NCBI GenBank assembly: GCA_900539225.1 | Contig: UQBO01000001.1 | Span: forward strand, 169,771 to 233,770 | DNA from: an uncultured Eubacteriales bacterium | GTDB taxonomy: Bacteria > Bacillota > Clostridia > Tissierellales > Peptoniphilaceae | Reading direction: 5' to 3' | DNA length: 64,000 bases | Part shown: positions 1 through 64,000 of the stretch, one piece after another | How the letters are laid out: each line of letters begins with the position of its first letter | Numbering within the stretch: the stretch's first letter is position 1 | Position numbers and translations under genes: made by a program | The notes under the pieces: model-generated | What the model was told of the DNA's origin: nothing | Database searches by the model: none | The model's input: the letters and a program-made list of their open reading frames with translations, nothing else

Positions 1-99
1 TTTTTTAATCTTTGTTGATTTACTTTTTTCTCTCTCAAATGAACTCAGTTTATTATATGATTTTATTTTAACGAAGTATAATAAAATTTATAAAAAAGC

Positions 100-129
100 T
101 TGTATTTTTTTTTTTTTTTGAATTATAAT
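100..129 (+). promoter_or_regulatory. Putative sigma-A promoter TTGTAT-N18-TATAAT. The spacer is a T15 homopolymer (about 105-119).
   Basis: The -35-like TTGTAT and -10 TATAAT were read directly. They sit about 35 nt upstream of the GGGGAGG RBS and ATG at 165. Confidence 0.4.
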
Positions 130-164
130 AAAGTTAAGCAATAAAAAACAGGGGAGGCTTTATT

Positions 165-1382
165 ATGAAAAAGAATTTTAGGAAAATTTTAACTTTGACA
201 CTGGCAATAATTATGCTACTAATGCCAGCAGATGCTTTGGCTAAAAGGCATCAAAAGAGGGACATACCATTAAATGGTATTATCGTTAACGACCACATAG
301 TTTTTAGCGATGTTGCGCCTTATATTAAAAATAGTAGGACATATGTACCAATTAGGTTCATTGCAGAAGAATTAGGCTTTGATGTCAAATGGGATGCTAA
401 AACAAAAAAAGTAAGTATGAGTGATGGCAAATCAACAGTAGAACTTACAATTGGATCGAAAACTATGCTGGTTAATGGCAAAAAAGTTAAATTAGATGCT
501 CCAGCTGAAATAAAAGATCAAAGAACCTTTGTTCCACTTAGAGCTATAGCAGAAGCTTTTGGCAAGAAAGTAGAATACTCAAATGATTACAGAGCAGTAT
601 GTATAGGCGACGATGTGAGATTCAATAAGAACTACAGGGTTGTTTATTACTATGATACTATTGATCCAGTTATAACAGATTATGAAATAAATATAGTAAC
701 TTATAGGATGATAGTTAATGGTGAAGAAAAGAGATTTGAAACTGTCGAAGAACTTATTGACGTAATACTAGATGACTTTGAGCAATATAAATTAACAGGC
801 AAGTCACAATATGGATTAAAAGTGTATAAAGAGTCTGTTCAATTAGTTGATGCAGACACATATAATAATAAATATATTGTACAAAAAAAGTCAACAAAAA
901 GAATTGCAACTCGAGAAGATGAAATGAGATGGGCTGAAGAGAGGAAGAAAAATGAAGTAGTGTATACAACAGAAGTTCCAGAAGAAAAACAATTAAGAGA
1001 TGAGTATTATGTTCAAAGTTCAGAAGATATCTTAGTAGGCTCTTGGTATGGTCCAAGTTCTGCTGGCCCATATAATGGAAGATCATATGATACTGATGAG
1101 TACATTTATATTGAAAGCTTGGGTGGCAATAAATATAAACTAACAAAAAGAACAATATTGGCTAGTGATAAAAGTTCAGAAATTTTTTGTGAACAATATG
1201 GTTACTTTGATAAAGCAACAAATGCTTTAAATGTTGAAGAATCTTATATAACTTACGGAGAGTCTGGATTTTTTAGTGATGGAGGTTGGCACGCAAATGA
1301 AGGTACATATTATCTTGATAAAGAAAATATGAGACTTTATTGGCACAATTATGGAAATAATCTTTATGCTGATAAGTATTAA
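165..1382 (+). CDS. Secreted protein with a copper-amine-oxidase N-terminal-like (cell-wall-associated) domain
   Basis: N-terminal signal peptide (MKKNFRKILTLTLAIIMLLMPADALA). The VPIRFIAEELGFDVKWD... and VPLRAIAEAFG repeats are typical of the Cu-amine-oxidase N-terminal domain fold. GGGGAGG RBS. Confidence 0.55.
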   Translation: MKKNFRKILTLTLAIIMLLMPADALAKRHQKRDIPLNGIIVNDHIVFSDVAPYIKNSRTYVPIRFIAEELGFDVKWDAKTKKVSMSDGKSTVELTIGSKTMLVNGKKVKLDAPAEIKDQRTFVPLRAIAEAFGKKVEYSNDYRAVCIGDDVRFNKNYRVVYYYDTIDPVITDYEINIVTYRMIVNGEEKRFETVEELIDVILDDFEQYKLTGKSQYGLKVYKESVQLVDADTYNNKYIVQKKSTKRIATREDEMRWAEERKKNEVVYTTEVPEEKQLRDEYYVQSSEDILVGSWYGPSSAGPYNGRSYDTDEYIYIESLGGNKYKLTKRTILASDKSSEIFCEQYGYFDKATNALNVEESYITYGESGFFSDGGWHANEGTYYLDKENMRLYWHNYGNNLYADKY

Positions 1383-1436
1383 ATTTATTGTTAAATAAAT
1401 ATCAGTATTTAATTGCTAAAGTCAAGGAGGAAAATC

Positions 1437-2249
1437 ATGGAAAGAAATATAATATACAAGAAAAAAAATATTATAGATAAAATATTATTTTATAGTTCAA
1501 TCGGAGCAATAGTAGGATACGTATTTTATTTAATCACATTGATTTGTGCTGGCATTCAAACTATAGTTTTACCTATTAAAGCTTTTGCCATAAGCTTAGT
1601 CGAAGGTGGAGGTTCAAATTACTTCCAAAAAATGCTAGGCATGATAGACGGGATAACTGGTGGAATCAACAATTTTATGTCAGATTTAACAAAGGCTCTT
1701 AAAGCAGTAGCCCTTATAAAAGTCTCTGGGATAATAATGTTAACACTTTCAATAGTGTTTGTAATAATATTTATAATTAGCATAGTTAAAAAATCTACAG
1801 AAGGTAAAAATATCATTACATTTTCAAACATTATATTTGCTGGTGCAAGCTTAAGCTTTATAATAAGCTCGATTCTACTTTCTAAACTTTTAAAGATATC
1901 ATCATTAGTTGCTTCGGCCGATTACACAAGACTTATGTCAGACGGTTACTCATCTTCTGATTCATATTATATGACTATGTTTAAGACCGAGCTTATGAAA
2001 CTAAATATAGCCAACTATAATCCGACTTTTGGAGTTATTTTGCTTATCCTTTCTTTTGTTTTATTGATAATAGGAGCAACTGCTATTTATAATAAAGCAT
2101 ATAAAAAAGTTAAAATCATAAAGAAAAGACCAGTAGAAGAAAAAATTATAAATAGAGAAAATCCTGTACAAAAGCAAAAAGTTGTTCAAAAAAAATCAAA
2201 GGAAGATATGGATATTGTTGAAGAAAATTTTGAAGAAGATGATGTATAA
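1437..2249 (+). CDS. Polytopic membrane protein with a K/E-rich C-terminal tail, function unknown
   Basis: Several hydrophobic helices. AAGGAGG RBS 7 nt upstream of the ATG at 1437. The ORF-track start at 1413 is a TTG inside that RBS region. Confidence 0.5.
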   Translation: MERNIIYKKKNIIDKILFYSSIGAIVGYVFYLITLICAGIQTIVLPIKAFAISLVEGGGSNYFQKMLGMIDGITGGINNFMSDLTKALKAVALIKVSGIIMLTLSIVFVIIFIISIVKKSTEGKNIITFSNIIFAGASLSFIISSILLSKLLKISSLVASADYTRLMSDGYSSSDSYYMTMFKTELMKLNIANYNPTFGVILLILSFVLLIIGATAIYNKAYKKVKIIKKRPVEEKIINRENPVQKQKVVQKKSKEDMDIVEENFEEDDV

Positions 2250-2275
2250 AACATATTTATAGAAAAGGTGCAAAT

Positions 2276-3232
2276 ATGGGAAAAGATCATAATTATGATA
2301 ATAATCAATATGATGACAGTTTTGATGAAGAAGTGATTTACTATGTAGAAGATGAAAATGATGATATTGATGATGATATGATTTATTATGAAGAAAGTAA
2401 TGAGGAAGATCTTGAAAAGAAAGTAAAACTATCTAAAAAAAGCAAAATATTAATCTTTTCAAGCCTTGCTTTCATTATATTACTTATAGCATCATATTTT
2501 ATCTACAAAAAAATTGCTTATAACAAAAAACCAGATGCTGTAGTCTCAACTTCAGACATAGGCATTAACATTACTGTCGAGGGTTACGATGGTTATGCGA
2601 GTGCTATTGCGGAAAAATTTGGCGATGTAAAGTTTCTAGATGTAAAAGATATAATGATGACAGATTTTATAAAAGATAGTATACAGATTTCTGATATTAG
2701 TTTTAATAAAAACAATAAACTGAAAAATGGTGACACTGTTGTAGCGAGATGCAAACTTAGCTCAGAGAACTTTAATATAGTTTTTGATAATGATATTATA
2801 GAAAAAGAGTATACAGTTATTGGACTTAAAGAGATAGTAAATGATTATACAGATGTTAGAAAAGATCTTTTATCAAAAATTAATGTCAAGATAAACGACG
2901 ACATGGCATACGAAGTAAGCGGTCTCCAAAATTTAGATATAATAAGATATGGGATTTTTCAGCACAAGATGAATGAGGAAGAAATACAAAATTATATTGG
3001 TGGATCTCTTGATAATAGTTTTTCCATATTAATAGTAGAAAAAGTTAATTATTTGGAAGATTATTTTGAAGATCAAAATTACAAAACTATGTATTTCGTA
3101 TATGAACTGTCAAATTTTGAGACCGATGGTGATTCAATGAAGTGTAGCTTTAAAAGAGTGAGCATGTATGACTATATTTCTGATTCAGAAATTGACGACA
3201 TGATTATGAATTGGGGTTACAAAAAGATTTGA
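2276..3232 (+). CDS. Bitopic membrane protein: acidic cytoplasmic N-terminus, one TM helix, extracytoplasmic domain; function unknown
   Basis: D/E/Y-rich N-terminal 60 aa, then the TM helix ILIFSSLAFIILLIASYFIY, then a roughly 240-aa domain. Confidence 0.45.
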   Translation: MGKDHNYDNNQYDDSFDEEVIYYVEDENDDIDDDMIYYEESNEEDLEKKVKLSKKSKILIFSSLAFIILLIASYFIYKKIAYNKKPDAVVSTSDIGINITVEGYDGYASAIAEKFGDVKFLDVKDIMMTDFIKDSIQISDISFNKNNKLKNGDTVVARCKLSSENFNIVFDNDIIEKEYTVIGLKEIVNDYTDVRKDLLSKINVKINDDMAYEVSGLQNLDIIRYGIFQHKMNEEEIQNYIGGSLDNSFSILIVEKVNYLEDYFEDQNYKTMYFVYELSNFETDGDSMKCSFKRVSMYDYISDSEIDDMIMNWGYKKI

Positions 3233-3306
3233 CACTAAGAAGATAAAGTATAGTTTAATGACTTAAGCTATACTTTATCTAGTTTTAAAGCTTCAAGGAG
3301 GAAGAT

Positions 3307-6300
3307 ATGAAAAAGTTTGTACTTGTTATTTTGATAATTGCTTTATCAATTACACAATTGAATATAATAAACTTTGCAGCTGCTTCACAAAAAGAAAAAC
3401 TAGGGAATAAAGCTGGTGGACATTTTTATTCTTCAGAATGTAGTGTTGAACAGCTTAAAAAATTAACTGGCGTAGCTGACTATGAAGGAATAAAAAAGGC
3501 AATAGAAGACATAAATAAGAATTATGTGTATAAAGAAAGTAAAAGTGGGACCTATGATTCTACTGAGTGGTACGGAAGAAATGACGAGCCAGCTGATGAT
3601 AAATTTATATATAAAGTTAAGATTTATTTTACTAAGGATTTAAATCAATCAACAATTATATTGTGCTCTGGGAAAGCAAAAACTGTTTTATATGCTTGTA
3701 ATGGTGATTCATTTAATAAGATAGTAAAAGATAATTTTTCTGACTATGATATAATGTGGCAATCAGTAACTTATGGTGCATTTATTGAAAATGTGTTTTA
3801 TTATTATAATTCTTGTGATGTTTCTATGCCATTTACAGGAACTGATGAAAATGGGGAAGAATATACTGAATCTCATATAGGAGGCGATACAAGTGTATAT
3901 AAGTTAGAAAATGGGAAACTTGTGAATATTGAATATAATGAGAAAATAATAGGCGACATAGAAATGGGCGATACAATGCCCTATTTGGAGTATTCTTATA
4001 CAATAGATCCAAGAAAGTATATATCAGCACAAGAAAACGAAAAGATAAAGAATAAAAATATAGAAGAAATTAAGAAGCTATTTTCAAACGATGATATATA
4101 TGAAAAATCTGATTTTTTTAAGAATGTAAGTAAAGACGAGTTTGAGAAGATTGTTTTTATAGGCACAACATTAAGAAATTTTATTGATACTCCTTTTGGA
4201 ATCATTGACGACAATATTATAGGAGATTGGGTACATTGGTCGGTTTTATATGATGATTCGTGGGGAACATCTACCGTTATTCTACCAAAGACATATAAAG
4301 CTATGGTAGAAAATTTTGCAAATAAAAGTAAAGATTATTCTTTTGATAATTGGACAGCTATAGATATTTTAAATAATTATACAAACGCATTCTTTGGTAA
4401 AAACTTAGAGCCAAGAGACTATGGATATGATTATGATGGACTTTTAGTTAGAAATGACTCATTTAAAAATATTTTAATAGAAACTGAGTGGTACGCTGAT
4501 TGGGGAAGAGGTGTTACTGCATCAGATATACAATCTTTATATAATTATGCAATAGTAAGGATAGATGTTTTAAATTATGGCTATATGTATTCTAAATATA
4601 TACTTGTTGAAAGAAAAAATGTTGATGGAGAAAATAAATTATTTCCTATATACATTAAAGAAGAGCCATTTACATTTGAAGAAGCTGAGAAAGCTTTAGG
4701 TCATAGTTTGCAGCCAGACTTTTTGTCGGGCTTTGATAAAGAAGAGGCTTTAAAGAAAAATTCATCACAAGAACTTATTTCTTATATCGATTCTATTCTA
4801 AAAGAAAATGAATATACAAAAGAAATTGGCCTTTTAAGCGACAGACAAGATGAATTGATTCAAGTTTTTAATAACTTTATACAGACTAAGTTATCTTACA
4901 ATATAAATGGAGCGATAGAGTTTAATCAAGACTTTTACGAAAGCCAAAAAATAGACATAGAAGATGTGGTAAATTTACAAAATTATTTCTCAAACTTAGA
5001 CATCAAAGATTTTAATAAATATAAACCAGTAGTTCAAATAAAAATGAAGCCAAACGAGGTGGGTAGATATATATTTAGTTTTAAAGATGAGCTTAAAGAC
5101 GATATAATGTATAATTTCTACTTAGATGGATTAGATATTAATGTAATTTTGACTAAGGATGATATCAATAAACTAAAAGAAAAAAATACTGTTTTTGCTA
5201 TAGAAAAGCTTGATGGCAATGTTTTTATAACGCCGCTTTCAAAAAAGAGAACAACATTACCTATAAATTTAACTATTAATTTTAATGAATTTAATGAAGA
5301 AAAATATATAATTAAAGTACCAACTCTATATTATCTTATGAATAGTGATCCTAAGTATTGTATAGTTTATACAAATCACTATGGCCCAATAAAATTTGAA
5401 AATTATGAGTCTTTAAATTTAGAAGATTTAGGTTTGGACAGCTTCAAAACGATAGCTTATAAAAATATTTTGTCATCGAAGATATTAAGCGAAGCATCTG
5501 ATAGTTTGGATTTAGATCAGCCTTTGACTAAAGGCGAGCTTGCTAGAGCTGTAGGATTTTTGCTTGGTGACTACGATGATGATAAGGATATAAAACTTGA
5601 TGATGTAAACGATTTAGATAAAATATATATAAAGTCTGCTATAAAGCATAAAATTTTCAATCATGAAGGAAACAGTTTTTATCCAAATGAAAAAGTAAAA
5701 AGAGCTCAGCTAATTTATGCTTTAACAGAAGTTTTAAAGCTTAATGGTTTTGATTTAGAAGATGAAGAGTTAAGTGAAGCGAAAAGTTTTTCTGATTTTG
5801 ACAAGTTTAAATCGATAGAAAGAAATGTTGAACTTGCTCTGGAATGTGGTCTAATATCTAACGAAGGTGAAGATTTTAATGCTGATGAGATAGTAAATAG
5901 AGATGAAGCAATACTTCTACTATATAGAACTTTAGCTTTTATTTCTAAAAAAACTGTAATAGCAAATACACATTTAGAAGACTTTGAAGCTGAAAAGGAT
6001 TTACTGTCTAATGTAACAAATAGACTTAGAGAACCAAAAATCGAAGAGATGAATAATTTAAATTCATTCATCTTCATTGAGAGTGAAAGCTTATTAGATA
6101 AATTGGAAGATTTATTTGAAAATAAAATAATTTCGATACTTACAATAATAATTGTTATAATTATCATCGCTTTAATAATATTCTTGATATTGAAGAAAAA
6201 GAAAAATAAGAAAACTATTAAAGATGATAAAATTAAAAATGCTGTTGAAGAGAAATTTATTGAAGCGGAAGACGAGGAAGTAGAAGAAGATAATTATATT

Positions 6301-6417
6301 GAATTAGATAATGAAAATGATGAAGACACAATAAAATTCTGTCCAAATTGCGGAGCCGAATATAATGGCGAAAACTTCTGCTCAAAGTGCGGATATGATT
6401 TTAGAAAGAAGAAATAA
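3307..6417 (+). CDS. Large (1036 aa) surface protein with a signal peptide, SLH-like repeats, a C-terminal TM anchor and a cytoplasmic zinc-ribbon tail
   Basis: AGGAGG RBS and signal peptide. The segment from about aa 740 to 880 (LTKGELARAVGFLL..., FNADEIVNRDEAILLLYRTLAF) resembles S-layer homology repeats. TM helix IISILTIIIVIIIIALIIFLIL, then KFCPNCGAEYNGENFCSKCGYDF (CxxC...CxxC). Confidence 0.55.
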   Translation: MKKFVLVILIIALSITQLNIINFAAASQKEKLGNKAGGHFYSSECSVEQLKKLTGVADYEGIKKAIEDINKNYVYKESKSGTYDSTEWYGRNDEPADDKFIYKVKIYFTKDLNQSTIILCSGKAKTVLYACNGDSFNKIVKDNFSDYDIMWQSVTYGAFIENVFYYYNSCDVSMPFTGTDENGEEYTESHIGGDTSVYKLENGKLVNIEYNEKIIGDIEMGDTMPYLEYSYTIDPRKYISAQENEKIKNKNIEEIKKLFSNDDIYEKSDFFKNVSKDEFEKIVFIGTTLRNFIDTPFGIIDDNIIGDWVHWSVLYDDSWGTSTVILPKTYKAMVENFANKSKDYSFDNWTAIDILNNYTNAFFGKNLEPRDYGYDYDGLLVRNDSFKNILIETEWYADWGRGVTASDIQSLYNYAIVRIDVLNYGYMYSKYILVERKNVDGENKLFPIYIKEEPFTFEEAEKALGHSLQPDFLSGFDKEEALKKNSSQELISYIDSILKENEYTKEIGLLSDRQDELIQVFNNFIQTKLSYNINGAIEFNQDFYESQKIDIEDVVNLQNYFSNLDIKDFNKYKPVVQIKMKPNEVGRYIFSFKDELKDDIMYNFYLDGLDINVILTKDDINKLKEKNTVFAIEKLDGNVFITPLSKKRTTLPINLTINFNEFNEEKYIIKVPTLYYLMNSDPKYCIVYTNHYGPIKFENYESLNLEDLGLDSFKTIAYKNILSSKILSEASDSLDLDQPLTKGELARAVGFLLGDYDDDKDIKLDDVNDLDKIYIKSAIKHKIFNHEGNSFYPNEKVKRAQLIYALTEVLKLNGFDLEDEELSEAKSFSDFDKFKSIERNVELALECGLISNEGEDFNADEIVNRDEAILLLYRTLAFISKKTVIANTHLEDFEAEKDLLSNVTNRLREPKIEEMNNLNSFIFIESESLLDKLEDLFENKIISILTIIIVIIIIALIIFLILKKKKNKKTIKDDKIKNAVEEKFIEAEDEEVEEDNYIELDNENDEDTIKFCPNCGAEYNGENFCSKCGYDFRKKK

Positions 6418-6442
6418 ATAAAACAAATAAAATAGCATTACA

Positions 6443-6482
6443 AATACCCTTCTTATGAACAAATACTAAGAAGGGTATTGTT
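6443..6482 (+). terminator. Hairpin terminator after the large surface protein gene
   Basis: Inverted repeat aatacccttctta...taagaagggtatt immediately after the stop at 6417. Confidence 0.4.
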
Positions 6483-6528
6483 ATGTGTTTAATAAAAAAA
6501 TTAATATTTTGATATAATAATTTTTAAT

Positions 6529-6566
6529 TGCTTAGTAAGACCTGTCTTGCTAAGCATTTTTTATTG
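6529..6566 (+). terminator. Rho-independent terminator-like hairpin followed by a T-run
   Basis: gcttagtaagac-ctg-tcttgctaagc, then attttttatt. Confidence 0.4.
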
Positions 6567-6635
6567 GATGGCCACGAGGGAGAAACGATTTTCGCCTTAA
6601 TCAAGATGGGCGCAATATAAAAACGCATCAAGTGC

Positions 6636-6664
6636 TTGAACTTATGCCTCTTTTGTAGTATAAT
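6636..6664 (+). promoter_or_regulatory. Consensus sigma-A promoter TTGAAC-N17-TATAAT for ruvCAB
   Basis: Exact 17-nt spacing, about 30 nt upstream of the GGAGG RBS of ruvC. Confidence 0.55.
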
Positions 6665-6694
6665 ATAAATTATAATGGAGAAGTAGGAGGCAAA

Positions 6695-7189
6695 ATGAGA
6701 ATTTTAGGTATAGACCCAGGCATCGCTATAGTAGGTGTGGGCATCATTGATTATGACGGCAACAAGGCTCACGATGTGTTCTACGACGCGATCACAACGC
6801 ACAAGGACCTTAGCCTAGATAAAAGACTTGAGAAGATTTACTTTGAGCTTGGAGCTATAATCGACAAGTACGATCCAGATGAAGCAGCTATTGAAGAACT
6901 CTTTTATTTTAAAAATCAAAAAACAGTTATACAAGTTGCTGAAGCAAGAGGAGTTACGCTTCTTTGCTTAAAGCACAAGAATCTTGCTACATATGAGTAC
7001 ACTCCACTTCAAATTAAACAAGCTGTTACTGGTTATGGTAGGGCTGAGAAAAAGCAAATGCAAGAGATGGTTAAAACTTTTCTTCACTTAGAAAAGATTC
7101 CAAAGCCAGACGACGTTGCTGATGCTTTGGCTGTTGCTCTAACTCATAGCGCAAGTATTAATTTTAAAGATCAATTTTTATTGAGGTAA
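6695..7189 (+). CDS. ruvC: Holliday junction resolvase RuvC
   Basis: MRILGIDPGIAIVGVGIIDY... is the RuvC N-terminal signature. Followed by ruvA and ruvB. Confidence 0.9.
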   Translation: MRILGIDPGIAIVGVGIIDYDGNKAHDVFYDAITTHKDLSLDKRLEKIYFELGAIIDKYDPDEAAIEELFYFKNQKTVIQVAEARGVTLLCLKHKNLATYEYTPLQIKQAVTGYGRAEKKQMQEMVKTFLHLEKIPKPDDVADALAVALTHSASINFKDQFLLR

Positions 7190-7191
7190 AT

Positions 7192-7773
7192 ATGTTTGAA
7201 TATATGATAGGTGAGGTTGTAGATAAGAAGAAGGACTACATAGTTTTGCTCGTAAATAACATTGCTTACAAAGTTTTTACATCGAAAGAAACTATGGAGA
7301 GCGACATCTACGACGGCGAAGTAAAAATTTATATGAATTTAGTAGTTAGGGAAGATGACATGAGTCTATATGGCTTTGCCAATAGATACGAAGTCGATTT
7401 TTTTAATCTGATTACAACAGTTAATGGCGTTGGACCAAAGACTGCCATAGGTATTTTGTCTGAACAAAAGGTAGTTGATCTACAAAAGGCCATCGTCACA
7501 AATGATGAAAAAGCCTTGATGAAGGCGCCTGGCATAGGCAAGAAAACTGCTCAAAGAATCATTCTTGAGCTTAAGGACAATGTTAGCAAGGGAAGCGAAT
7601 TTGAAGATCTTGCAAATGTTGTAAGTGTTGGCAGCAACCTAAACGAAGCTATAGAAGCGCTTACTTCACTTGGCTATAACAAATATGAAATCACAAGCAT
7701 TGCAAAAGGTTTAGACGAGACTATGGAAGTAGAAGATTTAATTAAAGAGCTATTGAAAAGGCTTTCAAAGTAG
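7192..7773 (+). CDS. ruvA: Holliday junction DNA helicase RuvA
   Basis: Size, position between ruvC and ruvB, and the HhH region (GVGPKTAIGIL, APGIGKKTAQRI). Confidence 0.9.
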   Translation: MFEYMIGEVVDKKKDYIVLLVNNIAYKVFTSKETMESDIYDGEVKIYMNLVVREDDMSLYGFANRYEVDFFNLITTVNGVGPKTAIGILSEQKVVDLQKAIVTNDEKALMKAPGIGKKTAQRIILELKDNVSKGSEFEDLANVVSVGSNLNEAIEALTSLGYNKYEITSIAKGLDETMEVEDLIKELLKRLSK

Positions 7774-7781
7774 GTGTTTAA

Positions 7782-8801
7782 GTGGAAGAAGATAGATTAA
7801 TAACAACTGATTTGAGGTCAGGCGAAGAAAATTTTGACAATTCACTCAGACCAAAGTGGTTTAACGACTACATTGGACAAGACAGCGTTAAGGAAAAGCT
7901 TAAAATCTTTGTTAATGCTGCGAAGATGAGAGGTGAGCCACTTGACCATGTGCTTCTATATGGACCACCAGGACTTGGTAAAACTACTCTTGCGAACATC
8001 ATTGCGAATGAGATGGGTGTTAATATTAAGATAACATCAGGTCCTGCGATTGAAAGACCAGGTGATTTGGCCTCAGTACTAACGAATTTAAAAGATGACG
8101 ATGTATTATTCATTGACGAGATACATAGAATATCACGTTCTGTCGAAGAAATACTTTATCCAGCGATGGAGGACTATTCTCTAGACTTAATCATAGGCAA
8201 GGGCCCATCGGCAAGGTCGGTTAGGATAGACCTTTCAAGATTTACGCTAATAGGCGCAACTACTAGAGCAGGGCTATTATCCTCACCATTAAGAGATAGA
8301 TTTGGTGTTATATTAAATCTAGACTTATACGATGAAGATTCACTTTGTGAGATAGTTACTAGATCTGCCGGCATTTTAGATGTAGATATTGATGATGCAG
8401 GTGCAAGAGAGATAGCTAGAAGATCAAGAGGAACTCCAAGAATTGCCAATAGGCTACTAAAGAGGGTTAGAGACTACTCTTTAGTGCTTGAAGATGGTTC
8501 TATAAGTGGCAAAATTGCTAAAAAAGGCCTAGATATACTAGAAATAGACCACTATGGCCTTGATAAAACTGACAGAAAGATACTTGATGTTATGATAAAT
8601 ACTTATGGTGGCAGACCAGTCGGCTTAGATACGCTTGCAGCATCATCGAATGAAGAGAGAACTACGATAGAAGATGTTTACGAGCCATATCTAATTCAGC
8701 TTGGTTTTATCGCAAGAACGCCAAGAGGTAGAGTAGCAACCAAACTTGCTTATGACCACATGGGCTACAAGTATAACGAAGGAGAGAATTATGAAGAATA
8801 A
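7782..8801 (+). CDS. ruvB: Holliday junction DNA helicase RuvB (GTG start)
   Basis: Walker [14 protein letters not shown] and the AAA+ RuvB motifs (DEIHR, sensor region). Confidence 0.92.
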
Positions 8802-10087
8802 AATATTAATTATATTGACAATATTTTTGCTAGCATTTTCTATAAACAGTGCTAAAGCAGAGACTGGATATGAGCATATAAGTAATGTTGATGTAAAGCT
8901 TGGTATAAGCGCGCAAAACATGAATGAATTAAAACTATACAGTGACGATGGTTTTGAAGTGAGAGATATGTACTCTAACTTAAGCCTATTCCAAAGCTTT
9001 GAAAAGAATATTGTTTTAAAATTAAATGGACAAAATTATGATATTTATGACTCTTTAGGTAATTATTTATCAAGTATGGCGACAAACAAGTCTATGAAGA
9101 TTCAATCTCCTAGTTCGAGTCCTATCAAGATAAATAATAAAAGATACAGAGGCTACTTAACATTTGATACAGTTGACAAGCAATTGGCTGCTATTAACAA
9201 TGTCGGTCTTGAAGAGTACCTTTATGGCGTCGTTCCAAGAGAGATGCCAAGCACTTTCTCATACGAAGCGCTTAAGGCACAAGCGGTAGCTGCTAGGTCT
9301 TATGCAGTTTGTAGCGTTACAAGAAATAAGGATAAATCATTTGATTTATATGATACCGTATCTAGCCAAGTTTATGGCGGTTTTGACGCTGAAAGAGATA
9401 ATGTGAGAAAAGCGGTCGATGAAACTAGAGGACAAATCTTATTGTCTGAAGGCAAGGTTGTTAACGCGACTTATTCATCATCCAATGGTGGCTATACAGC
9501 GGATGCTAACGATGTTTGGGGCGCTAAGTATAAGTATTTAATCTCAAAAGAAGATAAATATTCTATAAATGAGCCAAATTATAATTGGAATTTTCAAATT
9601 AATGCAAACGATTTAATCAATGGACTTAAAAAGCAAGGCATTAATGTAAATTCGATTAATCAAATTTATGTAAAAGAAAATAATAATAGCAAGAGAGTTA
9701 AGACTGTTGCTATAATGGACGGCGCTAAAGAAGTGCTTGTCGATAACAATAAATTTAAGAACGCTATCGGTGCGAATAAATTTAAGAGCAGTATGTATAC
9801 AATTGAGGCGAGTGGTGTAAGCGCTGCAACGCAAGCGCCAGAGAACGATAGTGATGGCGAAGTAACTGTTTTATTTGAAGATGGCGTCGCTATATTTATA
9901 AGTAGTGAAGCTAGTGAAAAAGCTAGTCCAAGCCCAGCTATAAGCGCTGATGCAAAAATTAAGATAGCTGGTCACGGCTGGGGCCACGGTGTTGGACTAA
10001 GCCAATGGGGCGCAAACAACATGGCTAAGGCCGGACTAAAATATGATGAAATACTAAAATTCTACTATGACGGAGCTGAAATAAGTA

Positions 10088-10098
<11 letters not shown>
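8791..10098 (+). CDS. spoIID: SpoIID/LytB-domain protein (amidase-enhancer / stage II sporulation protein D family), secreted
   Basis: The signal peptide [23 protein letters not shown] is at the internal ATG, with the ORF-track TTG 45 nt upstream. [31 protein letters not shown] and the C-terminal [14 protein letters not shown] are SpoIID family hallmarks. Confidence 0.8.
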
Positions 10099-12230
<2,132 letters not shown>

Positions 12231-12268
12231 TATAGTGTATAATAGTATTAACAATATAGGGAGGTTAT

Positions 12269-12613
12269 ATGATGATATTAAGTTTTTTAACAGGAGCTAC
12301 ACAAGCAAACGCAAGCGGATCATTACTTAGCATGATAATTCCATTTGTATTATTTGGTGCATTCGCATACTTCTTTTTAATCAGACCACAAAAGAAACAA
12401 GCACAAAAGTTACAAGAACTAAGAGACTCACTTAAGATAGGTGATCAAATCGTAACTATTGGCGGTATCTTAGGCAAGATTGTTCAAATTAAAGAAGATG
12501 TTTACGTAATCGAAATAAATCAAGGATGCAATATGGAGATAGCTAAGTGGGCATTCAGAGACAAGGCATCTAGAAAAGAGATTAAGAACGTAGAAAAATC
12601 AGAAGATTTATAA
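12269..12613 (+). CDS. yajC: Preprotein translocase subunit YajC
   Basis: Single TM helix plus IRPQKKQAQKLQELRDSLKIGDQIVTIGGILGKIV; context after queA-tgt. Confidence 0.85.
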   Translation: MMILSFLTGATQANASGSLLSMIIPFVLFGAFAYFFLIRPQKKQAQKLQELRDSLKIGDQIVTIGGILGKIVQIKEDVYVIEINQGCNMEIAKWAFRDKASRKEIKNVEKSEDL

Positions 12614-12616
12614 AAA

Positions 12617-12655
12617 GCAAAGGCTGGTCATAGTGGTCAGCCTTGATTTTTTTGA
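12617..12655 (+). terminator. Rho-independent terminator after yajC
   Basis: aaggctggtcatagtggtcagcctt hairpin, then gattttttt. Confidence 0.55.
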
Positions 12656-12699
12656 TTAAAGATGAGTGTTTTGGGTAAATATACTTAGGTGGTGATTTA

Positions 12700-13365
12700 A
12701 TGCAAAATATATTTTTAGTGGCAAATACAGATGTTTTTTTATTGACCGATATAGCGGCATTTTTATTAGTAATCATAGGCACACTCTTTTTAAGTCTTGC
12801 TTTAATAAAGAAGAAGCAAAGTGCTTACATAAGTTTATTTTTCTTAACACATCTTCTTTTGTTTGGATCTAGAATTGTATGTCAAACAAATAATTTTTAT
12901 CCACTCGGATTATTCATATTTGCTTGTATTTTTGTAGTTTTGGAAATATTTATTCCTGGCTTCACTATAACAGGTGTACTTGGCTTACTAGCATATTTCA
13001 CATCTGTAGTTTTAGCTTTTACTGACTATAGATATGGCTTAATGACTGTATTTATATTGATAAATTGCAATATAGGTTTCCTTAAGTACATGCTTAGTAA
13101 GGGTTATTCATTTAAAGGATTAACTCATCTTGTTTTAAGCACCGAATCAAATTTAAAAGAGAATAAAGAAGAAGTAAATGAGCTAGAAAAGCTCGTAGGA
13201 AGTAAGGCGAAATCAATCAGCTCTTTAGGACCAACAGGTTTTATTTTGATTGATGGAGTCAAATATAACGCTATAAGCTACGATGGCTACCTAGATAATG
13301 GTCTTGATCTAAAGGTTATAGCAGTTAAAGGAAAATATCTAATAGTTGACAGGGAGGTTAAGTAA
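12700..13365 (+). CDS. nfeD: NfeD-family membrane protein (partner of flotillin FloA)
   Basis: N-terminal TM helices and a C-terminal OB-fold-like segment ([31 protein letters not shown]). Immediately upstream of floA. Confidence 0.7.
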
Positions 13366-13367
13366 TT

Positions 13368-14363
13368 ATGTTTTTAGCAGGTTTTATTAATGCTTTATTA
13401 TCAGGTAAATTAATTTTTGTAATACTTGGGATTATAGTCTTAAGTATGTTCTTTTCATTTGTGCCAATAGGTTTATGGATAACAGCATTCTTCTCAGGAG
13501 TTAAGGTTAGCATGGCTACACTTACAGGTATGAGACTTAGAAGAGTTGCTCCAAGCAAGATTATCAATCCAATGATTAAGGCTACAAAGGCTGGACTTGA
13601 TATAAAGGTTAACGAACTAGAAGCTCACTACCTAGCTGGTGGTAATGTAGATACACTTGTTGACGCACTTATCGCAGCGCAAAGAGCTGATATACCACTA
13701 GACTTTACTAGAGCAGCAGCTATTGACCTAGCTGGTCGTAACGTACTTGAAGCTGTTCAAGTAAGCGTAAACCCTAAGGTTATAGAAACTCCTTCCATAT
13801 CCGCGGTTGCTATGAACGGTATCGAAGTCGTTGTAAAAGCAAGAGTAACTGTTAGAGCAAATATCGAGAGATTAGTTGGTGGTGCTGGTGAAGAAACTAT
13901 CATCGCAAGAGTTGGTGAAGGTATTGTAACTACAGTTGGTAGCGCGGAAACACATAAGGCCGTGCTTGAAAATCCTGATAGCATTTCAAAGACAGTTCTT
14001 AAAAAAGGTCTTGATTCAGGAACAGCATTTGAAATACTTTCTATAGACATAGCTGATATCGACGTTGGTAGAAACATCGGAGCTAAACTACTTATGGATC
14101 AAGCAGACGCTGATAAGAAGATAGCTCAAGCTAAGGCAGAAGAAAGACGTGCCATGGCCGTTGCTAGCGAACAAGAAATGAAGGCTGAAGTTCAAAAGAT
14201 GAAGTCAAAAGTTGTTGAAGCTGAAAGAGAAGTTCCTCTAGCTATAGCTGAAGCACTAAAAAATGGTAACTTAGGAGTTATGGATTATTACAAGATGAAT
14301 AATATCAACTCAGATACTGATATGAGAAAGTCCATATCTGACACACAAAAGCTAGATAAGTAG
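13368..14363 (+). CDS. floA: Flotillin-like protein FloA (YqfA family)
   Basis: [11 protein letters not shown]...[20 protein letters not shown] is the FloA/YqfA signature; SPFH domain. Confidence 0.85.
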
Positions 14364-14369
14364 GATACT

Positions 14370-14891
14370 ATGGATGGATTATTTGTATTAGCGTTTTTAT
14401 TTATGCTAATATCATCTATCGTCACTATTGTAAATGAGGCTAATAAGAAGAAAAAGCAAAGAGATACTTTAGATAAAAAGCTTGATGAAATTTACACTAG
14501 AACGATGAAAGATGCTAATAAAGCAAATGATAGAGAAAATAAAAAACGTGAAAAGGTTAAAAAGATAGGCAATTTAGAAAAGCATTATGACGAAGCAATC
14601 AGGGATGATTACAAAGAAAGAGCCGATGACTACTTTTCTGAAAAGAGTAAAAAGCTTGATGAATACCTTTCTAGAGATGTTAAAGATAGGCTTCGTAATT
14701 ATAAAGCAGAAAAAGAAGAAAAGCTTAGAGAAGAAAATAATGAAATAATTGCAGCTCAAAATAACGCGTATAATGAAATTGAGTCTGAAGAGATCGATGG
14801 TATTATTTTTACGAAGGAAAATTTAGCTAAATCTATAGTAATAAAAGAAATTTTAGACAAACCACTTGCCTTAAGGAGGATTAATGAGTAG
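14370..14891 (+). CDS. Small membrane-anchored K/E-rich coiled-coil protein (YqfB-position hypothetical)
   Basis: N-terminal TM helix, then highly charged low-complexity sequence. It occupies the position after floA, as yqfB does in B. subtilis. Confidence 0.45.
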   Translation: MDGLFVLAFLFMLISSIVTIVNEANKKKKQRDTLDKKLDEIYTRTMKDANKANDRENKKREKVKKIGNLEKHYDEAIRDDYKERADDYFSEKSKKLDEYLSRDVKDRLRNYKAEKEEKLREENNEIIAAQNNAYNEIESEEIDGIIFTKENLAKSIVIKEILDKPLALRRINE

Positions 14892-15888
14892 GGAACTTAA
14901 TTTTGACAGCAATAAGCAAGAAGCACTGGCTGGTAATTTAGATACAAATATCAAAATAATTGAAAAAGAACTAGACGTGAAGCTTGATATCAAATCGGAT
15001 AAGATTGTGATAGCTTCAGGCGATGAAGAGAAAGAGGCTATGGCTGAGAGACTTATAAAAGCCTTGTCAAGCCTTATCGACACACAAAAATCACTTAGTA
15101 AAGAGGACATATACTACTCCATCAATCTAGTGAAAAAGTCTAAGGAAAATCAATTATATGATATACAGAAGGACGTAGTTGCAATTACTAGCGAGGGCAA
15201 AACCATCAGACCAAAGACTATTGGCCAAAAAAGATATGTAGATATGATTAGAAAGTCAGGAATTACTTTTGGTATAGGACCTGCAGGTACTGGAAAGACT
15301 TATCTTGCCATTGCCATGGCGGTTAATGCTTTCAAAAATAAAGAAGTATCTAAGATTATATTGACTAGACCAGCTGTAGAAGCAGGCGAAAACCTTGGCT
15401 TCTTGCCGGGTGACCTAAAGGAAAAGGTAGACCCATATCTAAGGCCAGTTTATGACGCCTTATATGAAATTATGGGCAAGGAGCAATATGAGAAGAACGC
15501 CGAGAGAGGACTTATCGAGGTTGCCCCACTTGCTTACATGAGAGGAAGAACTTTGGACAAGGCTTTCATAATTCTTGATGAAGCGCAAAACACTACTGAA
15601 GAGCAAATGAAGATGTTCTTGACTAGGATGGGATTTAATTCTAAGGTCATAGTTACTGGAGACATTACTCAAAGGGACTTGCCTAAGGGAAAGAAGTCAG
15701 GTCTGATAGCTGCTAGCCATATCTTAAGAAATATAAATGGAATTAGCTTTATCGAACTTACTCAAACTGACGTTGTTAGAAATATACTTGTACAAAGAAT
15801 TATCGAAGCATATAATGCATATGAGAGCAAAAAGCTTGATAAAGAAAGTAAAGAGAGAGAAGAAAAAGATGGACATAGTGATAAATAA
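14884..15888 (+). CDS. phoH: PhoH-like ATPase
   Basis: Walker A GPAGTGKTYLAIAMAV and the PhoH C-terminal motifs. Confidence 0.85.
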   Translation: MSRELNFDSNKQEALAGNLDTNIKIIEKELDVKLDIKSDKIVIASGDEEKEAMAERLIKALSSLIDTQKSLSKEDIYYSINLVKKSKENQLYDIQKDVVAITSEGKTIRPKTIGQKRYVDMIRKSGITFGIGPAGTGKTYLAIAMAVNAFKNKEVSKIILTRPAVEAGENLGFLPGDLKEKVDPYLRPVYDALYEIMGKEQYEKNAERGLIEVAPLAYMRGRTLDKAFIILDEAQNTTEEQMKMFLTRMGFNSKVIVTGDITQRDLPKGKKSGLIAASHILRNINGISFIELTQTDVVRNILVQRIIEAYNAYESKKLDKESKEREEKDGHSDK

Positions 15889-16312
15889 CGAAAATAATTA
15901 TCCGATAGAGGCTTCTTACGAAGATACTATGAAGAGGATCGTTTCACTTGCTTTAAAGATGGAAGGTCTTGAAGATCACTACGAGGTAGGTCTTACTTAT
16001 GTATCGAAGGACGAGATAAAGGATTTAAATAGAGAGTACAGAGACATTGATAAAGTGACTGACGTTTTATCTTTTCCTCTTATAGAAGATTTTTCATCTG
16101 ATGAGACTCTCTTAGGTGATGTAGTTATCTCATACGAAGTAGCCGAGGAGCAAGCGAAGGAATATGGACACAGCCTTGAAAGAGAAATCATGTTTCTCTT
16201 CACTCATAGCATACTGCACTTACTTGGCTACGACCACATCGAGGAAGAAGACAGAGTCATTATGGAAGAAAGACAAAGAGAAATACTTGATGAGCTTAAA
16301 ATCACGCGTTAA
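15869..16312 (+). CDS. ybeY: Endoribonuclease YbeY (rRNA maturation factor)
   Basis: HSILHLLGYDH zinc-binding motif. The start was set to the internal ATG (MDIVINNEN...) that overlaps the phoH 3' end. Confidence 0.85.
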   Translation: MDIVINNENNYPIEASYEDTMKRIVSLALKMEGLEDHYEVGLTYVSKDEIKDLNREYRDIDKVTDVLSFPLIEDFSSDETLLGDVVISYEVAEEQAKEYGHSLEREIMFLFTHSILHLLGYDHIEEEDRVIMEERQREILDELKITR

Positions 16313-16315
16313 GTA

Positions 16316-16344
16316 TTGAATTTATCACTAATTTATTGTATAAT
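16316..16344 (+). promoter_or_regulatory. Consensus promoter TTGAAT-N17-TATAAT upstream of cdd-era-recO-glyQS
   Basis: Read directly. The RBS GAGGGATGA and the ATG at 16363 follow. Confidence 0.5.
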
Positions 16345-16362
16345 AAAGATTCGAGGGATGAT

Positions 16363-16752
16363 ATGGAATATAAAGAACTAGTTGAATCAGCCTTAAGCGT
16401 TTTAGATAGATCATATTCAGTTTATTCTAAATATAAAGTTGCTGCAGCCGTTGAAATGGACGACGGCAGTGTTTATAATGGTGTAAACATTGAGAATGCA
16501 TCTTACGGTTTAACAATTTGCGCTGAGCAAAGTGCTATAGCAAATGCCATTACGAATGGCGATTCAAGAAAGATAAGTAAGATTGCAATAGTTAATCCAG
16601 ATTCATATCCGTTCCCGTGTGGGGCGTGCAGACAATTTATTAGTGAGTTTACAAAAGATGCTAAGGTAATTGTTGCAAGGAACACGGGCGATTACAAAGT
16701 ATATAATATAAAAGATCTGCTTCCAGCATCTTTTTCATTAGATGACAAATAG
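16363..16752 (+). CDS. cdd: Cytidine deaminase
   Basis: CAEQSAIANAI and PCGACRQ zinc-binding motifs. The ORF-track start at 16336 is a TTG lying within the promoter -10 region; the ATG at 16363 with RBS GAGGG is preferred. Confidence 0.85.
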   Translation: MEYKELVESALSVLDRSYSVYSKYKVAAAVEMDDGSVYNGVNIENASYGLTICAEQSAIANAITNGDSRKISKIAIVNPDSYPFPCGACRQFISEFTKDAKVIVARNTGDYKVYNIKDLLPASFSLDDK

Positions 16753-16762
16753 AGGTGAGACG

Positions 16763-17641
16763 ATGGAATTTAAATCAGGCTATGTAGCCGTTGTCGGTAG
16801 GCCAAACGCTGGCAAATCGACGCTACTAAATAAATTAGTAAAATTTAATATATCGATAATTTCTGACAAACCGCAAACTACAAGAGATATAATCAATTTT
16901 ATATATACAGACGATGATGCACAAATCATTTTCATGGATACACCTGGCTATCAAATCGCTAGAAATAAGCTTGGCGACTACATGGATAAGGCAATGAGAG
17001 CTGCATTAGAAGATGCTGACATGATACTATATATTATAGATGGCTCTGTAGCATTTAAAGCTGGAGAAAAAGAACTTATGGATATAGTTATGAGCTCAAA
17101 TAAGGACGTCGTCATCGCAATAAATAAGATTGATAAAAAGGAATCATACTTAGACGAAATTATCGCAGAGATAAATGCGCGCAATTTGAAAGCTATTACT
17201 GTGCCAATAAGTGCTGCTAATGACGAGAACTTAGATAAATTATTAGATGAGATTAAAAACACATTAAAACCTGGGCCAATGTACTACGACGGAGAGTATT
17301 TAACTGATAAGCCGATGAAGTTTATAGTCTCAGAGGTGATTAGACAAAAGTGCCTGTTGTACTTATCTGAAGAAATACCTCACGGCATCAACGTTGAAAT
17401 TACTAAATACGAGGAACTTGAAGACAAGGTAAATATCGAAGCGATTATATACTGCGAAAGAGAAAGTCATAAGGGCATAGTCATTGGCAAGGACGCTTCT
17501 ATGATTAAAAAGATTAGACTTGCCGCTAAAAAGGATATTAAGGAAATGCTTGACACGGATATTAATCTTAGCCTAAATGTAAAGGTTGCCAAAAACTGGA
17601 GAAAGAACGAAGACAAGGTGAAATTCTTTGGATACAAGTAA
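16763..17641 (+). CDS. era: GTPase Era
   Basis: G1 motif GRPNAGKSTLLN, the DTPG motif, and a C-terminal KH domain. Confidence 0.9.
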   Translation: MEFKSGYVAVVGRPNAGKSTLLNKLVKFNISIISDKPQTTRDIINFIYTDDDAQIIFMDTPGYQIARNKLGDYMDKAMRAALEDADMILYIIDGSVAFKAGEKELMDIVMSSNKDVVIAINKIDKKESYLDEIIAEINARNLKAITVPISAANDENLDKLLDEIKNTLKPGPMYYDGEYLTDKPMKFIVSEVIRQKCLLYLSEEIPHGINVEITKYEELEDKVNIEAIIYCERESHKGIVIGKDASMIKKIRLAAKKDIKEMLDTDINLSLNVKVAKNWRKNEDKVKFFGYK

Positions 17642-18350
17642 ATCCGAAAAGTTTAGAGGAATAGTAATTGCAAGCAAAAGTGATCAGAAGAATGGTAAGA
17701 TACTTGAGATATATACAGTAGAATTAGGACGTATCAAGGCTTACGTAAGAAGCGCATATGATTTAAGAGATAATGTTGCGAGGAGCTCTTTTGTATTTAC
17801 TGAATCAGAATTTACTCTATCGCAATACAAAGAGATATTCATGGTGAATGACTCAAAAGTTTTATATGCACCAAAGCTTTTAGATACAGATATGAAAAAG
17901 CTACATGATTTTGCCTTTTTATCAGAGCTGCTTGTGACACTTCTTAATACACAAGAAGGTGATGAGTACATCTACAGCATGATACTAACTATGCTAAACA
18001 TTATGGACATATATCCAGAAAAAGCAGAGCTAATAATTCTAGCCTTTATTTTGAAACTTATATACATACTAGGCTATTTCCCTAGGATACAAATAAAGGA
18101 AGGGCTTAATAGCTACAGTTTTAATTATGAAGATGGCGTGATTATTCCGAGAGATAAAGATTACTCAAACAAGGCCATAACGATAAAAGAACTTAGCTTT
18201 ATGAAACACTTATTAAATAGCAAATTTACGGACTTAATTGCTATAGACTGCGAAGAAAAATCTATAGCAAATTTAAAAAGATTATTTATAAATTATATTT
18301 TATATATATTTGATAAAGATGAATTTAAGACTCTTAAAGTCAAATATTGA
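17628..18350 (+). CDS. recO: DNA repair protein RecO
   Basis: Conserved era-recO-glyQ order. N-terminal OB-fold-like [10 protein letters not shown]...[16 protein letters not shown]. Confidence 0.7.
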
Positions 18351-18360
18351 GGAGGACAAA

Positions 18361-19251
18361 ATGTATTTTCAAGATTTAATGATGAATCTACTAAACTTTT
18401 GGAAGGACAAAGGCTGCTTAGTTATGGAGCCTTACGACGTTGAAAAAGGCGCTGGAACTATGAATCCACATACTTTTCTTAGGTCACTTGGACCTGAACC
18501 ATGGAGGGTTGTTTATGTAGAACCATCTAGAAGACCAGCGGACGCAAGATATGGTGAGAACCCAAACAGAGTTTATCAACACCATCAATTACAAGTAATA
18601 TTAAAACCATCGCCATATGATGTACAAGACCTATACCTAGATAGCTTAAAAGCTATAGGCATAGACCCATTGAAGCACGATATAAGATTCGTTGAAGACA
18701 ACTGGGAATCGCCTACACTAGGAGCTTGGGGTTTAGGCTGGGAAGTTTGGCTTGACGGCATGGAAATAACTCAATTCACATATTTCCAACAAGTTGGTGG
18801 ACTTAATCTAGATTTAGAATCCTCTGAATTAACTTACGGACTTGAAAGAATAGCTATGTATTTACAAGACGTTGACAATGTTTACGATATACAATGGAAC
18901 GAGCACTTTACTTATGGAGACATATTTAAAAAGGCTGAGTACGAACACTCTGTATACAGCTTTGAACTAGCTGACAAAGACTTGCTTCAAGAGATGTTTG
19001 AAAGATATGAAGCTGAGTGCAAGAGAGTTATCGAGGAAGGACTAGTACTTCCAGCTTATGACTATGTACTTAAGTGCTCACACACATTTAACGTACTAGA
19101 TGCGCTAGGAGCTATATCCGTTTCACAAAGAGCAAACTATATACTTAAGGTAAGGAGCTTAGCTAAGCTTATCGCAAGTAAATATGTAGAACAAAGGGAA
19201 GAGATGGGATTTCCTTTTACTAAGAAAGTAGGTTTTAACGATGGCAAATAG
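18361..19251 (+). CDS. glyQ: Glycine--tRNA ligase alpha subunit
   Basis: [19 protein letters not shown]..., an ATG start with a GGAGG RBS; highly conserved GlyQ sequence. Confidence 0.93.
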
Positions 19252-21325
19252 ATACTTATTAGAAGTAGGTATGGAAGAATTACCTGCTAGTTACTCAAAA
19301 TTAGCTATAGAACAATTTAAAAATGCTTTTGAAAAATTATTAAGTGAAAACTCATACGAAGACTTCGAAGTGAACGTATATACAACACCTAGAAGAATCA
19401 CTACTATAGTTGACAATATTATTGAAAACGAAAGCATAGAAAAAGAAGAGATAAAGGGACCATCAAAGGCAATAAGCTTTGACCAAGATGGCAATCCAAG
19501 TAAGGCTCTTCAAGGCTTTTTAAAGTCAAAGGGCTTAAGCCTTGACGATATCTTTTATAAAGACATGGGCGGAACAGAATATGTTTTTGCATCTATTGAG
19601 CACAAGAGCCTAAGCTTTACTGAACTTATTGAAGCTAATGCAGAAAGCATTATTAGAAAGATAGTTTTCCCTAAATCAATGAAGTGGGGCGGAAGAGATC
19701 TTAGATTTGCTAGACCTATCAGATGGATAGTATCTCTTTATAATGACAAAGTAGTTAAATTTAATTTAGAAAATATAAGAGTTTCTAACTTGACTAATGG
19801 CCATAGATTTTTATCTAAAAAGGATATAGAAATACCTGATGCTCATGACTATATGAAGCTTATGGAAGATAATTATGTAATCGTAGACAATGAAGAGAGA
19901 AAAGCTAAGATTAGACTTGAATCGGAAAGACTAGCTAAGTCTGTTGGCGGAAGTTTACAAGATGATGAGGCTATCATAGATCAAGTTACTAACTTAGTTG
20001 AGTATCCTACTCCACTACTTGGAACAATCAAGGATCAATACTTAGAACTACCTGATGAAGTAGTTATAACACCTATGAAAGATCACTTAAGATACTTCCC
20101 AGTAGTTGATTCAAAGAATAGACTTATGAATCACTTCATCACTGTTAGAAATGGTGACGATAAACATCTAGACATAGTTAGAAAAGGTAATGAAAAAGTG
20201 CTTGCCGCTAGACTTGAAGACGCAAAATTCTTCTTCAATGAAGACAGAAAGAAAGATCTTGAAGAATATGTTAATGATTTAAAAACTATAGTCTTCCAAG
20301 ATAAGTTAGGAACACTATATGATAAAACATTAAGAAATATTAAGCTTGCAGAAAAGATATGCGACGACTTAAACGTTGGAGATGAAACGCTAGAAACTAC
20401 TAAGAGAGCAGCCTATCTTTCAAAAGCAGACCTTGCTACTAAACTTGTTGTTGAATTTACTGAACTACAAGGCGTTATGGGCAAGATATATGCCAATCTA
20501 TCAGGCGAGCCTATAGGCGTTCAAGAAGCAATTTACGAACACTATCTACCAAGATTTGCTCAAGACTCACTACCAACAACTACAGCAGGCGTTGTACTTG
20601 CAATGGCAGATAAACTTGATACTATATCAGGACTATTCGCAATTGGTACAAAACCAAGTGGCTCACAAGACCCATTTGGTATAAGAAGAGCAAGTTTGGG
20701 TATCATTAATATAGTATTAGAAAAGTCTTTAGACATATCTATCGATTCACTTGTAGAAGAAACATTATATAATTATGTTAAAATAAATGAACTAAAGTTT
20801 GATTACGATGAAGTTAAAAAGACTGTGCTAGACTATATAGAAACAAGATTTGTAGGTATATTACAAGACAGTAAATACAATGCAAACTTAATCAGAGCGG
20901 TTATTAACAAGCATAAAGATTTAAATTTATTAAGCATCAAACAAATTCTATCTAAGCTAGACGGCATTAAAGATGGCGAGGACTTTGAGGATGCAGTAGC
21001 TGCTTTTAGAAGAATATATCAAATATCTAAGGGTAAAGAATTCGAAAAAGTTGAGCCTAATCAAGATATCATGGAAGAAAGCGAAAGAGAATTATTTAAT
21101 CTATATACTGAATTAAAAGCAAAAGATGAAAATATCAAAAACATGGACATAGTTGATGCGATAAAAGTTCTAGCTACTTATAAAGGCAGTATAGATAAGT
21201 TCTTAGACACAACTATGGTTTTAGTTGATAACAAGCTTATAAAGAACAACAGACTTTCACTTATATCACTAATTATTGATGAATTTAACTCCGTATTAGA
21301 GTTTAAAGAAATAGAGGAGATTTAA
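19241..21325 (+). CDS. glyS: Glycine--tRNA ligase beta subunit
   Basis: 694 aa, overlaps the glyQ stop. GlyS-type anticodon-binding region. Confidence 0.9.
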
Positions 21326-22147
21326 TTGAACGATATAACTATATTTGTAATTTCAGACTCAATAGGTGAAACAGCTGGTAAGATTGCTAGATCATGTATC
21401 AAGCAATTCTCGCCAGATGCATATGAGATTAAAAGGTTTCCATATGTCGATAGCAAGGACAAGATCTTTAATGTCTTTGAAAAGGCAAAGCTTGTTCCAT
21501 CTGTAGTTATATTTACTACAGTGCTTGAAGAACATGCCCAATACATTGAAAGCTTAGGTAAAAAATACAATATACCTACAGTTAATGTAATGAGCAAAGT
21601 TTTGGATTCCATCGAATCAGTATTGCATCAAGCACCTATTAGAGAAGCAGGATTAATTAGAAGGCTCGATCAAGAGTACTTCGATAAAGTTTCTGCAATA
21701 GAATTTGCTGTTAAGTACGATGATGGTAAGGACCCGAGAGGAATTATCTTAGCGGATGTTGTTTTGCTAGGCATATCAAGAACGTCCAAGACACCGCTTT
21801 CTATGTATTTAGCAAATAAAAATTACAAAGTAGCTAACGTACCACTACTTCCTGAGATAGAGCCGAGCGAATTTCTTTTTGAAAAAGATAAGAGAAGGAT
21901 ATTCGGCCTCATCGCATCTGATAGAAAGATAAACGAAATCAGAATTGAAAGGATGAGATCCTTAGGTATAGAAGACATAGGCAACTACGCTTGTACCGAT
22001 AGAATCAACGAAGAGCTTTTATATTCTAAGGAAATAATGGGCAAGATTGGCTGCCAAGTAATTGATGTTACAAATAAAGCTATAGAAGAAACCGCGTCGA
22101 TAATAATCGAAAGTTTAAATAGAGATTTTGGTGAGATGAATGACTAA
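21326..22147 (+). CDS. Pyruvate, phosphate dikinase regulatory protein-like kinase/pyrophosphorylase (YqfL/PDRP family); TTG start
   Basis: ITIFVISDSIGETAGKIARS N-terminus and the P-loop GISRTSKTPLS. Confidence 0.8.
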   Translation: MNDITIFVISDSIGETAGKIARSCIKQFSPDAYEIKRFPYVDSKDKIFNVFEKAKLVPSVVIFTTVLEEHAQYIESLGKKYNIPTVNVMSKVLDSIESVLHQAPIREAGLIRRLDQEYFDKVSAIEFAVKYDDGKDPRGIILADVVLLGISRTSKTPLSMYLANKNYKVANVPLLPEIEPSEFLFEKDKRRIFGLIASDRKINEIRIERMRSLGIEDIGNYACTDRINEELLYSKEIMGKIGCQVIDVTNKAIEETASIIIESLNRDFGEMND

Positions 22148-23162
22148 TTTTAGAGAAAATTATGAAGCATTTCAAAATTCCTACCTGTCAGAATACGCTT
22201 GCAGATGCTCAGATACAAAGGGAAGAAAGATTGAAGAAGAAAAGTGTACTATAAGAACTGACTTTCAAAGAGATAGAGACAGAATACTTCACTCAAAAGC
22301 GTTTAGGAGGCTTAAACATAAGACACAAGTCTTCTTAGCACCACAAGGTGACCACTTTAGAACTAGACTTACTCATACCTTAGAAGTTAGCCAGATAGCT
22401 AGAACTATAGCCAGAGCCTTAAGACTAAATGAAGATTTGGTTGAGGCCATATCCTTAGGTCACGACTTAGGACACACACCATTTGGTCACGCTGGTGAGA
22501 GCGCATTAAATGAAAAATGTAAGGACTTTGGCGGATTCAAGCACTATAAACAAAGTTTAAGAGTTGTTGATGTACTTGAAAAGAGAAATGGTCGCTTCGG
22601 TCTAAATCTTTGTGAAGAGGTTAGAGATGGTATACTTAATCATAGCGGACAAAATGAAGCCTTTACTCTTGAAGGAAAGTTAGTAAAGTTCGCAGATAGG
22701 ATTGCTTATATCAATCATGATATAGACGATGCCATCAGAGCGGGTATATTATCAGAAAAGGATATACCAAAAGATTTGATAGAAATATTAGGGGATTCTC
22801 ACTCAAAGAGAATAAATACCTTAATCACAGACATATTAAATGAAAGCTACGGACAAAATTATATAGCCATGTCGAAGGAGATTGGCGAAGCAATGGAGGC
22901 TTTAAGAGCATTCATGTTTAAGGAAGTTTACTTTAATCCAATAACAACCAAAGAACATGATAAGGCGAAAAACATAATATCAATGCTATATGATTATTAT
23001 GTAGAGCATCCTGAAAAATTACCTGAGAATATTAAAGAGATAGATGCAAGTCTTAATCAACAAATATGTGACTACATCGCGGGTATGTCTGATATATATG
23101 CAATAAACGAATTTAACAAGATATATGTACCACAAACGTGGAAAAATGAGGTTATACTATGA
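22140..23162 (+). CDS. dgt: dGTP triphosphohydrolase-like HD-domain protein
   Basis: FQRDRDRILHSKAFRRLKHKTQV...HFRTRLTHTLEVSQIART...GHDLGHTPFGHAGE HD motifs. Confidence 0.85.
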   Translation: MTNFRENYEAFQNSYLSEYACRCSDTKGRKIEEEKCTIRTDFQRDRDRILHSKAFRRLKHKTQVFLAPQGDHFRTRLTHTLEVSQIARTIARALRLNEDLVEAISLGHDLGHTPFGHAGESALNEKCKDFGGFKHYKQSLRVVDVLEKRNGRFGLNLCEEVRDGILNHSGQNEAFTLEGKLVKFADRIAYINHDIDDAIRAGILSEKDIPKDLIEILGDSHSKRINTLITDILNESYGQNYIAMSKEIGEAMEALRAFMFKEVYFNPITTKEHDKAKNIISMLYDYYVEHPEKLPENIKEIDASLNQQICDYIAGMSDIYAINEFNKIYVPQTWKNEVIL

Positions 23163-24885
23163 AAGTAATTAATGCAGCAGTCATTGATAAAATTAAAGAA
23201 TTTAATAATATTGAAGATGTGATTGGAGAAAATATTAAGCTTGAGAAAAAAGGCACATCTTATACTGGTCTGTGCCCATTTCATAAAGAAAAGACTCCAT
23301 CCTTCCACGTTAATAGCAAGGACGGTTACTACAAGTGCTTTGGCTGCGGCGAAGCAGGCGACGTTATTACTTTTATAGAAAAGTATAAAAACTACTCTTT
23401 CCAAGAAGCAGTTGAGTACCTTGCAGATAGAGCAAATATAACGCTTCAAGAAGCAACAGCTAAAAAAAAACTGAAAATGATCTCATAGAGAAATTTTATG
23501 ATATCAATAAAACAGCTCTTGACTTCTTCCAAAATCAAATACTAAAGTCAAAAATTGCTATTGATTATTTGATGAAGAGGAAGCTAAATAAAGACACTGT
23601 ATTAAAATATCAATTAGGCTATGCACCAAACGAGTGGACAGCGCTTAAAGACTATTTACTAGGCAAAGGATATAATGAAGACTTTATTATAAGAGCAGGA
23701 CTTGCGAAGAGAAAAGAAGGAAAAGACAGTTCATATGACACTTTTAGAAACAGGTTAGTCTTTCCTATAGTGGACTCACGTAACCATGTTCTTGGTTTTA
23801 GCGCTAGAAGCTTGGATAATAGTATGCCTAAGTACTTAAACACTAGCGAAAATATAGTTTTTAAGAAGAGAGAATTATTATTTGGCTACAATATATATAA
23901 AAAAGAAGCTGATAGAGATAAAATACTATTGGTAGAAGGAAACATTGATGTAATGAGTCTTTATCAAGCGGGAGTTAATTACGCTGTTGCCAATCTTGGA
24001 ACTGCCTTTACCATAAACCAAGCTAATCTACTTAAAAGAAATGCTAAGAAGATTTATATCTGCTACGATGGTGACAAGGCAGGTAAAAACGCAACACACA
24101 AGGCGATTGAGATACTTAGGTCAATAGACGCTAAGGCAAATGTAGTTGAACTACCAGAGGGCCTTGATCCAGATGATTATATTAAGAAGTATGGTCTTGC
24201 TGGTTTTACGGCAAAGATAAATGAAGCAAAAAATTCTGTAGAGTACGAAGTTTCAGAGCTTATGGAGCTTTATGACATTAACGATCCTGAAAGCCTTCTT
24301 CAGCTTATCAATGAACTATCAGATTTATTATCAAAGATAAACGATAAGATTGAAAGAGAGATTTACATAGACTATATTTCCAGGGTCTACTCTATAGACA
24401 AGAGACTATTAACAAATCAAGTTTCAAAAACAAAGTACGTTAACAATTATAAAGAAAAATACACTGTACCAGAGGTACCAAGAATTAAAAAGTTAGATAT
24501 AGAAATTATCGATGAGAATCTTTTAATATATGCTCTTGCAGATATTAAATATTTTAAATATATTAATAAGGAAATTTCTATAGATAATTACAGTAAAGTG
24601 TTTAAACTTAATATGCCACTACTTAAGTCCAAATACGAGGGAAATGGCGAGATAGAGCTTGATGACTTTGATTTAGCTGATAAAGAAAATGCGCTTTTAG
24701 AGATTGATAGTATTAGAAAGAAATCGGAAGAATCTACTTACATGAATCTCGAAGAATTATTAGAAAAAAGAGAGAAGCTAAAATCAAAGGATTACGTAAG
24801 CGATTTATTGAGCCAGATTAATGATGGCAAAAGTGATGCGATGGAGCTTTTAAAATTAATTAAAAAGCAAAAAGATAATGAATGA
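23159..24885 (+). pseudogene. dnaG: DNA primase DnaG, interrupted by a frameshift at an A9 homopolymer (about 23462-23470). The N-terminal Zn-finger part (23159-23488) and the TOPRIM/C-terminal part (in frame from about 23472, ORF-track 23569-24885) are in different frames.
   Basis: Fragment 1 carries CPFHKEKTPSFHVNSKDGYYKCFGCGEAGDVITF. Translating across the A-run in the other frame gives ...AKKKTENDLIEKFYDINKTALDFFQNQILKSKIAIDYLMKRKLNKDTVLKYQLGYAPNEW..., which is continuous DnaG sequence. One extra A (A10) restores a single ORF of about 575 aa. Confidence 0.8.
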
Positions 24886-26156
24886 TGAAGGGAAGTGTTC
24901 TTATGAAGAAAGAAAAGAATGCTAAGACGAATAATATTCAAGAAGAAAATTTAAGTGAAGAGGCAATAAAGATAATAGAAGAAGAAGTCAGTGAAGAAAA
25001 AAGACAAGCTATGTATAATCTAATTGATGCTAGCAGACAAAAGGGGATTATCGAATATAGAGATATTGAAGATGGCTTGGACAAATATGATCTTAGTGAA
25101 GACGAGATTCTATCTTTCTACGACGCTTTAGATGCTGTGCAAATTACTATTGTCGACTCAAAAAACTCAGATGAAGAGGAGATAGATTTAGAAAAGGATC
25201 TTGATATTGTTTCTGATGATGAAGACGAAGATATTGATTTAGATGAATTAAGATCTTTTGAAGAAGAATTAAGCAAAGAAGATAAACTTGAAGCTATTAG
25301 AGAAAAAGGAAAAAACAAGGTTGTTATAACTGATGACCCTGTTAGAATGTATCTTAAAGAGATAGGACGTATACCACTATTAACTTATGAAGAAGAGGTA
25401 GAACTAGCTAAGAGGATTGAATCAGGAGATCAGCAAGCTAAGGATCAACTAGCTGAAGCAAACCTTAGACTAGTAGTAAGTATTGCCAAAAGATATGTGG
25501 GTAGAGGTATGCAATTTTTGGATTTAATCCAAGAGGGCAACATGGGCCTAATAAAGGCTGTTGACAAATTCGAGCATAAAAAAGGATTTAAGTTTAGTAC
25601 TTACGCTACATGGTGGATTAGACAAGCCATCACTAGAGCAATTGCAGACCAAGCAAGAACAATTAGAATACCAGTTCACATGGTAGAAACTATAAATAAA
25701 CTTGTTAGAGCACAAAGACAACTAGTCCAAGAACTAGGTAGAGACCCACTTCCAGAAGAAGTTGCAGAGCTTATGAACATGGATGTAGAAAAGGTAAGAG
25801 AAGTCCAAAAGATAGCTCAAGAGCCAGTCTCACTTGAAACACCTATAGGCGAAGAAGAAGATTCGCACTTAGGTGACTTCATTCCAGATGAAGAAATACT
25901 TTCACCATCTGATGCAGCTACAAACACTATGCTTAGAGAGCAATTGATTTCAGTTTTAGATACACTTACAGATAGAGAAAGAAAAGTTCTAGCCTTAAGA
26001 TTTGGCCTTGACGATGGCAGGACAAGAACGCTTGAAGAAGTTGGACAAGCCTTTGACGTTACAAGAGAAAGAATAAGACAAATTGAGGCAAAGGCACTAA
26101 GAAAGCTTAAACATCCAAGCAGATCTAAAAAGCTTAGAGACTTCCTAGAACTATAA
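24882..26156 (+). CDS. sigA: RNA polymerase primary sigma factor SigA/RpoD (the start may be the ATG at 24903)
   Basis: Region 2 [18 protein letters not shown]..., [26 protein letters not shown], region 4 [20 protein letters not shown]. Confidence 0.93.
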
Positions 26157-26839
26157 TGAATTATTCTTTTAGACTTACTGAGATAGCAAAATCAGTTAAA
26201 GAAGGATCATCCTTAGTCGATGTTGGCTGTGATCACGGCTACATCGCTAAGATGCTTTTAGATTCAAATACCATAGTCAAAGTTATAGAGAGCGACATCA
26301 GTGAAAAATCACTTGAAAAGGCAAAGCTGCTTCTTTCAGGAGAAAAGTACATGGCCAAAGTTAAATTCATTGTGAGCGACGGACTCCTAGGCATTGACAC
26401 AAGCACTTATGACACACTATTAATTGCTGGCATTGGTGAAGAGACTATAATAAGTATACTAAATGAGAGCATTGATAAAGTAAGATCTTTTAAGCATATC
26501 ATCCTGCAAGCTATGGGTGAGGGCTCAAACATAAGAAAGTATTTTATGGAGAGTGATTTCTTTATAGAAAAAGAGCGCCTATTTATAGAAAAGGATAAAT
26601 ACTATAGACTATTTGAGATAAAGAGTAAAAAGACTAACGTTGCCGATTATAAATTCCCTGTAAATTTTGATATAAATGATATTTCTTACTTAAATACTTA
26701 TTATGACAATGAAATAAAAAACATAAAGACTATACTTCAAAAGATCAATAAAGAAAAAAATCTGATGAAGTATAATGAACTAGAAGAAGAATTAAATAAA
26801 ATATTAGGATACATGGAGAAGATCAATGAAAAAAGATAA
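26156..26839 (+). CDS. trmK: tRNA (adenine22-N1)-methyltransferase TrmK (YqfN family)
   Basis: VDVGCDHGYIAKML SAM motif; position after sigA. Confidence 0.75.
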   Translation: MNYSFRLTEIAKSVKEGSSLVDVGCDHGYIAKMLLDSNTIVKVIESDISEKSLEKAKLLLSGEKYMAKVKFIVSDGLLGIDTSTYDTLLIAGIGEETIISILNESIDKVRSFKHIILQAMGEGSNIRKYFMESDFFIEKERLFIEKDKYYRLFEIKSKKTNVADYKFPVNFDINDISYLNTYYDNEIKNIKTILQKINKEKNLMKYNELEEELNKILGYMEKINEKR

Positions 26840-27593
26840 AATTATTAGTGCAATTGAAAGTATCTTCCCAAAGGAACACGCAGAGACTTGGGACAATTCA
26901 GGATTGATTATAGATGCAGTTAAAGAAGATATTAATAAAATTTATTTAAGCGTTGATCTCTTATATGATAATATTAATGAACTGGATGATGTGGATATGG
27001 TCATAACGCATCATCCTTTAATTTTTAAGGGCATAAAAGAGATTGACATGAGCGCGAGCTCAAAGCTCATCAAGCATATGATTAAGCATGACATAGTCTA
27101 CTATAGCGCGCACACTTCTTTTGATATACAAAGAGCAGGCTTTTATAAATTTTATGAAAATAAATTAGACTTGGTGAATACAGATTTCGCCATCAAAGTA
27201 GATGATGACTTAGGTTATGGTATAGCGGGCGAGCTTAATGATATGGATATAATGAGTTTAGCTAATAGAATCAAAGTCATAAACAAGGCAAAGTACATTC
27301 AAGTTTATAAAAATAACGATAAGAATACAAGAGTAATGATATTAAATGGTAGTGGAAAAGATTTTTTAGACAATGTTCTTGAAAAAAGACCAGATACTCT
27401 TATAACATCAGACCTAGGCTACCACGATGTACAAGCACTAAGAAACGCAAAAATCAACTTAATTATGCAAGACCATAACAGCAGTGAAAGTAATTTCGTT
27501 AATATCATGGAAGAGCTTATCAAAAAAGATTTTGAAGACGCAGAAATCATAAAAAATTTCTCATCTTTTACTGATAATATTGAAATATTATAG
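26826..27593 (+). CDS. Nif3-family dinuclear metal-centre protein (YqfO)
   Basis: Conserved sigA-trmK-nif3 order; ITHHPLIF and YSAHTSFD motifs. Confidence 0.75.
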   Translation: MKKDKIISAIESIFPKEHAETWDNSGLIIDAVKEDINKIYLSVDLLYDNINELDDVDMVITHHPLIFKGIKEIDMSASSKLIKHMIKHDIVYYSAHTSFDIQRAGFYKFYENKLDLVNTDFAIKVDDDLGYGIAGELNDMDIMSLANRIKVINKAKYIQVYKNNDKNTRVMILNGSGKDFLDNVLEKRPDTLITSDLGYHDVQALRNAKINLIMQDHNSSESNFVNIMEELIKKDFEDAEIIKNFSSFTDNIEIL

Positions 27594-27631
27594 AAATTTT
27601 ATAGATTTTGTAGTATAATTAAATTTGTAAT

Positions 27632-27957
27632 GAGTAAACCAGATGGTTGCGTGCTTAGGCATGAGGAAAGTCCGTGCTCCGTAGAGCAGAATGCTGGATA
27701 ACGTCCAGTGAAGGTGACTTCAAGGATAGTGCAACAGAAATAAACCGCCATATTGGTAAGGGTGGAAAGGCAGTGTAAGAGACTACCTACTTTTAGGCGA
27801 CTAAAGGTGACATGTAAACCCCATTCGGAGCAAAACAAACAAGGATCAAAGGTTGCTGCTCGTAACCTCCTGTAAGGTAAGTTGCTTGATTTTAGTGGTA
27901 ACACTAAAACTAGATAGATAACCATCTAATACAGAACACGGCTTATAGGTTTACTCA
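27632..27957 (+). ncRNA. rnpB: RNase P RNA, bacterial type A
   Basis: GAGGAAAGTCCGTGCTCC (P4 5' strand), AGTGCAACAGAAATAAACCGCC, GGTAAGGGTGGAAAGG, GTAAACCCCATTCGGAGCAA and the 3' ACAGAACACGGCTTATAGG (P4 3' strand). P1 pairs GAGTAAACC (27632-40) with GGTTTACTC (27948-56). A TATAAT -10 lies at about 27613. Confidence 0.9.
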
Positions 27958-27989
27958 TTTACATAAATTTTCAACAAGGGAGCAATAAA

Positions 27990-28487
27990 ATGAAAGCAAA
28001 AACAAGTACAAAAACAATTACAAAAGCGGCAGTAATCGCCACACTATACACAATACTAATACTATTACAGACAGTATTACCTTTCCAACAATTGACTTTT
28101 GGACCAATACAATTAAGACTAGCAGAAGGACTTACAGTTCTTCCACTAATGGAGGCAGCTGCAGTACCTGGACTATTCGTAGGATGTTTAGTCTCAAACA
28201 TTTTTTTATCATTTATGTCGGGCTATGGCATGATAGATATTATATGCGGAAGTTTAGTTACATTACTCGCAGCATATTTAACTAGAAAAGCAAAATCTAA
28301 ATACTTAGCTATGTTACCACCAATTATTTTAAATGGTTTCTTAGTATCAATATGGGTGTCATATTTCTCTGGTATACCATATTTTACAACAGTTTTAGGA
28401 ATCATGGGTGGAGAAGCAATAAGCGTTGTAGTATTTGGATCATTGATTTATTATATTTACGATAAAAGATTAAAAAAGGTGATTTAA
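27990..28487 (+). CDS. Small 5-TM membrane protein, possibly a QueT-family (queuosine-precursor ECF S-component-like) transporter
   Basis: 165 aa, hydrophobic throughout, GGAG-type RBS. Assigned from memory of the family's size and topology only. Confidence 0.35.
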   Translation: MKAKTSTKTITKAAVIATLYTILILLQTVLPFQQLTFGPIQLRLAEGLTVLPLMEAAAVPGLFVGCLVSNIFLSFMSGYGMIDIICGSLVTLLAAYLTRKAKSKYLAMLPPIILNGFLVSIWVSYFSGIPYFTTVLGIMGGEAISVVVFGSLIYYIYDKRLKKVI

Positions 28488-29518
28488 TGAAAAAAAGAAG
28501 AATAATTACAATAACTGTACTTATACTTATAGTTCTTGCAATTATATGGAAGGTTAAGTCATGCATATCAGGCATGTATAAGCCTTATGACCCAAATGAT
28601 GATACTGAATACACTATAGAAATACCTGAAGGTAGCGGTGCGTCTTATGTAGCTAGAGAGCTTTATGAGATGAAAATCATTAGGAATGGTACTGCTTTTA
28701 AAGAAGTGCTAAAGGAGAATGACCTTGAAAAGCATATTAAGAGCGGTACATTTAAGGTGAAAAAATCTATGACTTTGCTAGAAATTGCTAATGTAATTGC
28801 TGGCGAAGCAGAAGAAGCTCCAAAGGGCGAAACTGTTAAAGTTACTATACCAGAGGGCTTTGAGCTTACTCGTATAGCACAAAGACTTGAGGAAAAGGGC
28901 TTAGTATCTAGCGAAGATTTTTTAAATGAATGCAAAAATGTAGATAAATACAAAGAAAAATATGAGTTTTTATCGAGCATTAATAATGATACATTAGAAG
29001 GCTTTTTGTTCCCAGCAACTTATGACATTGCCATGGGTTCAAGCAGTGAAGAGATTATCACTATGATGCTTAATGCTTTTAACAATATTTATAGCAAGAT
29101 TAGTGGGGAAGTTGATGACTTAAATAAGCTCATCACTTTAGCTTCAATTGTTGAGAGAGAAGCAAAACTTGAAGAAGAAAGACCTATCATTGCAAAAGTT
29201 TTCTTAAATAGAATTGATAAGAATATAAGGCTTCAATCCTGCGCTACAATTCAATACGCACTTGGCGAGAGAAAGCCTAATTTAAGTAATGAAGACTTAA
29301 AGGTTGATTCGCCATATAACACATACACACATGATGGCTTGCCACCTGCACCTATATGCAATCCTGGCGAAGCGTCAATCGTTGCGAGCCTTCATCCAGC
29401 TGATGTTGACTACTTATACTTTGTAGTTAAACCTGGTTCAGACGGCGCACATAATTTTTCTTCTGATTATAATAAGTTCTTAGATGATAAAAAGGATTAC
29501 AAGAGTAATAATGATTAG
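28487..29518 (+). CDS. mltG: Endolytic murein transglycosylase MltG (YceG-like)
   Basis: N-terminal TM anchor. YceG-like C-terminal region ...LQSCATIQYALGERKPNLSNEDLKVDSPYNTYTHDGLPPAPICNPG. Confidence 0.85.
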   Translation: MKKRRIITITVLILIVLAIIWKVKSCISGMYKPYDPNDDTEYTIEIPEGSGASYVARELYEMKIIRNGTAFKEVLKENDLEKHIKSGTFKVKKSMTLLEIANVIAGEAEEAPKGETVKVTIPEGFELTRIAQRLEEKGLVSSEDFLNECKNVDKYKEKYEFLSSINNDTLEGFLFPATYDIAMGSSSEEIITMMLNAFNNIYSKISGEVDDLNKLITLASIVEREAKLEEERPIIAKVFLNRIDKNIRLQSCATIQYALGERKPNLSNEDLKVDSPYNTYTHDGLPPAPICNPGEASIVASLHPADVDYLYFVVKPGSDGAHNFSSDYNKFLDDKKDYKSNND

Positions 29519-30152
29519 TCAGTTTATTGATGAAGATGTTTTTCGCTATGTAGAAGATTTTTCTTCTGAAAGAGAAAAGTTTAAAGATTTAGTCTGCTAT
29601 GCTGAAGAAAATAGAGTTCCTATAGTCTCACAGGATGTGGCTAGATTTTTAGAGTTTTTACTAAAAACGATTAAGCCTAAGAATATATTAGAGATAGGCT
29701 CGGCCATAGGCTATTCATCTTTGCTTATGCAAAAAGCATCTGGAGCTAATATATTTACTATTGAAAAAGATGAAGACACATTTAAGATACTAGAAAATAA
29801 TCTTAAAAAATATGATGAAGATAATAAGATAAAAGCTGTCAATGACGATGCCATGAGCGTATTAAGAAAGATGGACAGAGAAGAGAAATTTGATTTTTGC
29901 TTCATTGATGCTAACAAATCACAGTATGAAGAGTACTTAAACTTAGTATACGATTTAACAAGCAAGAATGCCATCATAGTTATTGACAATATCTTATTCA
30001 GAGGCTATGTAGCTAAAGACGAAGACAATAAAAGATATAGAACTATAATAAAGAATTTAAAAAAATTTATAGAAGATATTAAAAGCGATAAGAGATTTAC
30101 AGCGAGTCTACTCACTGTTCATGACGGCTTATTGCTTTTAAGGAAGGAGTAA
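29511..30152 (+). CDS. Class I SAM-dependent O-methyltransferase (YrrM/TrmR-like, tRNA mo5U34 methyltransferase family)
   Basis: ILEIGSAIGYSSLLM SAM motif and caffeoyl-CoA O-methyltransferase-like layout. Followed by a U32 peptidase, as in B. subtilis yrrM-yrrN-yrrO. Confidence 0.7.
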   Translation: MISQFIDEDVFRYVEDFSSEREKFKDLVCYAEENRVPIVSQDVARFLEFLLKTIKPKNILEIGSAIGYSSLLMQKASGANIFTIEKDEDTFKILENNLKKYDEDNKIKAVNDDAMSVLRKMDREEKFDFCFIDANKSQYEEYLNLVYDLTSKNAIIVIDNILFRGYVAKDEDNKRYRTIIKNLKKFIEDIKSDKRFTASLLTVHDGLLLLRKE

Positions 30153-30153
30153 G

Positions 30154-31389
30154 ATGAAAAAAGTAGAATTACTAGCACCAGCAGGAGACTTAGAAAAGTT
30201 TAAAACTGCGATACAATATGGAGCTGATGCTGTTTACTTAGCTGGAGACAAGCTAGGTTTAAGAACTGCTTCTAAAAATTTTAGCCTAGATAATATAAAG
30301 GAAGCAACAAAGCTTGCTCATGATTTAGATAAAAAAGTTTATTTAACACTTAATGTTATTTCACACAACAAGGATCTAGAAGGTGTTGATGAGTATATAC
30401 AAAGCTTAGATGAAGCAGGTGTAGACGCATTTATAGTCTCAGACCCGGGTATATTTCAAAAGGTAAAAACACTTGCGCCAAGTAAAGAGATTCATATAAG
30501 CACTCAAGCAAATATCACAAATACTGCTACAGTAGAATTTTGGAAGATTCTTGGGGCAGATAGAGTTATCTTAGCAAGAGAATTAAGCGTAAATGAAATA
30601 AAAGAGATAAAAGATGAAGTGAAAGACAGTATAATGATTGAGACCTTTGTTCATGGAGCAATGTGCATGAGCTACTCAGGTAGATGCCTTTTATCAAACT
30701 ACATGACAGGCAGAAGCGCTAATATGGGCGACTGCGCACATCCATGTAGATACAAGTACTATCTTATGGAAGAGAAAAGACCTGGAGAGTACTTCCAAAT
30801 AACAGAGGATGAAAATGGTTCATACATCATGAACTCAAAAGACCTTTGCATGATTAACTACATTCCCGAGCTTATTGAAGCAGGAGTTGATTCATTCAAA
30901 ATTGAAGGAAGAGTAAAATCTGAATATTATGTAGCAACAGTCATTAACCAATATAGAAGAGCTATAGATGATTATTATGAAGATATTGAAAAATATAATT
31001 ACAATAGAGACAATAATATTTATCTAGAAGAGATAGAAAAAGTTAGTCATAGAGACTTTACTACAGCCTTTTTTTTTGGCGATGTGAAGGAAGCCTCATT
31101 AACTTATGATAATTCTTCATATATCAGACTATATGATTTCGTTGCGAAAGTTCTTGACTACGATGAAGACAAAAAGCTAATGAAGGTGCAAGAGAGAAAT
31201 AAATTCTCTATAGGCGACGAAGTAGAGATATTTGGACCAAAGTTTTATGACAAATTCACCATAAACGAGATCTACGATGAGGACATGAACGAGGTCGACA
31301 ATATAAATACACCTATGAAGGAAGCTTATCTAGCATATGATAAGAAGGTTGAATACAATTATATGATTAGAAGGAAGGTCAATGAATAG
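30154..31389 (+). CDS. Peptidase U32 family protein (TrhP/YrrO-like, tRNA U34 hydroxylation)
   Basis: MKKVELLAPAGDLEKFKTAIQYGADAVYLAG... and a 4-Cys cluster (CMSYSGRC...C..HPC), typical of U32. Confidence 0.8.
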   Translation: MKKVELLAPAGDLEKFKTAIQYGADAVYLAGDKLGLRTASKNFSLDNIKEATKLAHDLDKKVYLTLNVISHNKDLEGVDEYIQSLDEAGVDAFIVSDPGIFQKVKTLAPSKEIHISTQANITNTATVEFWKILGADRVILARELSVNEIKEIKDEVKDSIMIETFVHGAMCMSYSGRCLLSNYMTGRSANMGDCAHPCRYKYYLMEEKRPGEYFQITEDENGSYIMNSKDLCMINYIPELIEAGVDSFKIEGRVKSEYYVATVINQYRRAIDDYYEDIEKYNYNRDNNIYLEEIEKVSHRDFTTAFFFGDVKEASLTYDNSSYIRLYDFVAKVLDYDEDKKLMKVQERNKFSIGDEVEIFGPKFYDKFTINEIYDEDMNEVDNINTPMKEAYLAYDKKVEYNYMIRRKVNE

Positions 31390-32524
31390 ATTATCTTCTC
31401 TATATGATGATAAAGGCATACTAGAGATACAAAGCAGTAAAGCTGAAGAATTTATTAAAAATACTATAGACTACGCCATTGATAATAGAGCTAGCGATAT
31501 ACACTTTGAACCTTATAGTAAGTATATATTGATTAGGCTTAGAATTGATGGCGAACTTGTGTTTTTTAAAAAGATCAATAAAAGCTCTTATCAAAACATT
31601 GTCAATATAATCAAGATTAAGTCCGATTGTGATACTGCAATTAAATTTGCTCCACAAGACGGAAGATTTAGTCACGGCGATGTTGACCTAAGGGTTTCCT
31701 TTATCGAGGCTATTTATGGAGAGAAAATCTGTATAAGAATTTTAAACAATAAAGAGATGTTTACCATTGACAATATAGGTTTGTCGGACAAGGCAAAAGA
31801 ACTATTTAAAAAGATAGTTAAATATAAATATCAAATGACTATAATCACTGGACCAACAGGCTCAGGCAAGAACTCAACTATGTATACTATGCTTAACAAC
31901 TTAGACAAGGAGCGTCTAAGCATAGTTAGCGTTGAGGATCCTGTTGAGTACAGAGTTAACGATATTGATCAAATTGAAATACATGACTACAAGGACATAA
32001 CATTTGCCAATACACTTAGGGCCATACTTAGACAGGACCCTGATGTCATAGCCATAGGCGAAATAAGAGACGAAGAATCTGCACAGATAGCTGTAAGAGC
32101 TTCTCTAACTGGTCACAAGATTATTACGACTCTACATAGTATGAGCCCCGTAACTAGCATCAACAGACTTTTGGAGATGGATGTAGAGGCTTCGTATTTA
32201 TTTACCTCATTAAATGCTATAGTCAATCAACGTCTTGTGAAACGTTTAAAGTCATCGTATGATGATATTGATTTTACTGATGATACAAGTGACAGCGTGT
32301 ACTACGGTAGAATTGCTGTCTTTGAAATAATGCTTATCAATGACAAGATCAGAGACCTTTTATTAAAGAACAATACAAAGCTTACAAGTGAGATTTATAA
32401 TGAGATGAAGAAATTCACTGACTACGTTAGCTTTGAAGATTCTATAAATTATCTACTTGAGCATAAGTTTATAGACGATAAGACTTATGATGAGTTCAAA
32501 GAGGGCGATATCAATGAAATTTGA
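31382..32524 (+). CDS. Type II secretion / type IV pilus assembly ATPase (GspE/PilB/ComGA-like, short form)
   Basis: Walker A GPTGSGKNSTMYTM and the Asp box/His box; 380 aa, without a long N-terminal domain. Confidence 0.85.
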   Translation: MNRLSSLYDDKGILEIQSSKAEEFIKNTIDYAIDNRASDIHFEPYSKYILIRLRIDGELVFFKKINKSSYQNIVNIIKIKSDCDTAIKFAPQDGRFSHGDVDLRVSFIEAIYGEKICIRILNNKEMFTIDNIGLSDKAKELFKKIVKYKYQMTIITGPTGSGKNSTMYTMLNNLDKERLSIVSVEDPVEYRVNDIDQIEIHDYKDITFANTLRAILRQDPDVIAIGEIRDEESAQIAVRASLTGHKIITTLHSMSPVTSINRLLEMDVEASYLFTSLNAIVNQRLVKRLKSSYDDIDFTDDTSDSVYYGRIAVFEIMLINDKIRDLLLKNNTKLTSEIYNEMKKFTDYVSFEDSINYLLEHKFIDDKTYDEFKEGDINEI

Positions 32525-33731
32525 AATCACTTTTGAAGATGGAAGGACAAAAAGCTTAAGAGCTAAAAACATTTACGAAGCTTTTAAATTAACTAAAGAA
32601 AAAGATATTGATTTTATGCACGTCCAATACTTTAGGCCAGCGAAAATTTATAGAGCGCTTAAGATCAATAGTGTAAGCAAAAAGCATATTGCTAACTTCT
32701 TTAGAATCATCGCCTTTAATCTAAAGATAAATAATAACCTGCCACAAATTTTAGAGCAAATGTATAACAACTCATCAGCTCTTAGCGATCCACTTAAGAA
32801 TTATTATTTACTAATAAAGGAGCTTATAGAACACGGCTTTACTTTGTCAGATATATTGGCAAAGCTTGATATACTTGACAATCTATCTTTATTAAGTCTT
32901 AGGATAGCTGAAAAGTCAGAGCATATAAAGTCAAGCAAAAACTCAAAAGACTTGTCAGAGCAAATACTTGAGATCAGTGAAAATCTTTATGAACAAGAAG
33001 AGTATAAAAACACTATAAACAACATCATGACTAAGCCAAAGTTTTTAATGCTGACTTTACTTGCTTTTATAATTATGATTATAGTCTTCTTAGTGCCGCA
33101 ATTTTCTTATTTATTTGATAACGACATGAACTTAATGCCTGATAGCTTAAGAATACTTCTAGTCGTAAGCAATTCAATTAAAAATCATTACATATACTAT
33201 ATCGCGGCTATATTTATAATAATTATAGTTTTCGCGATACTTAATAAGAACGACGCATACTTATATATCAAGCAAAGATATTTACTCGAATCGAAGAACG
33301 GTTTATATAAATATAGAGTAAATTACAGAATTTTGTATTATATGCTTAGCATGCTTAGATCAGGCAGCAAAGTTAATGAAATTTTTGATTTCTTTGCAAA
33401 AAATTTTGATTTGGTATACTTAAGAAAAGAGTTCGAAAGAATGACTAAGATGTTAAATGAAGGAGAGACCTTGCAAAACGTTCTTGACTCTAGCCATATA
33501 TTTTTAGATGATGTCAAGACCATACTTATAACAGGATATGAATCAGAGCACTTAGTTGAAATTATTGAAAATGTTCTCTCACTATACAAGAGAGATTTAA
33601 AGAGAAGACTAGATAAGTTTGTAAATTCTATCGAGCCACTCATGACCATAATCATGGGACTAGTGATTATGCTAATACTCGTAATGGTATTTAAGCCGAT
33701 GTATGACTCGATGACTAGTATTATTTCATAG
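32487..33731 (+). CDS. Type II secretion system F-domain platform protein (PilC/ComGB-like); the start may be the ATG at 32514
   Basis: Two GspF-like repeats and three TM segments; position after the ATPase. Confidence 0.75.
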   Translation: MMSSKRAISMKFEITFEDGRTKSLRAKNIYEAFKLTKEKDIDFMHVQYFRPAKIYRALKINSVSKKHIANFFRIIAFNLKINNNLPQILEQMYNNSSALSDPLKNYYLLIKELIEHGFTLSDILAKLDILDNLSLLSLRIAEKSEHIKSSKNSKDLSEQILEISENLYEQEEYKNTINNIMTKPKFLMLTLLAFIIMIIVFLVPQFSYLFDNDMNLMPDSLRILLVVSNSIKNHYIYYIAAIFIIIIVFAILNKNDAYLYIKQRYLLESKNGLYKYRVNYRILYYMLSMLRSGSKVNEIFDFFAKNFDLVYLRKEFERMTKMLNEGETLQNVLDSSHIFLDDVKTILITGYESEHLVEIIENVLSLYKRDLKRRLDKFVNSIEPLMTIIMGLVIMLILVMVFKPMYDSMTSIIS

Positions 33732-33745
33732 GAGGAGGAAATATT

Positions 33746-34138
33746 ATGAAGAACTTTGAGAAGAAAAAAGGATTTACTTTTGTAGAGATAATTATCTCTA
33801 TAGCTATAGTTGCTATACTTATAGCTGTTGCTATACCTGCATACAAAGCGATTAAGACTAGCGCTGAAAGAACTGCTCACAACGCTAACGTTGATCAAAT
33901 CAGTTCAGTTGCTTTATTATACTTTACTGATTTTCCGGACGATCCTGACGTTACATCAGATGAATTATACGCTCAAGGATATTTAAAGAGCAAAGTTACA
34001 GTTCCTTCATCAATACCTGCAGGCACAGGTAATACAGCTAAGATATATACAGTGACTCGTGATGACCAAGGTGTTATAACAGTTAGTCCAGACAAGGTAG
34101 AAGCTAAGAAAAAGAGCGAGACCGGAACGGGTCATTAA
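33746..34138 (+). CDS. Type IV (pseudo)pilin with class III signal (ComGC/PilA-like major pilin)
   Basis: KKG|FTFVEIIISIAIVAILIAVAIP: G at -1, E at +5, then a hydrophobic helix. GGAGG RBS. Confidence 0.85.
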   Translation: MKNFEKKKGFTFVEIIISIAIVAILIAVAIPAYKAIKTSAERTAHNANVDQISSVALLYFTDFPDDPDVTSDELYAQGYLKSKVTVPSSIPAGTGNTAKIYTVTRDDQGVITVSPDKVEAKKKSETGTGH

Positions 34139-34147
34139 TAATTCATA

Positions 34148-34588
34148 ATGCTTATAGCCTTATATATACTTCTGTCACTTCTTCTTTTATATATCTCATA
34201 CAAAGACATAAAAGAAGCCGAGTACAATAGTTTTTATTTTTACTTTTTAATAATAATCATCTCAGCTATAGCTATATTAAAAGATGTATCTTATATTAAG
34301 ATATGCCTTATATACCTAGCTTTATTTCTTTCGCACATTTTAAAGACTAAGTACCTTGACTACATTGGCGATGGTGACGTTGATTTATATATTTTGTTTT
34401 TTATGATATTTGATTTTGAAAAATTTTTGATATTAATAATAATATCAACTCTAAGCGCAATACTTGTAAATCTAGCTAAAAACTATTGGCGTAAGAAAAA
34501 GGATAGTGGAGTTAGACTAGTTCCATATATAAGCTTTGCATTTTTTATCTTGATGCTCTTTGATTTATTTAAGGGGAAGGTCTTATGA
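34148..34588 (+). CDS. Small A24-family prepilin peptidase-like membrane protein (TadV/CpaA-sized, no N-terminal domain)
   Basis: YIGDGDVDLY matches the GxGDxKL aspartyl-protease motif of prepilin peptidases. 146 aa, multi-TM. Confidence 0.5.
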   Translation: MLIALYILLSLLLLYISYKDIKEAEYNSFYFYFLIIIISAIAILKDVSYIKICLIYLALFLSHILKTKYLDYIGDGDVDLYILFFMIFDFEKFLILIIISTLSAILVNLAKNYWRKKKDSGVRLVPYISFAFFILMLFDLFKGKVL

Positions 34589-35181
34589 AGAACATTATGT
34601 ACATCGATTCATCCTATGTGTTTTTAAATAATAAAAAAACTAGCATTGTTGAGCAAATTACTTATGATGATAGTGATAAAAGTGAGAGCCTCAAGTACTT
34701 ATTTAAGAAGTTTAGAGACAATAAATATTTAAACAAAGATACTCTCATTATAAAGCTAAATTATTATGATGGTGATTTAGACGCTTATTTAGCTAGCCTA
34801 GATAAAATTGATCTTTTATCCTTAAACTTAAAAGAAGAAAAAATAATGAAGATTATTACAGATGAAGCGCTGTATAAGTATGACGCAATCACTTCTTCAT
34901 ATGAAAAATCAAACTTTGATATTAATCTTTATAGTCTTGACAAGGATCAGCTTAATAACTATATTTTGAATCAAGCTAATAATACTGATGGCAAGGTCCT
35001 AGTCCTACTTAAGACAAAAGAATTTGAAGAAGTAAATAATATTTTTTATTTAAATGATTTATTTGAAATTATTAGTTCAAAACACAAAAGCAAGATAAAT
35101 CTTTCACTTATAATAAACATAGCTTTAGACATCATTATACTAGCCTTACTTGTATTGCTTGTTTTGAGGTTTATAAGATGA
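34585..35181 (+). CDS. Hypothetical pilus-operon protein with a C-terminal TM anchor
   Basis: ORF translationally coupled on both sides; C-terminal helix IINIALDIIILALLVLLVL. Confidence 0.4.
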   Translation: MKNIMYIDSSYVFLNNKKTSIVEQITYDDSDKSESLKYLFKKFRDNKYLNKDTLIIKLNYYDGDLDAYLASLDKIDLLSLNLKEEKIMKIITDEALYKYDAITSSYEKSNFDINLYSLDKDQLNNYILNQANNTDGKVLVLLKTKEFEEVNNIFYLNDLFEIISSKHKSKINLSLIINIALDIIILALLVLLVLRFIR

Positions 35182-35891
35182 GAAAGTATATAAATAAAGT
35201 GCTAATCATAATTTTGCTTATCCTAGCTAATCTCTTTCTACCTATAAATAGCGAGGAGCCAAATTATGAAGAGAGTGAAGTAAAAAAGAGATTTACACTA
35301 GCAAAAGATAAGAACGACAGCCAGCTAAAGAAGGCAAAAAAGATTGATATTGCAAAACATGATGCTGATGCGAGAACCATTAGCAAAGATGAAATCATTA
35401 ATAAGGTCATAATGTCTACGACTAATAGTTTTATTAGCTATAGTGATTTTGATAAAGAAGACCCTTTTGATATCATTGATGATTTTAATGAGGAAGATGA
35501 ATATGGTAATGAAGAGGCCATAGTTTTAGAAAGTGAAATAAGTAATCCTATACTGGACACATGGGAAGCAAAGGCGGGAAGCGTTTATTATCAAGATGAG
35601 AAGTCGCTTGTATTATATAATGACAGCAAAGAGAATATAGTTTTGCTACCAAAGAATGATATTATAATTAATAAAGATTTTGTAAGCATCGATTTTACTG
35701 GCTGTAGTGAGGCAAAATTAAAAGTTATTAAAAACGGAAAAGAAGCTCTAATTGATTTAGAGGGAGCATCTGACTTTAAATACTTCTACATCGGCAATGA
35801 TTTTAAAGGGGCAAGGATAGAGTCTATCGAGTTTATAAGAGATAACGATATGGCTTTTTATTTATCTATAGGTGAGATTGATTATGAATAA
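35178..35891 (+). CDS. Hypothetical secreted pilus-operon protein
   Basis: Signal peptide MRKYINKVLIIILLILANLFLPINS. Confidence 0.4.
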   Translation: MRKYINKVLIIILLILANLFLPINSEEPNYEESEVKKRFTLAKDKNDSQLKKAKKIDIAKHDADARTISKDEIINKVIMSTTNSFISYSDFDKEDPFDIIDDFNEEDEYGNEEAIVLESEISNPILDTWEAKAGSVYYQDEKSLVLYNDSKENIVLLPKNDIIINKDFVSIDFTGCSEAKLKVIKNGKEALIDLEGASDFKYFYIGNDFKGARIESIEFIRDNDMAFYLSIGEIDYE

Positions 35892-36306
35892 AAAAGGATT
35901 TACATATATTGACACAGTCATTTCTTTATGCGTGGCAGCTATAATCATATCTATGTTTATACTTGCGTATAGAGAGCTCAGTAATTATAGCGAGAGAGCT
36001 GAGGTCAAAAACGTTGTTCAAATAATAAAAAAGGCTAGACTTAGCGCCATCATGCAGATGATTGATGTTAAAGTAGTTCTTGATGGTGATGAGATTGTTG
36101 TCTCAAATATCAATGATATGAAGAAAGTTTACAAGCTAGAGCACCTTAAGTTTGAATCGAGTGAAAGTTTTCAATTCACTAGTGAAGGCGGCACAAAATC
36201 TTTTAAGGGCTCATATAATATGATATTACTTTCAAATAAGAGTAAAAAGAAATATAATGTGATTATAGCAGCAGTTGGAGGACAGGTTAGGTATGAAGAA
36301 GTATAA
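35884..36306 (+). CDS. Minor pseudopilin (prepilin-type N-terminus)
   Basis: MNKKG|FTYIDTVISLCVAAIIISMFIL: G at -1 and D at +5. RBS AGGTGAG 7 nt upstream of the ATG at 35884. Confidence 0.65.
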   Translation: MNKKGFTYIDTVISLCVAAIIISMFILAYRELSNYSERAEVKNVVQIIKKARLSAIMQMIDVKVVLDGDEIVVSNINDMKKVYKLEHLKFESSESFQFTSEGGTKSFKGSYNMILLSNKSKKKYNVIIAAVGGQVRYEEV

Positions 36307-36643
36307 AAAAGCACTTACAATGATGGATATTGTAGTTTCTTTTGCTATACTTTCTTGCTTCATACTTTTTCTGTCTATTTTTTTGAAGAATTTTATGGCG
36401 CTCGAGGCAGATACAAAGAAGCTTAGAAAAGCTGATGCCTTTGCAAGTAATGCTATGGAGATTCTTAGATCAGATGAAACAAACGATGTTTATACAATTT
36501 CAGATAAGATAAAAAACAATTTAGGCGAAGAATGTAAATTTAATCTCGTTAAAGAAGCATACACTGGAGATTTATATACATTTACACTATATATAATTGA
36601 TGAAGAAGGAAATACATATGAAGAATATCAGATCATCAAATAA
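36293..36643 (+). CDS. Minor pseudopilin-like protein
   Basis: MKKYKKA|LTMMDIVVSFAILSCFILFL: A at -1, D at +5, hydrophobic helix. GGAGG RBS upstream of the ATG at 36293. Confidence 0.55.
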   Translation: MKKYKKALTMMDIVVSFAILSCFILFLSIFLKNFMALEADTKKLRKADAFASNAMEILRSDETNDVYTISDKIKNNLGEECKFNLVKEAYTGDLYTFTLYIIDEEGNTYEEYQIIK

Positions 36644-37092
36644 AAAAAGCAGAGTCCTTAATTGAGCTAATTATCGCTCTATTTCTTTTGTCAATAGTTT
36701 TGTTCCAAGCAAGCTCCTTACTTAAAAACTTTACTAGTTTTTCTAAAAGATATGAAGAAAGCTTAGAGAAAGAAGACGACATTAATCTATTCTTTTCGTT
36801 CATTGAAAATGATTTTACTTTATATAACACAGTGAGTGTTAAGGCTGACTCAATACATTTTGAAAAGAAAGGCTCGAGAGAACTTAAATCATGTGACTAT
36901 TATATGGACGGCGATAGAATAAAGAGAGTTGCAGGTGCTAAGTCTATTGGCGTAACATACTTTTTATCAGGACTTGAAGACCTTTCCTTTGCTTATAATG
37001 CTGAGGATGCCTTTGTAAGTATGCAAATCAAAGTAGGTAGCAAAGACTATAAAAAGCTATTCAGTACAAAGTATCTTGAGGTGATAGAATGA
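36618..37092 (+). CDS. Minor pseudopilin whose start is disrupted by a frameshift at an A7 tract. ATG 36618 (MKNIRSSNKK...) and the body from 36649 (AESLIELIIALFLLSIVLFQASSLL...) lie in different frames; the ORF track only sees TTG 36688-37092.
   Basis: With A6 instead of A7 at 36642-36648 the ORF reads MKNIRSSNKK-A|ESLIELIIALFLLSIV..., with A at -1 and E at +5. This is a canonical prepilin leader plus helix. Confidence 0.5.
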
Positions 37093-37898
37093 AGAAGGGC
37101 AGTGCAAGCTTAGTAGTTTTATCGGTAATATTTTTAATAACAGCTCTTTTAATATATCTCTTTGAATACGTAAGCGTTGAAAGAATGATGTACCTAAACA
37201 GGTCAAAGATGAAGCAATATGCTTATAATGAAGAATCGCTACACAATATAATTACTAAGGATATACAAGAGACTTATTTAAATGGCGGTGACATTTATGA
37301 TATTATAGGCAAAAATTACTCGGTTTTTGAAAATCAAAAAGCGATAGTCTCACTAAATGATCCAACGGCAAAGAACGCTATTAATGTTTATTACGAAGAA
37401 AAATTTTCTAATAAAAAGAAAATATCTAAAAGTACAAAATATTCATTACTAAACAGAATATTTTTCAAAGACAATCCTAGCACTAAAGAGAAAAAAGATT
37501 TTTGCGAAGAAATCATTCAAGATAATGAAGTGCAAAACTTTAGCACGAGCGAAATCAATAATTATTTTATTGATATAGAGGACATAGATGCAAGAAACTT
37601 TGATTATGCGAACGCCATAGTCAAAATCACAGCTGATGATGAGGACCTGTGTGCGAACATTAATGGCTCAGGTATAATGATTATAGATGGCGATGTGAGT
37701 GTTAAAGCAAATTTTTATTTTAGAGGTCTTTTGATTATAGATGGCAGATTAAATATTGAGGGTGAAAGCGATATAATGGGAGCTGTTATTGATATAGATA
37801 AAGAATCTAATATTGGCTGTTTCAAGTCGCTTAATACGATGTATAGAAGGTGCAAAACATTCAAAGGAATAATAAAGGTGACTAGGTCAAACTATTAA
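37089..37898 (+). CDS. Pilus-operon membrane protein with an N-terminal pilin-like/TM segment and a C-terminal beta-helix-like repeat region (ComGG/PilX-position protein)
   Basis: MKKGSASLVVLSVIFLITALLIY, then ...IIDGDVSVKANFYFRGLLIIDGRLNIEGESDIMGAVIDID repeats. Confidence 0.4.
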   Translation: MKKGSASLVVLSVIFLITALLIYLFEYVSVERMMYLNRSKMKQYAYNEESLHNIITKDIQETYLNGGDIYDIIGKNYSVFENQKAIVSLNDPTAKNAINVYYEEKFSNKKKISKSTKYSLLNRIFFKDNPSTKEKKDFCEEIIQDNEVQNFSTSEINNYFIDIEDIDARNFDYANAIVKITADDEDLCANINGSGIMIIDGDVSVKANFYFRGLLIIDGRLNIEGESDIMGAVIDIDKESNIGCFKSLNTMYRRCKTFKGIIKVTRSNY

Positions 37899-37943
37899 AG
37901 ATAATATTTATTTATAAAAATATCGATATTATTAAAAAAATAC

Positions 37944-37972
37944 TTGTTAAATTACAAATTAACTGATATAAT
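37944..37972 (+). promoter_or_regulatory. Promoter TTGTTA-N17-TATAAT for efp
   Basis: Read directly, upstream of the AGGAGG RBS of efp. Confidence 0.5.
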
Positions 37973-38004
37973 AGTCTTAGAGATTAGAATTTAGGAGGAA
38001 ATAT

Positions 38005-38562
38005 ATGTTATCGGCAAGTGATTTTAGAAATGGCGCTACATTCGAATGGGATGGAGACGTTTATCAAGTATTGGACTTTCAACATGTTAAGCCAGGAAAG
38101 GGAGCTGCTTTTGTTAGAGCAACTATCAGAAGCGTACTAAGCGGCGCAACAAAGGAAGTAACATTCAACCCAACTGAAAAGTTCAATGACGCACAATTGG
38201 AAACAAAAGAAATGCAATATCTTTACAATGATGATGCACTTTACTACTTTATGGACAACGAAACATATGAGCAACTTCCATTAAACAAGGATGAAGTTCA
38301 AGAAGCTATTCAATTCTTAAGAGAAAATGATACAGCAGTTATAAGATTCTACAAAGGCAAAGCATTTTCAGTACAAGCACCTAACTTTGTTGAACTAGAA
38401 GTTACTCAAACAGAACCTGGTGTTAAGGGGAACACTACTACTGGAGCTACTAAACCAGCTACTGTAGAAACAGGATTTACATTAAACGTACCACTATTTG
38501 TTAATATTGGTGATAGAATTAAAATTGACACAAGAAGTGGAGAATATTTATCTAGAGTTTAA
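38005..38562 (+). CDS. efp: Elongation factor P
   Basis: [39 protein letters not shown]..., with the conserved KPGKG loop. Confidence 0.95.
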
Positions 38563-38574
38563 GGAGGTAGAAAA

Positions 38575-38928
38575 ATGTACGAACTATCAAAGAGAGTTTC
38601 TTATTTAAAGGGACTTGCAGAAGGCTTAGGCTTGAATGAAGAAAGTAAAGAAGAAAAGATTTTAAGTGAAATCATCGACATTCTTGATGAGATGGCTGAA
38701 GTTGTTTGTGATAACGAAGCAGCTATTGAAGACTTAGAAGACTACATCTTCGAAGTAGACGAAGATCTTTCTTACTTAGAAGATGATGTTTATGGCGATG
38801 ACTACGAAGATTATGAAGATGATGATGACTACGACTACGATTTCGATGATGATTACGACTTTGATTATGATGATGATTATTTCGAATATCCAGAAGAAGA
38901 TGAAGACGAGGAGGAAGACTCTAAATAG
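38575..38928 (+). CDS. Highly acidic Asp/Tyr/Glu-rich small protein of unknown function
   Basis: GGAGG RBS. The C-terminal 55 aa are almost entirely D, Y and E (DYEDYEDDDDYDYDFDDDYDFDYDDDYFEY...). Confidence 0.5.
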   Translation: MYELSKRVSYLKGLAEGLGLNEESKEEKILSEIIDILDEMAEVVCDNEAAIEDLEDYIFEVDEDLSYLEDDVYGDDYEDYEDDDDYDYDFDDDYDFDYDDDYFEYPEEDEDEEEDSK

Positions 38929-38936
38929 AGTAAGAT

Positions 38937-39293
38937 ATGGAAAATAACAATATTGGAAAGATCACTATATCTGATGATGTTATAGCAACTATAGCTAGCA
39001 ATGCAACGTGCGAAGTAGAACATGTTTGCTCACTATCAGCAGGTATTGGATCGAACATTACTGATTTATTAGGAGTAAAAAATTTTAATAAACCAATTAA
39101 AATTGAAAGCAGTGAAGAAGGTTGTATAATAGACATATATGTTGACATCGAATACGGTGCAAAGATTGACAAGGTTGGATACGATATTCAATCAAGTGTA
39201 AAATCGGCTGTTGAAGAGATGACTGACATACATGTTTTGCAAGTTAATGTTCATGTAAAGGGCGTTAAAGAAATACAAAAGGCTAATAAATAA
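38937..39293 (+). CDS. Asp23/Gls24-family (alkaline shock) protein
   Basis: IGKITISDDVIATIASNAT... and overall Asp23-like sequence. In Firmicutes it is commonly upstream of nusB. Confidence 0.75.
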   Translation: MENNNIGKITISDDVIATIASNATCEVEHVCSLSAGIGSNITDLLGVKNFNKPIKIESSEEGCIIDIYVDIEYGAKIDKVGYDIQSSVKSAVEEMTDIHVLQVNVHVKGVKEIQKANK

Positions 39294-39300
39294 TTTGATT

Positions 39301-39336
39301 AAACTCCAGTAATTGCGCTGGAGTTTTTTTAAAGAA
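39301..39336 (+). terminator. Rho-independent terminator
   Basis: aaactccagtaattgcgctggagttt hairpin followed by ttttt. Confidence 0.65.
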
Positions 39337-39375
39337 AGATTTAGGCACACAGCTGCCTTTTTAGTGAGGGATAAT

Positions 39376-39783
39376 ATGTCATACGACAAGACTAGATTAA
39401 ATTTAATGAATGCAATATATCAAATTGACCTAAATAAATATACTTCAGTAAGTGATTTAGATGGGTATTTTGAAGCGCTTGAGATAAGTGATGAGAATAA
39501 AATGAAGCTTAGTAATAGACTTGAGAAATTTATTGAGAATGTCGATCTAATTGATACAGAACTTAAAAAAGCGTTTAAAGATGCAAAGCTTGAAAGATTA
39601 TCATATATTGACAGAGCACTACTAAGACTTGCTATCTTTGAAATATATATAGAAGAAGAAATTGCTTATCAAATTATAATCAACGATATAGTAGAAATTG
39701 CAAAGAACTTCTCAGACGATAACTCATACAAATTTATTAACGCTATACTTGGTGATTACGTAAGGAACTATTACCATGAATAA
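39376..39783 (+). CDS. nusB: Transcription antitermination factor NusB
   Basis: NusB-like helical sequence. The ATG at 39376 with RBS GTGAGGG was chosen, because the ORF-track start at 39313 lies inside the terminator. Confidence 0.8.
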   Translation: MSYDKTRLNLMNAIYQIDLNKYTSVSDLDGYFEALEISDENKMKLSNRLEKFIENVDLIDTELKKAFKDAKLERLSYIDRALLRLAIFEIYIEEEIAYQIIINDIVEIAKNFSDDNSYKFINAILGDYVRNYYHE

Positions 39784-41116
39784 ATTCACGGTAACGGCTC
39801 TTAACGACTACATAAAGGACGTTTTGGCGAGCGATTTTCTTTTGCAAGAGATATACGTCGAAGGGGAAGTGGCTGATTATAAGAAAAACAATTCGGGACA
39901 CTTATATTTTTTGATTAAGGATGAGAGCTCCAAGATTAAGTGCGCCTTCTATTGTTATAAGAATGAAGAAGAGATCACTCTTGAGAATGGTATGAAGGTC
40001 TTTATCAAAGGAAAGATTTCTACTTATGACCAAAACAGCACCTACCAGATCAATGTTGATTACGTTGAAGAGCTAGGCATAGGTAAGCTCAAGAGAGAGT
40101 TTAGAAAAACGCTTGAGAAGCTTGAAAAGGAAGGCCTTTTTGACGAGGAATTTAAACAAGAAATACCAAAGTACCCAAAAAGACTTGGTCTAATCGCTTC
40201 ATCAACAAGCGCTGGCTTTAGAGATATAGTAAAGGTGCTTAGACGAAGGACCAATATGATTGACATAATTCTATATGATTCCTTCGTTCAAGGGGATATG
40301 GCTGTATCTAATATCAATAGCGGGCTGGATTACTTCAATCAAAAGAATGATGTGGATCTCATTCTTATTGCAAGAGGCGGGGGCAGTTACGAAGAACTAG
40401 CCGTTTTTAACGACGAGAGCATGGCAAGAAAGATATTCGCATCAAAGATACCAGTTATGACAGCTGTTGGTCACCAGATAGATAGCTTTATAGCTGATCT
40501 TGTAGCAGATAAGAGATGCGCAACGCCATCTGAGGCGGCTGAAATTATATCCAAGTACTACTATGAACTACCAGATTTATTAGATCAAAATATATTGCAG
40601 ATAAGTTTTTTAATGAATCACTATATTTCAAGTGAAGAAGCCAATTTAAAGAACAAAAGAGATTTGATTAATAGTTTAAACACTAAAACCCTAATTGATA
40701 ATTTTTATTCAAAGACAAATAATCTTATGATATTAATTAAAAAAGAGATGGATAAGTTCATTTATGCGAAGGAGAAAAAAGTTGATATGCTCGCATCAAG
40801 GCTAATTTATTCATCCGTAAGTAAAAGGATAGACGAAGCGAATAACACTATTGACAAGAGAATCGTTAATATAAATCAAGCTATGAACAATAAGCTGAGC
40901 TCTATGACAGAGGATTTACAAAAGTTTAAGCTAAGGCTTACTATAAACGATATTTACAAGACTTTAAGAAGAGGTTACTTTTTGATAAGTGATTTAGATA
41001 ATAAAACTATAAAAGATGCTAATAATATAAAGATAGGCTCGGATATATTAATTAAGTCATACAATAGCAGTATTAGAGCTCATGTTTTGGAGGTAAATAA
41101 TGACATTAAATTATGA
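39776..41116 (+). CDS. xseA: Exodeoxyribonuclease VII large subunit
   Basis: N-terminal OB fold (VTALNDYIKDVL...IYVEGEVADYK), the catalytic region, and position before xseB. Confidence 0.9.
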   Translation: MNKFTVTALNDYIKDVLASDFLLQEIYVEGEVADYKKNNSGHLYFLIKDESSKIKCAFYCYKNEEEITLENGMKVFIKGKISTYDQNSTYQINVDYVEELGIGKLKREFRKTLEKLEKEGLFDEEFKQEIPKYPKRLGLIASSTSAGFRDIVKVLRRRTNMIDIILYDSFVQGDMAVSNINSGLDYFNQKNDVDLILIARGGGSYEELAVFNDESMARKIFASKIPVMTAVGHQIDSFIADLVADKRCATPSEAAEIISKYYYELPDLLDQNILQISFLMNHYISSEEANLKNKRDLINSLNTKTLIDNFYSKTNNLMILIKKEMDKFIYAKEKKVDMLASRLIYSSVSKRIDEANNTIDKRIVNINQAMNNKLSSMTEDLQKFKLRLTINDIYKTLRRGYFLISDLDNKTIKDANNIKIGSDILIKSYNSSIRAHVLEVNNDIKL

Positions 41117-41405
41117 AAAAACATTAGATAACTTAGATGATATTCTTGAGAAATTGCAAAGTCAAGAGCTAAGTTTGGATGAAAGCATAGATGAATTTGA
41201 AAAAGCGGTTAAACTTTACAAAGAATTGAATAAAAAATTAAGTGAAGCTAAGATGAAGATTAAAAAGATCGAGATAGACGACTTAAATCTTTCAAAAGAG
41301 ATTGATTACGACGTTGAAGACAACGATTTCGAAACCATAGACTCATTTAAAGACTTTGGCGAAGTGCAGGATGACGATTTGGACTACGACGATGATGAAT
41401 ATTAA
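41100..41405 (+). CDS. xseB: Exodeoxyribonuclease VII small subunit, with an acidic C-terminal extension
   Basis: LDNLDDILEKLQSQELSLDESIDEFEKAVKLYKELNKKL is the XseB signature. Confidence 0.85.
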   Translation: MTLNYEKTLDNLDDILEKLQSQELSLDESIDEFEKAVKLYKELNKKLSEAKMKIKKIEIDDLNLSKEIDYDVEDNDFETIDSFKDFGEVQDDDLDYDDDEY

Positions 41406-42222
41406 TACATTCAAAGAGTCTTTTGACAAGAGGCTTCCTATGGAGCTAAGGCCTTATCTTAATGATGACGTCATCTCAGAGGCCATAGAATACGCCTCAT
41501 ACGATGCAGGCAAGAGACTTAGGCCCTTTATTCTATATAGCCTTGGAAATGAGCTAGAGCTCGATAAGAAGCTAATAAATGCCTTTGCGGTCGCACTTGA
41601 GTTAATTCACAATTATTCCCTAGTTCATGATGATTTGCCAGCTATGGACAACGATGAGTATAGACGCGGTAAATTTACAGTTCACAAGAAATATGGCGAA
41701 GCAAACGCAATTTTGTGCGGTGATGCACTTTTGAACCTGTCTATGGAATACCTAGCTCACAAGCTTAGAGATAATGATAATAAAAACATTTTAAAAGCAA
41801 TGAGCTATATGTATAGATCGTCAGGAGTAAAAGGCATGATACTTGGTCAGTCAGAAGACATACGCATGGAGAGTGGCGATATAGGCACATATACTTATGA
41901 TGAGTACAAGAGCATGATACTAAATAAGACAGGAAGACTATTTAATATAGCTTTTCTAGTTCCGTGCATATTAGCTGATAAAGATGAAGAGATAATGAAA
42001 AATGTTTTAATCTTCTCAATACTATTCGCAATGAGTTTTCAAATAAAGGACGATTTAGACGACTTGAATGAAAATAAAGAGATAGATGGCAACAATATAC
42101 TTAAGTTTCACTCATTTGAAGAGGCAAAAGAGATACTTGATGAAAACATAAATAAGATGAAGGCACTTCAAGCAAAGCTTAATTATGAAACAACAAAGTA
42201 CTCATTAGAATTAATTAAATAA
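41392..42222 (+). CDS. ispA: Polyprenyl (farnesyl/geranyl diphosphate) synthase
   Basis: First Asp-rich motif LVHDDLPAMDNDEYRRG and second FQIKDDLDD. Confidence 0.88.
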   Translation: MMNINTFKESFDKRLPMELRPYLNDDVISEAIEYASYDAGKRLRPFILYSLGNELELDKKLINAFAVALELIHNYSLVHDDLPAMDNDEYRRGKFTVHKKYGEANAILCGDALLNLSMEYLAHKLRDNDNKNILKAMSYMYRSSGVKGMILGQSEDIRMESGDIGTYTYDEYKSMILNKTGRLFNIAFLVPCILADKDEEIMKNVLIFSILFAMSFQIKDDLDDLNENKEIDGNNILKFHSFEEAKEILDENINKMKALQAKLNYETTKYSLELIK

Positions 42223-42233
42223 GATATATCAAA

Positions 42234-42270
42234 GACATATTGATTATTGAATCAGTATGTTTTTTTTTAT
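42234..42270 (+). terminator. Terminator hairpin followed by a T9 tract
   Basis: acatattgatt...aatcagtatgt, then ttttttttt. Confidence 0.5.
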
Positions 42271-42278
42271 GATATAAG

Positions 42279-42310
42279 TTGATTATTAATCTTTATGTGA
42301 TATAATATTT
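42279..42310 (+). promoter_or_regulatory. Promoter TTGATT-N17 with a TG-extended TATAAT
   Basis: gttgattattaatctttatgtgatataat, about 40 nt upstream of the S41 peptidase start. Confidence 0.45.
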
Positions 42311-42345
42311 ATAGATATAAATTTGCACGGAATGGGATATGAATC

Positions 42346-43667
42346 ATGAAAAAGAATGCCATAATATCATTTTGTCTAATTATGCTATTATTAATAGTAT
42401 CATTTTTTGCTTATAATAACTATATTAACTATATTAATACTAGGACTAATGACATAAGAACGATAAAATTAAAAGATTTAGACCATAAAGATTTTATTTT
42501 GAGCAGGAAAGACTATATTGAAGATTTTAACTTTGCTTATGATGTATTAAAGAACCATTATCCTTTTTTGAAGTCAATAAAAAATTATATGGTGTTGATT
42601 GGCTAAATAATAAAGAGAAGTATGAAGCATATATTGCAGAGTCAAAAAACGATGCAGACTTTTTTAGTAGAATGAATGAAGTTTTATCTGAGCTTAACAA
42701 CTTACATACTCAACTTGTTCCAAGTTATATGGGGTTAGAATATTATATTTCTTATTATTCTAACCCGAAATGTACATGGAGACACGATATAGCTAAAATA
42801 TATGAAAAAGACGATGTCAGGAGAAGGTACAATATTAATAATGAAGTTATTGAGAATGTAATTAATCAATATATTAAGAGTGATGATGAAGTAAATAAGA
42901 CTTATTCCAAAAATCTTATGACTGAGAATATAATTAAAGATAAACTTGCTTATATCAGAATTAGCTCACTTATAGGTATGGAATACATCAATCAAGATAG
43001 AGACATTGTTATTAATTATCTGAATGAAATAAAAGATTATCTTTTCTTAATAATTGATATAAGAGGCAATGGCGGTGGTGATAGTTATTATTGGGCTGGT
43101 TTTTTACTTCCCAACATAATAGATAAAAAATATGAAACAAAAAATTATCTTTTAATAAAGTCAGGAGAATTAAATAAAAAAATCTTTGAACAATTCAATT
43201 TTAATAAAGATGTAAAAACTTTCTTAGATAAGTCTTCATTTAGTTCTGATGTGAAAGATATTCTTAAAGATTTTGATGGATATTTAGCTTTTGACTCTAT
43301 AATAGAGCCGAGTGAAGACTCTATTCACTACAAAGGAAAGATTTATTTATTGGTAGATAATGGAGTTTATTCTTCAGCTGAGATGCTAGCATCGTTTTGC
43401 AAAGAAACTAAGCTTGCTACCTTAGTTGGAAGCAGAACAGGCGGCGACGGCATTGGTTTTGATCCAATGCAAGTTGACCTTCCAAATACTGCTTTTGTTT
43501 TGAGGTTCTCAAACAATATTGGCATAACAGAGTCTGGTTCTATAAATGAATTAGATCAAACAGTGCCAGATATAATTGTTCAAGAGAGCGAAGAGGATAA
43601 GACAGGTTCTTTAGAAAATCAAAGGATTATAAAAGCAGTGATGAGAGATGCTGGCCTTAGTAAATAG
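42346..43667 (+). pseudogene. S41-family serine peptidase (tail-specific/C-terminal-processing-like), interrupted by a frameshift at a T6 tract (about 42564-42569). The ORF-track fragments are 42346-42606 and 42672-43667.
   Basis: Fragment 1 ends ...EDFNFAYDVLKNHYPFL. The next frame continues (F)EVNKKLYGVDWLNNKEKYEAYIAESKNDADFFSRMNEVLSELNNLHTQ... into fragment 2. T7 would give ...HYPFFEVNKKLYGVDW.... Fragment 2 has the S41 catalytic motif SSAEML...GSRTGGDG. Confidence 0.75.
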
Positions 43668-43725
43668 ATATTGAATTTAAAAATATCTAATAAAGAAAAA
43701 AATATTATATTTTTATAAAAAATAC

Positions 43726-43754
43726 TTGAAATATGAACATTTATATGATATAAT
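43726..43754 (+). promoter_or_regulatory. Consensus promoter TTGAAA-N17-TATAAT for rpmE
   Basis: Read directly. Confidence 0.5.
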
Positions 43755-43787
43755 TTAGTGGTTAATGAGGTAAGAGAGGTGAAATAA

Positions 43788-43994
43788 ATGAAAAAAGACA
43801 TACATCCAGAATTTAAAGAAGTAACTGTAACATGCGCATGTGGTAACACTTTTGTTACAGGCTCAACAAGAGATGAGTTAAAAGTAGAAGTTTGCTCTGA
43901 ATGTCACCCATTCTTTACAGGTAAACAAAAATTTACTGAACGTGGTGGCCGTGTAGAGAAATTCAAGAAGAGATACAAAAAAGACGAAAATTAG
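43788..43994 (+). CDS. rpmE: 50S ribosomal protein L31 (Zn-ribbon type A)
   Basis: [22 protein letters not shown]...[10 protein letters not shown]. Confidence 0.95.
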
Positions 43995-44022
43995 CAGACT
44001 TTTTTCTGCTAATTTTTCATTA
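43992..44022 (+). terminator. Terminator/attenuator hairpin after rpmE
   Basis: ttagcaga-cttttt-tctgctaa, then tttttc. Confidence 0.5.
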
Positions 44023-44035
44023 TATAGGTGAAAAA

Positions 44036-44941
44036 ATGAAAAAGAATTTTAAAACAAGTATAGGTGGACAAGCTTTAATCGAAGGTATACTTATGAAAGG
44101 ACCACAAATGACTTCAGTTGCCGTGAGAAAACCAGATGGCGAGATAGAAGTTAAAGTGAAAGATGAATCAGCTAAGAATAATAAGCTCATCTTCAAAATC
44201 CCATTCATAAGAGGTATATCCAAGCTAGTGGACTCAATGTCTGAAGGCACTAAAGCTCTCTATTATTCTGCTTCTTTTTATGACGATGAAGAGGACAAAA
44301 AAGAAACTAGTAAATTTAAAGATACTTTGTTTAATATTTTTACTTTTGTTTTTTCTTTTTTTATAGCTATAGGACTTTTTGTTGTAATTCCAACATTCAT
44401 AGCTAACTTCTTAAAGGATAAAATCAATAATATATTCTTACTAAACTTCGTTGAAGGCTTGATAAGGATATCTATATTTTTAATATATATTACTTTAATA
44501 TCGAATCAAAAAGATTTAAAGAGAGTATTCATGTACCACGGCGCTGAGCACAAAACCATCTTTGCTTATGAGAATGGCCTTGACTTAACTGTTGAAAATG
44601 TACAAAAGATGAGCAAGTACCATCCAAGATGCGGAACAAGCTTCTTGTTTATGGTTATGCTTGTATCAATAGTAGTTCTGTCATTCTTTGGCTGGCCATC
44701 GCCAGTAATGAGGATAGTATCAAGAATTATAGCTCTGCCACTAGTAGCTGCTATATCATACGAAATCAATAGACTCATAGGCAAGTACGATAATGTGGGC
44801 TTTTGTAGAGCAGTTGCTAAACCAGGACTTTGGCTTCAAAAGATTGCTACAGTCAAAGAGCCTGATGACGATATGGTTGAAGTAGCGATAGCGGCTGTAA
44901 AAGAGGTAATACCTAGTGAAGAAGGTTTAGACGCTTGGTAG
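44036..44941 (+). CDS. DUF1385-family membrane-associated protein (YqhQ-like)
   Basis: GGQALIEGILMKGPQ...YHGAEHKTIFAYENG. Commonly found between rpmE and prmC. Confidence 0.75.
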   Translation: MKKNFKTSIGGQALIEGILMKGPQMTSVAVRKPDGEIEVKVKDESAKNNKLIFKIPFIRGISKLVDSMSEGTKALYYSASFYDDEEDKKETSKFKDTLFNIFTFVFSFFIAIGLFVVIPTFIANFLKDKINNIFLLNFVEGLIRISIFLIYITLISNQKDLKRVFMYHGAEHKTIFAYENGLDLTVENVQKMSKYHPRCGTSFLFMVMLVSIVVLSFFGWPSPVMRIVSRIIALPLVAAISYEINRLIGKYDNVGFCRAVAKPGLWLQKIATVKEPDDDMVEVAIAAVKEVIPSEEGLDAW

Positions 44942-45750
44942 TTAAAGATATTATAAGAAAAGCTTTAGCTGATATTGAAGCGTCAGGAAAAAATATACCT
45001 AATCCAATGGGCGAGATATATATACTTCTAGAGCATATAACGAGCAAGGATAAGCTGTTTTTAAGCTTGAACAAAGATTTTGATATTGATGAAAAAGAGT
45101 TTTTTACGCTTCTTAATAAGAGGTTAAACGATACGCCCATGGCTTATATCATAGGCAAGAAGCATTTTAGAAACATTGTTCTAAAAACTGATGAAAGAGC
45201 TTTGATACCTAGGTTTTGTACAGAGGAATTAATTGACATTGTTAATGGCTTTATAAAACCAAATGATAGTGTATTAGATATGTGCACAGGAACGGGAGCT
45301 ATTGCTCTTGCTATTAAAGAAGAAAATATAAAAGTTGATGTTACTTGCTCAGATATTTCAGAAGATGCACTTAATTTAGCAAAAGAGAATGCTGAGTTGA
45401 ACAATTTATCTATAAATTTCATTTTATCTGATTTATTTGAGAATATTAGTGAAACTTATGATATACTAATATCAAACCCTCCATATATTTCTAGTGAAGA
45501 ATATATGGGTTTGGAAAGGGATATATTCAAGGAGCCTAAACTTGCCTTAGTGGGCGGCGATTTAGGATATGAATACTACGAGAAAATCATTAGACAGGCT
45601 AGAGCAAAGATTAAACGCATGGTATTTTTCGAGATTGGCTACGATCAAGGAAATATTGTAAAAGATATATTAGAAAAGAATAATTATAAAGATATTAAAA
45701 TCTACAAAGACCTTGAAGGCTTTGATAGATTTATTTCTGCCTGCATTTAG
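44935..45750 (+). CDS. prmC: Release factor glutamine N5-methyltransferase PrmC (HemK); TTG start
   Basis: NPPY motif ([11 protein letters not shown]), SAM motif [12 protein letters not shown]. Confidence 0.88.
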
Positions 45751-45761
45751 GAGATGAGAAA

Positions 45762-46832
45762 ATGTTAGAAAAATTAAATTTTATTGAAGACAAGTATAAA
45801 GAACTTGGCGAAAAGGTTATGGATCCAGATCTTTTGAAAGACATGAAAGAGTATCAAAAGACAATGAAGGAATACTCTGACTTAAAGCCAATAGTTGATA
45901 GATATAAAGAGTATCAAGGTTATTTAAATGAGCTTAAGGATACTGAAGAGATGCTTGGCGAGAACCTCGATGACGAGATGAGGGAACTTGCTAAGGAAGA
46001 TTTAAAGAATTTACAAGAAAATATTGCCAAGGCTGAAGAAGACCTTAAAATTATGCTTATACCAAAGGACCCTAACGATGACAGAAACGTTATCGTAGAA
46101 ATTAGAGGCGGTATAGGCGGCGAAGAAGCTGCACTGTTTGCAGGGGACTTATTCAGGATGTATTCTATGTACGCTGACAAGAGAGGCTACAAAACTGAAG
46201 TCATGAGTACAAACGAAACTGGTATAGGCGGCTTTAAGGAAGTTATCTTCATGATAAATGGTAAAGGCGCTTACTCAAGACTAAAACATGAATCAGGCGT
46301 TCACAGAGTTCAAAGAGTTCCTGAAACTGAAGCCTCGGGACGTATACACACATCGGCAGCAACTGTTGCTGTTATGCCTGAAGCTGATGACGTTGAAATA
46401 GAAATCAATGAAAACGATTTAAAGATTGATGTTTATAGAGCGAGCGGACACGGCGGACAATGCGTTAACACAACTGACTCTGCTGTTAGAATCACTCACA
46501 TTCCTACAGGACTTGTAGTTACTTGCCAAGACGAAAAATCACAATTAAAGAACAAAGAAAAAGCAATGAAGGTTCTTAAATCAAGACTATATGACAAGAT
46601 GCTACAAGAACAAAATGATGAACTAGCTAAGCTTAAGAAGGGCCAAGTAGGTTCAGGAGATAGGTCTGAAAGAATTAGAACATATAACTTCCCACAAGGA
46701 AGAGTAACTGATCATAGAATCAACTTAACTTTATATAGATTGGAAGACTTTTTGAATGGGGATTTAGATGAGATGATAGACGCTCTACTAACTCACGAAC
46801 AAGCAGAAAAATTAAAAGAATTGGAGGCATAA
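45762..46832 (+). CDS. prfA: Peptide chain release factor 1
   Basis: GGQ motif ([23 protein letters not shown]) and an RF1-type tripeptide region. Confidence 0.92.
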
Positions 46833-46833
46833 G

Positions 46834-48054
46834 ATGAAAGCATCTCTTAGTATTAAGAAATCGATTTTAGCCTTGCAACACTTGATTGCTATGTTTGGAG
46901 CTACAGTTTTAGTTCCTATACTTACAGGACTTGATCCATCAGTAGCACTTTTCAGTGCTGGATGTGGTACACTTATATTCCACTATTGCACAAAGAAAAA
47001 AGTGCCAGTATTTTTGGGCTCATCATTTGCATTTATACCAGTTATAGTGCAAGTAGCTGAGCAATATGGCGATCTTAGATACGCTCAAGGCGGTATGCTG
47101 GTAGCAGGTTTGGTCTATGTATTATTTTCATTCTTCATTAAAGGCATAGGCATAGAAAAAATACAAAAGATACTACCGCCACAAGTAATTGGACCTATGA
47201 TTATAGTTATAGGCTTCAATCTATTGCCAACAGCGTTTAATATGGCAAAGACATCATATATAGTAGCTGGACTTACACTTGCAGTTGCTGTAGCTTGGCC
47301 ATATTTAGTTAAAGGTTTCTTAAAGCAAATATCTATACTCGTTGCAGTAATATTTGGCTATATACTATCAGTTGCTTTAAAACTTGTTGACTTTACAGCA
47401 ATAAATAATGCTCAATATTTTGCAGTGCCAAACTTTACTTTGCCACTGTTTAATATTGAAGCTATTATAATCATTGTTCCAATAATATTTGCTGTATTTA
47501 TGGAACACTTAGGTGATATCACTACTAATGGAGCAGTAGTTGGACAAAACTTTGTAGAAGATCCAGGTCTTAACAGAACTTTACTTGGCGATGGTTTAGC
47601 AACAGTATTTGCTTCACTTATTGGTGGACCAGCTAACACTACTTATGGCGAAAATACTGGAGTTTTAGCTATTACAAAGAACTACGACCCATCAATACTA
47701 AGACTTGCAGCAGTCTTTGCCATCATCCTAGGATTTGTTGGTAAGCTTGGAGGCTTCTTAAGAACTATACCACAAGCAGTTATGGGTGGCATATCAATTA
47801 TGCTTTTCTCAATGATAGGCTTTATTGGATTTAGAAACATTAGAGATAATCATGTTAAATTAAATATAAAAAATATCATAGTTATGGCAGCAATTCTTTT
47901 CATAGGATTTTCAGGCGGTTTATTTAAAGAGTTATTTGGCTTTACTATAGAGCTTCCTATAACTGAAAGTATCAGTCTTAACGGACTAAGCTTAGCAGCT
48001 ATAGTTGGTATTTTATTAAACGCTATTCTTAATGGAGTGAAGAAGGATGCTTGA
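46834..48054 (+). CDS. Nucleobase:cation symporter-2 family permease (uracil/xanthine permease)
   Basis: About 12 TM helices with an NCS2 signature region (…GDGLATVFASLIGGPANTTYGENTGVLAITK…). Confidence 0.8.
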   Translation: MKASLSIKKSILALQHLIAMFGATVLVPILTGLDPSVALFSAGCGTLIFHYCTKKKVPVFLGSSFAFIPVIVQVAEQYGDLRYAQGGMLVAGLVYVLFSFFIKGIGIEKIQKILPPQVIGPMIIVIGFNLLPTAFNMAKTSYIVAGLTLAVAVAWPYLVKGFLKQISILVAVIFGYILSVALKLVDFTAINNAQYFAVPNFTLPLFNIEAIIIIVPIIFAVFMEHLGDITTNGAVVGQNFVEDPGLNRTLLGDGLATVFASLIGGPANTTYGENTGVLAITKNYDPSILRLAAVFAIILGFVGKLGGFLRTIPQAVMGGISIMLFSMIGFIGFRNIRDNHVKLNIKNIIVMAAILFIGFSGGLFKELFGFTIELPITESISLNGLSLAAIVGILLNAILNGVKKDA

Positions 48055-48787
48055 TATTGATCTTTTGGTCCAAGAAGTAAAAAAATCAAAACACATGGTT
48101 TTCTTTGGAGGTGCAGGTGTTTCGACTGAGAGCGGTATACCTGACTTTAGAGGAGCAGGTGGCCTTTACAACGACAGGCTTTATGAAGGATATGAACCAG
48201 AAGTGGTTTTGAGCAATTCATTTTATCGTGCTCATCCGGATATATTCTTTGACTTTTGCAGAGATAAGGTTATATATGAGAATGTTAAGCCAAATGAAGG
48301 ACATAAGGCGCTTGCAAGACTTGAACAGATGGGTATACTAAAAGCAGTTATCACTCAAAACATAGACAATCTTCATCAAGACGCTGGCAGCAAGAAAGTT
48401 ATTGAGCTTCACGGCAATATTAATAGGTCTTATTGCACTAAGTGCCATAAAGAATTTGACGCAATGTATATCAAGCACTCAAAAGGTGCTTGTACTTGTG
48501 ATGAGTGCGGCGCATTGATTAAGCCGGATGTTGTTTTATACGGCGAAGCTCTAGATGATAATGTGATTAGTGAAGCTATAAGAGAGATATCTATGGCGGA
48601 TTTGCTTTTAGTCGCTGGAACATCACTAAAGGTATATCCAGCAGCCGGACTAATTAGATACTTTAATTCAGACAATTTAGTAATTATAAATAAGGATAAA
48701 ACGTCTTACGATAGATATGCAAAACTTGTTTTTCATGAAGGTTTTGGAAAGATATTAAAAGAAGTGGTGGATAGAATTGACATATGA
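48047..48787 (+). CDS. cobB: NAD-dependent protein deacylase (Sir2 family)
   Basis: GAGVSTESGIPDFRG, the Zn module CxxC...CxxC, and GTSLKVYPAA. Confidence 0.88.
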   Translation: MLDIDLLVQEVKKSKHMVFFGGAGVSTESGIPDFRGAGGLYNDRLYEGYEPEVVLSNSFYRAHPDIFFDFCRDKVIYENVKPNEGHKALARLEQMGILKAVITQNIDNLHQDAGSKKVIELHGNINRSYCTKCHKEFDAMYIKHSKGACTCDECGALIKPDVVLYGEALDDNVISEAIREISMADLLLVAGTSLKVYPAAGLIRYFNSDNLVIINKDKTSYDRYAKLVFHEGFGKILKEVVDRIDI

Positions 48788-49994
48788 TGCTATAGTCATA
48801 GGAGCAGGTGCAGCAGCACTATTTTTTGGGGCTCTTAATAAGGATAAATTAAATATACTTATGCTTGAGCGAAACGATAGAGTCGGCAAAAAGCTCCTTA
48901 CTACTGGCAATGGCAGGTGCAACTACACTAACACAAAGCTTAATGAGAACCCATATAACGATAAGGCCTTTACTTCATATATGATTGAAAAATATGGCTA
49001 TGAGACAATTTTAGAAAAGTTCAAGGCTATGGGCATATATCCATATATGGAAGATGACAGAGTCTATCCTATGTCACTACAAGCGTCAAGCGTCCTTGAC
49101 GTACTTAGATATGAAAATGATAGAAACAATATAAATATAAAAACTGATGTATTTGTAAAAAGCTTTCATAAAGCTGATGATATCTTTGTACTTAAAGATC
49201 AAAACTCAAATATTTATAAGGCTAAGAGCTTAGTTATAGCTTGCGGCGGCGCTGCTATGCCGAAATTTGGTTCAGACGCTAATCTATTTAAGCAAATAAA
49301 AGAGCTTGGTATATCTGTAATTGATACAAAGCCAGCTCTAGTACCATATGAGTGTGATTATAAGTACTTAAAGCACTTAGATGGATTTAGAGTAAAAGCA
49401 AAACTAAGTTTAAAAAAGGGAGATAAGATTATCAAAGATGATGTAGATGATGTTTTATTTACAAAATATGGCCTATCTGGCCCAAGTGTATTTCAATTAT
49501 CTAGATACATTAAGGGCAAGGAAAGTGTTTATAAATTTAGCATAGACTTTTTTTATACATTTACTGAAGAAGAAATGTTTGCTTTATTAAGCGAAAGAAG
49601 AAAAGATTTAGGGCACAAGAGTCTAGATGTTTTTTTTATTGGTCTTATACACAAAAGGCTTATAATTCCTGTGATAGATAGACTTGGTCTTGCTAAAGAA
49701 ATGCTTGCTAAGGATTTAAGCGAGAATGATTTACATAAAATAATAAAAATATTAAAAGATTTTGAATTAGATATTATAAAAAATAAAGGCTATGGCATTG
49801 GCCAGATAAGCCTTGGTGGAGTAGCTAGTAAAGAGATAAATAATAAGACTATGGAGTCAAAGAAAGTTTATGGACTATACTTTATCGGGGAAGTCATTGA
49901 CATAGACGGCCCATGTGGAGGCTACAATCTAAGCTTTGCGTGGTTATCTGCCATGGCGGCATATGACGATATAAGATCGAGGTGGAAGGCTTGA
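48777..49994 (+). CDS. HI0933-like (aminoacetone oxidase family) FAD-dependent oxidoreductase; TTG start
   Basis: YDAIVIGAGAAALF dinucleotide-binding motif; about 400 aa with the family-typical C-terminus. Confidence 0.7.
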   Translation: MTYDAIVIGAGAAALFFGALNKDKLNILMLERNDRVGKKLLTTGNGRCNYTNTKLNENPYNDKAFTSYMIEKYGYETILEKFKAMGIYPYMEDDRVYPMSLQASSVLDVLRYENDRNNINIKTDVFVKSFHKADDIFVLKDQNSNIYKAKSLVIACGGAAMPKFGSDANLFKQIKELGISVIDTKPALVPYECDYKYLKHLDGFRVKAKLSLKKGDKIIKDDVDDVLFTKYGLSGPSVFQLSRYIKGKESVYKFSIDFFYTFTEEEMFALLSERRKDLGHKSLDVFFIGLIHKRLIIPVIDRLGLAKEMLAKDLSENDLHKIIKILKDFELDIIKNKGYGIGQISLGGVASKEINNKTMESKKVYGLYFIGEVIDIDGPCGGYNLSFAWLSAMAAYDDIRSRWKA

Positions 49995-51289
49995 TAAATT
50001 ATCAAAAGAAATTTTATGAATATAAAGAAAAAGGTAAAAAGATAAATGTTTCCTTACTAGGAGCAGGCTTTATGGGCAAGGCACTAGTAAGTCAATATAT
50101 ACAAAGCGGGGTTTTAAATCCCTTACTAATATCTTCAAGACATATTGAAGACGCGATTGATGCTTATCTTGCAGCAGGTATTGCTAGAGAAGATATTATT
50201 AAGATCACTAGCTCTGACGAAATTAGTGATTTAAATAAGTATTATATATGTGAGGACAAAGAGCTCTTATACAAATCAGAGCACATTGATTATGTAATCG
50301 ATGCGACAGGAGAGCCAATTGTCGGCACTGAAATCAGTTACAACGCTTTAATGAATGGCAAAAATGTAATTACATTTAACTTAGAGAGCGATGTCTGCGT
50401 TGGAACAGTGCTTTCAAAGATAGCTGAAGAAAAAGGACTTATATATACAGGCATCGATGGCGACGAGCCAGGAACAGTGCTTGAGCTTTATAATGAAGCT
50501 AAAATAATGGGCTTTGATGTTTTAGCTATTGGCAAAGGAAAGAATAATGAAGTCGATTTAGAAGCTAATCCGGACACAGTAAGTGAATCTGCCAACGAAA
50601 AGGGCATTAAAAAAGAGATGCTAGCAAGCTTTGTAGACGGCACTAAGACCATGGTAGAGATGGCTACTATGAGCAATGCGACTGGATTTAGAGTGGATGT
50701 CGATGGCGGACACGGAATCAAATCCGATATCAAATCGCTTGACAAGAAACTTTGCCTTAAATCAGAAGGCGGCGTACTTAACTCATACGGCATAGTTGAC
50801 TATGTCAATGGCATAGCGCCAGGCGTCTTTGTTATAGTTAAGAGCGACATAAAGAAGATTGATCACTTAATGAGATTTTTAAAGATGGGCGAAGGTCCAA
50901 ATTATGTTTTATACAGACCTTACCATTTGACCAGCATAGAGACTATAAACACAGTATTAAAGGCACATTTCGACAAGCTCGAAGCTATAAAACCTATATC
51001 TGAAATACCATACTCAGATGTAGTTTCTATTGCTAAGAAGGACATGAAGAAAGGCGAGAAGCTCGATTACATCGGAGGCTACACATTTTATGGCAAGTGC
51101 ATGGACTTTGAAAAGTCAAGAGAAAAGAATTTAGTGCCTATATCCGTCATAAACGAAGGCGCAGTCCTTAGTAGAGATATTAAAAAGGGCGAAAATATTG
51201 ATTATAATAGCGTAGAACTTGATAGTGAGACGCTTGTATATAAACTTAGAAAAGAAATAGAAGCAAAGTACGAAGCTTCAAGGAGGTAA
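49982..51289 (+). CDS. NAD(P)-binding oxidoreductase, predicted homoserine-dehydrogenase-like (COG4091-type, with a SAF-like C-terminal domain); GTG start
   Basis: Rossmann motif VSLLGAGFMGKAL; the size and motif spacing resemble COG4091 proteins. Assigned from memory. Confidence 0.45.
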   Translation: MEGLINYQKKFYEYKEKGKKINVSLLGAGFMGKALVSQYIQSGVLNPLLISSRHIEDAIDAYLAAGIAREDIIKITSSDEISDLNKYYICEDKELLYKSEHIDYVIDATGEPIVGTEISYNALMNGKNVITFNLESDVCVGTVLSKIAEEKGLIYTGIDGDEPGTVLELYNEAKIMGFDVLAIGKGKNNEVDLEANPDTVSESANEKGIKKEMLASFVDGTKTMVEMATMSNATGFRVDVDGGHGIKSDIKSLDKKLCLKSEGGVLNSYGIVDYVNGIAPGVFVIVKSDIKKIDHLMRFLKMGEGPNYVLYRPYHLTSIETINTVLKAHFDKLEAIKPISEIPYSDVVSIAKKDMKKGEKLDYIGGYTFYGKCMDFEKSREKNLVPISVINEGAVLSRDIKKGENIDYNSVELDSETLVYKLRKEIEAKYEASRR

Positions 51290-51291
51290 TT

Positions 51292-54200
51292 ATGGACTTA
51301 AAAGCTTTATCAAATGATCGCGTAGCCGATAGAGAACATCAAATATCTGAATATTGGAAGAGTATCGATCTACTTAAATTAACAAACGATAAAAGAGATA
51401 AAGACAATAGATATGTTTTCTTCGAAGGCCCACCAACAGCTAACGGAAAGCCTGGTATACATCACGTAAGTGGCAGAACACTAAAGGACTCTGTCTGCAG
51501 ATATAAGGTTATGCAAGGCTACTACGTAAACAGAAAAGCCGGTTGGGATACTCACGGACTACCTGTTGAAATTGAAACTGAAAAACAATTAGGACTTCAT
51601 AATAAACAAGATATAGAAAAGTATGGCGTAAAAGATTTTAATGAAAAATGTAAAGAGTCAGTATTTAAGTATGAGTCACTATGGAGACAGATGACTGAAA
51701 AGATGGCTTATCTAATTGATCTTGACAATCCATATATAACTCTTGATAATGACTACATCGAATCTACTTGGCATATACTTGATAAGATGTTTAAGGATGG
51801 ACTAATTTATGAAGGTCACAAGATTATGCCTTATTGCCCAAGATGCGGCACAGGACTTGCTTCACACGAAGTAGCTCAAGGCTATGAGATGATTAAAAGT
51901 GAATCAGCTTATGTTAAGTTCAAAAAGAAAGATGCTGATAATGAGTACTATCTTGCATGGACAACAACACCATGGACTCTTCCTTCAAATGTAAGCTTAA
52001 CAGTTAATAAAGATTTTGATTACATTAAGATAAAACATAAAGAGACTGGCGAGATACTTTACTTAGCTAAGTCACTTTTCAAACAAGCACTTGAAAAAGA
52101 CGCAGAAAACTATGAAATAATAGCTGAGATGAAGGGATCAGACCTAGTTGGAGGCGAGTACGAACAATTACTGCCATATTTACCTTGTGATAAAAAAGCT
52201 TTCTTCATAACAGAAGCTGATTACGTTACTATGGAAGATGGTACTGGTATAGTTCACACAGCACCAGCCTTTGGTGAAGACGACTATAATACATCAAGAA
52301 GATATGATTTACCAGTTCTTAATCCAGTTGACGAAGAGGGTAAGTTTACAGATACTCCTTGGAAAGGCATGTGGGTTATGGATGCTGACCCATTGATCAT
52401 TGAAGAGCTAAAAAAAGAAAATAAATTATATAGAAAACAAAAGATAGAGCACAACTATCCACATTGCTGGAGATGCCACACACCACTTCTTTATTATGCA
52501 AAACCATCTTGGTATATAGAAGTAACTAAGTTTAAAGACAAAATTGTTGAAAATAACAATACAGTTAATTGGTATCCAGACTATGTTGGTGAAAAGAGAT
52601 TTGGTTTCTGGCTAGATAACCTAAAGGACTGGGCTCTATCTAGATCAAGATACTGGGGAACACCACTACCAATTTGGAAGTGCGAAGACTGCGGTCATAT
52701 GGAAAGCGTTGGCTCAAGAAAAGAACTTAAGGAAAAAGCTATTGAAGATATAGATGAAAACATCGAATTGCACAGACCATATGTTGACGACGTTCATCTA
52801 GAGTGTCCACACTGTCATGGCAAGATGACTAGAGAAAAGGATGTAATTGACGTTTGGTTTGACTCAGGCGCAATGCCATTTAGCCAATGGCACTATCCAT
52901 TCGAGCATACTGAAGACTTTGATCACAAGTTCCCAGCAGACTTCATCTGTGAAGGCATAGACCAAACAAGAGGCTGGTTCTACAGCTTACTTGCTATATC
53001 AACATATATGACTGGTAAGGCTCCATATAAAAACGTTCTTGTAAACAACTTAGTACTTGATAAGTACGGTAAAAAGATGAGTAAAAGCAGGGGCAATACC
53101 ATAGACCCATTCGAGCTATTTGACGAATATGGTGCAGATGCTGTAAGATGGTATCTATTATACGTATCACCAGCTTGGACTACTAAGAAAGTCGATGTAG
53201 ATGGCTTAAAAGACATCAGCTCGAAATTCTTTAACACACTTAGAAATGTATATAACTTCTTCTACATGTATTTACAAACCGATGGCATTGATCCAAAGAC
53301 ATTAGACGTACCATATGAAAAGAGAAGCGATATAGACAAGTGGATACTTGCTAAATATAACAAACTTCTTCTAAATATCGAAGAAGAGATGGATAAGTTC
53401 GAGCTAACAAATGTAGTTAGAATGATACAAGATTTTGTAGTTGAAGATATATCAAACTGGTATATCAGACGTTCAAGAAGAAGATTCTGGGCTACAGAGC
53501 TTGATGATGATAAGAAGGCAGTTTTACAAACAACATACGAAATACTTCTTGGAGTTTCTAAGGTCATAGCACCATTTGCTCCATATACAGCAGAAGAGTT
53601 CTATCAAAGACTTGGAGATCTAGAATCAGTTCACATAGACTATTATCCAAAGGCTAATAAAGACCTAATCGATGAAAAACTTATTTACAAGATGGATTTA
53701 GTTCGTACACTTGTAAAACTAGGTAGATCATCAAGAGAGAATGCTAAGATCAAGGTAAGAATACCTCTTAACGAGATAGTTATCGATGGTAAGTATAGAG
53801 AAGACCTAGAAGACTTGACAGACTTAATCAAGGAAGAGCTTAACGTAAAGAACGTTTACTACGAAGATGATTTGAAGAAGTACATGAATTTCAACTTGAA
53901 GCCGAACTTCAAAGTTGCTGGCTCAATACTTGGATCAAAGATTAAGGACTTCACTAAGTATCTATTAAATGTTAATAGCATAGACTTTGTAGACAAGCTT
54001 GACCACGCTGATCAAACTGTTGAGCTTAATGGTGAAGCGACTGAAATCAAAAAAGATTATGTAGATGTAAGAATCGAGTCCAAAGAAGGCTTTAATGTCG
54101 AAATGGAAAATGGTGTATTCATCATACTTGATACTAAGTTAACAGAAGAACTTCTTGATGAAGGCTACTTAAGAGAGTTTATATCAAAGGTACAACAACT

Positions 54201-54402
54201 TAGAAAGCAAAATGATTTCGACGTGCTAGATAAGATTAAGATCTATGTTGATGCAAATGATGATTTGAAAGCTATCTTTGAAAAGTTCAAAGACTTTATA
54301 CTAAAAGAAACAGTTGCAGATAGCATTGAATACAAAGAACTTGATGTAGAAGAAACAGACTTAAATGGTAAGACTGTAAAGATATTTGTTGAAAGAATAT
54401 AA
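51292..54402 (+). CDS. ileS: Isoleucine--tRNA ligase (type 2, long form)
   Basis: HIGH-region PPTANGKPGIHH, KMSKS, the IleRS-specific CWRCHTPL motif, and a C-terminal Zn-binding extension; 1036 aa. Confidence 0.88.
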   Translation: MDLKALSNDRVADREHQISEYWKSIDLLKLTNDKRDKDNRYVFFEGPPTANGKPGIHHVSGRTLKDSVCRYKVMQGYYVNRKAGWDTHGLPVEIETEKQLGLHNKQDIEKYGVKDFNEKCKESVFKYESLWRQMTEKMAYLIDLDNPYITLDNDYIESTWHILDKMFKDGLIYEGHKIMPYCPRCGTGLASHEVAQGYEMIKSESAYVKFKKKDADNEYYLAWTTTPWTLPSNVSLTVNKDFDYIKIKHKETGEILYLAKSLFKQALEKDAENYEIIAEMKGSDLVGGEYEQLLPYLPCDKKAFFITEADYVTMEDGTGIVHTAPAFGEDDYNTSRRYDLPVLNPVDEEGKFTDTPWKGMWVMDADPLIIEELKKENKLYRKQKIEHNYPHCWRCHTPLLYYAKPSWYIEVTKFKDKIVENNNTVNWYPDYVGEKRFGFWLDNLKDWALSRSRYWGTPLPIWKCEDCGHMESVGSRKELKEKAIEDIDENIELHRPYVDDVHLECPHCHGKMTREKDVIDVWFDSGAMPFSQWHYPFEHTEDFDHKFPADFICEGIDQTRGWFYSLLAISTYMTGKAPYKNVLVNNLVLDKYGKKMSKSRGNTIDPFELFDEYGADAVRWYLLYVSPAWTTKKVDVDGLKDISSKFFNTLRNVYNFFYMYLQTDGIDPKTLDVPYEKRSDIDKWILAKYNKLLLNIEEEMDKFELTNVVRMIQDFVVEDISNWYIRRSRRRFWATELDDDKKAVLQTTYEILLGVSKVIAPFAPYTAEEFYQRLGDLESVHIDYYPKANKDLIDEKLIYKMDLVRTLVKLGRSSRENAKIKVRIPLNEIVIDGKYREDLEDLTDLIKEELNVKNVYYEDDLKKYMNFNLKPNFKVAGSILGSKIKDFTKYLLNVNSIDFVDKLDHADQTVELNGEATEIKKDYVDVRIESKEGFNVEMENGVFIILDTKLTEELLDEGYLREFISKVQQLRKQNDFDVLDKIKIYVDANDDLKAIFEKFKDFILKETVADSIEYKELDVEETDLNGKTVKIFVERI

Positions 54403-54409
54403 ATTAACT

Positions 54410-54440
54410 AAGACTAGGGCAGATGCTCTAGTCTTTTTTG
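54410..54440 (+). terminator. Rho-independent terminator for ileS
   Basis: gactagggcagatgctctagtc, then tttttt. Confidence 0.6.
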
Positions 54441-54446
54441 CACAGA

Positions 54447-54480
54447 TCAATGGCCAGAGCATTTGCTCTGGCCATTGATT
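54447..54480 (-). terminator. Perfect hairpin acting as terminator for the convergent minus-strand gene (bidirectional)
   Basis: atcaatggccagagc-atttg-ctctggccattgat with T-rich flanks. Confidence 0.55.
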
Positions 54481-54486
54481 TATAAA

Positions 54487-55959
54487 TTATTTCTTTCTCT
54501 TAATCGTATTCATTATATCTCTTGCTACGGTTCTACCTATTTGATAAGTGAAGGCACTAAAGACTCTCTTTAAAATTTTATCTGCAGTACTTTCATTTCT
54601 CTTCTTTTGATTTTGCTTTGTTCTGTATTCTTTTTGTGCATCTTTTTCAGCTTTTTCAGCTTCCATTTCTTTATTGATTTGGATGTATCTTTCACTAAGT
54701 ATCTCATATGCTGATTCTCTGTCAATTGGCTCTTTGTACTTAGAGTTAAAATCTGAATTATTAACAATCTCATTAAATACAGCTTCATCTATCATACCAA
54801 TCTTTGACATAGGTGGCCTTATAAGAGTTATCTCAGCTATGGATGGCTCACCATCTTCATTAAGCGTAGAGACCAAGGCTTCACCAGTTTTTAAATTCAG
54901 TATAGCTTTTTCGCTGTCAAAGTTTGGATTCTTCCTAAAACTATCAGCAGCATATTTAACATTCTTAATCTCATTAGGAGTGTAGGCTCTTAAAGCATGT
55001 TCGATTCTGTTAGATAATTGGCTTAAAACTTCTTCAGGTATATCCTTAGGATTTTGCGTAACGAAGAAGATACCAACACCTTTAGACCTTATAAGCTTGA
55101 TAATAGTAACGATGTTTTCAAGCATCTTTTTATTTAAGTCTTTAAAAATTAAGTGAGCCTCATCTAAGAATAATACCAGCTTTGGTTTATCAAGATCACC
55201 AACTTCATCAAGACTAGTAAATATTTGACTAAGTAGATAGATTACAACTGATTGATACATCTTTGAGTTAAGGTAGAGCTCTGTACAGTTGAGTATGTTT
55301 GCTGTGCCTTTTTCACCATTTTTCACTAATAAATCATCTACATCGAAAGATGGTTCACCAAAGAAGTCAATTGCTCCTTCATTTTCAAATCTAATAAGAG
55401 TTCTTTGTATAGCATTTATACTTTGCTTAGCAACATTGCCATATTTATTTGAAATATCACTAGAGAAGTCCGCCATATACTTAAGCATAATCTTTAGATC
55501 TTTAAAATCGATAAGCTTAAGCTCGTTCTCGTCGGCAATTTTATACATAACATCGATGACGCCGCTTTGCACATCATTCAGCCCAAGCATCTTAGATAGT
55601 AGAACTGGACCTATATCTGTAACAGATGCTCTTAGCGGAACACCTTTTTTATATATATCAAAAATTTCAACAGGGAAGCTATCAACTTGGTAGTCATCTA
55701 TACCAAGCTTAGCAAGTCTTTCATCAATCTTATCATTTCTCTCACCGTTTTCAGCTAGACTCATAATGTCGCCTTTAACATCGGTAATGAATGTGTTGAT
55801 GCCGTCGTTATTTAGCATTTCACTAATTACTTTTAATGTAACAGTCTTACCAGTACCAGTCGCTCCTGCTATGATGCCGTGTCTATTTAGCATCTTAGGG
55901 TTCAAATATACTTTTTCGTTCTCTCCACCTAGTAAATATTTCATAAAATCACCTCTCAC
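54487..55959 (-). CDS. DUF853-family NTPase (YjgR/HerA-like P-loop ATPase)
   Basis: GIIAGATGTGKTVTLKVISE Walker A. About 490 aa with a basic C-terminal tail. The start may be MKYLL at 55942. Confidence 0.7.
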   Translation of the reverse strand: MRGDFMKYLLGGENEKVYLNPKMLNRHGIIAGATGTGKTVTLKVISEMLNNDGINTFITDVKGDIMSLAENGERNDKIDERLAKLGIDDYQVDSFPVEIFDIYKKGVPLRASVTDIGPVLLSKMLGLNDVQSGVIDVMYKIADENELKLIDFKDLKIMLKYMADFSSDISNKYGNVAKQSINAIQRTLIRFENEGAIDFFGEPSFDVDDLLVKNGEKGTANILNCTELYLNSKMYQSVVIYLLSQIFTSLDEVGDLDKPKLVLFLDEAHLIFKDLNKKMLENIVTIIKLIRSKGVGIFFVTQNPKDIPEEVLSQLSNRIEHALRAYTPNEIKNVKYAADSFRKNPNFDSEKAILNLKTGEALVSTLNEDGEPSIAEITLIRPPMSKIGMIDEAVFNEIVNNSDFNSKYKEPIDRESAYEILSERYIQINKEMEAEKAEKDAQKEYRTKQNQKKRNESTADKILKRVFSAFTYQIGRTVARDIMNTIKRKK

Positions 55960-56059
55960 AACTATTATAACACATTTTCATCTTTAAAAATAGTCTTGCA
56001 AAATAATAATTTATATGATAATATAAATATGTGAAAGATTAAATTTTAAGGAGGATATT

Positions 56060-56812
56060 TTGGAAATAAATAAGGAAGTAGTCGCTAAAGTATGCGGCAA
56101 AGAAATTAAAAAAGAAGACGTTGTAAACTTTGCAAATATGCTTGGACCACAACTAACTATGCAGTTCCAATCAAAGGACGGAGTTAAAAAATTAGTTGAA
56201 GAGATGGTTAATCAAGCGATGTTATATAATAATGCTATCGATGAAAAACTAGACGAGAGTGAAGAGTATAAAGCTGAGATGGCAAAGGCTAAAGAAAATA
56301 TCTTAACTAATATAGCTTTTAAAAAGGCTCTTGAATGTGAAGAAGCGACAGATGAAGAACTTAAAAACTATTATAACGAATTTAAGGATGAATTTTCTGA
56401 ACCTGAATCAAGATCTGCTAGCCATATCTTAGTTGATAATGAAGATAAAGCAAAGGATATCAAGGCTAAAATTGATAAGGGCGAGGACTTTGCAAGCCTT
56501 GCTCAAGAACACTCTGCATGCCCATCTAAGGCTAATAGTGGAGACTTAGGTACATTCCATAGAGGACAAATGGTTAAGGAATTTGACGACAAGGTATTCT
56601 CAATGAAGCTTGGAGAAGTTTCTGAGCCAGTTAAGACTCAATTTGGCTATCATATAATCAAGTTAAATAAGATTAATGATGCAAAAGCTAGATCATTTGA
56701 TGAAGTTAAAGATGAAGTGCGTGCTCATGTTATGCAAATTAAACAAATGAACGCATTTAAGGCAGTAATTGACAGCTTAAAGGATAAATACAAACCAGAA
56801 ATATTTGTTTAA
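56060..56812 (+). CDS. Parvulin-type peptidyl-prolyl cis-trans isomerase (PpiC/PrsA-like, no signal peptide); TTG start
   Basis: SASHILVDNEDKAKDIKAKIDKGEDFASLAQEHSACPSKANSGDLGTFHRGQMVKEFDDKVF...GYHIIKL parvulin domain. Confidence 0.8.
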   Translation: MEINKEVVAKVCGKEIKKEDVVNFANMLGPQLTMQFQSKDGVKKLVEEMVNQAMLYNNAIDEKLDESEEYKAEMAKAKENILTNIAFKKALECEEATDEELKNYYNEFKDEFSEPESRSASHILVDNEDKAKDIKAKIDKGEDFASLAQEHSACPSKANSGDLGTFHRGQMVKEFDDKVFSMKLGEVSEPVKTQFGYHIIKLNKINDAKARSFDEVKDEVRAHVMQIKQMNAFKAVIDSLKDKYKPEIFV

Positions 56813-56831
56813 TGAAAGGATATGAGAGCTG

Positions 56832-58169
56832 ATGAGGCTTGAATTATTTGATTTTATTGATGACACTATAGATTTACTTGAAGAAAATAATGATAAATTG
56901 GAAGAAGTATTAGAGATTTTGGAAAATTTCTTTACTAATACATTCTGTGCTAAGGATCACTTTCTAGCTGCTAGAGGCAGAGTTAAGGAAGCTACTTCAC
57001 TTAGAGAGAAGATACTTAGAAACAATTTATACACTGAGTACAAGACGCCAGAGAACCTTATGGAGAACATCTCAGATATCATAGGTGTTAGAATTGAATG
57101 TAGGTTCATTGACGACGAAAAGAAAATTTATAGAGACTTACTAAACTTATTCAATTATAAAGAGGACAGGGGATACTACTCAAGCCATATCAATAAAAAG
57201 ATATATCTAAAGCTATCTGAAGAGCAGCCACAATTACAAAAGAATGGTTTTGAGATCTACAAGATAGATGGCAAGTATGTTGATGATGACGGCAAGAAGA
57301 TTCACTTTGAGCTTCAAATAAAGTCACTAGTCAATGTATTCTGGGGAGACATAGACCACAAAGTCCTATATAAGAACTACAACTACGTACTTACAGAAGA
57401 TTTCTTTATAGACATCATGGCAACTATTAAGGATAATTTAACTATGGTTGATAGACAGCTTATGAGTGTTTATAACCATCTTAATAGGTCTGACTCAAGT
57501 GTGCAGGTTAATAAGAAGAAGCAACTTGTTAAGCTTGTATCAAAGACTATACACGATATATTTAAATCAAAGGTTAAGAGCGATTTAGGTTATATTATTG
57601 ACTACAAGGACTCCTGCGACATGATTAGCGAGTACTTATTTATGAAGGCTCAAAGAAAATCTGCTAAAGATATATCACAAGAGTTTGTTGATTTAGTAGG
57701 AAGATTATCAGATATACAGGAAAATCTTGGCCCTATAACAAACTATATAGAGTTTGAGAGAAAGCCTGTGTTTAACGATACTTTCACTCAAAGCTTAGGT
57801 GACGAAATACTAAAACTTATAAATACTGATTTTAAGTGGAATTTATTCTTTAGGATAATATTTATTATTGAAAAGGGTACTAATGTTGAAGACTTTGAAG
57901 GCTTCATAATATTCTTAAGATACAAGTTCTATGAATCAGTTGCTCTAAGCATTAGAAATAAGGATATGTCAAAGGAAGAGAAAGAGTTTATAATTAACTA
58001 CTACCTTGATCAAATAAGCTATGATTTTAAGAAAAAACCCGAACTTTCATTTATAACTGATGAAAATATTAACGAAATTAATAAAAATATTAGTCTCGAA
58101 TTAGTTAATATATCTAATTTTGAGGACTTTTCCGAACAAATTTTAGAAAGAGGAGAAACAGATGAGTAA
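56832..58169 (+). CDS. RelA/SpoT-homolog (small-alarmone-synthetase-like) nucleotidyltransferase-domain protein with a roughly 230-aa C-terminal extension of unknown function
   Basis: ARGRVKEATSLREKI...ISDIIGVRIECRFIDD...GYYSSHI...KIHFELQIKSLVNVFWGDIDHKVLYK parallels the RelQ/SAS motifs (RVKS...DIAGIRVIC.F.DD...GY.S.H...VEIQIRT...W...EH...YK). Confidence 0.6.
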   Translation: MRLELFDFIDDTIDLLEENNDKLEEVLEILENFFTNTFCAKDHFLAARGRVKEATSLREKILRNNLYTEYKTPENLMENISDIIGVRIECRFIDDEKKIYRDLLNLFNYKEDRGYYSSHINKKIYLKLSEEQPQLQKNGFEIYKIDGKYVDDDGKKIHFELQIKSLVNVFWGDIDHKVLYKNYNYVLTEDFFIDIMATIKDNLTMVDRQLMSVYNHLNRSDSSVQVNKKKQLVKLVSKTIHDIFKSKVKSDLGYIIDYKDSCDMISEYLFMKAQRKSAKDISQEFVDLVGRLSDIQENLGPITNYIEFERKPVFNDTFTQSLGDEILKLINTDFKWNLFFRIIFIIEKGTNVEDFEGFIIFLRYKFYESVALSIRNKDMSKEEKEFIINYYLDQISYDFKKKPELSFITDENINEINKNISLELVNISNFEDFSEQILERGETDE

Positions 58170-58512
58170 AGATAAAGATTTTATTGACGAACACGATTGC
58201 TGCTGCCACGACGAAGACTGCGGCTGCGGACATGATCACGAACATGATGATTGCGACTGTGAAGACACAATGATCATCACTTTAGATGACGGAACAGAGC
58301 TTGAATGCGCTGTACTTGATCTATTTAATTACAAAGGAGACGACTACATTTTCTTGTTCCCACTAGACGTAGAAGAGGAAGAAGAGTACGTTTATCCTTA
58401 TAAGTACATCGAGCATGAAAATGATGTCGATGTTGAACTAGAAGTCGTAGATGACGCAATCATAGACGAACTTATGGAAGAATTTTATAATAAAAACGAG
58501 GTAGATGAGTAA
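58162..58512 (+). CDS. DUF1292-family protein with a Cys/His/Asp-rich N-terminal extension
   Basis: The core MIITLDDGTELECAVLDLFNYKGDDYIFLFP matches DUF1292. It is preceded by DEHDCCCHDEDCGCGHDHEHDDCDCED. Confidence 0.6.
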   Translation: MSKDKDFIDEHDCCCHDEDCGCGHDHEHDDCDCEDTMIITLDDGTELECAVLDLFNYKGDDYIFLFPLDVEEEEEYVYPYKYIEHENDVDVELEVVDDAIIDELMEEFYNKNEVDE

Positions 58513-59464
58513 TATTATAAGCTTTGAGGAAGAGAAAAAACTCTATAGAGTCTACTCGGAGTACTTAAGAAATAAATTTCACACTAAGGTTTATAAGCTT
58601 CCTATCAGTCTAAACATAACTTGTCCCAATAGAGACGGATCAAAGGCTTATGGCGGCTGCATCTTTTGCACAGCAGAGGGAGGCAGCTTTGAGAATTTGT
58701 CTAATAAACTATCTGTTAAAGAGCAGATTGAGCAAAACAAGATAAATATCACGAAGAACCATAAGGCTACTAAGTTCATAGCTTATTTCCAAAACTTTTC
58801 TAATACTTATATGCCACTAGATCAGTTTAAGGAAAATATTATGAACGCGATTCAGGAAGATGTTGTTGGAATTAACATATCGACAAGGCCTGATTTAATC
58901 TTTGATGATTACATGAAGTTTTTGAAGGATGTAAAGGATGAGTATAATCTTGAGATAACTGTTGAACTGGGCTTACAGAGCTCAAATGATGAGACGCTTA
59001 AGATATTAAACCGTTGTCATAGTACTAATGACTATATCAATGCATGTCAAACATTATCAAAGTACGGAATAAGAAAGGCAGCTCACTTGATACTTGATTT
59101 GCCATGGGATAGCGTAGAAGACATATATAATGACGCTAGGCTCATTAACATGACAAAGACGGATGAAGTAAAACTTCATAGCTTATACATAATGGAAGGT
59201 ACTAAGATAGCCCAGATGTATAAAGCTCATGAGTTTAAACTATTAAACAGAGAAGACTATGTAGATAGAGTAGAAATTTTCTTAACTCATATAAAAGATG
59301 ATATAATTATACAAAGATTGGTCGGAAGATCCGATGAAGAGGGAACGATTCATTGCAACTGGGGCGAATCTTGGTGGAGAATAAAAGATTCCATATTAGA
59401 ACAAATGAAAAGAAAATCAAATTACCAAGGTAAATATTTTAAGGAGGATGATTTTTATGGTTAA
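58505..59464 (+). CDS. Radical SAM protein, TIGR01212 family (YhcC/YtqA-like)
   Basis: CPNRDGSKAYGGCIFC, a non-canonical radical SAM cysteine motif typical of TIGR01212. Confidence 0.75.
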   Translation: MSNIISFEEEKKLYRVYSEYLRNKFHTKVYKLPISLNITCPNRDGSKAYGGCIFCTAEGGSFENLSNKLSVKEQIEQNKINITKNHKATKFIAYFQNFSNTYMPLDQFKENIMNAIQEDVVGINISTRPDLIFDDYMKFLKDVKDEYNLEITVELGLQSSNDETLKILNRCHSTNDYINACQTLSKYGIRKAAHLILDLPWDSVEDIYNDARLINMTKTDEVKLHSLYIMEGTKIAQMYKAHEFKLLNREDYVDRVEIFLTHIKDDIIIQRLVGRSDEEGTIHCNWGESWWRIKDSILEQMKRKSNYQGKYFKEDDFYG

Positions 59465-59876
59465 ATTAATCTTAGGAGCAAAAGGTGCAGGAAAGACTAA
59501 GTGGTTAATCAATGGTGCTAACGATGACATTAAGTCAGGTAACGGCAACATTACGTTCTTAGATGTTGAGGACGAACACATATTTTCTCTAGACACTAAC
59601 GTTAGACTTATTAACTTAAGCGACTACAGTGTAAATTCTATTGAAAAGTTCTATGGCTTCTTGCTTGGAATGCTATCTATGGACTTCGACCTAGAAAAAA
59701 TTTATATCGACAGTATTTATAAGATTATCGATATTAAGAAAGAAGATTTAAAATGCTTAGTAAAGAATTTAGATGAAATTTCTGAAAAGCATGATGTAGA
59801 CATACTTATCAACGTTGACTACGTAGCTGATGAAGTAGACAGTGACTTAAGGAGTTATGTAGAAGAAGTTAAATAA
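59457..59876 (+). CDS. Small P-loop (Walker A) protein of unknown function
   Basis: MVKLILGAKGAGKTKWL. GGAGG RBS 9 nt upstream of the ATG at 59457; overlaps the radical SAM gene stop. Confidence 0.45.
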   Translation: MVKLILGAKGAGKTKWLINGANDDIKSGNGNITFLDVEDEHIFSLDTNVRLINLSDYSVNSIEKFYGFLLGMLSMDFDLEKIYIDSIYKIIDIKKEDLKCLVKNLDEISEKHDVDILINVDYVADEVDSDLRSYVEEVK

Positions 59877-59893
59877 TTAGAAAGTGGTATTTA

Positions 59894-60445
59894 ATGCTTT
59901 ATGTAAAGAGGAAGAATCTTTTTGAGGTATTTTTAGAGAAGAGACATTCTTTGATCATACAGTTCAACAACGGTGACTTGACGAAGAAGGAGTTTCTTCA
60001 AGAGAATTTCAATTTTATTACTAGTCTAAACATCAAACCTTTTATTAAGATTGATTCATTTGAAAAGGGCATGTTTAACTACCAATACTATAACTCACTT
60101 GCTAAATATTATCTGATGCTTGCAAACGAGATAAAAAACACAAACAAGCACAAAAAGTACTTTGTTGAGTACAAAAATACTGGGCTAAGTTTGTATCATC
60201 AAAAAGATTTAACGACTATAAGCATACTAAGGCTGGTTGACTTTGAGAATGTTGATGCGTACTACGTTAAAACAAATTCAAAGTTCTTAAATGGCAAGCT
60301 TTATGAGATAGTCTTAAGTGACTATAATGAAGCAATCTTCCATTCGAAAGCTTTGTGGCTTGTAGACATTTTGAGAGAGAAGAACGTTTTTAGTGAAAAG
60401 AAGAAAGAGTCGGTAATAGATTCGTATATAAATAAACTCTACTAG
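59894..60445 (+). CDS. Hypothetical protein (183 aa), last gene of the operon
   Basis: ORF with an RBS; no recognisable motifs. Confidence 0.4.
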   Translation: MLYVKRKNLFEVFLEKRHSLIIQFNNGDLTKKEFLQENFNFITSLNIKPFIKIDSFEKGMFNYQYYNSLAKYYLMLANEIKNTNKHKKYFVEYKNTGLSLYHQKDLTTISILRLVDFENVDAYYVKTNSKFLNGKLYEIVLSDYNEAIFHSKALWLVDILREKNVFSEKKKESVIDSYINKLY

Positions 60446-60470
60446 TTTTAGTAGAGTTTGTTTTTTATAT
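60434..60470 (+). terminator. Terminator hairpin overlapping the stop codon of the operon's last gene
   Basis: ctctactag-tttt-agtagag hairpin, then tttgtttttt. Convergent with fetB. Confidence 0.5.
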
Positions 60471-60481
60471 TGACTTTTCTA

Positions 60482-61252
60482 TTAGAATAGAATTTGCTCT
60501 CTATCGTTAAAGAAAGCTTTGTATGCAAGCGAAGTAAATATGCTTGTAGTGATACCGACAGTGCCGACTATGGCTATCATGATCGTTATTTGATATAGTA
60601 TAGCAGACATCGGGTCTGTGCCAGATAGTATTTGTCCAGTCATCATGCCAGGCAAAAGCACTATGCCCATGCCGAGCATTGAGTTAAGTGTCGGTAGTAT
60701 GGCTGAGCTAAATGCTTTTCTCGATATTCTTAACACAGCATCCTTAGGTTTTGCACCAAGCATAAGTGCCGACTCAATCGTATCTCTTTGATCATTAAGA
60801 GAATTTTTATAAGAGTTAATCGCAAGACTCATGCCTGTCATTGTATTACCGATAAGCATTCCTGAGATAGTTATGAAATACCTTGGGTCGTACCATGGTC
60901 TAACGCCTACAACGACTATGATGTAGTAGAATATTGACACTAAACTTGATCCTATAAAGCATATTGCTATAAGCTCTTTAAGCTTGATAGATTTAACCTT
61001 GCTTCTTTTGTATACATTAAATATTGCAAACGCTTCCATAATTATAAGTATCAAAATTGTTATCCATGGACTATCGCTCTTTAGAATGTATTTTAGTAAG
61101 TAGCCTGTTATAATTAATTGGATTGTCATTCTTAGTGAAGCGACTATGATTAGTCCTTGATTTGATAGACCCTTTATCTTTGAAATTACTAGCAGTACTA
61201 TGATAAATACAAAAGATAGGGAGAGCTGTAATATTGAAATTTCAGTTAACAT
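60482..61252 (-). CDS. fetB: ABC exporter permease, FetB/YbbM (UPF0014) family
   Basis: About 250 aa polytopic permease translationally coupled to the upstream ABC ATPase. ATG at 61252 with an AAGGAGG RBS. Confidence 0.65.
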   Translation of the reverse strand: MLTEISILQLSLSFVFIIVLLVISKIKGLSNQGLIIVASLRMTIQLIITGYLLKYILKSDSPWITILILIIMEAFAIFNVYKRSKVKSIKLKELIAICFIGSSLVSIFYYIIVVVGVRPWYDPRYFITISGMLIGNTMTGMSLAINSYKNSLNDQRDTIESALMLGAKPKDAVLRISRKAFSSAILPTLNSMLGMGIVLLPGMMTGQILSGTDPMSAILYQITIMIAIVGTVGITTSIFTSLAYKAFFNDREQILF

Positions 61253-61253
61253 A

Positions 61254-61886
61254 CTAGGCCTCCTTAATCGTCGCAATCTTATTCTTGATGCTAATCACTT
61301 GATCAGCAAGGGAGAATATTTTTTCTGAGTGCGATACAATAATTATCTTCTTATCTCTTTCTTTTAAGTACTTAATCACATTACTTATAAGCTTGTATTC
61401 GGTCTTTTCATCAAGTGAGGATGTTGGCTCGTCAAATAGATAGACTTCAGCATCCATTGCCAAGACCCTCGCTATCGATAGTCTAGTCTTTTCTCCGCCA
61501 GAGAAGTCCTTTGGATTATCATTAAGATCTTTATCAAGCAAAACTATATCAAGCAGTTCTTTTAGTTTCGCATCATCAAGAGCGTCTATACCACTGAATT
61601 TTCTAGCTATATTTAAATTGTATCTCACATCGCCTTCGAAGATAGCGGGGAATTGAGACTGCATAATAACTTTTCTTCTTAATTCATGTGCTTTATATGT
61701 CTTAATATTGTCGCCTTTGTATAAAATATCGCCGCTATCAGGGCTTATAAGGTCATCAAGCATTTTTAAGAGAGTAGATTTACCGCTGCCACTCGGACCC
61801 ATAATCATAGTTAGGCCATTATCATCAATAGACAGATGCTCTATGCTAAGAATATCTTTGAATTTTATATTTTTTAGTTCAAACAT
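61254..61886 (-). CDS. fetA: ABC transporter ATP-binding protein, FetA/YbbL-like
   Basis: Walker A GPSGSGKSTLL, signature FSGGEKTRLSIAR, Walker B YLFDEPTSSLD. Confidence 0.8.
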   Translation of the reverse strand: MFELKNIKFKDILSIEHLSIDDNGLTMIMGPSGSGKSTLLKMLDDLISPDSGDILYKGDNIKTYKAHELRRKVIMQSQFPAIFEGDVRYNLNIARKFSGIDALDDAKLKELLDIVLLDKDLNDNPKDFSGGEKTRLSIARVLAMDAEVYLFDEPTSSLDEKTEYKLISNVIKYLKERDKKIIIVSHSEKIFSLADQVISIKNKIATIKEA

Positions 61887-61887
61887 C

Positions 61888-63783
61888 TTAATCCTCCATA
61901 TAAATCAGCTCTTCATATAAGGCATCAAGCTTTTCATCAATCTCAGTAAGTTTAAAGTTCAAATCGTTAACTCTGTCTATGTCATCGTATATATCTGGAT
62001 TTGCAAGCTCATTATGAATCTTATCCTTATGTTTTTCAAACTCTGAAATTTCTTTTTCAAGAGCATCTTTTGCCTGTTTCTCTTTTTTTAATCTTTCTTT
62101 TTCTTCTCTCTCACGCTTTTTATTAAGCTTTGCTTGAGTCTTTGTAATTTCTTCAGGCTCTTCTAAAAAAGCCTCTTCTTCACGCATACGCTTTTTCTTT
62201 TCAAGATAATAGTCGTAGTTACCTAAATACTCGTGAATACCATCAGCTTTAAGCTCAAGTATTTTATTTACAACCTTATTTAGAAAATATCTATCGTGGC
62301 TAATTACAAGCAAAGTTCCTTCGTATGAATTAAGAGCCTCTTCTAAAACTTCCTTTGACTCGATGTCCAAGTGATTTGTTGGTTCGTCAAGGACAAGGAA
62401 GTTTACATCAGAAAGCATTATCTTACATAGAGAAACTCTAGCTTTTTCTCCGCCAGATAATTCATCAATCATCTTATATATATCATCATCAATAAATAAG
62501 AACTTTGCAAGCGCTTTTCTTAACTCAAAGTAAGTAAGGCGAGGGAAGCTGTCCCAAATTTCTTCGGCGATTGATTTATTCACGTCAAGTTTTTCTAGCT
62601 CTTGATCGAAGTAGCCAACATTAACATTAGTCCCAAAGTGTATTTCACCAGAGTCATGACTTTCTTCACCAAGTATAATTTTAAATAGAGTTGACTTACC
62701 AATACCGTTAGCACCGATGATGCCTACGTGCTCGCGCTTATATATGTTAAAGTTTATATCATTTAATAGTTTAAAATCACCGAAAGATTTATTTATATTT
62801 TCAACAGCTAAGACATCGTTACCTGACTCGACCTTCATCCTAAACTTAAAATTAATCTCGCTGTCATCATTAACATCACTTAAGAGCTCAATCTTAGCAA
62901 GCATCTTCTCACGAGACTTTGCCTTTATAATGCTTTTTTCAGTAGCGTAAGACCTATATCTTCTGATAATCTCTTTTTGTCTTTCAATTTCTTTTTGCTG
63001 ATTGATATAAGCCTTCTCTTGAATTGCTTCATTTATCTTTCTTTGCTTGATATATTGCTCGTAGCCCATATTGTACTCATGAGTTGTGTGATCCTTTATA
63101 AGAATAACCTTGTTGCAAGTAGAATTTAAAAAATATCTATCGTGGCTGACCATGACAACAGTCTTATTAAATGAATTGATATATTCTTGAAGAAATTCCA
63201 TTGAGTCAATATCAAGATGGTTAGTCGGTTCGTCCAAGAAAAGTATATCGGATTCTTGTATAAGTGCCTTGGCAAGCATTAGCTTAGATTTTTGTCCGCC
63301 GCTAAGAGAGTTAAAAGCCTGGCTAAACTGTTCTTCGCCAAAACCAAGACCAGTTAAAACCTTTTTTATCTCAGCGTCATATGTATATCCGCCTTTATTT
63401 TCGAAGTCTTCAAGTAAAAAGGCATATCTATCCAAGTTCTCTTGACTAGGGTCCTTGGCAATGATATCTTCAAAATTTCTAAGCTCCTCTTCAAGATCAG
63501 TCAAGTGCTTCATGGACTTCTTCATCTCATCATAAACACTTAAAGAGCTCCTAATCGTTGTATTTTGCTCAAGATAGGCGATTTTAGTATCTTTAGAAAT
63601 AAATATATCGCCTTCATCATAATTAAGCATGCCAGATAGAATGTTAAGTAAAGTTGACTTACCAGTACCATTCATACCAACTATGGCAACTTTTTCGCCT
63701 TCATTTATATTAATAGAAACGTTTTCAAAAATTAACTTGTCTATAAAAACTTTTTTTATATTGTTACATGCTAGTACAGTCAT
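61888..63783 (-). CDS. ABC-F family ATPase (two ABC domains, no TM domains; Uup/YdiF/Ettа-like translation factor)
   Basis: Two Walker A boxes (GMNGTGKST, GANGIGKST), two signature motifs (LSGGQKSKL, LSGGEKARV), an inter-domain linker and a coiled-coil C-terminus. Confidence 0.85.
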   Translation of the reverse strand: MTVLACNNIKKVFIDKLIFENVSININEGEKVAIVGMNGTGKSTLLNILSGMLNYDEGDIFISKDTKIAYLEQNTTIRSSLSVYDEMKKSMKHLTDLEEELRNFEDIIAKDPSQENLDRYAFLLEDFENKGGYTYDAEIKKVLTGLGFGEEQFSQAFNSLSGGQKSKLMLAKALIQESDILFLDEPTNHLDIDSMEFLQEYINSFNKTVVMVSHDRYFLNSTCNKVILIKDHTTHEYNMGYEQYIKQRKINEAIQEKAYINQQKEIERQKEIIRRYRSYATEKSIIKAKSREKMLAKIELLSDVNDDSEINFKFRMKVESGNDVLAVENINKSFGDFKLLNDINFNIYKREHVGIIGANGIGKSTLFKIILGEESHDSGEIHFGTNVNVGYFDQELEKLDVNKSIAEEIWDSFPRLTYFELRKALAKFLFIDDDIYKMIDELSGGEKARVSLCKIMLSDVNFLVLDEPTNHLDIESKEVLEEALNSYEGTLLVISHDRYFLNKVVNKILELKADGIHEYLGNYDYYLEKKKRMREEEAFLEEPEEITKTQAKLNKKREREEKERLKKEKQAKDALEKEISEFEKHKDKIHNELANPDIYDDIDRVNDLNFKLTEIDEKLDALYEELIYMED

Positions 63784-63901
63784 AAAAACACCTCGTTTAT
63801 ATTATAACATATTTTATAAGATGAAAATAAGATAAAATTGCAGTTTTTATCTTGAATTTTAATAATTATTATTATATAATAGTTTACAAAGAGGTGATTT
63901 T

Positions 63902-64000
63902 ATGAAAAAGTTCATTATATTTTGTTTAATTACTATGGCAATTTTTATCTTTTCGTGCAGTAAAAATAATAATTTAGAGATAAAAAGAATAGAAAATGAT
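63902..64000 (+). CDS. Putative lipoprotein, 5' partial (runs off the window)
   Basis: MKKFIIFCLITMAIFIFSCSKNNN: a signal peptide with the lipobox FSC. GAGGTG RBS. Confidence 0.45.
   Translation, partial: MKKFIIFCLITMAIFIFSCSKNNNLEIKRIEND

Follow-up and report, generated by a model that had tools for sequence, protein, structure and literature searches.

The DNA primase gene (dnaG) of the window, by which we mean the whole 64,000-nucleotide stretch analyzed herein, is split between two reading frames at a run of nine A's, and recoding at this tract is very probably the route to full-length DnaG. The frameshift is evidently ancient, having originated in the ancestry of the genus Fenollaria (Tissierellia), on the branch that led to it, and persisted thereafter. 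Standard decoding of dnaG would give only a 109-aa zinc-binding-domain protein, and the full-length primase would need a -1 shift within the A9 tract, which lies in the interdomain linker.

Direct reading of the sequence gave exactly nine A's at 23462-23470, in the context GCT AAAAAAAAA CTG. The locus is organized as follows.

23148-23151, plus strand: Shine-Dalgarno-like GAGG, read from the sequence 7 nt 5' of the dnaG ATG, with a probable ribosome-binding role.
23159-24885, plus strand: entire locus of dnaG (DNA primase), whose product of 575 aa requires a -1 shift within 23464-23485 and has four domains after repair.
23159-23488, plus strand: zero-frame ORF for the DnaG zinc-binding domain and the tail LKMIS (109 aa), the unshifted product.
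23461-23463, plus strand: TAA stop of the -1 frame, seen in three-frame translations, the 5' bound of the interval for a productive shift.
23486-23488, plus strand: zero-frame TAG stop, the 3' bound of the shift interval, inside the 5' arm of a predicted hairpin.
23470-23568, plus strand: 33 start-less codons of the -1 frame (TENDLIEKFYDINKTALDFFQNQILKSKIAIDY), free of ATG, GTG and TTG and conserved at the protein level.
23569-24885, plus strand: remainder of dnaG (catalytic core, Toprim and DnaB-binding domain), the portion that gene callers label 'DNA primase'.

The zero-frame ORF runs from the ATG at 23159, which overlaps the stop of an upstream HD-domain gene (ATGA), to the TAG at 23486-23488, and its sole Pfam match is Zn_ribbon_DnaG (E = 5e-38). 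The rest of dnaG lies in the -1 frame, which is open directly 3' of the TAA and stops at 24883-24885; DNAG_N, Toprim and DnaB_bind are all encoded by this part according to Pfam, and its earliest canonical starts are TTG 23569 and ATG 23572. Insertion of one A produced an unbroken 575-aa DnaG (...QEATAKKKTENDLIEKFYDINKTALDFF...) carrying, in order, the zinc ribbon (CHC2), DNAG_N, Toprim, and DnaB_bind (E = 1e-37, 5e-35, 1e-24, and 6e-11, respectively), with 40-52% identity to the full-length DnaG of Tissierellia relatives. These results bear out the initial annotation, which had placed the split at the A9 run, between a zinc-finger ORF and the rest of the gene, and had proposed that an extra A restores continuous DnaG. 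Public annotations label the upstream ORF 'CHC2 zinc finger domain-containing protein' or 'hypothetical protein', and the downstream ORF 'DNA primase', with its 5' part missing and unusual starts (ATA or ATT) assigned to it.

Within the window, the dnaG tract was the only run of nine or more A's (one T15 and two T9 were also present) and the only homopolymer that splits a gene. We also suspected a second frameshift at the overlapping ORFs 14884-15888 and 15737-16312, which proved to be merely an over-extended ybeY ORF adjoining phoH.

The exact 109-aa upstream ORF was present in 739 indexed blocks (~370 contigs), and its 90% cluster contained 96 distinct members. We read the same dnaG shift in more than 30 independent assemblies or loci spanning every sampled Fenollaria species; it was found in each of 10 contigs sharing 94-97.5% identity with the window, in the five of five GTDB Fenollaria species representatives, and also in three deeper lineages and 11 further metagenome loci. 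Complete isolate genomes from different projects carry it as well, including three 1.6 Mb contigs, a size that suggests a normal small Firmicute genome. Overall, well over 95% of assemblies and all isolate genomes carry the out-of-frame allele, and dnaG was a single uninterrupted ORF neither in the window nor in any Fenollaria lineage examined. Because the identical split recurs in every relative examined, its occurrence is far beyond chance. The closest outgroup (52% identity) has an intact dnaG and lacks the A run.

The initial annotation had listed a homopolymer sequencing or assembly error, with A10 as the true genomic state, among the explanations. Homopolymers are prone to error, and A10 does appear in a few assemblies; however, hundreds of independent assemblies from various projects and assemblers, together with several isolate genomes, give the shifted frame, and for other strains A10 is resolved in these very data sets. 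Moreover, F. timonensis has an A10 tract through a GCT>GCA change, which also removes the -1-frame TAA, and its dnaG is still out of frame. Since the independent assemblies are numerous and diverse, and since lineages with saturated synonymous sites share the shift, an error is refuted as nearly as can be, and the dnaG frameshift is real.

Substitution patterns revealed that both halves of dnaG and the start-less segment are under strong purifying selection, with dN/dS of 0.02-0.08 across both halves at dS >1.5. By part, dN/dS was 0.02-0.03 for the zinc-binding-domain ORF against other lineages, 0.04-0.08 for the 33 start-less codons (23470-23568) in the -1 frame, where the remaining two frames contain stops, and 0.04-0.08 for the remainder (23569-24885). 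With such values at saturated dS, a dnaG pseudogene is ruled out. An independent start for the downstream part was rejected as well: canonical starts are absent from the tract to 23569, a Shine-Dalgarno motif is lacking, and some lineages have lost the TTG/ATG at 23569/23572 (CTA CTT in F. sporofastidiosus). Nor did a promoter scan point to an internal promoter, with 11 promoter-like sites compared to 9.2 in shuffled sequence and nothing remarkable at the junction.

The zinc-binding domain of DnaG-type primases acts in trans on a neighboring subunit. This established behavior, a split placed exactly at the interdomain linker, and the ATA or ATT starts that annotation pipelines put there would all suit a two-piece primase, with the zinc-binding domain and the catalytic/helicase-binding part made separately and cooperating in trans, translation of the second piece re-initiating close to the TAG on a non-canonical codon (e.g., ATA 23485). 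We nevertheless consider such an arrangement improbable. The second piece would have neither a canonical start nor a Shine-Dalgarno motif, the nearest TTG/ATG being the non-conserved pair above, and a strict AAA AAA AAA would go unexplained given 48% AAG usage.

Four elements at or beside the tract bear on the preferred reading, recoding at the tract.

23462-23470, plus strand: A9 slippery tract, read in the zero frame as three AAA Lys codons and located in the linker that joins the zinc-binding domain to the catalytic one.
23464-23470, plus strand: A_AAA_AAA heptamer, whose zero-frame register, by frame arithmetic, fits a tandem -1 ribosomal slip.
23471-23477, plus strand: spacer CTGAAAA, 7 nt from tract to hairpin, invariant save one A>T in the F. 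sporofastidiosus lineage.
23478-23506, plus strand: predicted stem-loop UGAU-C-UCAUAGA[GAAAU]UUUAUGA-U-AUCA, 11 pairs with one C/U mismatch, a candidate 3' stimulator.

The tract had at least nine A's in all lineages (A9, or A10 in F. timonensis), never seven or eight, while the adjoining linker codon varied (GCT, GTT, GGT, AGT, GCA). All three Lys codons were AAA in 10/10 haplotypes even though Lys usage is 52% AAA and 48% AAG, and not one all-AAA case occurred among the window's 20 other KKK tripeptides; the A run is by all indications maintained by selection. Nine A's roughly match the RNA-DNA hybrid in length, and it is at about this length that polymerases begin to slip efficiently; a homopolymer of about nine or more with conserved length is what programmed transcriptional slippage calls for. 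Transcriptional slippage is known to occur on runs of nine A or T (PMC5009743), and reporters in E. coli gave 40% shifting with nine A's and 10% with seven (PMC3711429). The same nucleotides also satisfy the X_XXY_YYZ pattern of a -1 frameshift signal, as A_AAA_AAA with zero-frame codons AAA AAA, a motif class listed among proven frameshift heptamers (PMC4066793, PMC3711429).

Two possible upstream stimulators were considered. The sequence 5' of the tract (CAAGAAGCAACAGCT), aligned and inspected by eye, held no conserved GGAGG-like motif of the type that stimulates E. coli dnaX; a Shine-Dalgarno-like stimulator is present in dnaX and is optional for the -1 frameshift class. GCTTC-AA-GAAGC (23443-23454) was inspected as an upstream nascent-RNA hairpin that could stimulate slippage, an element found in some slippage cases only, and was set aside as not conserved in F. 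sporofastidiosus and two further lineages (L030 and L013). The 64-kb window contained no tRNA-Lys genes.

Downstream, the hairpin was predicted in every lineage at 7 nt from the tract, compared to the 5-9 nt expected for a 3' stimulatory structure, with stabilities of -7.6 to -14 kcal/mol, and was absent in the outgroup. The window's own hairpin is modest (-7.6 kcal/mol), among the top 5% of 36-nt windows and not extreme; substitutions in the two deepest lineages strengthen it. Eight of the 12 pairs were invariant, and three were altered on one side with a wobble pair retained. Compensatory changes (covariation) were not seen in any lineage, so that support for the predicted hairpin is limited to its position, its stability, and synonymous-site conservation. 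Rfam families gave no match near the gathering score in 23300-23700.

Only one of eight synonymous-capable codons beside the tract varied, compared to 234/301 elsewhere (Fisher P = 2e-4), and among 302 such stretches this was the only one so frozen. The shift site itself was invariant in 10 haplotypes, and the region of reduced synonymous variability partly overlaps the zero-frame tail. Six of the frozen codons also encode LKMIS and its stop, and this dual coding could explain much of the freeze. Heptamer, spacer, and predicted stem-loop are together arranged as -1 ribosomal frameshift signals usually are.

Two routes could deliver the required shift. RNA polymerase may slip on the nine A's and add one A, or ribosomes may shift -1 on A_AAA_AAA, aided by the hairpin 7 nt 3' of it. 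The routes would give an identical AKKKT junction, are not mutually exclusive, and are inseparable from sequence alone. We think that both contribute: polymerase slippage probably makes a material contribution, and for ribosomal frameshifting the balance tilts slightly toward a material contribution as well. The initial annotation had proposed expression by transcriptional slippage; recoding in general gains strong support from selection on both halves, the start-less segment, and the A run, with slippage as the specific mechanism not established. Ribosomal frameshifting on A_AAA_AAA, which did not figure there, would make the same protein and is supported by the 7-nt-distant hairpin and the frozen synonymous sites. 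The sequences show the split, its conservation, and the selection on it; we infer how the shift comes about at the molecular level, in what ratio the products are made, and what the short one might do.

Each route might also act by itself, as a sub-case of recoding at the tract. If polymerase slippage alone operated, with one A added, normal decoding, and an irrelevant hairpin, the persistence of at least nine A's beside a varying neighbor codon, the agreement of nine with the hybrid length for efficient slippage (PMC5009743), and the precedents of Thermus dnaX and Blochmannia dnaG would all fit. The frozen synonymous sites and the hairpin 7 nt 3' would not, because a downstream RNA structure cannot affect the polymerase before being transcribed, although the overlapping zero-frame tail could be an alternative source of the 3' conservation. 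We regard slippage alone as a possible but distinctly minority reading. Hairpin-stimulated ribosomal frameshifting with negligible polymerase slippage appears unlikely, and somewhat more so. It would account for the canonical arrangement of heptamer, 7-nt spacer, and stem-loop, and lower synonymous variability 3' of the site is an accepted bioinformatic signature of it (PMC4066793). Against it, slipping on A9 is general among bacterial RNA polymerases, and a share of A10 mRNA would be expected in any case; the hairpin, besides being weak, shows no covariation; and nine A's are conserved though seven would suffice.

With recoding at the tract, the effect would be a low, fixed ratio of primase to free zinc-binding domain, set within the dnaG-rpoD operon.

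The initial annotation foresaw neither the genus-wide, ancient nature of the shift nor the in-frame A10 alleles that coexist with it at low frequency. These alleles had at least three independent origins, formed shallow tips in three lineages, and were rare and recent. Their A9/A10 tract-length polymorphism among strains, found inside at least three lineages, is what phase variation would leave, with A9 off and A10 on through replication slippage and primase made in A10 cells only; alternatively, the gene could be decaying, this copy being dispensable through another primase. Both of these are highly improbable. Phase variation would have a dispensable null off state and both states common, but here the out-of-frame allele dominates and the core gene is constrained. 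An 'off' allele that is the consensus in the vast majority of assemblies and in every isolate genome would be impossible if lethal, and dnaG is not a contingency-type gene. Decay is excluded by the low dN/dS at saturated dS.

It is also conceivable, though we hold it only tentatively, that the frameshift is a selected two-product device and not a tolerated lesion, because A10 revertants recur yet never spread or fix in any lineage and because the nucleotide sequence is frozen across the hairpin and the tail of the zero frame. Such a device, which we liken to OrfA/OrfAB and tau/gamma, would yield an excess of the free 109-aa domain, with its conserved tail LKMIS, and a small fixed fraction of full-length protein, and the free domain might tune primer synthesis in trans on the primase or helicase.

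Recoding of dnaG or any primase has one case that we found in the literature, Blochmannia vafer, where dnaG carries a single-base indel in a poly(A) run, is otherwise intact, evolves at a normal rate, and was inferred to be restored in frame by slippage (PMC3017870). Gene and type of lesion are thus the same, and poly(A) frameshifts rescued by slippage also occur in Buchnera. However, the Blochmannia gene is one of eight such genes in the reduced, degenerate genome of an endosymbiont, is specific to a single species, and is regarded as damage that is tolerated. Fenollaria dnaG, in contrast, is the only gene so affected in the 64 kb, belongs to an anaerobe that is associated with a host yet grows freely, and its shift is genus-wide at saturated dS, with a conserved downstream hairpin. 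Endosymbiont-type rescue involves many genes in a reduced, highly AT-rich genome under relaxed selection, whereas the window had one split gene among ~66 ORFs, a GC content of 33%, and strong purifying selection.

The dnaX genes offer a second comparison. E. coli dnaX uses a -1 ribosomal frameshift on A_AAA_AAG with an upstream Shine-Dalgarno-like element and a downstream stem-loop, Thermus thermophilus dnaX uses transcriptional slippage on A9, and two-ORF dnaX genes with A10 have been reported by GeneTack. Shared with Fenollaria dnaG are a replication gene, an A-rich heptamer or A9, a stem-loop a few nt 3', and two products per gene. The outcome is reversed, since the zero frame of dnaX gives full-length tau and the shift gives truncated gamma, whereas the zero frame of Fenollaria dnaG gives the short product and the shift the full-length one. 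Fenollaria dnaG also has no conserved upstream Shine-Dalgarno-like element, and its hairpin is much weaker than that of dnaX.

E. coli copA, in which a -1 frameshift produces the metal-binding domain CopA(Z), resembles Fenollaria dnaG in deriving an N-terminal metal-binding domain and a full enzyme from one gene, but there the shift yields the short product. Gene 4 of phage T7 makes primase isoforms with and without the zinc-binding domain; an internal start generates them, and the short isoform is the one without this domain, not one composed of it. We know of no role for a free primase zinc-binding domain. IS3-family elements (IS911, IS150) share the logic of Fenollaria dnaG: an A-rich heptamer followed by 3' structure directs a -1 shift that fuses a small upstream DNA-binding domain protein (OrfA) to a catalytic part (OrfAB), and the proven IS cases include A_AAA_AAA combined with a stem-loop (PMC4066793). 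They differ in that a mobile-element transposase is involved there and a core chromosomal gene here, and OrfA has a demonstrated regulatory role.

To our knowledge, only a few core chromosomal genes of bacteria show conserved recoding, among them prfB, dnaX, and copA. A primase gene with a frameshift that is obligatory throughout the genus, in an anaerobe that is associated with humans (gut, skin) and can be cultured, would, if true, be one more; dnaG primase is normally essential, and programmed recoding in a core replication gene is rare. The two dnaG ORFs should be merged into one recoded gene in annotations. Fenollaria dnaG may provide a system in which to separate polymerase slippage from ribosomal frameshifting, and it raises the question of a regulatory function for a free primase zinc-binding domain. 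It would also mean that poly(A) 'rescue' is not restricted to degenerate endosymbionts.

The dnaG primase gene is interrupted at a tract of exactly nine A's (23462-23470; context GCT AAAAAAAAA CTG), and the initial annotation of this split was base-exact: one added A gives an unbroken DnaG of 575 aa, with the junction ...QEATAKKKTENDLIEKFYDINK.... The two parts of the gene are:

Upstream zero-frame ORF: ATG 23159 to TAG 23486-23488, 109 aa
Remainder of dnaG (DNAG_N, Toprim, and DnaB-binding domain): -1 frame, stop at 24883-24885

The sole match of the upstream ORF was the DnaG CHC2 zinc ribbon (E 5e-38). A TAA at 23461-23463 closes the -1 frame, which is open thereafter until the dnaG stop, with TTG 23569/ATG 23572 as its earliest canonical start after the tract; the productive shift must be confined to 23464-23485. 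The gene lies in an operon, overlapping the upstream HD-domain gene and also rpoD. Its 3' end is polymorphic among strains (window 24800-24950; loci L002 and L005, 3414-4796), the downstream part being either 437 or 460 aa long depending on the strain (full-length 575 vs 598 aa), and the longer form overlaps rpoD by ~50 nt, with rpoD then called 7 codons shorter. The sole other run of at least nine within coding sequence of the window is a T9 (three in-frame TTT Phe codons; 31069-31077) in an undisrupted U32 peptidase gene (30154-31389); intergenic runs are a T15 at 105-119, upstream of the first ORF, and a T9 at 42260-42268, past an ORF that ends at 42222. A 152-nt overlap between a PhoH-like ORF (14884-15888) and a YbeY ORF (15737-16312) in the mechanical ORF list was rejected as a second frameshift and reflects an over-extended start, because the YbeY domain begins only at residue 58.

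The exact 109-aa ORF was found in 739 indexed blocks of the public collection, about 370 contigs, and 96 distinct members make up its 90% cluster. The shift was present in 10 of 10 long contigs, produced by various projects and assemblers, and in the Fenollaria timonensis GD5 isolate genome (all matching 6.3 kb of the window at 94-97.5% identity), in all five GTDB Fenollaria species representatives, including F. massiliensis (85% protein identity), in three deeper lineages, namely F. sporofastidiosus (89%) and those of loci L030 (81%) and L031 (78%), and in 11 of 11 further metagenome loci. In F. timonensis the codon before the run is GCA, so that the run is A10, and the gene is nonetheless out of frame. 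An assembly error, which had been raised initially, is refuted by the shift in ~370 contigs, isolate genomes, all five species representatives, and the deeper lineages. The one-base loss is placed on the stem branch of Fenollaria, since all sampled lineages of the genus are split and the gene of the nearest outgroup (P0023, 52% identity) is intact at 584 aa, with no A run at the corresponding place.

The 109-aa ORF also occurs on an F. massiliensis 1.61-Mb contig, on a 1.65-Mb contig of 'Peptostreptococcaceae bacterium oral taxon 929', and in 'Anaerosphaera sp. HMSC064C01'; the latter two records may be Fenollaria, because their ORFs share the 90%-identity cluster. Public annotation lists the first half as a separate gene ('CHC2 zinc finger domain-containing protein' or 'hypothetical protein') and the second (L007 3327-4727; L033 1501-2910) as 'DNA primase', with the non-canonical starts ATA in F. 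timonensis and ATT in F. sporofastidiosus. The HD-domain (dGTPase-like) gene, an unbroken ORF of 340 aa in the window and at the other loci, is called in two in the F. sporofastidiosus assembly GCA_905332505.2 (L033 355-1187; 191 and 97 aa), through either a further frameshift or an assembly indel error. Locus L046 gave independent confirmation that this lineage has A9.

Full-length DnaG (575 or 598 aa) was encoded in a minority of assemblies, as 13 clusters (P0001-P0013) of 1-3 member sequences each vs 337, 69, and 31 members in the three biggest split-form clusters. Every in-frame allele examined was A10, and these alleles make up three shallow tips of independent origin, each nested within A9 alleles:

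Tip 1: adjoins locus L003
Tip 2: adjoins the window
Tip 3: within the F. massiliensis lineage, differing from the type strain by 1.2%

This nesting indicates that the tract mutates in both directions. The in-frame state has neither spread nor become fixed in any sampled lineage, and no sampled lineage has lost the A run.

Selection on the gene was estimated as Nei-Gojobori dN/dS between the window and six lineages, with synonymous divergence saturating (dS above 1.5):

Zinc-binding domain: 0.02-0.03
33 codons from the tract to the earliest canonical start, -1 frame: 0.04-0.08
Remaining dnaG: 0.04-0.08

The 33-codon segment has stops in both other frames. Judged from these sequences, the gene retains its function, and translation of the segment past the tract follows the -1 frame. 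A downstream protein with its own initiation is unlikely, because the TTG/ATG pair at 23569/23572 lacks conservation (F. sporofastidiosus has CTA CTT, L030 has TTG CTA, and L031 has TTA TTG) and no Shine-Dalgarno motif precedes it. A promoter-like match within the start-less segment (23519-23548; TTGACT, 18 nt, TAAAGT; 9/12 positions) is probably due to chance, such sites being no commoner than in shuffled sequence.

Across the 66 ORFs of the window, Lys is encoded by AAA (52%) and AAG (48%), and AAAAAAAAA encodes none of the other 20 KKK tripeptides. At the dnaG junction all three Lys codons are AAA in 10 of 10 haplotypes, from lineages with saturated synonymous sites. Protein constraint does not explain this invariance, because the codon immediately 5' of the run varies freely (GCT, GTT, GGT, AGT, GCA) and the linker is hypervariable in related genera. 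These patterns indicate that the tract itself is under selection.

Conservation extends past the tract on its 3' side: apart from one A>T, all lineages share the same 28 nt, counted from the run start through 23489. Counting only codons with an invariant amino acid, synonymous variation affected 1 of 8 in the first 12 codons past the run vs 234 of 301 elsewhere (Fisher P 2e-4), a value this low occurring nowhere else among 302 windows of the gene. Part of this freeze could reflect dual coding, because the zero-frame tail LKMIS-stop covers six of the frozen codons as well. RNAalifold and single-sequence folds predicted a hairpin at 23478-23506, 7 nt 3' of the run, in every lineage. Its stability in the window is -7.6 kcal/mol, a value that ranks in the top 5% but is not extreme when 36-nt windows of this AT-rich sequence are compared; in L030, in which U>G closes the lone C/U mismatch, it reaches -14 kcal/mol. 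Folding of outgroup P0023 gave no comparable structure at this place. Within the hairpin, substitutions fall in the loop, the mismatch, or the 3' arm as wobble-preserving transitions, except that in L006 and L031 a C>A at 23505 disrupts the stem's second pair counted from its base (G18-C44 in alignment A2). No pair has compensatory double changes.

We consider it very probable that DnaG is produced by recoding at the tract. RNA polymerase could add one A on the A9 tract, or ribosomes could shift -1 on the in-register A_AAA_AAA (23464-23470), and both would yield the identical AKKKT junction. Runs of nine A's or T's are established slippage sites in bacteria (PMC5009743), and E. coli reporters gave 40% shifting with nine A's and 10% with seven, in assays that did not distinguish the mechanisms (PMC3711429). 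The run always has at least nine A's, whereas ribosomal frameshifting needs only seven, which favors a length requirement, such as that of the RNA-DNA hybrid, and points to polymerase slippage. Slippage products of differing length would still work, because the linker tolerates one Lys more or fewer. RNA polymerase is not influenced by downstream RNA structure until that structure is transcribed. The conserved predicted hairpin at 7-nt spacing and the reduced synonymous variability point to a ribosomal component, a conserved hairpin at such spacing with reduced synonymous variability being the accepted signature of -1 frameshift signals (PMC4066793). Probably both processes contribute, in shares that sequence does not separate. 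Of the initial proposal, recoding is supported, and -1 ribosomal frameshifting joins transcriptional slippage as a serious candidate mechanism.

The dnaG of Blochmannia vafer likewise carries a poly(A) frameshift, which is species-specific, and the degenerate genome of this endosymbiont has eight of them in all (PMC3017870). This case was the only dnaG recoding precedent in the literature searched; the available portions of a 2016 recoding review and of the GeneTack survey do not mention primase or dnaG, and a search on Fenollaria and frameshifting returned nothing relevant. The Fenollaria split is no new mechanism: dnaX is nearest in gene class, and OrfA/OrfAB of the IS3 family is nearest in logic, with a small zero-frame DNA-binding product and a -1 shift that gives the fusion enzyme. 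We infer that the operon in Fenollaria would yield primase at a fixed low level and free zinc-binding domain more abundantly.

Follow-up and report, generated by a model that had tools for sequence, protein, structure and literature searches.

The five genes analyzed here, which encode a long SAS-like protein with a RelA/SpoT synthetase domain, a DUF1292 protein, a predicted MnmL/YtqA radical SAM enzyme, a mini P-loop NTPase and a DUF6648 protein, probably represent a lineage-specific compaction of an old housekeeping synteny block of Tissierellia and not a dedicated multi-gene system. Under this scenario, these genes and the upstream gene for a peptidyl-prolyl isomerase (PPIase) would have shed, in Fenollaria, the intervening genes that are present in related genera. 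The initial annotation had proposed that the genes form a module for a nucleotide messenger or for nucleotide modification, coupled to a radical SAM reaction; we do not retain this proposal because MnmL, as which the radical SAM protein was identified by profile match, is a known tRNA enzyme, the adjacency of the genes is limited to one lineage and their overlaps are generic.

Gene organization

The window, that is, the whole analyzed stretch of 64,000 nucleotides, comes from an uncultured Fenollaria (Tissierellia) and shows 100% identity to uncultured Fenollaria UMGS167. The ORF coordinates and profile matches agree with the five co-directional ORFs and the domain calls made previously (Table 1), the first ORF spanning positions 56832-58169; the fifth gene, initially left as hypothetical, can now be assigned to DUF6648. 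A gap of 19 nt, free of terminators, separates the upstream PPIase gene from the SAS-like gene, and the only terminator-like site on the plus strand between 56060 and 60463 is the hairpin at 60430-60463; therefore, the co-directional unit probably consists of six genes, from the PPIase to DUF6648, which are probably co-transcribed up to this hairpin.

Table 1. Features of the predicted six-gene unit (positions in the window)
Feature	Positions	Strand	Basis
PrsA/PpiC-type peptidyl-prolyl isomerase (PPIase)	56060-56812	+	Pfam Rotamase_2/3, E about 1e-26
SAS-like gene, N-terminal RelA/SpoT synthetase domain (residues 1-185)	56832-57386	+	PF04607
SAS-like gene, C-terminal all-helical domain (residues 186-445)	57387-58169	+	
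DUF1292 protein, Cys/His/Asp-rich N-terminal tail	58162-58512	+	PF06949, E=3.1e-9
Predicted MnmL/YtqA radical SAM tRNA modification enzyme	58505-59464	+	TIGR01212, Radical_SAM and Radical_SAM_C
Mini P-loop NTPase, 139-142 aa, alternative start 59457	59448-59876	+	Walker A GAKGAGKT
DUF6648 protein	59894-60445	+	PF20353, E=1.6e-68
Bidirectional intrinsic-terminator-like hairpin closing the unit	60430-60463	both strands	15-bp stem and T-run

Successive genes overlap by 8, 8 and 17 nt (taking 59457 as the start of the P-loop gene would shorten the third overlap to 8 nt), so that none has the length of 4 nt that had been claimed. Tight overlaps are usual throughout the window, including between functionally unrelated genes, and upstream of the unit they also link PrmC, PrfA, uracil permease, a deacylase, an FAD enzyme and IleS. 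Start/stop overlaps of this kind would allow translational coupling in Fenollaria. No GC anomaly was detected, the Rfam scan found no riboswitch or leader near the cluster, and the promoter scan returned 30 sites compared to 30.9 expected.

Conservation of the gene neighborhood

Direct adjacency of the SAS-like and DUF1292 genes is confined to Fenollaria, Ezakiella and their close kin. Among the loci anchored on the SAS-like gene, DUF1292 adjoins it in 9 of 64 and is found no further than 10 kb away in 41 of 56; 13 loci lack any of the partners. When the search is anchored on the P-loop gene, the SAS-like gene abuts the DUF1292-MnmL-P-loop-DUF6648 block in 5 of 39 loci, is located 1.5-7 kb away from it in 24 and is absent in the other 10. 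In other Tissierellia, the SAS-like gene and the block are syntenic, with 1.5-9 kb of unrelated housekeeping genes (MsrA, a PepD-like M20 peptidase, a ferritin-like protein, LrgAB, a GAF protein and a DNA methylase) between them; altogether, same-strand, same-order synteny is found in about 70% of the Tissierellia loci. The expectation that the five genes co-occur in related genomes is thus only weakly borne out: the synteny extends across Tissierellia, but the direct adjacency is limited to 9/64 and 5/39 loci. Given that about 70% of the loci retain this order and that the overlaps permit coupling, a functional link within Tissierellia is possible.

The composition of the neighborhood also varies at its edges. 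In 20 of 73 loci, the gene directly before the SAS-like gene is that for the PPIase; at one locus (L122), the PPIase gene is followed directly by DUF1292, with no SAS gene. Ezakiella retains the SAS-like, P-loop and DUF6648 genes, with MnmL missing there. In Clostridium, Turicibacter, Brevibacillus and Acetoanaerobium, the SAS-like gene is found without these neighbors, and in C. butyricum, another Clostridium and Turicibacter it is solitary. A toxSAS toxin-antitoxin or defence module was considered and rejected, given that there is no conserved adjacent antitoxin, that the neighbors vary by lineage and that no defence or mobile context was found; the family also has no match in PADLOC, in agreement with the earlier statement that the cluster is not a described toxSAS pair.

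What is conserved as a unit is MnmL-P-loop-DUF6648. The P-loop gene has MnmL as its immediate upstream neighbor in 29 of 29 and 54 of 59 loci, and the 1.7 kb downstream of it contain DUF6648 in 53 of 53. The mini P-loop NTPase and DUF6648 form a tightly linked pair, usually after MnmL, and at other loci this pair is located amid RNA-modification genes.

The SAS-like protein

The family of the first gene is chromosomal and Firmicute, and at least 577 species-level genomes have a member; after clustering at 50% identity, 134 representatives match below 1e-30 over their full length, most of them 445-530 aa long. No characterized member of the family was found. The SAS-like gene may be the only SAS besides Rel in Tissierellia.

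The protein is a true homologue of RelA/SpoT synthetases, as initially annotated: Pfam RelA_SpoT (PF04607) matches residues 49-183 with E=3.9e-14 and 53.3 bits against a gathering cutoff of 27, covering profile positions 1-111 of 113, and phmmer comparison with the RelP/RelQ PDB chains yields E about 1e-7. The predicted structure (AF2 model, pLDDT 91.9) has the SAS alpha/beta fold, with RelQ (5ded/5dec) and RelP (6ex0) as the best Foldseek matches (target TM-score 0.72-0.76) and all top 39 PDB matches being RelQ/RelP-type SAS structures. In the alignment of 114 sequences, R50, K52, K60, D82, G85, E160, Q162, H176, Y180 and K181 are invariant, and S56 and K164, like the other active-site residues, are invariant or nearly so; the series R50/K52/S56/K60/D82/G85/E160/Q162/K164/H176/Y180/K181 aligns to R78/K80/S84/K88/D107/G110/E174/Q176/R178/H190/Y194/K195 of RelP. 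From the published RelQ/RelP structures, we take these residues to have ATP-binding and catalytic roles. The catalytic Asp (D82) and Glu (E160), previously described as apparently intact, are thus both invariant across the family.

At 445 aa, the protein is indeed about twice as long as RelQ/RelP and departs from the single domain of approximately 200-250 aa that is characteristic of this type. The additional C-terminal domain of roughly 260 aa is all-helical, has no Pfam or PDB match, in accord with its earlier description as uncharacterized, and shows about twice the evolutionary rate of the N-terminal domain. Most likely, it would serve as a regulatory or oligomerization module.

The acceptor site had to be reassigned. 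The 'GYYSSH' stretch (residues 114-119), initially equated with a hallmark block, does not correspond to the SAS GYRSxH block and shows little conservation, with G in 57 of the 114 sequences. The conserved counterpart is Q132-P133-x-x-Q136-K137-N138-G139-x-x-I142-Y143-[RK]144-I-D146-G147, within which the family acceptor block reads N138-G139-[FLYHK]-x-I-Y143-[RK]144; this assignment is tentative because the hmmalign and MAFFT alignments differ from each other by a few residues. Opposite the guanine-stacking Tyr (RelP Y151), the family is variable (F48, L15, Y13, H12, K10), and the RelQ/YjbM equivalog model (NCBIfam) gives the protein 40.8 bits, far below the cutoff of 320. The SAS-like protein is most likely a regulated (pp)pGpp synthetase that would use ATP to pyrophosphorylate the 3'-OH of a guanine nucleotide.

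MnmL and the genes around it

The radical SAM protein matches TIGR01212 with 290.9 bits (E=9.7e-87), compared to the equivalog cutoff of 180, as had been called initially; the match is full-length (residues 13-313 to profile positions 1-301 of 302). The radical SAM Cys triad, read from the translation, consists of C40, C52 and C55 (CPNRDGSKAYGGCIFC) and is located inside the Radical_SAM match. Because the equivalog cutoff is passed, the protein is identified, on the strength of this profile, as MnmL/YtqA, the tRNA wobble-uridine demodification enzyme that converts cmnm5s2U to nm5s2U (bioRxiv 10.1101/2023.12.21.572861; 10.64898/2026.05.18.725915). As such, it would strip the carboxymethyl group from cmnm5s2U34 on tRNA. 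MnmM was not found in the cluster, which contains no methyltransferase, or among the ORFs scanned in the window; the small ORFs scanned elsewhere in the window include RuvA, YbeY, EF-P, NusB and others.

The earlier domain call for the DUF1292 protein holds, and its Cys/His-rich N-terminus is a real feature, with comparable tails in most orthologues (40+ loci). The Walker A motif noted in the 142-aa protein is present as well; apart from it, the only Pfam match of the P-loop protein is a weak one to AAA_14. The P-loop protein is highly conserved across Tissierellia (65% mean column identity), and its homologue search matched near-identical Fenollaria sequences only. The PDB sequence searches returned no match for the P-loop, DUF1292 or DUF6648 proteins, and nothing functional was found in the literature on DUF1292 or DUF6648.

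Alternative interpretations

If the enzyme is an active pyrophosphokinase, its acceptor might not be a guanine nucleotide but, for example, ATP/ADP, yielding (pp)pApp, or an RNA 3' end. The family-specific acceptor block (QPxxQKNGxxIY[RK]IDG), the lack of conservation at the position of RelP Y151 and the low RelQ/YjbM equivalog score are compatible with such an activity, which we nevertheless consider rather unlikely, given that the nearest relatives in both sequence and structure are the (p)ppGpp-making RelQ and RelP, that the beta-hairpin alignment is uncertain by a few residues and that the gene behaves as a non-toxic core chromosomal gene. A toxSAS of the CapRel type, in which a toxic N-terminal pyrophosphokinase would be restrained by a variable C-terminal sensor within the same 445-aa polypeptide, would explain the two-domain layout with the faster evolving C-terminal half and the weak Foldseek matches to CapRel (7ztb) and FaRel2 (8pu3/8pu4). 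However, the structural similarity to these proteins is much weaker than that to RelQ/RelP; unlike them, the family is absent from the defence library and from mobile elements, with no full-length phage or small-plasmid copies found, and shows stable housekeeping synteny, so a fused toxin of this kind has hardly any probability.

A true Tissierellia module, in which the SAS-like enzyme would make an alarmone (or a different pyrophosphorylated nucleotide) that controls, or is controlled by, a tRNA/rRNA-modification block consisting of DUF1292, MnmL, P-loop and DUF6648, appears very improbable to us. Order and orientation are kept within 10 kb in 41/56 and 29/39 loci, the genes overlap by 8 nt in Fenollaria, and the block is located amid translation and RNA-modification genes (IleS, PrfA/PrmC, an RsuA-like pseudouridine synthase), all of which speak for such a module; yet most genera have unrelated genes in between, no SAS-like gene lies near the block in 10 of 39 loci, L122 goes without it, family members outside Tissierellia never have these neighbors, Ezakiella lacks MnmL beside the other three genes, and overlaps are generic in this genome. 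It is likewise improbable that the long SAS serves as a housekeeping pyrophosphokinase that uses a non-canonical acceptor or yields a non-canonical product, and the helical domain of which senses the status of translation or RNA modification, such that the synteny would reflect a real link between alarmone-type signaling and tRNA wobble modification.

With compaction of a synteny block as the preferred interpretation, the new second-messenger or radical SAM pathway implied by the initial annotation is not supported by the evidence, and two modest leads are left. One is a widespread Firmicute SAS homologue, present in gut and clinical anaerobes, that combines a complete active site with an unusual acceptor motif and an unclassified helical domain. 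The other is that, in Tissierellia, MnmL is nearly always followed by a conserved mini P-loop NTPase and DUF6648, with MnmM not in place; this linkage could bear on the last steps of mnm5s2U synthesis, or on a related RNA modification, in these anaerobes.

Comparison with known systems

RelQ (YjbM/SAS1) and RelP (YwaC/SAS2) share with the SAS-like protein the fold, the motifs RxKxxxSxxEK, DxxGxR, ExQx[KR] and WxxxxH...YKN, and a chromosomal location outside toxin-antitoxin pairs. The SAS-like protein differs from them in its roughly doubled length, with the added helical domain, and in having NGxxIY[RK] in place of the GYRSxH acceptor motif. CapRel(SJ46)-type fused toxSAS and FaRel2 resemble it in layout: their RSH synthetase domain comes with a regulatory element, located after it or acting as its partner, and the activity of CapRel is under the control of its C-terminal extension.

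The family also resembles cloRel, a Firmicutes-only SAS subgroup, in its spread, the comparison being one of taxonomic distribution only. The type members of cloRel come from C. difficile 630, C. perfringens, C. tetani and Finegoldia magna, and the subgroup is listed for Clostridium species and for F. magna, a member of Tissierellia that has only Rel and cloRel (Atkinson et al., 2011, PMC3153485). The homologue search seeded with C. butyricum contained no named C. perfringens, C. tetani or bona fide C. difficile member; its sole C. difficile-labelled match (P0434) is dubious, the label being unreliable because this cluster consists of a single member, the gene context of which matches that of an unclassified Clostridium.

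Finally, the MnmL-MnmM (YtqA-YtqB) pathway of mnm5s2U synthesis in Bacillus and Streptococcus shares the radical SAM gene with the present locus; in those bacteria MnmM usually adjoins MnmL, whereas here the genes after MnmL are those for the mini P-loop NTPase and DUF6648.

Gene content and transcription of the locus

The five open reading frames of the initial annotation were recovered at exactly the same positions, all on the plus strand. Profile searches confirmed that gene 1 encodes a RelA/SpoT homolog (Pfam RelA_SpoT, E=3.9e-14, over the gathering score; denoted SAS-like, a 445-aa long relative of small alarmone synthetases, SAS), gene 2 a DUF1292 protein, and gene 3 a TIGR01212 radical SAM protein (290.9 bits against a cutoff of 180; Radical_SAM and Radical_SAM_C domains). 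The Walker A motif of the P-loop protein encoded by gene 4 was found, with no more than weak AAA matches, and gene 5, previously left as hypothetical, is a clear DUF6648 member (E=1.6e-68). Of the overlaps of 4 and 8 nt originally reported, the latter was borne out, but the measured set is 8, 8, and 17 nt. The P-loop gene could start at either 59448 or 59457: many database entries begin at an ATG three codons downstream (139 aa), and with the start at 59457 the overlap with gene 3 is 8 nt, not 17. The genes are co-directional as proposed, but the transcription unit probably comprises six genes rather than five, given that only 19 nt, and no terminator, separate gene 1 from the end of the PPIase gene before it and that the sole plus-strand terminator-like hairpin lies at the far end of the unit. 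This hairpin is a common bidirectional terminator for the unit and the FetB/FetA-like pair; the FetB-like permease scored 153.9 bits, under the NCBIfam cutoff of 410.

Features of the locus and its surroundings (positions in the window)
Feature	Position	Strand	Remarks
Bacterial RNase P class A RNA	27631-27961		Rfam, 281.5 bits; sole Rfam match in the window
PrmC, PrfA, uracil permease, NAD-dependent deacylase, FAD enzyme, DRL-type oxidoreductase/unknown protein, IleS	44935-54402		co-directional; genes overlap by 8-13 nt or lie 2 nt apart
HerA_C/DUF87 ATPase	54487-55959	-	PF05872, E about 1e-168; divergent from PPIase gene
PPIase	56060-56812	+
SAS-like (gene 1)	56832-58169	+
DUF1292 (gene 2)	58162-58512	+	residues 1-36 (tail), 58162-58270
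MnmL (gene 3)	58505-59464	+	TIGR01212
P-loop protein (gene 4)	59448-59876	+
DUF6648 (gene 5)	59894-60445	+
Terminator-like hairpin	60430-60463	+/-
FetB-like UPF0014 permease and FetA-like ABC ATPase	60482-61886	-	convergent pair

The window is 100% identical to the uncultured Fenollaria genome UMGS167, and the SAS-like protein is 95% identical to its F. massiliensis counterpart. It is a leading-strand core region (RNase P RNA, RuvA, YbeY, EF-P, NusB, XseA, PrmC, PrfA, IleS) with even GC content, in which adjacent genes abut or overlap nearly everywhere. The run from PrmC to IleS shows that this genome typically packs functionally unrelated genes tightly, so small overlaps are uninformative on function. 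The HerA_C/DUF87 ATPase gene keeps its upstream position in several Tissierellia loci; its PADLOC HerA/mad8 matches are weak, and its surroundings are housekeeping.

Conservation of the gene neighborhood

Two independent neighborhood surveys argue against the initial reading of the five genes as a nucleotide-messenger/radical SAM module. In the survey anchored on the SAS-like gene (82 loci from reference genomes), 9 of 64 loci have DUF1292 no more than 300 nt downstream, namely those of Fenollaria, a 63%-identical relative, Ezakiella, and one MAG; 41 of 56 have it somewhere within 10 kb, with gaps of up to 9.2 kb. Genes in the gaps encode MsrA, a PepD-like M20 dipeptidase, a ferritin-like protein, LrgA/LrgB, a GAF protein, and a DNA methylase or, in Tissierella, DUF4153, MsrA, a SPASM radical SAM protein, and NrdD/NrdG. 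Thirteen SAS-anchored loci (Clostridium spp., Brevibacillus, Acetoanaerobium, Wansuia, and others) lack any partner. The survey anchored on the P-loop gene covered 80 metagenome loci. For 39 of these, the upstream sequence reaches at least 9.4 kb; among the 39, the SAS-like gene abuts the block DUF1292-MnmL-P-loop-DUF6648 in 5, lies 1.5-7 kb off in 24, and is absent in 10. The metagenome contig L122 (7861-11117) carries PPIase directly followed by the complete block, with the SAS-like gene absent in the 10 kb upstream; in this lineage the gene was lost or moved from the block. C. butyricum, a second Clostridium, and Turicibacter have solitary SAS-like genes, next to GNAT and 2'-5' RNA ligase-family genes, PolC, or asparaginase. 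The C. butyricum member (L085:6247-8996, pCFSA3989) resides on a second replicon of about 0.8-0.88 Mb, between genes for a GNAT acetyltransferase and a 2H phosphoesterase of the 2'-5' RNA ligase family; NudC lies 4 kb upstream, and such neighbors may be coincidental.

Synteny within Tissierellia is strong and could point to a functional link between the SAS-like gene and the block, but the unrelated genes in the gaps, the loci in which the block has no SAS-like gene nearby, and the solitary copies outside the class make such a link improbable. The arrangement would instead represent an ancestral Tissierellia gene order compacted in small genomes, not a co-inherited functional cassette. At the locus, MnmL is accompanied by a conserved P-loop/DUF6648 pair; next to them are a DUF1292 protein and a representative of the widespread long-SAS family.

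MnmL and its conserved neighbors

The gene combination had not been recognized as any described radical SAM pathway; TIGR01212 is now named MnmL/YtqA and belongs to tRNA modification. In S. mutans and B. subtilis, genetic evidence connects MnmL/YtqA with mnm5s2U synthesis (bioRxiv 10.1101/2023.12.21.572861), and the E. coli homolog YhcC converts cmnm5s2U-tRNA to nm5s2U-tRNA in vitro (10.64898/2026.05.18.725915), so gene 3 does not encode an orphan radical SAM enzyme. MnmM, the usual MnmL partner, was absent among the ORFs scanned in the window and is not adjacent to MnmL.

MnmL, the mini P-loop NTPase, and DUF6648 (58505-60445) form a strongly conserved trio in Tissierellia, for which we found no description in the literature. 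MnmL lies directly upstream of the P-loop gene in 29/29 SAS-anchored and 54/59 P-loop-anchored loci, and DUF6648 at most 1.7 kb downstream of it in 53/53. The P-loop protein (65% mean column identity, 37 invariant columns) is more conserved than its neighbors. Some loci have inserted genes (L107, L114, L119, L143): a Cof-type HAD phosphatase separates DUF1292 from MnmL, and in many Tissierellia the P-loop gene is separated from DUF6648 by an RsuA-like pseudouridine synthase with an S4 domain, both recognized by sequence motifs only. In Ezakiella-type loci (L050, L060, L062, L067, L068, L074, L096, L098, L104, L108, L157), SAS-like, DUF1292, P-loop, and DUF6648 genes follow in tight order with MnmL missing; hence the P-loop/DUF6648 pair is not strictly dependent on adjacent MnmL.

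The DUF1292 protein, described from the outset as metal-rich, starts with a Cys/His/Asp-rich tail, CCCHDEDCGCGHDHEHDDCDCED, which takes the form of variable HD repeats or CGCGCG runs in nearly all Tissierellia orthologs (L009-L084). Such a composition suggests a metal-binding-type tail; the gene is usually located just upstream of MnmL, an Fe-S enzyme.

The SAS-like protein

A word-indexed search yielded 1449 matches to the SAS-like protein; 134 representatives (clusters at 50% identity) fell below 1e-30, mostly 445-530 aa long and matching end to end. Members occur in at least 577 species-level genomes, across Tissierellia, Clostridium, Acetoanaerobium, Brevibacillus, and Turicibacter. A sister subgroup (P0218-P0266; 500-535 aa, about 25-35% identity to the query) has a still longer, more divergent C-terminal region.

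The catalytic Asp and Glu are indeed intact: D82 and E160 are invariant in 114 aligned members, as are R50, K52, K60, G85, E96, N138, Q162, H176, Y180, and K181, and S56, E59, R63, C90, Q132, P133, Q136, G139, Y143, K164, and W171 are nearly so. Counterparts in S. aureus RelP (HMMER alignment) are R78, K80, K88, D107, G110, E174, Q176, H190, Y194, and K195, which, from published RelQ/RelP structures, we take to be ATP-phosphate and Mg/catalytic positions. The stretch GYYSSH, initially listed as a SAS hallmark, is poorly conserved and distinct from the SAS acceptor motif; the acceptor-site block QPxxQKNGxxIY[RK]IDG is specific to this family. MAFFT pairs N138-G139 with RelP N149-G150 and puts F140 opposite the Tyr of GYRSLH, making the hairpin loop 3 residues shorter, in agreement with strand boundaries in the model. 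Because hmmalign is offset there by a few residues, this assignment is tentative.

In the AlphaFold model, which is confident (pLDDT 91.9), residues 1-185 form an alpha/beta domain and residues 189-444 an all-helical domain. The latter, rightly called uncharacterized, had no matches in a Pfam search of 38 members or a PDB sequence search, and evolves about twice as fast (mean pairwise identity 20% vs. 39% for the N-terminal domain).

We consider a regulated (pp)pGpp synthetase the most likely function, with modest confidence; the main alternative is an acceptor other than that in (pp)pGpp synthesis. The YjbM equivalog model gave 40.8 bits (cutoff 320), and we found no paper characterizing a family member. 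A defense or toxin system is very unlikely: a PADLOC search gave no matches, phage matches are weak and confined to the SAS domain, the plasmid collection yielded the large C. butyricum replicon plus a record of 2.6 Mb, and the housekeeping synteny is stable. The fold, too, is nearer RelQ/RelP than toxSAS: Foldseek matched the N-terminal domain to RelQ/RelP (E about 1e-8, target TM-score 0.72-0.76), with FaRel2, CapRel, an exported Streptomyces SAS, and the Rel N-terminal domain far poorer.

No named C. perfringens or C. tetani member turned up in a homolog search seeded with the C. butyricum protein. The Firmicutes-only SAS subgroup cloRel is known from C. difficile, C. perfringens, C. tetani, and Finegoldia magna, and Finegoldia has Rel and cloRel only (Atkinson et al., 2011, PMC3153485). 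The SAS-like family has a similar taxonomic range; the nearest characterized enzymes are RelQ and RelP.
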